Positions 1-32,000 of a stretch of DNA of 32,000 bases are shown here, in pieces (the first letter of the stretch is position 1; each line of letters opens with the position of its first letter). Made by a program: the position numbers and the translations under genes. The stretch comes from Polynucleobacter necessarius (GTDB taxonomy: Bacteria > Pseudomonadota > Gammaproteobacteria > Burkholderiales > Burkholderiaceae), in assembly GCF_900095195.1 (NCBI RefSeq), contig NZ_LT606950.1, positions 90,001-122,000 of the forward strand. Direction: 5' to 3'. The notes beneath the pieces were generated by a model. That model was not told where the DNA came from. It was given only the letters and a program-made list of their open reading frames with translations, and ran no database searches.

Positions 1-1
1 C

Positions 2-643
2 GTTGGTTTGGGGCAGTCACCCAAGATTGGATTTCCAGGAGCGGTTGCTGGAACCGTACATCCATTTAAAAAATGGATGCCAACCGATCAAGCGCGAATT
101 GCATTTGGTTATGGCATTTCTGCTTCACTGTTTCAGGTCGCTCGCGCCTATACCGTATTCGCACGTGACGGTGAATTAGTGCCGCTCACCATTGAGCGCA
201 GTCCGGATGTTAAGCCTGGAACGCGAGTGCTCTCTGCCAAAACTGCTATTGAGATGCGTGAGATGTTAGAGACGGTAACGGAGCCGGGCGGCACCGCTGT
301 TAAGGCGCAGGCAGAGGGGTATCGTGTTGGCGGCAAAACCGGAACAGCTCATAAATTGGTTGGTAAAGGTTATGGCAATAAATACCGCGCCTATTTTGCT
401 GGCTTAGCTCCAATCAGCTCTCCAAGAATTGTGGTAGCGGTAATGGTTGATGAGCCTACGGGTGGTAGTCACTATGGCGGCGATGGCGCTGCACCTGTCT
501 TTTCAACTATTGTTGGTGAAACATTGAGAGCGCTGAATGTGCTGCCTGACAGCAAGGTGAAGCAAATGGCTCTGGATGAAAAGAAGCCAGCAGACACTCG
601 TGCTGCAAATATTCAAACGCAACATGTGGCATTGAAAAGATGA
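2..643 (+). CDS. ftsI: Peptidoglycan D,D-transpeptidase FtsI (PBP3), C-terminal part; the 5' end lies outside the window
   Basis: The frame is open from the window edge. The translation contains the penicillin-binding KTG box (VGGKTGTAHK) and a PBP transpeptidase C-terminus. It sits directly upstream of murE with an ATGA stop/start overlap at 640-643. Confidence 0.9.
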   Translation, partial: VGLGQSPKIGFPGAVAGTVHPFKKWMPTDQARIAFGYGISASLFQVARAYTVFARDGELVPLTIERSPDVKPGTRVLSAKTAIEMREMLETVTEPGGTAVKAQAEGYRVGGKTGTAHKLVGKGYGNKYRAYFAGLAPISSPRIVVAVMVDEPTGGSHYGGDGAAPVFSTIVGETLRALNVLPDSKVKQMALDEKKPADTRAANIQTQHVALKR

Positions 644-2187
644 GGGTGGCATTGAAAATAGATCCCAGTCATCTGATTGAGCATCTCAATTCTCTAGTGG
701 ATGCATCGGCAAAGGTAAGTGCCGATAGTCGCCAAATTCGAGCTGGAGATATCTTTTTTGCATATCCGGTAGGACATGGCAAGGCGTTGCGCGATGGCCG
801 TCAGTTTATTGATGCCACATTGGCGAACGGCGCTGCAGCAGTAGTGTTCGATCCACTGGGTTTCGAACACTATTTAAATTACTCTCAATGTTTTGCTGTT
901 GAAAATCTTGCGGATAACGTAGGCAGGCTCTGTGCTGATTGGTACGATGAGCCAAGCAAGCAATTAAAAATGATTGGCGTTACCGGAACAAACGGTAAAA
1001 CCAGTATTACTCAATGGCTGGCTAAAACGTTAAACCAGCCAAACCATCGTGTAGCGGTTTTAGGTACTTTGGGAACCGGCTTTCCCGGGTCATTAGAAAA
1101 AACTGGATACACCACTCCAGATGCACCAAAACTCCAAACTCAGTTAAAGGATCTGTTAGTTGCTGGTGCGAAACAGGTGGTGATGGAAGTTTCTTCTCAT
1201 GCACTACATCAAGGGCGAATTGGTGGCACTTGGTTTAATTGCGCCATATTTACAAACTTGACGCAAGATCACCTCGATTACCACGAGAGCATGGCAAATT
1301 ATGCTGAGGCTAAGGCAAAGCTATTTAATCAAACTGGCCTAGAGCATGCTGTAGTGAATTTGGATGATTCTTTTGGTCGCAAATTAGCCATGAGTCTGTT
1401 GGCTCGAAAAGATTTGCAGGTATGGGCATACGCCCTAAACAAAGACACATTTAACGATTTTGAAAAATTTGGTAATCGCCTGCAGCGCATCTATGCAAGT
1501 AATAGTGTCTTCAATGGCACGGGGTACAACACACTATTTACACAAGAGGGCTTTGATTCTGAGACTTTGCATGTCCCGCTGTTGGGCGAATTTAACCTCA
1601 GTAACGCATTGGCAGTTTGGACGGTCTTGTTGACTCAAGGAATTTCTGGAAATGAGGCTGGCAAGCGAGTAAGCCAATTGCAGCCCGTTGTTGGTCGAAT
1701 GGAATTGGTTGCTTTTGGAAAAAATCCGAAAGCGGATAGTCCGTTAGCAATTGTTGACTATGCCCATACTCCGGATGCACTTGAAAAAACATTAGAGTCT
1801 TTACGCCCTATTGCAGACCAACGTGGTGGAAAGTTGTGGTGCGTATTTGGCTGCGGAGGGGATCGCGATACTGGTAAGCGTGCGCAAATGGGCGCGGTTG
1901 CTGCAAGTTTGGCGGATCAAGTAATTGTTACCAGCGATAACCCCCGCTCAGAGGATCCACAAGCCATTGCAGCCATGATTCTCCAGGGTGTAGGTTCAAA
2001 AACCGCTTATGTGCAAACGATTGTTGACCGAGCGGCAGCAATCATGACGGCGATTCGTCATGTGGATGGGCGCGATATTGTTTTGGTTGCAGGTAAGGGG
2101 CACGAAACTACCCAAGAAATCCATGGCAAAAGTTTTGATTTTTCGGATCAAGAGCATATTCGTCTTGCTGGGGGAGGATTGATCTGA
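640..2187 (+). CDS. murE: UDP-N-acetylmuramoyl-L-alanyl-D-glutamate--2,6-diaminopimelate ligase
   Basis: 515-aa ORF with the Mur-ligase P-loop GVTGTNGKTS and the MurE-typical SDNPRSEDP motif. It occupies the canonical dcw position between ftsI and murF. Confidence 0.95.
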   Translation: MRVALKIDPSHLIEHLNSLVDASAKVSADSRQIRAGDIFFAYPVGHGKALRDGRQFIDATLANGAAAVVFDPLGFEHYLNYSQCFAVENLADNVGRLCADWYDEPSKQLKMIGVTGTNGKTSITQWLAKTLNQPNHRVAVLGTLGTGFPGSLEKTGYTTPDAPKLQTQLKDLLVAGAKQVVMEVSSHALHQGRIGGTWFNCAIFTNLTQDHLDYHESMANYAEAKAKLFNQTGLEHAVVNLDDSFGRKLAMSLLARKDLQVWAYALNKDTFNDFEKFGNRLQRIYASNSVFNGTGYNTLFTQEGFDSETLHVPLLGEFNLSNALAVWTVLLTQGISGNEAGKRVSQLQPVVGRMELVAFGKNPKADSPLAIVDYAHTPDALEKTLESLRPIADQRGGKLWCVFGCGGDRDTGKRAQMGAVAASLADQVIVTSDNPRSEDPQAIAAMILQGVGSKTAYVQTIVDRAAAIMTAIRHVDGRDIVLVAGKGHETTQEIHGKSFDFSDQEHIRLAGGGLI

Positions 2188-3629
2188 TGACCATGATGTC
2201 CCTTGCTCAAGTTCATGCGATGTTGCCTGGAAGCGTTTTATTGAATATTGCTCCAGAGGCGGCAAGTGCACTATCGCTCATAAGAGTTGGGACTGATAGT
2301 CGCCAAATTGATGCTGGCGAATTATTTGTAGCATTATCTGGTGAACGTTTTGATGCCCACGACTTCTTGGAAGAAGTTGCCAATAAAGGTGCTCGAGCTG
2401 CGGTCATTAGCAACAAAGAGGGATGCCCCGTCAATTTACCGGCTGTATATGTCAGTGATACACGAGTTGGATTGGGTAATCTTGCAAAAGCTTGGCGCGC
2501 AATACATAAAATTCCTTTGGCTTTGGTGACCGGTAGTAACGGGAAGACTACCGTTAAAGAAATGATTGCAGCAATTTTTAAGGCTGCTGTTGGCGAAAGT
2601 CACACCTTGGTGACGAAAGGTAATCTCAATAACGATATTGGCCTACCTTTAACCTTACTCAAGTTGCGCTCAAGTGATCAATTGGCTGTTGTCGAGTTAG
2701 GGATGAATCATCCTAGCGAGACAGCGCAATTGGCGGTAATTGCTCAGGCAAATATTGCTCTGATTAACAATGCTCAACGTGAGCATCAAGAATTTATGGC
2801 TACGGTTGCTGCAGTAGCGGAGGAGCATGCGGATGCCATTCGTACCTTACCTCAAGGTGGAGTGGCGGTATTCCCGGCGGACTCCGATTTCACATCCGTT
2901 TGGCGCAAAGCTGCCGACTCAAGAAAAGTGATTGATTTTGCCTTGCCATCTTCTTCGTCTGATGTGGCAGCCTCAGTAACTGGCCGTCTACTCAATAACG
3001 GTAGTGTAGAAATTGTGACCGATGGCGGAAGTATTCAGGTTCAACTCAATACGCTTGGTAACCATAATGTACGCAACGCTTTAGCTGCAACAGCTGTAGC
3101 TTTAGCGGCAGAAATTTCTCTCGAGAAAATCAAGCAAGGCTTGGAGTCATTTGTTCCAATAAATGGCCGCATGCAGGCAAAGAAAATTGAGTTAAACGTT
3201 GCTTTGATTGATGACAGCTATAACGCGAACCCAGATTCTGTTCGTGCAGCAATTGATGCATTGAAGCAGTCCGGAACTCCTGCCTGGCTGGTATTGGGTG
3301 ATATGGGTGAAGTTAGCGATCAGGGGCCAGAGTTCCACCGTGAAGTCGGCTCCTATGCGGCAGAGCAAGGGGTTGCCAAACTTTTTGTAATAGGTGATCT
3401 TTGCCAGTTTGCTCTCAAAGGGTTTCAGAAGATTGCAAAAAATAATCCCGCCTTTGAGGGGCTCCACTTTGCGGATGTGGATAGCTTGATTGCCCACTTG
3501 CGTATGGCAATGCAGACGCAATTGGCTAATAGCAATAGTCATTTAAATATTTTGGTGAAAGGTTCTCGTTTTATGCGCATGGAGCGTGTAGTGCAAGCCT
3601 TGTTAGAGGAGGCGAAAACATGCTCTTGA
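2187..3629 (+). CDS. murF: UDP-N-acetylmuramoyl-tripeptide--D-alanyl-D-alanine ligase
   Basis: 480-aa ORF with the Mur-ligase P-loop VTGSNGKTT. It has a TGATG overlap with the murE stop and sits in the dcw position before mraY. Confidence 0.95.
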
Positions 3630-4789
3630 TCTTGGCGCAATGGCTGCAAGATGATTTTGGATTTTTGCGGGTCTTCAACTACATCACTTTTAGAGCTGTG
3701 ATGGCAACTGTTACCGCTTTGTTGATTGGCTTGGCTGCTGGACCATGGGTCATTCAAAAGCTGACTGCACTCAAAATGGGTCAGGCTGTACGTACAGATG
3801 GCCCTCAAACCCATTTGGTGAAATCGGGTACGCCAACAATGGGTGGCGTACTTATTCTGATTGGTATTTTTGTCTCTTGCATGCTTTGGGCCGATCTGAG
3901 TAATCGCTTTATTTGGATTGTCATGATTGTTACTTTTGGTTTTGGTGCAGTCGGCTGGGTGGATGACTACCGTAAAGTAGGTCGTAAAGATCCCAAAGGA
4001 ATGGCTTCGAGAGAGAAGTTTTTCTGGCAAACACTCATTGGCTTATTTGCTGCAATCTACTTGGCATTCTCGGTATCTGAGGTGAACAACCTCAAGGTAC
4101 TCCAGCTATTTTATGAGTGGTTGAAGAGTGGCTTTGCTTTAGATCTTCCCGCAAAAACTGATCTCTTGATCCCTTTTATGAAAGAAGTGAGTTATCCATT
4201 AGGAATGATGGGGTTCATCAGCCTGAGTTATTTGGTGATTGTTGGTAGCAGTAATGCGGTGAATTTGACCGATGGTCTGGATGGTTTAGTAATCATGCCC
4301 GTGATTTTGGTGGGTGCAGCGCTTGGTGCGTTTGCGTATGTCATGGGTAATGCTATCTACGCCAAGTACTTACTTTTCCCTTATATTCCGGGCGCTGGCG
4401 AATTGATGATCTTCTGCGGCGCCATGGGTGGGGCAGGACTCGCATTCCTTTGGTACAACACCCATCCTGCACAAGTATTTATGGGTGATGTAGGAGCCTT
4501 AGCGCTCGGTGGTGCATTGGGCACTATTGCGGTAATTGTGCGTCAAGAAATTGTTCTCTTTGTGATGGGCGGTATTTTTGTGGCAGAAACACTTTCCGTT
4601 ATGTTGCAAGTGTTCTGGTTCAAGCGCACGAAAAAGCATTTTGGCGAAGGACGCCGCATTTTCCGAATGGCTCCTTTACATCACCATTTTGAATTGGGTG
4701 GTTGGAAAGAAACACAAGTGGTTGTGCGTTTCTGGATTATCACCATTCTGTTAGTTCTGATTGGCTTATCTAGCTCGAAATTACGTTGA
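3620..4789 (+). CDS. mraY: Phospho-N-acetylmuramoyl-pentapeptide transferase
   Basis: 389-aa polytopic membrane ORF with the MraY motifs [12 protein letters not shown] and APLHHHFE. It overlaps the murF 3' end by 10 nt. Confidence 0.95.
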
Positions 4790-4801
4790 GCCTAAGAATC
4801 C

Positions 4802-6424
4802 ATGCTTACTTTAGAAAATACTTTCGCTAATCCTGTTTCAGTATCTGATGCTGGCTATCAAGCGCCCAGTCGATTCCTTATTTTGGGATTAGGTGAGTCT
4901 GGTGTTGCCATGGCGAAATGGTGCTTACGTAATGGCGCAACAGTGCGTCTTGTTGATACACGTGAGCGAGGAGCATTCTCCGATAAGCAACTCGCATGGC
5001 TTGCGGAGCTTGAATTCGCAGGTTTAAAAGATGCTCACTTTGGCCTACTCAATGAGTCCTTATTAAACGAAATTGATGTGATTGGCATTAGTCCAGGGCT
5101 ATCTCCATCACAAGAGCCGACACAATCATTTTTAGCGAGAGCCCGCAAAGCCCGCATCGATGTTTGGAGTGAAATTGAATTCTTTGCGCGTGCGATTGCG
5201 GCGATATCGCGCATGGCGCAGGCAAAAGAATCCAGTTATTCATCATCGGTACTTGCTATCACTGGTACAAATGGCAAGACAACCACAACGGCACTCACTG
5301 GACAGCTTTGTGAAAGGGCTGGCAAGATAGTTGCAGTTGCGGGAAATATTAGTCCTGCAGCTCTCGATAAGTTGATGACTTGTTTGAACGATGCTGATCA
5401 ACTCGAAGATATGCCCAATATTTGGGTATTAGAGCTCTCGAGTTTTCAATTAGTCTATACCGATTCATTAAATGCTACAGCAGCTACCGTTCTGAATATT
5501 ACGCAAGACCACCTAGATTGGCATGGTGATATGTCTGCTTATGCACAAGCAAAAGCAAAAATATTTGGGGCCGACACAGTTTGCATTTTGAATCGCGATG
5601 ATCCAGCAGTTATGGGTTTACTGGCAGATGATCAAAGGGTAGAAAAAGCGCTTATTACCTTTGGCTCCAATCGTCCTGATGAGCAGGGTGCATTTGGAAT
5701 TGAGCACGATTTACGTGCCGGGGGCATTGATTGGTTAGTGTGGGCAGAAGTGGATGAGGATCTCAAGCCCAAACCAAAGCATCGTCGTAAGTTAGCAGCA
5801 ATTGAAGAGGACGAGCCATTACGCTTGAAGCGTTTAATTCCGGCAGATGCTTTGCGCATCCGCGGGCGCCATAATGCGTTAAATGCGCTTGCTGCGCTTG
5901 CTCTAGCGCGGTCAGCGAACTTGCCGATGAATGTATTGCTGCATGGTTTACGCGATTACCAGGGTGAGCCACATCGTGTGCAGAGTATTGCGATCGTGAA
6001 CGATGTTGAGTATGTGGACGATAACAAGGGTACAAATGTTGGCGCAACGGTCGCTGCTCTGAATGGTCTGGGAAGTAATGAGGCAAGCAAGCGTATCTGG
6101 CTCATTGCTGGTGGCGATGGCAAGGGTCAAGACTTTAGTCCACTACGAGAGCCAGCACTGCGATTTGTGAAGGGTGTTTTCCTCATTGGTAAAGATGGCG
6201 AAAAAATATCACAAGCATTGGGCAATAGCATCCCATGTATTAATAGTGGCAATTTGCAGGCTGCAGTCCAGGCCGCTGCTGCTCAAGCGGTTTCTGGGGA
6301 CTTAGTTTTGTTATCTCCTGCATGCGCTAGCTTAGATCAGTTCCGAGATTATAAAGAGCGTGCACATGTATTCGCTTCGGAAGTAGAAGAGTTGAGCATG
6401 CGATTCGAAGGGGTTCAGGCATGA
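4802..6424 (+). CDS. murD: UDP-N-acetylmuramoylalanine--D-glutamate ligase
   Basis: 540-aa ORF with an N-terminal Rossmann-like GLGESG and the Mur-ligase P-loop ITGTNGKTTT. It sits in the dcw position between mraY and ftsW. It contains an in-frame charged insert at about 5740-5830. Confidence 0.93.
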   Translation: MLTLENTFANPVSVSDAGYQAPSRFLILGLGESGVAMAKWCLRNGATVRLVDTRERGAFSDKQLAWLAELEFAGLKDAHFGLLNESLLNEIDVIGISPGLSPSQEPTQSFLARARKARIDVWSEIEFFARAIAAISRMAQAKESSYSSSVLAITGTNGKTTTTALTGQLCERAGKIVAVAGNISPAALDKLMTCLNDADQLEDMPNIWVLELSSFQLVYTDSLNATAATVLNITQDHLDWHGDMSAYAQAKAKIFGADTVCILNRDDPAVMGLLADDQRVEKALITFGSNRPDEQGAFGIEHDLRAGGIDWLVWAEVDEDLKPKPKHRRKLAAIEEDEPLRLKRLIPADALRIRGRHNALNALAALALARSANLPMNVLLHGLRDYQGEPHRVQSIAIVNDVEYVDDNKGTNVGATVAALNGLGSNEASKRIWLIAGGDGKGQDFSPLREPALRFVKGVFLIGKDGEKISQALGNSIPCINSGNLQAAVQAAAAQAVSGDLVLLSPACASLDQFRDYKERAHVFASEVEELSMRFEGVQA

Positions 6425-7692
6425 ACTTAAGAGAAAAATTCTTTCCACAAAACCGTCTCGGCTTAGATCGATTCTGGAATTTCTCTAAAGGTGGAATTGA
6501 TAATTTCCGCACAGGATTACGCGATGCGGTATCGGGTGTTGAGCAGACGCGCTCGCGCATGATGGAGTATGACCAACTGTTAGTTTGGGCAGTTTTATCA
6601 CTCATGTTGATTGGTTTGGTAATGGTGTATTCCGCCTCAATTACTTTGGCAGATAGCCCCAAATACGCCAATTACAGTAGTAATTACTTTTTAGTTCGAC
6701 ATTTAATCTCATTGGTTATTGCCATTGTGGTGGGCATTTGGGCGTTCAAAATTCCATCTAAGGTTTGGGATCGTTATTCGCCCGTGATTTTTGGATTTAC
6801 CGTTCTATTGCTTATTTTGGTTCTGATTCCTGGAATTGGTAAGGGTGTTAATGGGGCTAGACGTTGGATTTCGTTGGGAGTCATGAACTTTCAACCTTCC
6901 GAGTTGATGAAGTTTGCCGCCGTGATATTTGCCGCAAGCTATACCGTACAACGCCAAGAGTATTTGCATTCCTTCGCCAAAGGAATGCTGCCAATGGGTA
7001 TTGCGGTTGCTCTCGTGGGCGGTCTCTTGATGAAAGAGCCCGAGATGGGGGCGTTCATTGTGATTGCCATCATTGCATTTGGAATTTTGTTTCTTGGTGG
7101 AATCAACGCCAAGCTGTTTGGAGGTCTAGTCGTTGTTGGAATTGCAAGTGCCGTCGCAATCATTGCGCTTTCTCCGTTCAGACAAAAGAGAATTATGGCT
7201 TTTGTAGATCCATGGCAGACAGAGAATGCGGCTAATAAAGGGTATCAATTAACCCATTCGCTAATGGCGTTTGGACGAGGCGAGTGGTTTGGCACAGGTC
7301 TTGGAGGTAGTGTCGAAAAGTTGCATTACTTACCTGAAGCGCACACCGATTTCATCATGGCAGTGATTGGCGAGGAGCTGGGATTTGTTGGTGTCGTCGT
7401 CATGATTTTCCTGTTTTACTGGATTGTGCGTCGCGCATTCTTAATTGGTCGCACCGCTTTGCAATTGGATTGTAGTTTTGCAGGCTTAGCAGCGAAAGGT
7501 GTAGCCATCTGGATTGGTTGGCAAGCCTTTATCAATATGGGGGTGAATTTGGGACTGCTTCCAACGAAAGGATTAACCCTGCCGTTAGTGAGTTATGGCG
7601 GCTCAGGAATTTTGATGAATGCAGTAGCAATTGCGATGTTGTTGCGAATTGATTATGAGAATCGTATTTTGATGCGCGGAGGGAAGTTGTGA
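6421..7692 (+). CDS. ftsW: SEDS-family peptidoglycan glycosyltransferase / lipid II flippase FtsW
   Basis: 423-aa multi-TM ORF with the SEDS C-terminal motif PTKGLTLPLVSYGGSG. It has an ATGA overlap with the murD stop. Confidence 0.93.
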   Translation: MNLREKFFPQNRLGLDRFWNFSKGGIDNFRTGLRDAVSGVEQTRSRMMEYDQLLVWAVLSLMLIGLVMVYSASITLADSPKYANYSSNYFLVRHLISLVIAIVVGIWAFKIPSKVWDRYSPVIFGFTVLLLILVLIPGIGKGVNGARRWISLGVMNFQPSELMKFAAVIFAASYTVQRQEYLHSFAKGMLPMGIAVALVGGLLMKEPEMGAFIVIAIIAFGILFLGGINAKLFGGLVVVGIASAVAIIALSPFRQKRIMAFVDPWQTENAANKGYQLTHSLMAFGRGEWFGTGLGGSVEKLHYLPEAHTDFIMAVIGEELGFVGVVVMIFLFYWIVRRAFLIGRTALQLDCSFAGLAAKGVAIWIGWQAFINMGVNLGLLPTKGLTLPLVSYGGSGILMNAVAIAMLLRIDYENRILMRGGKL

Positions 7693-8762
7693 CCAAACCC
7701 TCAATATTAGTGATGGCAGGTGGCACCGGCGGGCATATTTCCCCGGGCCTTGCTGTCGCTGAATATTTACGAATTTGCGGTTGGAATGTGTCTTGGTTGG
7801 GTAATCAAGCCGGTATGGAGTATCGCTTGGTTAAGTCATGCGATTTTCCATTTGAAGCAGTGAAGTTTGGCGGTCTACGAGGTAAGGGTCTTAAGGCAAA
7901 ACTGATGTTGCCATTGAATTTGGCGCGCGCATGTTTTCAGAGTTGGCAGATTATGCGTCGCTTAAAACCGTGCGTTGTTTTGGGTATGGGTGGATACATC
8001 ACTTTTCCAGGTGGCTTGGTTAGTAAATTATTAAAACGTCCATTAGTTTTGCATGAGGCAAATTCAGTGGCGGGAAGTGCCAATCGTGCGCTTGCCAAAA
8101 TTGCTATGCGTGTCTTAACGGGCTTTCCTAATACGATGGATAAAGCAGAGTGGACGGGCAATCCAATACGAGAAGAATTTGATCACATTCAAAAACCAGA
8201 AGTACGCTACGAGCAACGTAACGGACCACTATCTATCCTGGTAGTTGGTGGCAGCCTAGGCGCTGCTGCCTTGAATGAAAATATTCCCGCGGCATTAGCG
8301 TTAATTTCTGAAAACAGTCGGCCGAGCGTTATTCATCAAGCGGGTGATAAACACCTAGTAGATTTACAAAATCGATATGCAGAGTTTGGTGTCAAGGCAG
8401 ATGTTCGGCCTTTTATAGACGATATGCCAACCGCCTATGCTCAAGCCGATTTAGTGATCTGCCGATCTGGTGCGATGACCGTTTCAGAATTGGCGGCATG
8501 TGGTGTGGCTTCTTGCTTGATTCCATTTCCGTACGCAATTGATGATCATCAAACTGCCAATGCTAAATTCTTGGCGGATGCTAATGCGGCTGTGCTATTA
8601 CCCCAAAGCGTAATGAATCCGCGAGATTTAGCTCTAATGATTCAAAACTTTAATCGCAATGACCTGAAAGAGATGGCTATGCGAGCTCATGCGCTCGCTA
8701 AGCCGCACGCAACACAGCGCGTTGCAGAAGTATGTGCAGATTGCGCAGGAGTAGGGGTATGA
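7689..8762 (+). CDS. murG: UDP-N-acetylglucosamine--N-acetylmuramyl-(pentapeptide) pyrophosphoryl-undecaprenol GlcNAc transferase
   Basis: 357-aa ORF with a GTG start in a GTGA overlap with the ftsW stop. It carries the N-terminal GGTGGH motif ([15 protein letters not shown]). Confidence 0.95.
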
Positions 8763-10195
8763 AGCATATCGTTCAACAAATTCACTTTGTGGGTATTGGC
8801 GGTGCCGGGATGAGCGGTATTGCTGAGGTCTTATTGAACTTAGGATATCAAGTTGCCGGTTCTGATTTGTCTGAAAGCATCACAACAAGGCGCCTTAAAG
8901 AATTGGGTGCGGTGATTCATATTGGGCATGACCAGAAAAATGTCGGCACCGCCGAGGCGGTGGTCATTTCTACTGCGGTAGCTGGCAATAATCCAGAAGT
9001 TTTGGCAGCTCGTGCTGCAAAGATTCCGGTCATTCAGCGTGCGGTCATGCTGGGTGAGCTAATGCGCTTAAAGCAGGGTATTGCTATCGCCGGAACCCAC
9101 GGCAAAACAACCACAACCAGCTTAGTTGCTTCTGTATTGGCAGAGGGTGGTTTGGATCCCACCTTTATCATTGGCGGCAAGCTGAACTCTGCTGGTGCGA
9201 ATGCACGCCTTGGTCGAGGTGACTTTATTGTGGTTGAGGCCGATGAATCCGATGCCTCATTCCTGCAGCTATTCCCAGCGATGGAAGTGGTGACCAATAT
9301 TGATGCTGATCATATGGACACCTATCAGCATGACATGGCAAGACTGAAACAAGCATTTGTTCAATTCATTCAGCGTATGCCGTTCTATGGGGTTGCAGTG
9401 CTCTGCATTGATGACGTTAATGTACGTGACATTGTTCCGTTTGTTTCGCAGCCTGTATTGCGTTATGGGCTCTCCGAGGACGCGGATATTCGTGCGAGTA
9501 ATGTGCGTGCCGATGGGACACGGATGCACTTCACGGTTGATCGTAAGACAATTCGTCGTCATGGAAATAAACCGGGCCCACTCAATATCACCTTGAATTT
9601 ACCTGGCTTACATAACGTTCGTAACGCTTTAGCCGCTATTGGTATTGCGACAGAATTGGGTGTTGGTGATGAAGCCATCATTAAAGCCTTGTCTGAGTTT
9701 GGTGGTGTTGGACGTCGATTCCAGCGTTATGGCGATATTCCTTTGGCGTCTGGTGGTAGCTTCACCCTGATTGATGATTACGGCCACCACCCTGTAGAGA
9801 TGGCCGCAACGTTGGCAGCAGCACGTGGTGCATATCCGGAACGCCGTTTGGTGCTGGCATTTCAGCCACATCGCTACACCAGAACGCGCGATTGCTTCGA
9901 TGAGTTTGTGCAGGTATTGCGTAACTTTGACGCCTTGGTACTAACAGAGGTTTATCCGGCGGGTGAGGCAAAGATTCCAGGAGCGGATGGTAAGAGTTTG
10001 ATGAAAGCCACCTTAGCAGAAGACAAAAAATCTAAAGCATTGCTCAATTCTGCTGCGGTGGCATTTGCAAATAATGTAGCCGAGATGCCAGAAAAATTAA
10101 GCCAGGTTTTACAAGATGGAGATGTATTAATCACGTTGGGCGCAGGTTCCATTTCAGGGTTGCCTCATGCCTTAGCGGAGGCGAAGAATGTCTAA
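8759..10195 (+). CDS. murC: UDP-N-acetylmuramate--L-alanine ligase
   Basis: ORF track frame 8732..10195. I place the start at ATG 8759, which forms an ATGA overlap with the murG stop and gives [23 protein letters not shown]. The P-loop is [10 protein letters not shown]. Confidence 0.94.
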
Positions 10196-11195
10196 GCAAG
10201 ATATGAGCCTCTGGGGTGATCGCGTAAAGCTACGCTTGGCGAATTTGAATGTTAAGGCGTTCGGCCGTGTAGGTGTTTTGCTGGGTGGGAAATCTGGCGA
10301 GCGTGAGATTTCATTGATGTCTGGCAATGGTGTATTACAGGCATTGCTATCCAAAGGTGTTGACGCTCATCCGTTTGATCCGGGTGTACGCAATCCAACC
10401 GAGTTGACGTCCGAAAATTTTGATCGCGTGTTTATTTCGTTACATGGCCGCTATGGTGAAGATGGCACCATTCAGGGTTTATTGGACTTACTGGAATTGC
10501 CATATACCGGTAGTGGTGTCCTTGCTTCCGCCTTATCAATCGACAAAATTGTTACCAAACAGGTTTGGATTAGTAATGGACTATCCACTCCCAAGTTTGA
10601 AGAGTTAACAGCCAATAGTGATTGGAATGCAGTAGTAAAGAATTTGGGTTTGCCACTGATCGTCAAGCCTGCCAATGAGGGTTCTTCTCTGGGTTTAACA
10701 AAAGTGAAGTCGGTAGAAGAGTTGCCTGCTGCTTATCAGCTTGTTGCGGGACTTGATAAAAAAGTGATTGCTGAAGCTTGTATTGTTGGCGATGAGTTAA
10801 CTTGCCCGTTGGTCGGTCAATGGAGTAGCGCAGAAGCTTTGCCCGTTATCAAAATTATCCCGCCTCAAGCTAATTACGATTTTCATAACAAGTATTTCTC
10901 GGATGAGACGCAGTATCTTTGCCCAACAGGACTGCCATCTGAGGTGAATGAGCAAGTGCAAGAGCTTGCTTTGGCAGCCTACAGAGCACTTGGTTGCAGG
11001 ACATGGGGGCGTGCCGACGTCATGTTAGATCAAAAGACTGGCAAACCCTATTTATTAGAAATGAATACCTCGCCAGGTATGACGTCGCATTCGTTGGTGC
11101 CAATGGCTGCAAAGGCAGCTGGTGTCGAGTACGCCGATTTAGTGCTTTGGTTGCTGAGTCAAACGCTACAGCAGAAAGAGGGCGCCCCTGCATGA
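10188..11195 (+). CDS. ddl: D-alanine--D-alanine ligase
   Basis: 335-aa ATP-grasp ORF with [23 protein letters not shown] and [10 protein letters not shown] motifs. It overlaps the murC end by 8 nt. Confidence 0.95.
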
Positions 11196-12049
11196 GTAAT
11201 TTCATGGACCGGTTCGGCGAAATTTTTGCCATGCTGATGTCACCGCTCTGGAATCACCCAGATCGGATGCAAAAGCTCAGCCGTTTCTTGATGCGATGCT
11301 TTGTTGTAATGATGGCTATTGGAATACTGGTGTGGTTAAGTCAACGTCCTGTATTTGCATTAAAGCAAATACAGGTAGAGCCAGTAGCTGGTCAAACCTT
11401 AAAGCACATCAAGAAATCGATTGTGCGACAGCAGGTTTTGGAAACCGTGCAAGGAAATTTTTTCAGTGTTCGCCTTGAGGATGTGAAGCGTGGCTTTGAG
11501 AGTATGCCTTGGGTGCGTCATTCCAATGTTCGTCGTGTATGGCCCAATGGTTTGATTGTGAGTATTGAGGAGCAGAAGCCCTTTGGTACTTGGGGTGGCG
11601 CTGACAGTCATCAACTTATTAATGATCACGGTGAAATTTTTGCTGGCCGTGTTTCGGAAATTGGTGACGACGTGCGCTTGATTGATTTTCATGGCCCCAA
11701 AGATGCAGGTAAAGAAGTCATGAGTCTTTATGAAAAAGCCAATAACTGGTTTAAGCCTTGGGGTTCTGAGGTGACAAGTTTGGCGTTGACTGAGCGATAT
11801 GCATGGCACATCAAGCTCTCCAATGGCATGAGAGTGGAGTTTGGTCGAGACGAGGAAAGCTCCGATAAGACACTAATAGAAGAGCGCGTTGCGAGACTCT
11901 TTAAGTATTGGCCACAAGTACAAGAAAAATTGGCCAACCGAATTGATGCGGTGGATTTGCGGTACGCAAATGGTTTTGCGGTTCATCTTGCCTCAGCAAG
12001 TTTGAAAAAGAGTGATGTAGATAGCAAGAAAAGCGATTTGAAGCAATGA
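11192..12049 (+). CDS. ftsQ: Cell division protein FtsQ
   Basis: Frame of ORF 10994..12049. The start is placed at ATG 11192, forming an ATGA overlap with the ddl stop and giving [12 protein letters not shown]. The protein has one N-terminal TM segment followed by a POTRA/FtsQ-type domain. It lies between ddl and ftsA. Confidence 0.88.
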
Positions 12050-12053
12050 AGGA

Positions 12054-13289
12054 ATGGGAATGAGTAAAGACAATCGCGACCTACTAGTCGGCTTAGATAT
12101 TGGAACTTCCAAGGTGGTTGCTTTGGTTGCGGAATTAGCCCCTGATGGTCAATTTAATGTAGTCGGAGTTGGACAAACTGCGTCAAAAGGCTTGAAGAAA
12201 GGCGTTGTTGTCAATATTGAAGCAACAGTGCAGTCGATTCAGAAGGCGCTTGAAGAGGCGGAGATCATGGCGGATCGCCAGATTGTTCAAGTTTTTACTG
12301 GCATTGCGGGTAACCATATTGTGAGTTTTAACTCGAGTGGCATGGTTGCGATTCGAGACAAAGAAGTTAGTGCGGGCGATGTTGAGCGGGTGCTTGAGAC
12401 TGCAAAGGCAATCAATATTCCAACCGATCAGCAGATTTTGCACATCCTTGTTCAAGAATTCATCATCGATGGGCAAGAAGACGTTCGCGAACCAATTGGC
12501 ATGAGTGGTTTGCGACTCGAAGTAAAAGTTCATATTGTTACGGGTGCAGTCAGTGCGGCACAAAATATTGTGAAGTGCGTACGTCGTTGTGGATTAGAAG
12601 TAAACGATCTTATTTTGCAGCCACTAGCCTCTAGCCTCGCGGTACTAACCGAAGATGAAAAAGAGCTTGGGGTGGTATTGGTGGATATTGGTAGCGGGAC
12701 CACGGATATTGCTATCTATTGTCAAGGGTCGATTCGTCATACCGCAGTGATTCCGATAGCCGGTGATCAAATTACGAATGACATTGCAATGGCATTGCGT
12801 ACCCCCACGATTGATGCGGAAGATTTAAAGATCGCTCATGGCATTGCCCGTCAAGAAATGGCAGACCCAGCAGCCATGATTGATGTGCCGGGGGTGGGCG
12901 ATCGTGAGCCACGTCCTATGTCAAAACAAGCCTTAGCAGCGGTGACCGAGCCACGTGTTGAAGAACTCTTCACTTTAGTGAGGGGGGTGGTTCGGGACTC
13001 TGGTTATGAAGACATGGTTTCTTCCGGAATCGTTCTGACTGGTGGTACTTCATTGATGCCGGGAATGGTTGAACTTGCTGAACAAGTGTTTTTGAGACCG
13101 GCTCGCATCGGCACTCCTGAGTATCGTGGCCATTTGCATGAAGTGTTGCGTAGCCCACGGTTTGCAACCAGTATCGGTTTATTAATGGAAGGTCAAGCGC
13201 AGTTATTGCGCGGTCGTCGTGTTTCTCAATCAGGCGCGTTACAAGGCGTGATCTCGCGCATGAAGGAATGGTTTGCAGGAAATTTTTAA
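12054..13289 (+). CDS. ftsA: Cell division protein FtsA (actin-like)
   Basis: 411-aa ORF with the actin-fold phosphate-1 motif VGLDIGTSKV and the later DIGSGTTD. It lies directly upstream of ftsZ. The alternative start at ATG 12060 cannot be excluded. Confidence 0.95.
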   Translation: MGMSKDNRDLLVGLDIGTSKVVALVAELAPDGQFNVVGVGQTASKGLKKGVVVNIEATVQSIQKALEEAEIMADRQIVQVFTGIAGNHIVSFNSSGMVAIRDKEVSAGDVERVLETAKAINIPTDQQILHILVQEFIIDGQEDVREPIGMSGLRLEVKVHIVTGAVSAAQNIVKCVRRCGLEVNDLILQPLASSLAVLTEDEKELGVVLVDIGSGTTDIAIYCQGSIRHTAVIPIAGDQITNDIAMALRTPTIDAEDLKIAHGIARQEMADPAAMIDVPGVGDREPRPMSKQALAAVTEPRVEELFTLVRGVVRDSGYEDMVSSGIVLTGGTSLMPGMVELAEQVFLRPARIGTPEYRGHLHEVLRSPRFATSIGLLMEGQAQLLRGRRVSQSGALQGVISRMKEWFAGNF

Positions 13290-13329
13290 GTTTTTTTCGT
13301 CGTCGTCAACGTAGTATGTTTTTTTACCT

Positions 13330-13335
13330 AGGAGG
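13330..13335 (+). promoter_or_regulatory. Shine-Dalgarno sequence (AGGAGG) of the ancestral ftsZ start
   Basis: A perfect AGGAGG lies 4 nt upstream of ATG 13340. That ATG opens MEFEMLD, the conserved N-terminus of Burkholderiales FtsZ. Confidence 0.7.
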
Positions 13336-13339
13336 GTAT

Positions 13340-14679
13340 ATGGAATTTGAAATGTTAGATTAAGAAACAGCTGGCAAAACCATTATTAAAGTGGTTGGTG
13401 TCGGTGGAGCTGGTGGCAATGCTGTCCAGCACATGATCCGTCGTGGTGTTAATGGCGTAGAGTTCATTTGCATGAACACCGATGCTGGCGCATTACAGCG
13501 CTCTGAGGCATCTGTGAATTTGCAACTGGGCTCTAGCGGATTAGGTGCTGGTGCAAAACCTGAAATCGGTGCAGCTTCTGCGGAAGAAGCGCGAGAACGC
13601 ATTGCGAATGTATTGCAGGGCGCTCATATGGTGTTCATCACCGCTGGCATGGGTGGCGCGGCACAGGAACTGGTGCTGCTCCAATCGTTGCTCAAGTAGC
13701 GATGGATATGGGCATTCTGACGGTTGGTGTGATTAGCAAACCATTTGACTTTGAAGGCGTGAAGCGTTTAAAAGTTGCGGAAAATGGAGCCGCTGAACTT
13801 GAGTCATATGTGGACTCATTGATTGAGGTTCTCAATGAAAAACTATTTGATGTCATGGGTAAGGATGCTGAGTTTGATAAGGCATTTGCGTGTGCCGATG
13901 ATGTATTACACAACGCGGTTTCTGGTATCGCCGAGATCATCAATGTTCAGGGTTTAATCAACGTTGACTTTGAAGACGTGAAGACTGTAATGGGTGAGCA
14001 GGGTAAGGCAATGATGGGTACAGCGACTGTTTCTGGTATGGATCGTGCACGCTTGGCCGCTGAAGCGGCAGTAGCCTCTCCATTGCTTGATGGTGTTGAT
14101 TTATCAGGCGTACGTGGTGTGTTGGTCAATATTACTGCTAGCCGTTCATTGAAGCTTTCAGAAACTCGCGAAGTGATGGCTGCAATCCGTGGCTACGCAG
14201 CGGATGATGCAGCCGTAATCTTCGGTACTGTGTATGACGAGAGCTTGGGTGACGCATTGCGTGTAACGGTAGTTGCTACAGGATTAAATAAGCCACAAGC
14301 TTGCAAAGCAAATCAACCTGAAGTAGTCTGGAGACAAGCTACTGGTACGCATGATGCTATTCCTACCATGGCTGATCTCAATACGTTTGCTTTAGCAAGC
14401 GCATCTGCTGCAATCAGTAAAGTAAGCTTAGATTCAGCATTGAATACTATTTCTGGCATGGCTTTAATGGGTTCAGCAGGCGCACCTGCGGCAGCACAAC
14501 CAGCAAGCAGTGGGGTTGACTACAGTCAGTATGATTTGCCACGCGTGTTTCGTAGCTTTCGTGAAATGGTTGCTGCACCTACATTAGGCGCAGATAGCTC
14601 TCCTCAAGCAAAAACCTTGCTGGATAAAGGGGCCGATTACTATGAAATCCCTGCGTTTTTGCGTAAGCAAGCAGATTAA
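13340..14679 (+). pseudogene. ftsZ: ftsZ, disrupted by an in-frame TAA at codon 8 (13361-13363) and a 2-nt GC insertion (about 13658-13659) inside the GGGTGTG tubulin signature
   Basis: ATG 13340 gives [34 protein letters not shown]... in a single frame. ORF 13391..13699 reads ...[21 protein letters not shown]. Removing GC from GGTGGC[GC]GGCACAGGAACTGGT restores [33 protein letters not shown], which joins ORF 13702..14679. The conserved C-terminal peptide DYYEIPAFLRKQAD is present. Confidence 0.88.
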
Positions 14680-14791
14680 TTGACAGCTCAATACAATAGG
14701 CTATTGCGAAATGCCAGCGCGCCGCCCCTCCGGACGACGAATCCCGCGCTTGCGTTAGCATCCTTACTAACAATTTCCTATTGGAGACATC

Positions 14792-15292
14792 ATGATTGCT
14801 GTTGGACAAAAATTACCAAATGCCACGCTGTATGAATTTATTAACGAAGAGACTGAGGGTTGTTCTTTAGGTCCAAATGCTTTTGAAGTCGAAAAACTAA
14901 CGGCAGGTAAAAAGATTGTGATTTTTGCGCTTCCAGGCGCATTTACACCAACCTGCTCTGCAAAGCATGTTCCAGGCTATGTTGAGCACGGCGATGCCAT
15001 TAAAGCCAAGGGCGTTGATGAAATTTGGTGTATTTCTGTGAATGATCCTTTTGTAATGGGTGCATGGGGACGCGATCAAAAGGTGGGAAACAAGATTCGT
15101 ATGTTTGGTGATGGTGATGGTGAGTTCACCAAAAAAGTGGGTTTAGAGTTGGATTTAACGGCACGCGGTTTGGGTGTTCGCTCAGATCGTTATGCCATGA
15201 TTGTGGAAGATGGCGTCGTTAAAAGCTTAGATCGCGAAGCTCCTGGCAAATTCGAAGTCAGTGATGCCGCTTCTATATTAAAAAAGCTGTAA
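14792..15292 (+). CDS. Peroxiredoxin, Prx5 / AhpC-TSA family
   Basis: 166-aa ORF with the peroxidatic-Cys motif PGAFTPTCS. Its position between ftsZ and lpxC matches other Burkholderiales as I recall them. Confidence 0.88.
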   Translation: MIAVGQKLPNATLYEFINEETEGCSLGPNAFEVEKLTAGKKIVIFALPGAFTPTCSAKHVPGYVEHGDAIKAKGVDEIWCISVNDPFVMGAWGRDQKVGNKIRMFGDGDGEFTKKVGLELDLTARGLGVRSDRYAMIVEDGVVKSLDREAPGKFEVSDAASILKKL

Positions 15293-15330
15293 TTTTTTTT
15301 AAATAAACATTCCTAAATAAAGACTCGCAC

Positions 15331-16245
15331 ATGATGAAGCAACGAACCATTGCCACACCGATGAAAACCGTAGGTATTGGCTTGCACTCAGGACGCAAAG
15401 TCACCATCTCAATCAAGCCTGCCCCAGCCAATTCTGGGGTTCAGTTTGTACGCGTTGACACCCATGAGCAGTCTGTTGTTCCAGCGACTGCTTTGGCGGT
15501 ATGCGATACGCGTTTGGCCTCGGTCATTCAAAAAGATGGCGTGAGAGTGTCGACGGTGGAGCACCTGCTCTCTGCTTGTGCAGGTCTGGGATTGGATAAT
15601 TTGTCGATTGAACTTGATGGTGAAGAGGTTCCCATCATGGATGGGAGTGCCGCCCCATTTTTGTTCTTAATCGAGTCAGCAGGCATTGTTGAACAAGAGT
15701 CGCCACGCCAATTTGTTGTTATCAAAAAACCAGTCGAAGTTCGTGAGGGTGACAAACTTGCCCGTTTAGAGCCATTCTTTGGATTTAAATTGGATTTCAC
15801 AATTGACTTTAAACACCCTGCCGTAGACAAAACTGGCCAGCGTTTTGTGGTCGATTTTGCGGAGCATGCTTATCGAAGTGAGATTGGTCGTGCGCGCACT
15901 TTTGGCTTTGCCCACGAAGTAGAGGCTTTGAGAGAAATGGGTCTTGCTCGAGGCGGTAGTTTAGATAACGCCATTGTGTTGGATGAACATCGAATTTTAA
16001 ATAACGAAGAGTTTCGTTATGAAGATGAGTTTGTGCGTCACAAGATTTTGGATGCGATTGGCGATCTATATTTAGTTGGCCACCCTATTGTGGGTGCGTA
16101 TGTTGCCGAGAAATCAGGTCATGCCCTTAATAACGCATTGCTTCGCAAGTTGCTCGAAGATTCAAACTCGTACGAAATTAGTACGTTCGCAGAAAATAAA
16201 GCGCCCGAAGCGTATTCTCAAGAAAACCAGCCCCTTTTCTTTTAG
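15331..16245 (+). CDS. lpxC: UDP-3-O-acyl-N-acetylglucosamine deacetylase
   Basis: 304-aa ORF with an N-terminal QRTI...GIGLHSG and the [12 protein letters not shown] motif, in the classic post-ftsZ position. Confidence 0.95.
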
Positions 16246-16260
16246 ATAGAAGTGAGTAAT

Positions 16261-16803
16261 TCACTTTGGCTGATTGCGAAGTAAGCGCTCGATGGTTTTT
16301 CGCAATTCAGAATCTGGTGCAAGTTTTTCTAGCAACTCTTCCCATGATTTTTTAGCAATGGCATTGAGTCCTTTGGGTCTCTGGTGTGCTTCGTTGCTGA
16401 TGCGTGGCCTTACCTCCCAGGATGCACTCGATGGCTTAATCTTGACTTTAACGGTGCTGCAGCTCAGACCTAATTTAGCTAACTCATTGATTAAAGTAGG
16501 TAAATTTTGCTGAAGGCGGTTTGCAGTGCTAGCGCTTTGAACAAGCAAAAACAGATCATTTTGGCCGCTGGAGCGCCAGCCGGCTTCGATTTTCGAGCTG
16601 AGGTGCTCCAGCCCTACTTTTGCCAACGTTAACTTTACGGTGGCTTTGAGTTTGGCAAGATCTTCTGTTTTGGCCAAAATCCCCCCAAGACCATTGGATT
16701 CGCGTAGGTAATCCAGCCATTCATGGGCTACATGCTTGCGAGACGGTTTGGGTGTAAAGTTCATAAAAAATGGGCTTGCGAGTGATAAACTCAAGGTCTT
16801 CAT
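16261..16803 (-). CDS. DUF721-like (DciA-family candidate) protein, divergent from secA
   Basis: 180-aa ORF, or 167 aa if it starts at the ATG whose complement lies at 16764. The assignment rests on size and the conserved position between lpxC and secA. The family match was not verified by HMM. Confidence 0.55.
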
Positions 16804-16818
16804 TTTCCTCTATATCCC

Positions 16819-19584
16819 GTGGTAATCGGTCTTCTTAAAACCCTGGTCGGCAGTCGTAACGACCGCCTCTTGAAACAGTATCGCAAAGTGGTCGCCAAGG
16901 TCGGCGCCCTTGAGCCAAGCCTAAAGGCATTGGATGATGCCGCACTTGCAGCGAAAACTGCTGAATTTAAGTCCCGCTTAGCCGCTGGTGAATCTTTAGA
17001 CGATATTGCGCCCGAGGCATTTGCCGTAGTCCGTGAAGCCAGCGTACGCGTTATGAAAATGCGTCACTTTGATGCGCAGCTCATGGGTGGTCTAGCCCTT
17101 CATCAAGGCAAGATTGCTGAAATGGGAACGGGTGAGGGCAAGACCTTAACCGCTACGCTTTCAGTGTATTTAAATGCCTTGACTGGAAAAGGCGTTCACG
17201 TTGTTACCGTTAATGATTATTTGGCGCAACGTGATGCTGAGTGGATGTCAAAGCTATATAACTTTTTAGGCATGAAAGTTGGCGTGAATCTGTCACAGAT
17301 GGATCACAAAACAAAACAAGAGGCATATGCTGCCGATATTACATACGGCACCAATAATGAATTTGGATTTGATTATTTGCGCGATAACATGGTCCAAGAC
17401 TTGGATCAACGCGTTCAACGTGGTTTAGCGTATGCCATCGTCGACGAAGTCGACTCCATTTTGATTGATGAAGCGCGTACCCCCCTGATTATTTCTGGTC
17501 AGGCTGATGATCATACCGATCTCTACATCAAAATTAATCAACTTCCTGCGCATCTGGAGCGTCAAATCGGGGAAGAAAAAGCTGATGGCACAGGTGTTGA
17601 GAAGCCTGGCGATTACTGGGTAGACGAGAAATCTCAGCAGGTATATTTAACTGAGCAAGGTCATGATAAGGCCGAACAAATTTTGGTGCAGATTGGCGCC
17701 TTAAATGAGGGCGATTCGCTTTACTCGCCGCAAACCATTACCCTAATGCATCATGTGTATGCAGCTCTTCGTGCACACACTTTGTACAACCGCGATCAAC
17801 ATTATGTGGTGCAAAACAAAGAAGTCATTATTGTTGATGAGTTCACTGGTCGTTTAATGCAGGGTCGTCGTTGGTCTGATGGTTTGCATCAAGCAGTTGA
17901 GGCCAAGGAAGGAGTGCCGATTCAGAATGAGAATCAGACACTGGCAACCATCACTTTCCAAAATTATTTCCGGATGTACGGAAAATTAGCTGGTATGACA
18001 GGTACCGCGGACACAGAGGCCTACGAATTCAAGGAAATTTACAACCTTGAAACCGTGGTCATATCGCCAAACCGCATCAGCCAGAGAAAAGACAAGCAAG
18101 ATCAAATTTACAAGTCTTCACGTGAGCGTTATGACGCCGTGATCAAGGATATTGAGGATTGCTATCAACATGGTCAACCAGTATTGGTGGGTACAACATC
18201 GATTGAAAACTCCGAATTGATTTCGGGTTTGCTTGATAAGCGCAAATTACCTCACCAAGTGTTGAATGCTAAACAGCATGCTCGTGAAGCGGAAATTATC
18301 GCTCAAGCAGGTCGTCCCAAAATGATCACGATTGCTACCAACATGGCTGGTCGTGGTACTGACATCGTGCTTGGCGGTAATGTCAGTAAGCAATCCTCTC
18401 TGATCGAGGCTGATGAGAGCCTAAACGATTCCGAGAAGGCAGCAAAGATTAAGCAACTTCAAGATGAATGGCAAAGCATTCATGATCAAGTGCTTGCTGC
18501 TGGTGGTTTACATATTATTGGTACTGAGCGTCATGAGAGTCGCCGAATCGATAATCAGCTGAGGGGCCGCTCGGGCCGTCAAGGCGATCCGGGATCTTCA
18601 CGCTTTTACTTATCCCTTGACGATCCATTACTGCGCATCTTTGCTGGCGATCGCTTACGTGCCGTAATGGAACGTTTAAAGATGCCTGACGGCGAGCCTA
18701 TTGAAGCGGGCATGGTGACCCGCTCGATTGAGTCTGCACAACGTAAGGTTGAAGGCCGAAACTTCGATATTCGTAAGCAGTTGCTTGAGTACGATGACGT
18801 TGCCAATGATCAGCGTAAAGAAACGTATCGCCTCAGAAACGAAGTTCTTGAGAGCAAGGATATCGGTGAGTTAATTGCGAATTTGCGTGAAGATGTTTTG
18901 CGTTCGGTTTGTTCGTTCTATGTTCCCCATGAATCCATGGAAGAGCAGTGGGGCTTACCTGGACTAGAAAATGTCTTGGCTAATGAATGGGGTCTGACAG
19001 TTGATTTGCAAAAATGGGTTGAGTCTGCTGCGAGTATTGACGACACTGAAATCGTTGATCGAGTGCTCAATGCTGCAAAAGAGGCATACGATGCTAAGGT
19101 TGAGATGGTCGGGCGCGAGTCCTTTGCGGGCTTTGAGCGCTCCGTTCTTTTATATAGCGTAGATACTCACTGGCGTGAGCATTTGGCCGCCCTTGATCAT
19201 TTACGCCAAGGCATTCACCTTCGTGGCTACGCTCAAAAAGATCCTAAGCAAGAGTACCGTCGCGAAGCCTTTGAGTTGTATGGTGAACTCTTGAATGTCA
19301 TCAAGAATGATGTTGTGAAGAGCATCATGACAGTACAAATTCGGAGCGCAAGCGAATTAGACCAAGCTTCTGAGTCTATGAATGAGGATCTAGCGAAATT
19401 AAAAGATCTTCAATATCAGCATGCTGATGCCGATTTGGAGGTGGCTGGCTCTACTGGTGATCGCGGTGCCGCTTTAGATATTCAGCTTGCACCTGTTCGA
19501 ACGGGTCCAAAGATTGGTCGCAACGACCCTTGTTCATGCGGTAGCGGCAAGAAATATAAAAATTGTTGCGGTGCATTGGCCTAG
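16819..19584 (+). CDS. secA: Preprotein translocase ATPase SecA
   Basis: 921-aa ORF with a GTG start giving [23 protein letters not shown]. It has a Walker [10 protein letters not shown], a DEAD-like [19 protein letters not shown], and a C-terminal zinc motif [14 protein letters not shown]. Confidence 0.97.
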
Positions 19585-19744
19585 CAATCAAATTCTTAAT
19601 CAGTTTATGTGTATGGCTCAGATTTATCTGCCATTTTTCTTGGTGGAATCTCTAGTCAGTTTTATGCACTGAAAATAGCTAGATCTGTCATGATTTGAAG
19701 ATATAAAAGTACTTCCTATTTATTCATGCTGCTAAGGGGATGTT

Positions 19745-20202
19745 ATGGCCGTAACGTTTACGCTTAACGGTAAGACCGTTAATTTGATGGTGATGCAGAA
19801 ACGCCAATTCTTTGGGTCTTACGAGATCATTTAGATATCACTAGTCCGAAGTATGGTTGCGGTGCGGCGCTTTGTGGTGCCTGTACTGTTCATCTAGATG
19901 GAGCAGCCATTCGTTCGTGCTCGACCCCAGTATCTGCGGCTGCTGGTAAAAAAGTGACTACCTTGGAGGGTTTGCCTGCTAAGGTCTGGAAAGCATTGCA
20001 AGATGCCTGGACTGAATTTGATGTGCCTCAGTGCGGTTACTGCCAAACTGGCCAGATGGTGTCCGCCGCAGATCTTTTAGCTAAAAACAAGAAGCCGAAT
20101 AGCCATGATATTAAGAATGCCATGAGTGGCAATATTTGTCGTTGCGGAGCCTATTCCCGGATTGAAAAGGCAGTTAAACGTGCTGCTGATAAATTGGCCT
20201 AA
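19745..20202 (+). pseudogene. (2Fe-2S)-binding small subunit of an IorA/aldehyde-oxidoreductase-type molybdoenzyme, with a 1-nt deletion frameshift at about 19786
   Basis: ATG 19745 gives MAVTFTLNGKTVNL, then runs into a stop. Shifting by -1 at TTG|GAT gives DGDAETPILWVLRDHLDITSPKYGCGAALCGACTVHLDG..., continuous with ORF 19954..20202 (QCGYCQTGQ, CRCGAY cluster motifs). An AAGGGGA ribosome-binding site lies upstream. Confidence 0.85.
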
Positions 20203-20212
20203 GGGGATAAAT

Positions 20213-22326
20213 ATGAACACTCATTAAAAAACCAAAGCCGTCGTCAGTTTATCCAGCCAAGTACTGCTCTTGGGGGAGCTTTTGTACTTGGTATGTATCT
20301 ACCACTAACCAGCGAAGCTGCAACGGGAATTGCTGAAAAGCCAGCATTAGCAAATGCTTGGACTCAAATTACCCCAGGCAATCAAATTACATTGATTTGT
20401 GCTCGTTCAGAAATGGGGCAAGACGTATACACATCTATGCTTGCATTGCTTGCCAAGGAAATCAATCTACCGCTTTCCATGATTAAGTTTGAAATCGCTG
20501 GTGTTGCCCCGGTTTATATCAATGCGATGTTGGGTGGCCAAATTACTGGCGGCTCTACCTCGGTACGTGAGGCTTTTGACAAGCTCAGAACTGCCGGCGC
20601 AGCAACTCGCTCAGTTCTCGTGCAAGCGGCAGCGCAACGTTGGAATATACCAGTCACTGATTGCAAGGCAATGAATGGCAAAGTCCTCATGCTAGTGGCA
20701 AATCCGCAACCTATGGTGAATTAGCGGCTGACGCTGCCAAATTACCTTTACCAGAGAAGCCAACACTGAAGTCACCGGCCAATTTTATGGTGATTGGTAA
20801 AGAGATAATGCGACGTCTTGATACTCCCGCCAAAGTATCTGGTAAGGCGGTATACGGAATCGATGTCAAGATTCCAGGTATGGCAATTGCATCTCTGGCG
20901 CAATGCCCCGTGATTGGTGGAACACCAAGTGCATATGATGCGAGCGCCGCTTTGAAAGTTTCTGGGGTTCTTAAGGTTGTCCAGATTTCTGATGGCGTGG
21001 CAAGTGTTGGCAAAAGATTTTTATGCGGCGCGCAAGGGAAGAGATGCGTTAAAAATTACTTGGAATGAGGGCCCGAATGCCAATTTGAGTACTGCAGTGG
21101 TGCGTAAATCTCTTGAGGCGGGTTTATCCCAAAAGGGCGCTGTGATCAAAACAGCTGGCAACGTTAGTGCAACTGTCCCGAATGGCAAAGCTCTCAGTGC
21201 GCAATACTTTTTGCCGTATTTAGCGCACTCCACTATGGAGCCTGTTAATTGTTCAGCCGATGTTTCCAATGGCAAGTGCAGAATTATTGGCCCCATTCAG
21301 TTCCAACAAGGCGGCCAAGCTGCAGCTGCAGCTGGCGTGAAGCCGGAGGATGTCACGATTGAGACAACGTTCTTGGGTGGTGGTTTTGGTCGCAAATTGG
21401 AATTGGATTTCATTCGTCAGGCGGCTGAAATTTCAAAGGCTGCGGGCATGCCTGTCAAGATGCTTTGGACCAAAGAAGATGATATTCAGCATGACTTCTA
21501 TCGCCCGACGAGCATTCATAAAGTTGATGGAGTTCTTGGTGCCAATGCTCAATTGAGCACCATGAAAGCAAAAATGGTTTCGCAGTCTGTGACCACCAGA
21601 GCTTTCCCAGGTTTTGTGAAAGATGGTTTCGATCCTTTCATGGTGGAAGGTTCAAACAATCTCACTTATGACATTCCCAATTTGGAAATCACAAACGTCA
21701 TTACCGATACGTGTGTCAGGGTTGGGTATTGGCGTTCAGTCAGTAATGCGTTAAATGCGTTTGCGATTGAGAGCTTTGTGGACGAAGCGGCAACTGCTGC
21801 TAGTAAAGATCCTGTGGCTTTCCGGCTTGCTTCCCTAAGCAAACATCCAAGAGCGAAAAATGTTCTCGAAACCGCTGTGAAGAAATCGGGATACACCGCC
21901 GGTAGCAAACGCTTTGGCGTGGCGCAAATGAAGTGCTATGACATGTGTTCCGCTTGCGTGATCGAGTTAGATACTACGGCACCTGAGACTAGAGTGAAAA
22001 AGATCACATTTGTCTCAGACTGTGGCATTACCGTTCATCCCGATCAAGCTAGAGCCCAGCTTACTGGAGGCGTCATTTATGGATTAAGTGCCGTCTTAAA
22101 TAATGCAATCACCATAGAAAATGGCCGAGTTCAGCAAACAAACTTCAATAATTATCCTAGCTTGCGTCAAAACCAGGTTCCTGTAATTGATGTGCATTTG
22201 ATTCCAAGCCAGGAGAAGCCGGGCGGTTTGGGTGAGGTTGGAGTTCCTTTAGTGGCGCCTGCTCTAGCAAATGCTATTGCTGCAGCCACTGGCAAACGCA
22301 TACGCGAGCTTCCAGTTAAAGTCTGA
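20213..22326 (+). pseudogene. Molybdopterin-binding large subunit (IorB / aldehyde-oxidase beta type), Tat-signal-bearing, broken by four 1-nt indels
   Basis: ATG 20213 (MNTH) hits TAA at 20225. The -1 frame then reads LKNQSRRQFIQPSTALGGAFVLG, a twin-arginine signal. Further breaks are a C missing in CTC|CAT at about 20688 and an extra A at about 21003 (GCA[A]GTG). The fragments 20293..20724, 20661..21068 and 20977..22326 splice into one colinear protein of about 704 aa. Confidence 0.85.
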
Positions 22327-22363
22327 TATCGACTGGCCGATCCGCTCTTTTGTAGGCTACAAA

Positions 22364-22393
22364 GCGCGCCAAATCATGGCGCGCTTTGTTTTT
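22364..22393 (+). terminator. Rho-independent terminator downstream of iorB
   Basis: GCGCGCC (22364-22370), loop AAATCAT, then GGCGCGC (22378-22384), followed by TTTGTTTTT. It is flanked by AAA/TTT, so it could work in both directions. Confidence 0.75.
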
Positions 22394-22418
22394 ATCCGTC
22401 CTCTACAATGACAAAACT

Positions 22419-23654
22419 ATGACCGTAAATTTACCTCTACCAAAAAAATCCGATTTAGAGCCTGTAAAGGGTTTTGAAATGGGTATCGCCGAAGCCGGCA
22501 TCAAAAAGGCGAACCGTAAGGATTTGCTAGTCATGACTTTGGCGCCTGGATCTCAGGTAGCTGGTGTTTTTACCTTGAACCGTTTTTGTGCTGCACCGGT
22601 TCAGGTTTGCCGCGAACATTTAGCTCAAGAGGGTCGCGATGGTGAAATTCGGGCGCTAGTCGTGAATACGGGCAATGCTAATGCAGGGACTGGCGAGCAG
22701 GGTATGAAGCATGCTTTGGAAACTTGTGCCGCTTTGGCAAAAGATCTCAATATCTACCCAGAGCAGATCTTGCCATTTTCTACAGGCGTGATTCTCGAGC
22801 CTTTGCCGATTCAAAAAATTGTTAGCGCCTTACCAAAAGCAGTTGCCAACTTAAGTAATGACAATTGGTTCGATGCTGCTGAAGCGATCATGACTACGGA
22901 TACCCAACCAAAAGCTAGCTCACAAACGATTGGCACCCCATTAGGCGATATTGTTTTAACAGGGATCTGTAAAGGCGCTGGAATGATTCATCCCAATATG
23001 GCAACGATGTTGGGCTTTATTGCTACCGATGTTGGTTTTGCGCCTGGTCTATTGAATGACTTAACTAAAGAGGTTGCGGATCTGTCATTTAATGCCATCA
23101 CTATTGATGGTGATACTTCAACGAATGACTCTTTCATTTTTATGGCTACCAGCCAGTCATCGGTGCAAATTCAGTCAAAGCAAGATCCTCTGTACGCTGT
23201 AGTCCGTGCTGCGTTGATTGATTTGGCAAGAAAGTTAGCGCAAATGATTGTGCGAGATGGTGAGGGTGCTACCAAGTTTATGACGATTGACGTTGTTGGC
23301 GGCAAAACGACTGAAGAATGCCGTTTGGTGGCTAAGGCAGTAGCACATTCTCCACTAGTCAAAACCGCTTTCTTTGCAAGCGATCCCAATCTGGGTCGAA
23401 TCTTGGCGGCAATTGGCTATGCCGGCATTAAGGACCTCGATGTTAATCGTGTTCAAATGTGGCTCGGTGATGTTTGGGTTGCTAAAAATGGCGGGCGTAA
23501 CCCAAGTTATCAAGAGGCGGACGGCCAGAGAGTGATGCAGGAGCCTGAAATTACAATCAAGATTGATTTGGGGCGCGGCTCCGCCACTCAAACATTATGG
23601 ACGTGTGATTTGTCGCATGATTATGTATCAATCAATGCAGACTATCGTTCTTAA
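22419..23654 (+). CDS. argJ: Bifunctional glutamate N-acetyltransferase / amino-acid acetyltransferase ArgJ
   Basis: Frame of ORF 22386..23654. The start is placed at ATG 22419 ([10 protein letters not shown]...). It has the autoprocessing site region [17 protein letters not shown] and the C-terminal [15 protein letters not shown]. Confidence 0.93.
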
Positions 23655-23668
23655 CCATTATTAATTTT

Positions 23669-24526
23669 ATGAATCAAAAACTAGACCGTCTACTAGAGCA
23701 TTTAGAGACTTTCTTGCCCAAACCACTTAGTGCTGAACAATGGCAGTCCTCGACAGCATTTCGGTGGCGCAGAAGAGATAGTATTTTTGGCAGCATTGGT
23801 TTTTTGCAGCCAGTAAAGCATGTCTCAGACATCATGTTCGAAGATTTGCAGAATATTGATCGCCAACGAGATGCAATACGTGACAACACTAAAAATTTCA
23901 TTCTAAAAAGGCCTGCTAACAATATTCTTCTGACGGGGGCAAGAGGAACCGGTAAATCGTCGTTGATTAAAGCAAGCCTTCACGAGTTCGCTAGTCAGGG
24001 ATTGCGTTTGGTCGAAGTGGAGAAGGAGCATTTGGCGGATTTAGCCGATATCACCGAGATATTGGCGGAGCGTCCTGAGCGCTTCATTATTTTCTGCGAT
24101 GACCTCTCGTTTGAGGATGGGGAATCGGGCTACAAGGCCATGAAATCGGCATTTGATGGCTTAGTTTTAGCGCAAGTCGACAATATTTTGATTTATGCCA
24201 CATCCAATCGGCGCCACCTGTTGCCGGAGTACATGAAAGATAACGAGGGGTATGTCCATAGTGATGATGGAGAGATTCATCCAGGTGAAGTGGTGGAGGA
24301 AAAAATCTCCCTATCAGAACGCTTTGGTTTGTGGCTATCGTTTTATCCACCCAAGCAAGATGAATATCTCGCAATCGTTGCGCATTGGTTAGCCCGCTTT
24401 GGCTTGACATCCACTCAAATTGAGGCGGCCCGTTCTGAAGCATTAGTTTGGGCGTTAGAGCGCGGATCTCGTTCTGGTCGCGTTGCCTGGCAGTTTGCTA
24501 AGCATTGGGCTGGCTCACATGCCTAA
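23669..24526 (+). CDS. AAA-type ATPase, DUF815-like
   Basis: 285-aa ORF with a Walker A LLTGARGTGKSS and a Walker B-like FIIFCDDLSF. Its position between argJ and mutT matches related genomes as I recall them. Confidence 0.75.
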   Translation: MNQKLDRLLEHLETFLPKPLSAEQWQSSTAFRWRRRDSIFGSIGFLQPVKHVSDIMFEDLQNIDRQRDAIRDNTKNFILKRPANNILLTGARGTGKSSLIKASLHEFASQGLRLVEVEKEHLADLADITEILAERPERFIIFCDDLSFEDGESGYKAMKSAFDGLVLAQVDNILIYATSNRRHLLPEYMKDNEGYVHSDDGEIHPGEVVEEKISLSERFGLWLSFYPPKQDEYLAIVAHWLARFGLTSTQIEAARSEALVWALERGSRSGRVAWQFAKHWAGSHA

Positions 24527-24553
24527 ATTATCAAATTAAGCGAACTCCTATCT

Positions 24554-24991
24554 GTGAACAAAGATGCGCGACCGGTTACTGAAGTAGCCGCGGGAATTTT
24601 GCTAGATCAATCTGGTCGATTTCTCTTGGGGCAACGACCTGAGGGAAAACCGTATGCTGGTTATTGGGAAGTGCCGGGCGGAAAGATTGAAAAAGGCGAA
24701 ACGGTTTTTGATGCGCTCAAGCGAGAATTACAAGAAGAGCTGGGGATCAAGATTCAATCGAGTGAAGAATTAATGCTTTTGGAGCATGATTACCCGCATG
24801 CTTATGTACGCCTCCATGTCAGTCTCATTCGAGACTGGAAAGGCGATCCAAAGGGGTGTGAGGGACAGGCGCTTTCTTGGGAGTTTCCGGTGCAGAAAAG
24901 CCTAGTGTCGAACCGTTGTTACCAGCCGCATGGCCAATGCTGGAGAGGCTTAAAGCCTTTTTACCCTAGAACTGGCAGAGGGTTAATTTGA
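24554..24991 (+). CDS. mutT: MutT-like NUDIX hydrolase (8-oxo-dGTP diphosphatase type) with a probable frameshift in its last 25-30 codons
   Basis: GTG start and a perfect Nudix box GGKIEKGETVFDALKRELQEELGI. After V-Q (24890-24895) the annotated frame reads KSLVSNRCYQPHGQCW... The -1 frame from 24898 reads KPSVEPLLPAAWPMLERLKAFLP*, resembling the E. coli MutT C-terminus FPPANEPVIAKLKRL, and stops at 24967-24969. Confidence 0.8.
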   Translation: MNKDARPVTEVAAGILLDQSGRFLLGQRPEGKPYAGYWEVPGGKIEKGETVFDALKRELQEELGIKIQSSEELMLLEHDYPHAYVRLHVSLIRDWKGDPKGCEGQALSWEFPVQKSLVSNRCYQPHGQCWRGLKPFYPRTGRGLI

Positions 24992-25718
24992 AGGATACAT
25001 CCTTGTTAGCGGGTTGCGGCTTTTTGTCTCGATCCGATTGCATAAAACGGACGGACAGGAGATATTTATTTGCGCTGATTTCAGAGAATAGCGTGTCATC
25101 TTCAACGGCAATGCGCATCAATTGATAAATTTTTCCTGAGGGCACTTGTTGGAATGATCCGCTATGAGCGACAACATCTTTTGCTTCGCCAGACTGACGT
25201 AATAAACGCAGAAATAATTGACAAGCATCTTGCCATGGCAATAACGGACGAACAAAATTTTCTAATAATGTGCGACGTTCGGTAGATGGACTATTTTTCC
25301 AGGCATGATAACTCGGTAGATCGATTGGGCTTGTACCACCAGGAATATTTAAGCGTGTACGAATACCATTTAACCATTCACTATCAGAGATAGCGAGATT
25401 TGGTCTGCCAGCAGATTGATTAATTTTGGTTGCGACAGTATCAATCTCATCTAAGGTTTGAGAAAGCGCCTCTTGATCTACCTTTTGAGAGGATTTGAGT
25501 CCGTTGAGTGCGTGCTTTTGACGCTCAAATTCTTTTAGTAAAAGAGATTTAATATCGCCACGGGCGCCAATATTGCCCAGATCGAACAACATAGAGATGG
25601 CATTGTGGTGAAGTTCTGGATCATCCGGGCGAACAAAATGATTAAAGCGGGCGAACAAATACTCCAGTCGAAGCATGCTTCGAACTAATTCATTGAAGGG
25701 GTATTCGTAGACAATCAC
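24966..25718 (-). CDS. zapD: Cell division protein ZapD (FtsZ-ring stabiliser)
   Basis: 250-aa ORF starting MIVYEYPFNELVRSMLRLEYLF, typical of ZapD/YacF. It lies downstream of coaE, as in other beta- and gammaproteobacteria. Confidence 0.88.
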   Translation of the reverse strand: MIVYEYPFNELVRSMLRLEYLFARFNHFVRPDDPELHHNAISMLFDLGNIGARGDIKSLLLKEFERQKHALNGLKSSQKVDQEALSQTLDEIDTVATKINQSAGRPNLAISDSEWLNGIRTRLNIPGGTSPIDLPSYHAWKNSPSTERRTLLENFVRPLLPWQDACQLFLRLLRQSGEAKDVVAHSGSFQQVPSGKIYQLMRIAVEDDTLFSEISANKYLLSVRFMQSDRDKKPQPANKDVSFKLTLCQF

Positions 25719-25729
25719 AAGCCCATATT

Positions 25730-26416
25730 CTATGACGAACCGAGTAGATCTTTCTGAATCTTCAGGATTTTTTGGTGCAAGAGATTTACTTCGCCCTCTA
25801 ATGTTGTAAGACTCCCTTGGTTTTGAATGACCACGTCAGCAACAGCAAGGCGATCTTCTCGGGTTGCTTGGGCCTGCAGAACTCTTTCAACTTCCTCTCT
25901 GGGTAAATTGCTGCGCTGCATCACTCTGGTTATTTGGGTCTCTTCTGGGCAATCTACGACTACAAGGAGGTCGATGAGACTGCGCCAGGACATCGATTCA
26001 ATTAGAAGGGGAACAGCAAAGCCTAAATAAGGCGCCCCATGAGCTACCAAGTCCTTTGCTTGCTTGATCGTTTCTTGACGAATCAGGGGGTGTGTAATGG
26101 CCTCCAAGGTTTTTCTGGCATCCGGATTGCCAAAGACCAAGGTCCGCATCTTGGACCTATCTAAAGCGCCGTTGGCATCAATATAGCCCCGACCAAACTG
26201 CATCTCTATGGCTGGAATTGCTAAACCGTGGGGTGCGGTGATCTGATGCGCAATCCGATCGGTATCCACAACTCCCGCCCCGAGCTTGCCAAGTAGATCG
26301 CTCACCACAGATTTTCCTGAGCCGATGCCTCCAGTTAGGCCAACTAGAGGTAATTGACCTTTTAGTCCGCTTAAATCAGATGATTCAGTATGAGTGTTTG
26401 AATGAATTGTGGACAT
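25730..26416 (-). CDS. coaE: Dephospho-CoA kinase
   Basis: 228-aa ORF with the P-loop VGLTGGIGSGKS. It has an N-terminal extension of about 20 aa that overlaps the pilD 3' end by 46 nt. No alternative in-frame start was seen before the P-loop. Confidence 0.9.
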   Translation of the reverse strand: MSTIHSNTHTESSDLSGLKGQLPLVGLTGGIGSGKSVVSDLLGKLGAGVVDTDRIAHQITAPHGLAIPAIEMQFGRGYIDANGALDRSKMRTLVFGNPDARKTLEAITHPLIRQETIKQAKDLVAHGAPYLGFAVPLLIESMSWRSLIDLLVVVDCPEETQITRVMQRSNLPREEVERVLQAQATREDRLAVADVVIQNQGSLTTLEGEVNLLHQKILKIQKDLLGSS

Positions 26417-26871
26417 AACAACTCAATGATGCCAGCAATGGCAAGAAAAGGTCCAAAAGGAATGGCGGATTGTAAGGATTGTTTTTTTACTCTGAGCCAG
26501 AGAAGGCCTCCAATGAGTCCAGTAACCGACGCTATGAAAAGAATGCTTGGCAGGGAGCTTAGTCCAAGCCATGCTCCAAGGGCACCCAGCAGCTTCGCAT
26601 CACCCATGCCAATGGCATTTGGCTTTTTGATCCATCGATAGAGGGTATTTAGGCCCCAGATTAGAAAGTATCCAAATATAGAGCCCAAAATTGCATTTAA
26701 AAAATCTGTAAAACCCAAATTGGGTAAATAGTTTAAAAGGAGTCCTACTGCAGCAAATGGAATGGTGATGACATCGGGTAGCCGAAATGTTAATAGGTCG
26801 ACATAGGCTAGATAAAGCAGTATCAGGATCGCCAGGATATGTACTAAGTCGAACGCAGAAAATGTAAGCAT
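26371..26871 (-). CDS. pilD: Short prepilin peptidase (A24 aspartyl-peptidase domain only, no N-terminal methyltransferase/Cys domain)
   Basis: About 166 aa. Both catalytic-Asp contexts are present (YVDLLTFRLPD and IGMGDAKLLG). Its ATG overlaps the pilC stop in a TGATG. Full-length PilD is about 290 aa. Confidence 0.75.
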   Translation of the reverse strand: MLTFSAFDLVHILAILILLYLAYVDLLTFRLPDVITIPFAAVGLLLNYLPNLGFTDFLNAILGSIFGYFLIWGLNTLYRWIKKPNAIGMGDAKLLGALGAWLGLSSLPSILFIASVTGLIGGLLWLRVKKQSLQSAIPFGPFLAIAGIIELLCPQFIQTLILNHLI

Positions 26872-27340
26872 CAAATGATTTGGCCCATTTGAAAAATTGG
26901 AAGATACAGAACGATAACGAGTCCACCAATAATGACGCCAACCAAAATAATGAGCAAGGGCTCTAGAGTTTGACTCAGATTATTGAGTCGATGGCGAAGT
27001 TGTGATGCTAGCGTATTAGCACGCTTACTGAGCATTTGCGCTAGAAAGCCACCTTCTGCGGCGATATGTAGTAATTGCAATGTGTTTCTTCATCAAATAG
27101 AAAAGTTTTAGGATCTGCCCTTTTTAAAGCTTCGCCCAAGGGCCATCCTCTGGTTAAGTGTTTGAATACTTCCGCACTCAAATTGTGACTAAGCGAATGA
27201 TTAGATGAATATGCTGTAACACGCAAGGCATCTGGAAGGGGTAAGCCACAATTTAGTAGATGTGCGAGAGTTCGGCACCAGTGCGTCAACGTGGCTAAAC
27301 GAAAAAGTCTTCCTAGTAGTGGAACGTAAAAACTCCATTG
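26871..27340 (-). pseudogene. pilC: pilC (type IV pilus platform protein, GspF family) remnant: only the C-terminal T2SF repeat is left, and it carries an internal 1-nt deletion
   Basis: On the minus strand, ...PLLGRLFRLATLTHWCRTLAHLLNCGLPLPDALRV...FLFDEET breaks at about 27081 and resumes in another frame as LQLLHIAAEGGFLAQML...LEPLLIILVGVIIGGLVIVLYLPIFQMGQII*. The N-terminal part of about 250 aa is absent. The 5' boundary is approximate and overlaps the pilB 3' end. Confidence 0.8.
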
Positions 27341-28334
27341 ATATAACGTTCTTTGTAAGCGAGAAGATTCAAGACCTCATGAATACCAATGCGGCCAAAG
27401 TAGCCATACCCATCACAGTAATTGTACGACTCAGAGGAAGCTCTTGCGTAATGTATATCCAAAGTATTGCAATGCGAACAACGCATACGCACTAATCGTT
27501 GAGAACTCACAGAATGTAAGCAGCGCTCCAAAGACTCTCGATCAATTCCCAAGCTTTGTAGGCGCGCTAGAGCGCCTAGAGCGTTGCGAGTATGTAGTGT
27601 AGTTAAAACCAGATGCCCAGTTTTGGCTGCTTAAATAGCAAGTTGCGCCGTTGCGCTATCCCGAATTTCACCACTCATGATCACATCGGGATCTTGTCTG
27701 AGTAATGCTTTGATGATAGTTGGAAAATCCAAGCCAGCACGCGGATGGTAAGCCGCTTGATTCACGCTTGGAAGGCGAATCTCAATGGAATCTTCAATTG
27801 AACAAAGGTTGCGATGTTCTTGATTCAATGCGCTCAGGCAACTATAGAGTGTTCGTGACTTGCGCTACCCGTTGGACCGGTTACTAAAATCAAGCCGTTA
27901 GGTTTTGCAATTGCATTGCGCAAGATTTCAAGCTGCTCTGGCAATAATCCAATCGACTCTAAATTCAATTCCTCTAATCGATTGGGCAATATCCGAATGA
28001 CGGCTTTTTCACTATGTAATGTTGGTAATGCCGAAACTCGACAGTCGACATCTGGTCTGAAAAAATCACAACTAATACTTAAGCGACCATCTTGTGGAAT
28101 GTGTTTTTCGGCGATATCTAAACGCGCTAATATTTTTATACGCGTGATGAGGCGTTCATGAAACTCTATAGGATGCTTTGACTGAATTCGTAATAAGCCA
28201 TCCACCAGAATGCGAACTTGAGTCTCTAGGGGATAAGCCTCAACATGAATATCGCTTGCCCTGGCTTCAAGTGCATGGGCTGCAATCTCAAACCAGGTCC
28301 GAATGATTAGTGAATCGTTATGGGGGATGCTCAA
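27313..28334 (-). pseudogene. pilB: pilB (GspE-family type IV pilus assembly ATPase) pseudogene, with a Walker A frameshift, an in-frame TAA, and truncated ends
   Basis: ORF 27834..28334 has ASDIHVE...IPQDGRL...LILVTGPTGS and then loses frame. Restoring one G at about 27862 gives GPTGSGKSRTLYSCLSALNQEHRNL, joining ORF 27631..27828. An in-frame TAA (complement of 27631-27633) separates ...DSATAQLAI from AAKTGHLVLTTLHT...QRLVRMRCSHC (27313..27630). The C-terminal part of about 50 aa and the N-terminal domain are missing. Confidence 0.85.
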
Positions 28335-29653
28335 TCCTGAATCTGATCAGGTGCAGGGCGATACAGTTTGACGGTCTTTATTCCTTGATCATCAAACTGC
28401 ACAATTTCCATAACAATGCCGGCGATTTTGATGCTGACATCATGATCTGGAATGGCTTCGAGTCTTTCTAGAATGAGACCATTTAAGGTTTTGGGCCCAT
28501 CTAATGGCAATTCCAAATTGAGAAGACGATTAAGGTCGCGTAAGGACGCGCTACCGTTGGCAATGTAAGTGCCGTCAGCCAACCAACGGGGATCAGTTGA
28601 GAGACTAGAGAAAGAGGTTGTAAATTCACCAATAAGCTCTTCCACAATATCTTCAAAAGTCACGAGACCAAGCACTTCTCCGTACTCATTGACAACCAAA
28701 CTCAAACGTTGCTGATTGTCTTGAAAAAACTGCATTTGTTGCAAGACTGGAGTGCCGCTGGGAATAAAGTAGGGCTCATTAACTAATGACCTAAAGTCTT
28801 CGTGCTGAAGATCAGAGTCACCGAGTAGGGATAGAGCCTTCTTAACGGACAGAATTCCTACAATACGTTCGGAGTCACCATCACAGACGGGTAGTTTATT
28901 GTGATAACAGGTCTCCAGCTGTTGTATCACTTCATCAATAGGCCTTGAAAGATCTAACACTTCGATTTTTGAGCGTGGGGTCATCACGTCATCAACGGTA
29001 ATATTTTCTAAATTGAAGAGATTCAGCAAAATATTCCGATAGTGATTGGAAACAAAGCGGTTGGATTCCAAGACCAAGCTTCGCAACTCTTCTTTGCTCA
29101 TTGTCCTGCTATCTGAAGAGGACTGCAGGCCCGAAACTCTCATGAGGCCAGATACAAAGCTATTAATTAGCCAAAGTAGTGGCTTAAATAAATAGGTGAG
29201 TGGCAGAATGAGCCAGCCTACATTGGCAGCGATTTTTTCCGGAAAGGCTGCCCCGATGACTTTCGGGGTGATTTCGCTAAAGATGATGATGAGTAAAGCG
29301 ACAACCAGAGTCGCAATCGAAAGAACAAAACCACTTTCACCAAAAAGATGTAAGGCGATTCCAGTTACTAAAATGGGAAGAATCGTGTTAATTAAATTGT
29401 TGGATATCAACAATACCGACAAAAGGGAATCAATCCGCTTTAGAAGTCTCTCTGCTAGTGCAGCACCGGCATTACCGTTATTGGCCATTGCTCTAAGACG
29501 GTGGCGATTCGAGGACAACATGCTCGTTTCTGCCATTGAAAAGAAGCTCGATAGTGCCAGCAAAAATAGAACGAGAGCAGCCTGGCTATAAAGTGGCCAA
29601 TCGTCAAAAAAGTTATCCATAAGGGTTGCCTGCAAATAAGAAGGATAAGTCAA
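28331..29653 (-). CDS. CNNM/DUF21-CBS-CorC_HlyC family transporter (TlyC/CorC-like)
   Basis: 440-aa ORF with an N-terminal 4-TM DUF21 region (FFSMAETSMLS), a CBS pair (ITVDDVMTPRSKI...) and a C-terminal CorC_HlyC-type domain. The start may instead be the internal MDNFFDD. Confidence 0.85.
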   Translation of the reverse strand: MTYPSYLQATLMDNFFDDWPLYSQAALVLFLLALSSFFSMAETSMLSSNRHRLRAMANNGNAGAALAERLLKRIDSLLSVLLISNNLINTILPILVTGIALHLFGESGFVLSIATLVVALLIIIFSEITPKVIGAAFPEKIAANVGWLILPLTYLFKPLLWLINSFVSGLMRVSGLQSSSDSRTMSKEELRSLVLESNRFVSNHYRNILLNLFNLENITVDDVMTPRSKIEVLDLSRPIDEVIQQLETCYHNKLPVCDGDSERIVGILSVKKALSLLGDSDLQHEDFRSLVNEPYFIPSGTPVLQQMQFFQDNQQRLSLVVNEYGEVLGLVTFEDIVEELIGEFTTSFSSLSTDPRWLADGTYIANGSASLRDLNRLLNLELPLDGPKTLNGLILERLEAIPDHDVSIKIAGIVMEIVQFDDQGIKTVKLYRPAPDQIQD

Positions 29654-29734
29654 TATAGCAAAGTAGGCTCTTCAAGACCATATTCATCGTCTTTGGTTCG
29701 GATGAAAGGCTAGTCATCTAATTTTCAAAATTGT

Positions 29735-30262
29735 GTGAGAATCTTCTCTATGCTTTTATCCCAAAAACAGCCTAAGACCGACATTTCAAATTACTGTGTA
29801 ATTGAAGCTCCTTTTGGGCGCCTGGGAATCCAAACGGAAATGGTTGATGGGAGTCTAATGCTGTCGAAAATTGACTATCTTCCAAGAACCGTGGCTTTAT
29901 CAGCGCCTAAAAACCATCTTGCTAAAGAGGTAGATGGGCAGTGCAAGACCTATTTTAAGAACCTCGATTTTCAATTTGAATTGCCTATGAAGTTGCTGGG
30001 TACGGCGCATCAGCAGAGGGTTTGGAAGCGTGTTCGTGAAATACCGGCTGGTAAGGCGATAACCTATGGAGAGATTGCTGGCGCTATTAAAAGCGGCGCA
30101 CGAGCAGTAGGTACTGCTTGTGGTGCAAACCCTTATCCACTTATTACTCCATGTCATCGGGTGATTTCAGCTCAGGGCATTGGGGGCTTTATGAAAGAGG
30201 ATTCCCCAGGTTTTTATCGTCAAATCAAGATTTGGCTACTAAAGCATGAGGGAGTGCTTTAA
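29735..30262 (+). CDS. ogt: Methylated-DNA--protein-cysteine methyltransferase
   Basis: 175-aa ORF (GTG start; the alternative ATG at 29750 is possible). It has the active-site motif ITPCHRVI preceded by YGEIAGAI...RAVGTACGANP. Confidence 0.9.
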   Translation: MRIFSMLLSQKQPKTDISNYCVIEAPFGRLGIQTEMVDGSLMLSKIDYLPRTVALSAPKNHLAKEVDGQCKTYFKNLDFQFELPMKLLGTAHQQRVWKRVREIPAGKAITYGEIAGAIKSGARAVGTACGANPYPLITPCHRVISAQGIGGFMKEDSPGFYRQIKIWLLKHEGVL

Positions 30263-30265
30263 GAA

Positions 30266-31249
30266 TTAGATCGCCCTTCTGAGGGCGCCAGAGGCGATAT
30301 AAAAAAAGAGTTGCATCAATGTATTGCTTCTAACAGCAATTTTCGCAAAAGCGTAAAAAGTCATCACGGTTGCTCTCGTCAGCTTTACCTCATCTTTGTG
30401 ATCAAAGTGTTTACGGTTCGCAATTTTTGACAAAGTCATCACAGCAAGACCAAAGGCCAAGAAGCAGAAGCGCCTTATTCCGCCATCCCCTTCTGGTATC
30501 AGCAGGATGTATTGCAGTGATTCTTGAAGTTTTTGATAGGCGATTTGCAGTAGTGCGGCATGGCTGATACCAACCGGCTTCCAAGAGACTCCGCGTGCCC
30601 TATCCTCAGGGGAGTCTTTCAGAATATTGGTTATTTGCAGGGCTTGTCCAAAAGCAATAGCAAGCGGTTCATGTCCCTTAATATTTTTCAAAAACTCCTT
30701 TGAGTGATTGCTGAAAATCGTTGTGAGAAGTTCCCCCACCACCCCTGCAACAACATAGCAGTAATCTTCAAACTCACCCAGATCCTTTAGCCCCGCCTGA
30801 TTTTGTTTTCCATGAAAGCGCGACATTCCCTCCGACATGATGGAAACGCATCGAGCTACTGCTGCCCGATCCTGAATCGAGCAAGTGTGCAGAATTCTCA
30901 AGACCGTTGGCGTATTGATGATTAAATCCAGTTCATCTTGGTTGCCGTATGCATGGAGTTCTGTAAGACAAGGCTTAACAAATGATTGCACATCCGATTT
31001 TTCTAGAACTGCGTTGAGAAATAATCGAGACAGTTGTTGCTTTACCTCCGGCTTTAAGCCTGCCGCATCTTCGATAGTGTCGACGATGCGGCACAGGAGG
31101 TATGTATTGCCGACGACTTTCTCAACCTCAGGCGGCAGTAGGGGGATGGTTAGCGCAAATGTTCTCGAGACTGAGCCCAAAATAGCCTTTTGATAGGCTA
31201 AATCAGCGTCTCGGTTCTGGGCATTATTTGGGGCGAGTGTCTGCACCAA
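30266..31249 (-). CDS. Squalene/phytoene synthase family protein, single-enzyme squalene synthase (farnesyl-diphosphate farnesyltransferase) type
   Basis: 327-aa ORF with motifs SRTFALTIPLLP, YLLCRIVDTIED (DTxED), YCYVVAGVVGELLT and QITNILKDSPEDRARG (DxxED). These parallel the conserved SQS regions. Confidence 0.75.
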   Translation of the reverse strand: MVQTLAPNNAQNRDADLAYQKAILGSVSRTFALTIPLLPPEVEKVVGNTYLLCRIVDTIEDAAGLKPEVKQQLSRLFLNAVLEKSDVQSFVKPCLTELHAYGNQDELDLIINTPTVLRILHTCSIQDRAAVARCVSIMSEGMSRFHGKQNQAGLKDLGEFEDYCYVVAGVVGELLTTIFSNHSKEFLKNIKGHEPLAIAFGQALQITNILKDSPEDRARGVSWKPVGISHAALLQIAYQKLQESLQYILLIPEGDGGIRRFCFLAFGLAVMTLSKIANRKHFDHKDEVKLTRATVMTFYAFAKIAVRSNTLMQLFFYIASGALRRAI

Positions 31250-31349
31250 TGAATTATGTCAGACAGGCCCTAAATGAACCTCTATTTCCTTAGTATCAAA
31301 AGTGACATAGCCATATAATTTCACCAAATTCTGACAGGAGAAACAGGGC

Positions 31350-32000
31350 GTGTTGATTTGGTTCGTCATCGCTCATTGGGTCGTATCGGTCGGCATCGGC
31401 TTATGGGCAGCCTTGCGCGTGAAAAATACCGCTGACTTTGCAGCGGCAGGTCACAGTCTTCCGATGCCAATCGTGACGGCGACTGTGTTTGCTACTTGGT
31501 TTGGCTCAGAGACAATGTTAGGCATCCCTGCAACATTTTTAAAAGAGGGCTTGGGCGGGGTCGTGTCCGACCCTTTTGGATCCTCCCTATGTTTAATTTT
31601 AGTCGGTTTGTTTTTTGCGCGCCATCTCTACAACCGTCGAATGTTGACGATCGGCGATTTCTTTCGTGAAAAAATATGGCCGCACTGTTGAGGTATTAGT
31701 CACCCTTTGTATTGTGGTGTCCTACTTGGGTTGGGTTGCTGCACAAATTAAAGCACTTGGTTTGGTCTTTAACGTAGTATCAGAGGGCAGCATTTCTCAA
31801 ACTGGTGGCATGATGATTGGTGCCGCAAGCGTACGGATCTATACCTTATTTGGCGGTATGTGGTCAGCGGCAATCACTGACTTTATTCAAATGATCATCA
31901 TCGTGATTGGTATGTTGTATATCGGCGGGGAAATGACAACCCAAACAGGCGGCATTGGCGTAGTCATTGAACATGCCGCAGCAGCTGGTCAATGCAGCAA
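31350..32000 (+). pseudogene. Sodium:solute symporter (SSF) family gene with a +1 frameshift in an A6 run; the 3' end lies outside the window
   Basis: GTG 31350 gives MLIWFVIAHW...FATWFGSETMLGIPA...IGDFFREK, then IWPHC*. Removing one A from the A6 run (31669-31674) gives EKYGRTVEVLVTLCIVVSYLGWVAAQIKALGLVFN...GGMWSAAITDFIQMIIIVIG, open to the window end. Confidence 0.8.

Follow-up and report, generated by a model that had tools for sequence, protein, structure and literature searches.

The ftsZ gene of the obligate Euplotes endosymbiont Polynucleobacter necessarius is very probably a genuine pseudogene that arose through reductive genome evolution. It carries a nonsense codon that is shared with a sister strain and a frameshift, found only in the strain studied here, in the signature that binds GTP. 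FtsZ organises division in almost all walled bacteria. The window, a stretch of 32,000 nucleotides, is part of the 1,550,368-bp P. necessarius contig, and its proteins are RefSeq P. necessarius proteins. The species description reports many pseudogenes in this organism (PMC5018217), and in an obligate endosymbiont with such pervasive gene decay the loss of an essential gene is far less anomalous than it would be in a free-living betaproteobacterium.

Two lesions in the ftsZ locus

The remains of the gene are laid out in the window as follows.

13330–13335 (+): Shine–Dalgarno (SD) sequence AGGAGG of ftsZ, unbroken
13340–14679 (+): ftsZ pseudogene, entire former coding region, 1,340 nt (1,338 nt plus 2 inserted bases)
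13361–13363 (+): lesion 1, TAA nonsense codon at codon 8, ancestrally CAA (Gln); also in the sister strain (L081 and L083)
13391–13699 (+): residual 102-aa ORF with a GTG start and no SD; N-terminal part of the tubulin/FtsZ GTPase domain
13656–13659 (+): lesion 2, 2-nt insertion (GC or CG) in codon Gly106 of GGGTGTG; window strain only
13697–13699 (+): premature TAG stop in the frame shifted by the insertion
13702–14679 (+): residual 325-aa ORF with no SD; end of the GTPase domain, FtsZ_C domain, linker and C-terminal peptide

Read directly, the frame that opens at the ATG at 13340 gives MEFEMLD and then runs into the TAA at 13361–13363. The SD ahead of it is the same in free-living relatives, and the upstream region is nearly invariant in the alignment. 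Farther downstream, positions 13649–13671 (ATGGGTGGCGCGGCACAGGAACTGG) translate as M-G-G-A-A-Q-E-L, in a frame that stops at the TAG at 13697–13699. GGGTG(T/S)G is the tubulin/FtsZ signature, the T4 loop involved in GTP binding, and in the window it is broken, reading G-G-A-A-Q-E-L. The insertion turns GGCGGC into GGCGCGGC, and removal of any GC or CG dinucleotide inside 13656–13659 joins the upstream frame to the 325-codon ORF at 13702–14679. The repaired product is 445 aa long and scores 368.5 bits against the TIGR00065 equivalog model (cut-off 295.2). It is 82–95% identical to 80 Polynucleobacter FtsZ loci, and the fragments match PF00091 (Tubulin) and PF12327 (FtsZ_C). A first-pass annotation, made from the sequence alone, had identified the gene as ftsZ with a TAA at codon 8 and a 2-nt GC insertion in GGGTGTG; the identification holds, and each of these elements was found where it had been placed.

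An uninterrupted frame for the whole of FtsZ is absent from the window, being broken by the TAA at codon 8 and by the +2 frameshift at codon 106. The 102-aa ORF, which matches PF00091 over model positions 4–121 of 190 and appears in NCBI gene calling as an unnamed fragment, is not a gene. The ATG at 13702, with which the 325-aa ORF begins, arose by a Lys-to-Met change found only in the window strain.

The ancestral state of both sites was read from relatives, a comparison that the first-pass annotation had put forward as a check. The other Polynucleobacter ftsZ genes (L001–L080 and L085) are intact in 80 of 80 cases, L068 being cut off at a contig end. Of the 77 full-length Polynucleobacter genes in which codon 8 was parsed, 76 have CAA and one has CAG; Gln is likewise encoded by L023 and L080. 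The GGGTGTG signature is in frame, free of the extra GC, in all intact Polynucleobacter relatives examined, two of which (L048 and L050) have exactly GGTGGCGGCACAGGAACTGGT at this point. Because the relatives have Gln at codon 8 and an in-frame signature, the window ftsZ departs from the ancestral state by a C-to-T nonsense change and a +2 insertion.

Separate decay in a sister strain and the pattern of substitutions

The sister strain is represented by L081 (ENA ERZ27248707) and L083 (Logan SRR8208349), two separate samples whose read sets differ from those of the window assembly. They are 100% identical to each other and 98.6–99.0% identical to the window. Their ftsZ shares the TAA at codon 8, does not have the GC insertion and carries five lesions of its own: Gly106Asp and deletions of 1, 8, 90 and 7 nt. 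Codon 106 is GAT (Asp), and the signature reads G-D-G-T-G-T-G; the conserved EFICMNTD segment is gone, and the 7-nt deletion shifts the frame. The shared TAA and the different secondary lesions indicate that the gene decayed separately in each strain. The TAA at codon 8 is real and ancestral, older than the strain split. The two lesions, described at first pass as independent of each other, differ in age, the TAA predating the split and the GC insertion being specific to the window strain.

Over the 13 kb compared, five of the seven indels between window and sister lie in ftsZ, one is intergenic and one is in prx, which has a frameshift in the sister strain and is a pseudogene there. No indels occur in the 11 neighbouring genes, which together span about 11 kb. 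Gene decay is general in this genome, as seen in gene fragments in the window, in the prx frameshift of the sister and in the species description. Also wrecked in the window are a molybdopterin oxidoreductase, pilB and pilD, of which fragments remain.

Substitutions in ftsZ between window and sister comprise 16 nonsynonymous and 7 synonymous changes, a pN/pS of 0.71 that fits neutrality (P = 0.29), per-gene counts being small. The 11 neighbouring genes, pooled, have 26 nonsynonymous and 55 synonymous changes (pN/pS 0.14; Fisher p = 0.0017 against ftsZ), and the ten tested non-ftsZ genes, pooled, depart from neutrality at P of about 1e-19. The density of substitutions is 17.2 per kb in ftsZ as against 4.7–9.4 per kb across the 11 intact genes. 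Between pairs of free-living strains, ftsZ has a dN/dS of 0.007–0.034. Since the strain split, no purifying selection on ftsZ is seen.

Shared derived replacements were also considered as a means of dating the inactivation. They number 10 in ftsZ and 2–5 in its neighbours, and are uninformative because about that many are expected from the long stem branch alone, which was under constraint (dS about 0.3).

The remaining division genes and the explanations weighed

The division and cell-wall (dcw) cluster upstream of ftsZ contains the following genes.

8–643: ftsI, C-terminal end only in the window; transpeptidase domain
640–11195 (+): murE, murF, mraY, murD, (ftsW), murG, murC and ddl, full length, with end-to-end NCBIfam matches above cut-off
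6421–7692 (+): ftsW, intact, 423 aa; TIGR02614, 402 bits, positions 1–356 of 357
11309–12049 (+): ftsQ, intact; POTRA_1 and FtsQ_DivIB_C domains, NF008043
12060–13289 (+): ftsA, intact, 409 aa, WP_114663455.1; TIGR01174, 471.8 bits, end to end

The lipid II and septal genes that are full length in the window are those from murE to ddl listed above, with ftsW and ftsQ; murA, murB, the N-terminus of ftsI and mreB lie outside it. The start codon of ftsQ is uncertain, and gene callers give a product of 246 or 270 aa. Comparison of window and sister points to purifying selection on ftsA (one nonsynonymous and seven synonymous changes; P = 3e-4 against neutrality) and on ftsW (four and six; P = 0.013), and ftsQ (four and three) is indistinguishable from neutrality. 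The dcw genes from murE through ftsA are intact and, pooled, under purifying selection.

Sequencing or assembly error could in principle account for both lesions, with ftsZ intact in the organism and the locus simply of poor quality. The symbiont is uncultured and its source genome comes from one assembly, the only one in which the GC insertion is known, with no independent replicate. Exact-protein and cluster look-ups of Ddl and FtsA found no second assembly of the window strain in the collections searched, and by the cluster look-ups the window Ddl and FtsA (411-aa and 409-aa versions) occur only on a single NCBI contig. JGI metagenomes, scanned for exact matches to the GC-insertion and the TAA-bearing sequences, gave none; since the symbiont lives within ciliates, this carries no information either way. 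However, the TAA is also present in the sister strain, which differs by about 1% and whose assembly drew on other read sets, and the five further lesions of the sister gene are identical in two separate samples. The indel-free neighbouring genes indicate that neither assembly is error-prone in this region. Moreover, sequencing errors would not yield a neutral ratio of nonsynonymous to synonymous changes and a raised substitution density confined to ftsZ (with prx), and a dinucleotide insertion outside a homopolymer is not a typical platform error. An artefactual origin of the TAA is effectively refuted, and we give almost no weight to the view that the gene as a whole is intact. The first-pass annotation had offered a choice between genuine loss of FtsZ and a poor-quality locus; the TAA shared with the sister, the neutral evolution of ftsZ and the constraint on its neighbours uphold the former and count against the latter.

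It is also very improbable that a functional FtsZ is still made from this locus, whether by recoding (read-through, or re-initiation at GTG 13391 combined with frameshifting) or as two cooperating fragments. The conserved SD and upstream region would suit such a mechanism, as would the in-frame GTG 13391 and ATG 13702, which open the 102-aa and 325-aa ORFs. Nevertheless, ftsZ evolves neutrally, unlike its clearly functional neighbours, and the damage in the sister strain, with Asp in the GTP loop, EFICMNTD lost, a 90-nt deletion and a 7-nt frameshift, indicates that no conserved product is maintained. By direct reading, neither 13391 nor 13702 is preceded by an SD and no slippery heptamer is found at the insertion; the break point between the putative fragments falls inside the GTP-binding T4 loop. 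Alternatively, the lesions might be real and harmless, with FtsZ supplied by a second ftsZ or ftsZ-like gene or by a host-encoded protein. Organelles provide a precedent for host-encoded FtsZ; even so, we consider either source unlikely. Every Polynucleobacter genome with a long contig has ftsZ at the single dcw position, and two ftsZ matches occur in one bin only, a MAG whose second copy is on a 2-kb contig (L016, L047). Among the best 120 of 8,000 FtsZ matches, none is a full-length FtsZ from the 1,550,368-bp contig, a search that a divergent copy would escape. A genome that is losing genes is unlikely to have acquired a paralogue. Symbioses between Euplotes and Polynucleobacter are reportedly recent and repeatedly replaced, which would speak against evolved protein import.

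Genuine inactivation of ftsZ during genome reduction, the explanation that we favour, began with a C-to-T change that made Gln8 (CAA) a TAA in an ancestor common to two or more symbiont strains. The dead gene then drifted neutrally while each strain added further lesions of its own: the +GC frameshift in the GTP-binding loop on the branch of the window strain, and Gly106Asp with the four deletions on the branch of the sister. Neither strain can produce full-length FtsZ from the dcw locus. Because the symbiont still multiplies, its division would have to be independent of FtsZ, and would most likely proceed by septal or lateral peptidoglycan synthesis, using the retained FtsW/FtsI-type machinery together with FtsA and FtsQ. 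Division of this kind would be inefficient and would fit the elongated, multi-nucleoid cells of the species and their sensitivity to penicillin, which is recorded in the species description (PMC5018217). The loss of ftsZ is plausibly related to the elongated, multi-nucleoid cells behind the genus name, which was given in 1987.

A more far-reaching proposal is advanced tentatively and with some doubt: that strict P. necessarius (the clade with genomes of ~1.55 Mb) is a naturally FtsZ-less, wall-bearing, penicillin-sensitive betaproteobacterium that divides by means of FtsA, FtsQ, FtsW and FtsI without a Z-ring, and that the loss of ftsZ directly causes its morphology. If this were true, the organism would be a recent proteobacterial counterpart to Chlamydia, FtsA would have an essential function independent of FtsZ, and the relatives with intact ftsZ (the free-living strains, LT606947 and LT606951) would provide natural controls. 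Conversely, if the bacteria represented by LT606947.1 and LT606951.1 were also elongated and multi-nucleoid, the loss of ftsZ would not be the primary cause of the morphology.

Comparison with other bacteria that have lost division genes

The first-pass annotation knew of no FtsZ-less lineage in the Betaproteobacteria, a statement that was too strong: Ca. Tremblaya and similar, extremely reduced betaproteobacterial insect symbionts are not known to have ftsZ. The known FtsZ-less cases are either ancient (Chlamydiae, Planctomycetes) or symbionts so reduced that they reveal little about the course of the loss. In P. necessarius the loss is recent: the gene still spans 1.3 kb, it has drifted by about 1–2% since its death, and the surrounding cluster is intact and selected. 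A working ftsZ is present in close relatives, some of them free-living and others carrying the same species label. The case raises the questions of how a proteobacterium divides when only FtsZ is removed, what role FtsA has without FtsZ and whether the ‘many nucleoids’ morphology is a division defect tolerated by the host environment. In the full-text literature, reviews and citing papers searched, a scope that excludes Boscaro et al. 2013 (PNAS) and 2017 (Nat Ecol Evol), the ftsZ pseudogene of P. necessarius is not mentioned.

In Baumannia from GWSS, FtsZ and MinCDE are retained, and FtsA, ZapA and FtsQBLWIN have disappeared (PMC4196230). It resembles P. necessarius in being an obligate symbiont that has shed division genes piecemeal through reductive evolution. 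The order of loss is reversed: in P. necessarius it is FtsZ that is gone, and FtsA, FtsQ, FtsW and no less than the C-terminal portion of FtsI remain.

Two further genomes labelled P. necessarius, LT606947.1 (L023; isolate PPGSP2, 1.89 Mb) and LT606951.1 (L085; 1.93 Mb), have the same gene order around ftsZ as the window. Their bacteria, which we take to be Euplotes endosymbionts, differ in having larger, less eroded genomes and an intact ftsZ of 446 aa, which in PPGSP2 evolves conservatively (dN/dS about 0.03). The intact genes show that the loss is confined to the 1.55-Mb clade and does not extend to all genomes carrying the species label.

Division in Chlamydiae is FtsZ-independent and peptidoglycan-dependent and is based on MreB, PBP2, FtsI, FtsW, FtsQLB and FtsK; that of Planctomycetes is also FtsZ-independent and peptidoglycan-dependent (PMC12283558). 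An FtsZ-independent, peptidoglycan-dependent division in P. necessarius would most likely resemble that of Chlamydia in outcome. Like Chlamydiae, P. necessarius lacks a functional FtsZ (here, the dcw copy), keeps peptidoglycan genes together with FtsW, FtsI and FtsQ, is intracellular and is penicillin-sensitive. The loss is ancient in Chlamydiae, whereas in P. necessarius it is recent (1–2% synonymous divergence). Chlamydiae are also not known to have FtsA; in P. necessarius, by contrast, ftsA is kept under strong purifying selection. The resemblance is one of outcome, not of shared ancestry.

The main text of Kwan & Schmidt 2013 (PMC3851785) has no mention of Polynucleobacter. It describes the tunicate symbiont Ca. 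Endolissoclinum faulkneri, with a genome of 1.48–1.51 Mb, as having no functional FtsZ. On that account, the two organisms are alike in their obligate intracellular life, an eroding genome of ~1.5 Mb, the retention of most peptidoglycan and shape genes and an abnormal cell morphology. They differ in that no remnant of ftsZ could be found in E. faulkneri according to the same text (PMC3851785), so that the loss there is old, whereas the 1.3-kb pseudogene of P. necessarius still permits a nucleotide-by-nucleotide alignment and is seen in the course of decay in two strains. The text also calls the E. faulkneri genome the largest without ftsZ outside Chlamydiae and Planctomycetes (PMC3851785); set against that figure, P. 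necessarius slightly raises the upper genome size for ftsZ loss outside PVC bacteria, from 1.51 Mb to 1.55 Mb.

Lesions in ftsZ and their polarity

The start of ftsZ in the window is well marked, and its frame is broken at two points.

13330–13335 (+): Shine–Dalgarno sequence AGGAGG, followed by the ftsZ start ATG at 13340

From ATG 13340 the frame reads MEFEMLD and then TAA (13361–13363), after which FtsZ sequence resumes in the same frame. About 300 nt 3′ of the TAA, ATGGGTGGCGCGGCACAGGAACTGG translates as M-G-G-A-A-Q-E-L, and the frame closes at TAG 13697–13699; deletion of a GC/CG dinucleotide at any point in 13656–13659 restores the signature and joins the 325-codon ORF at 13702–14679. 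Against the FtsZ equivalog model TIGR00065 (cut-off 295.2 bits), the repaired 445-aa product reaches 368.5 bits. The first-pass annotation had reported a TAA at codon 8 and a 2-nt insertion within GGGTGTG; the former is read directly and recurs in a separately sequenced sister strain, and the latter is present in the window sequence as the extra GC/CG. RefSeq lists no FtsZ protein at this locus, where NCBI gene calling gives only an unnamed 102-aa fragment. The ATG that opens the distal ORF (13702–13704) is a window-specific AAG-to-ATG (Lys-to-Met) change, AMDMGI in the window versus AKEMGI in the sister strain and the aligned relatives, so the start of this long ORF is due to drift and is not a conserved internal start.

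Relatives were represented by 80 Polynucleobacter ftsZ loci from a scan with one genome per species, and all 80 are intact. In the 77 full-length genes parsed, GGGTGTG is in frame; 76 of them read CAA at codon 8 and the remaining one CAG. Two further loci (L023 and L080) are likewise intact, with Gln at codon 8. In two relatives the stretch that reads GGTGGCGCGGCACAGGAACTGGT in the window is exactly GGTGGCGGCACAGGAACTGGT. The ancestral codon 8, which the first-pass annotation had proposed to identify by such a comparison, thus encoded Gln, the ancestral signature lacked the extra GC, and both the C-to-T nonsense mutation and the +2 insertion are derived. The ftsZ gene is also intact, at 446 aa, in two other genomes labelled P. 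necessarius, which we take to be from Euplotes symbionts: LT606947.1 (isolate PPGSP2, 1.89 Mb; locus L023), in which the gene is conservatively evolving (dN/dS ~0.03), and LT606951.1 (1.93 Mb; locus L085). Loss of ftsZ is thus confined to the 1.55-Mb clade, whose genome is more eroded.

Two anomalies in public records emerged from the scan. A Polynucleobacter-type ftsZ locus (85% identity over the full length) lies in a metagenome-assembled genome labelled 'Rhizobium sp. Q54' (CALRTW020000005.1), probably a binning or labelling error. In another metagenome-assembled genome, KR_bin-2157, full-length Polynucleobacter ftsZ genes (447 and 446 aa) occur on two different contigs, most likely because the bin mixes strains rather than through true paralogy.

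ftsZ in a sister strain

Four contigs (ENA ERZ27248707 and Logan SRR32119647, SRR8208349 and SRR14234079) were reached via a protein that clusters with the window Ddl at 90% identity. They are 100% identical to each other in overlaps and 98.6–99.2% identical to the window, indicating a single sister strain within this symbiont clade, absent from NCBI in cluster look-ups of the window proteins. Two of the four cover ftsZ and were compared base by base with the window.

Deletions in the sister strain ftsZ (window coordinates)
13459: 1 nt
13470–13477: 8 nt
14209–14298: 90 nt
14346–14352: 7 nt

Codon 8 is TAA, as in the window, which indicates that the nonsense mutation is real and older than the strain split. 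All other lesions are strain-specific. The 1-nt and 8-nt deletions shrink the conserved EFICMNTD to SSFTD, and the GC insertion is missing. The first-pass annotation had left the choice between genuine loss of ftsZ and a poor-quality locus; the common TAA supports the former and rules out a sequencing artefact at codon 8. For the GC insertion, no independent replicate was found in protein look-ups, cluster look-ups or a JGI metagenome scan (metagenomes being uninformative for a symbiont inside ciliates), but an artefact there would be irrelevant, as the conclusion of loss does not depend on it.

Both strains are altered at the codon for Gly106, which is the second glycine of GGGTGTG (window 13656–13659; ERZ27248707 9456–9458). 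The window has the GC insertion there; in the sister strain two substitutions turn GGC into GAT, which gives G-D-G-T-G-T-G. Coincidence, a mutational hot spot at GGCGGC, or one complex lesion common to both strains and resolved in different ways could each account for this.

Selection and decay around ftsZ

Nonsynonymous (N) and synonymous (S) differences were counted between the window and the sister strain, at a synonymous divergence of ~0.02–0.04.

Differences between the strains, with P against neutrality
ftsZ: 16N:7S; pN/pS 0.71; P = 0.29, fits neutrality
11 pooled neighbours: 26N:55S; pN/pS 0.14; Fisher p = 0.0017 versus ftsZ
lpxC: 0N:8S; pN/pS 0; P = 8e-6
murD: 2N:10S; pN/pS 0.06; P = 2e-5
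ftsA (12060–13289): 1N:7S; pN/pS 0.04; P = 3e-4
ftsW: 4N:6S; pN/pS 0.20; P = 0.013
ftsQ (11309–12049): 4N:3S; pN/pS 0.36; P = 0.17, not distinguishable from neutrality

Substitutions reach 17.2 per kb in ftsZ, compared with 4.7–9.4 for the 11 intact genes. The 13 kb common to both strains contain seven indels: five in ftsZ, one in the peroxiredoxin gene and one in intergenic sequence, with none in the other 11 genes. Together with the shared TAA, these data show that ftsZ was inactivated before the two strains parted and is decaying separately in each. Against its closest free-living relative (L001; dS 0.64), ftsZ dN/dS is only 0.041, compared with ~0.03 between free-living pairs, which indicates a short neutral phase, on the order of 1–2% synonymous divergence, and hence a recent loss.

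End-to-end NCBIfam matches were obtained for murE, murF, mraY, murD, ftsW, murG, murC, ddl, ftsQ and ftsA, the C-terminal transpeptidase end of ftsI lies at the window start, and gene calls in the sister strain give the same cell-wall and division genes intact. The peptidoglycan and divisome genes around ftsZ are thus kept by selection; notably, ftsA stays strongly constrained although its canonical partner is lost, and ftsQ may be starting to relax. A 351-aa TTG-start ORF (10994–12049, +) overlaps the end of ddl, and FtsQ (POTRA_1, FtsQ_DivIB_C) occupies only its C-terminal ~246–270 aa; the N-terminal extension was set aside as an ORF-calling artefact, which rejects a fusion.

Exact matches to the window LpxC, peroxiredoxin, Ddl, MurD, SecA and FtsA are RefSeq proteins of P. 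necessarius, all from a single 1,550,368-bp contig. P. necessarius is an obligate endosymbiont of the ciliate Euplotes with a ~1.6-Mbp genome and a large number of pseudogenes (PMC5018217), and decay is visible elsewhere in the window; the list below closes with two other reading frames in which the strains differ.

19585–22326 (+): molybdopterin-binding oxidoreductase (MoCoBD_1/MoCoBD_2), at least three ORF fragments (20293–20724, 20661–21068, 20977–22326)
26371–28334 (−): fragmented type IV pilus genes
26371–26874 (−): prepilin peptidase (Peptidase_A24, pilD) piece, 167 aa, domain match
27834–28334 (−): PilB-type ATPase piece, 166 aa, profile positions 4–153 of 370 only
14792–15292: peroxiredoxin gene adjoining ftsZ, intact, 166 aa, WP_114661632.1
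16261–16803 (−): 180-aa ORF between lpxC and secA, weak sub-threshold Flg_hook match only

The oxidoreductase, with ~700 nt lacking an ORF just 5′ of its fragments (~20.3–22.3 kb), looks like another pseudogene. Between the pilus pieces (~26.4–28.3 kb), the expected pilC site is ~1 kb with no ORF of at least 90 aa. The peroxiredoxin gene (5N:1S) is a strain-specific pseudogene in the reverse direction: in the sister strain (ERZ27248707 10496–10995) the loss of 1 nt at window position 14972 splits it into 82 and 84 aa. The 180-aa ORF shows 5N:0S.

Proposed division without FtsZ and known cases

We are highly confident that ftsZ at its usual dcw position is a true pseudogene. Recoding or fragment complementation was rejected, since ftsZ evolves neutrally, the sister strain carries other lesions, no Shine–Dalgarno sequence precedes the internal starts (GTG 13391 and ATG 13702) and the insertion has no slippery heptamer. 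Another ftsZ gene, or FtsZ supplied by the host, could in principle replace the dead copy but is improbable; the sequence covered is 32 kb, and none of the best 120 of 8,000 database matches is a second copy from the P. necessarius chromosome. The cell probably has no other FtsZ. Because the symbiont still multiplies, division would have to go on without a Z-ring. Constriction may be driven by peptidoglycan synthesis, as suggested by the retention of and selection on FtsW, FtsI, FtsQ, FtsA and the lipid II pathway, together with reported penicillin sensitivity (PMC5018217). A leaky division defect would yield the elongated, multi-nucleoid cells behind the name Polynucleobacter. We offer this mechanism and its link to morphology tentatively. 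Such division would be analogous in outcome to that of Chlamydia, in which peptidoglycan-driven division proceeds without FtsZ (PMC12283558).

The genome is public and was examined for pseudogenes by its authors, so the ftsZ lesion may already be on record; no discussion of it was found in the open-access literature, the two primary genome papers lying outside the search. Loss of ftsZ is known from highly reduced insect symbionts. 'Candidatus Endolissoclinum faulkneri' (1.48–1.51 Mb), with neither ftsZ nor a remaining pseudogene, was described as the largest ftsZ-less genome outside Chlamydiae and Planctomycetes, in a paper whose main text makes no mention of Polynucleobacter (PMC3851785). Baumannia kept FtsZ and lost FtsA and FtsQBLWIN (PMC4196230), the reverse of the order in P. 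necessarius. P. necessarius is thus a further case of a loss already known in eroding endosymbionts, unusual in being recent, still legible and replicated in two lineages, with the dcw cluster otherwise intact.
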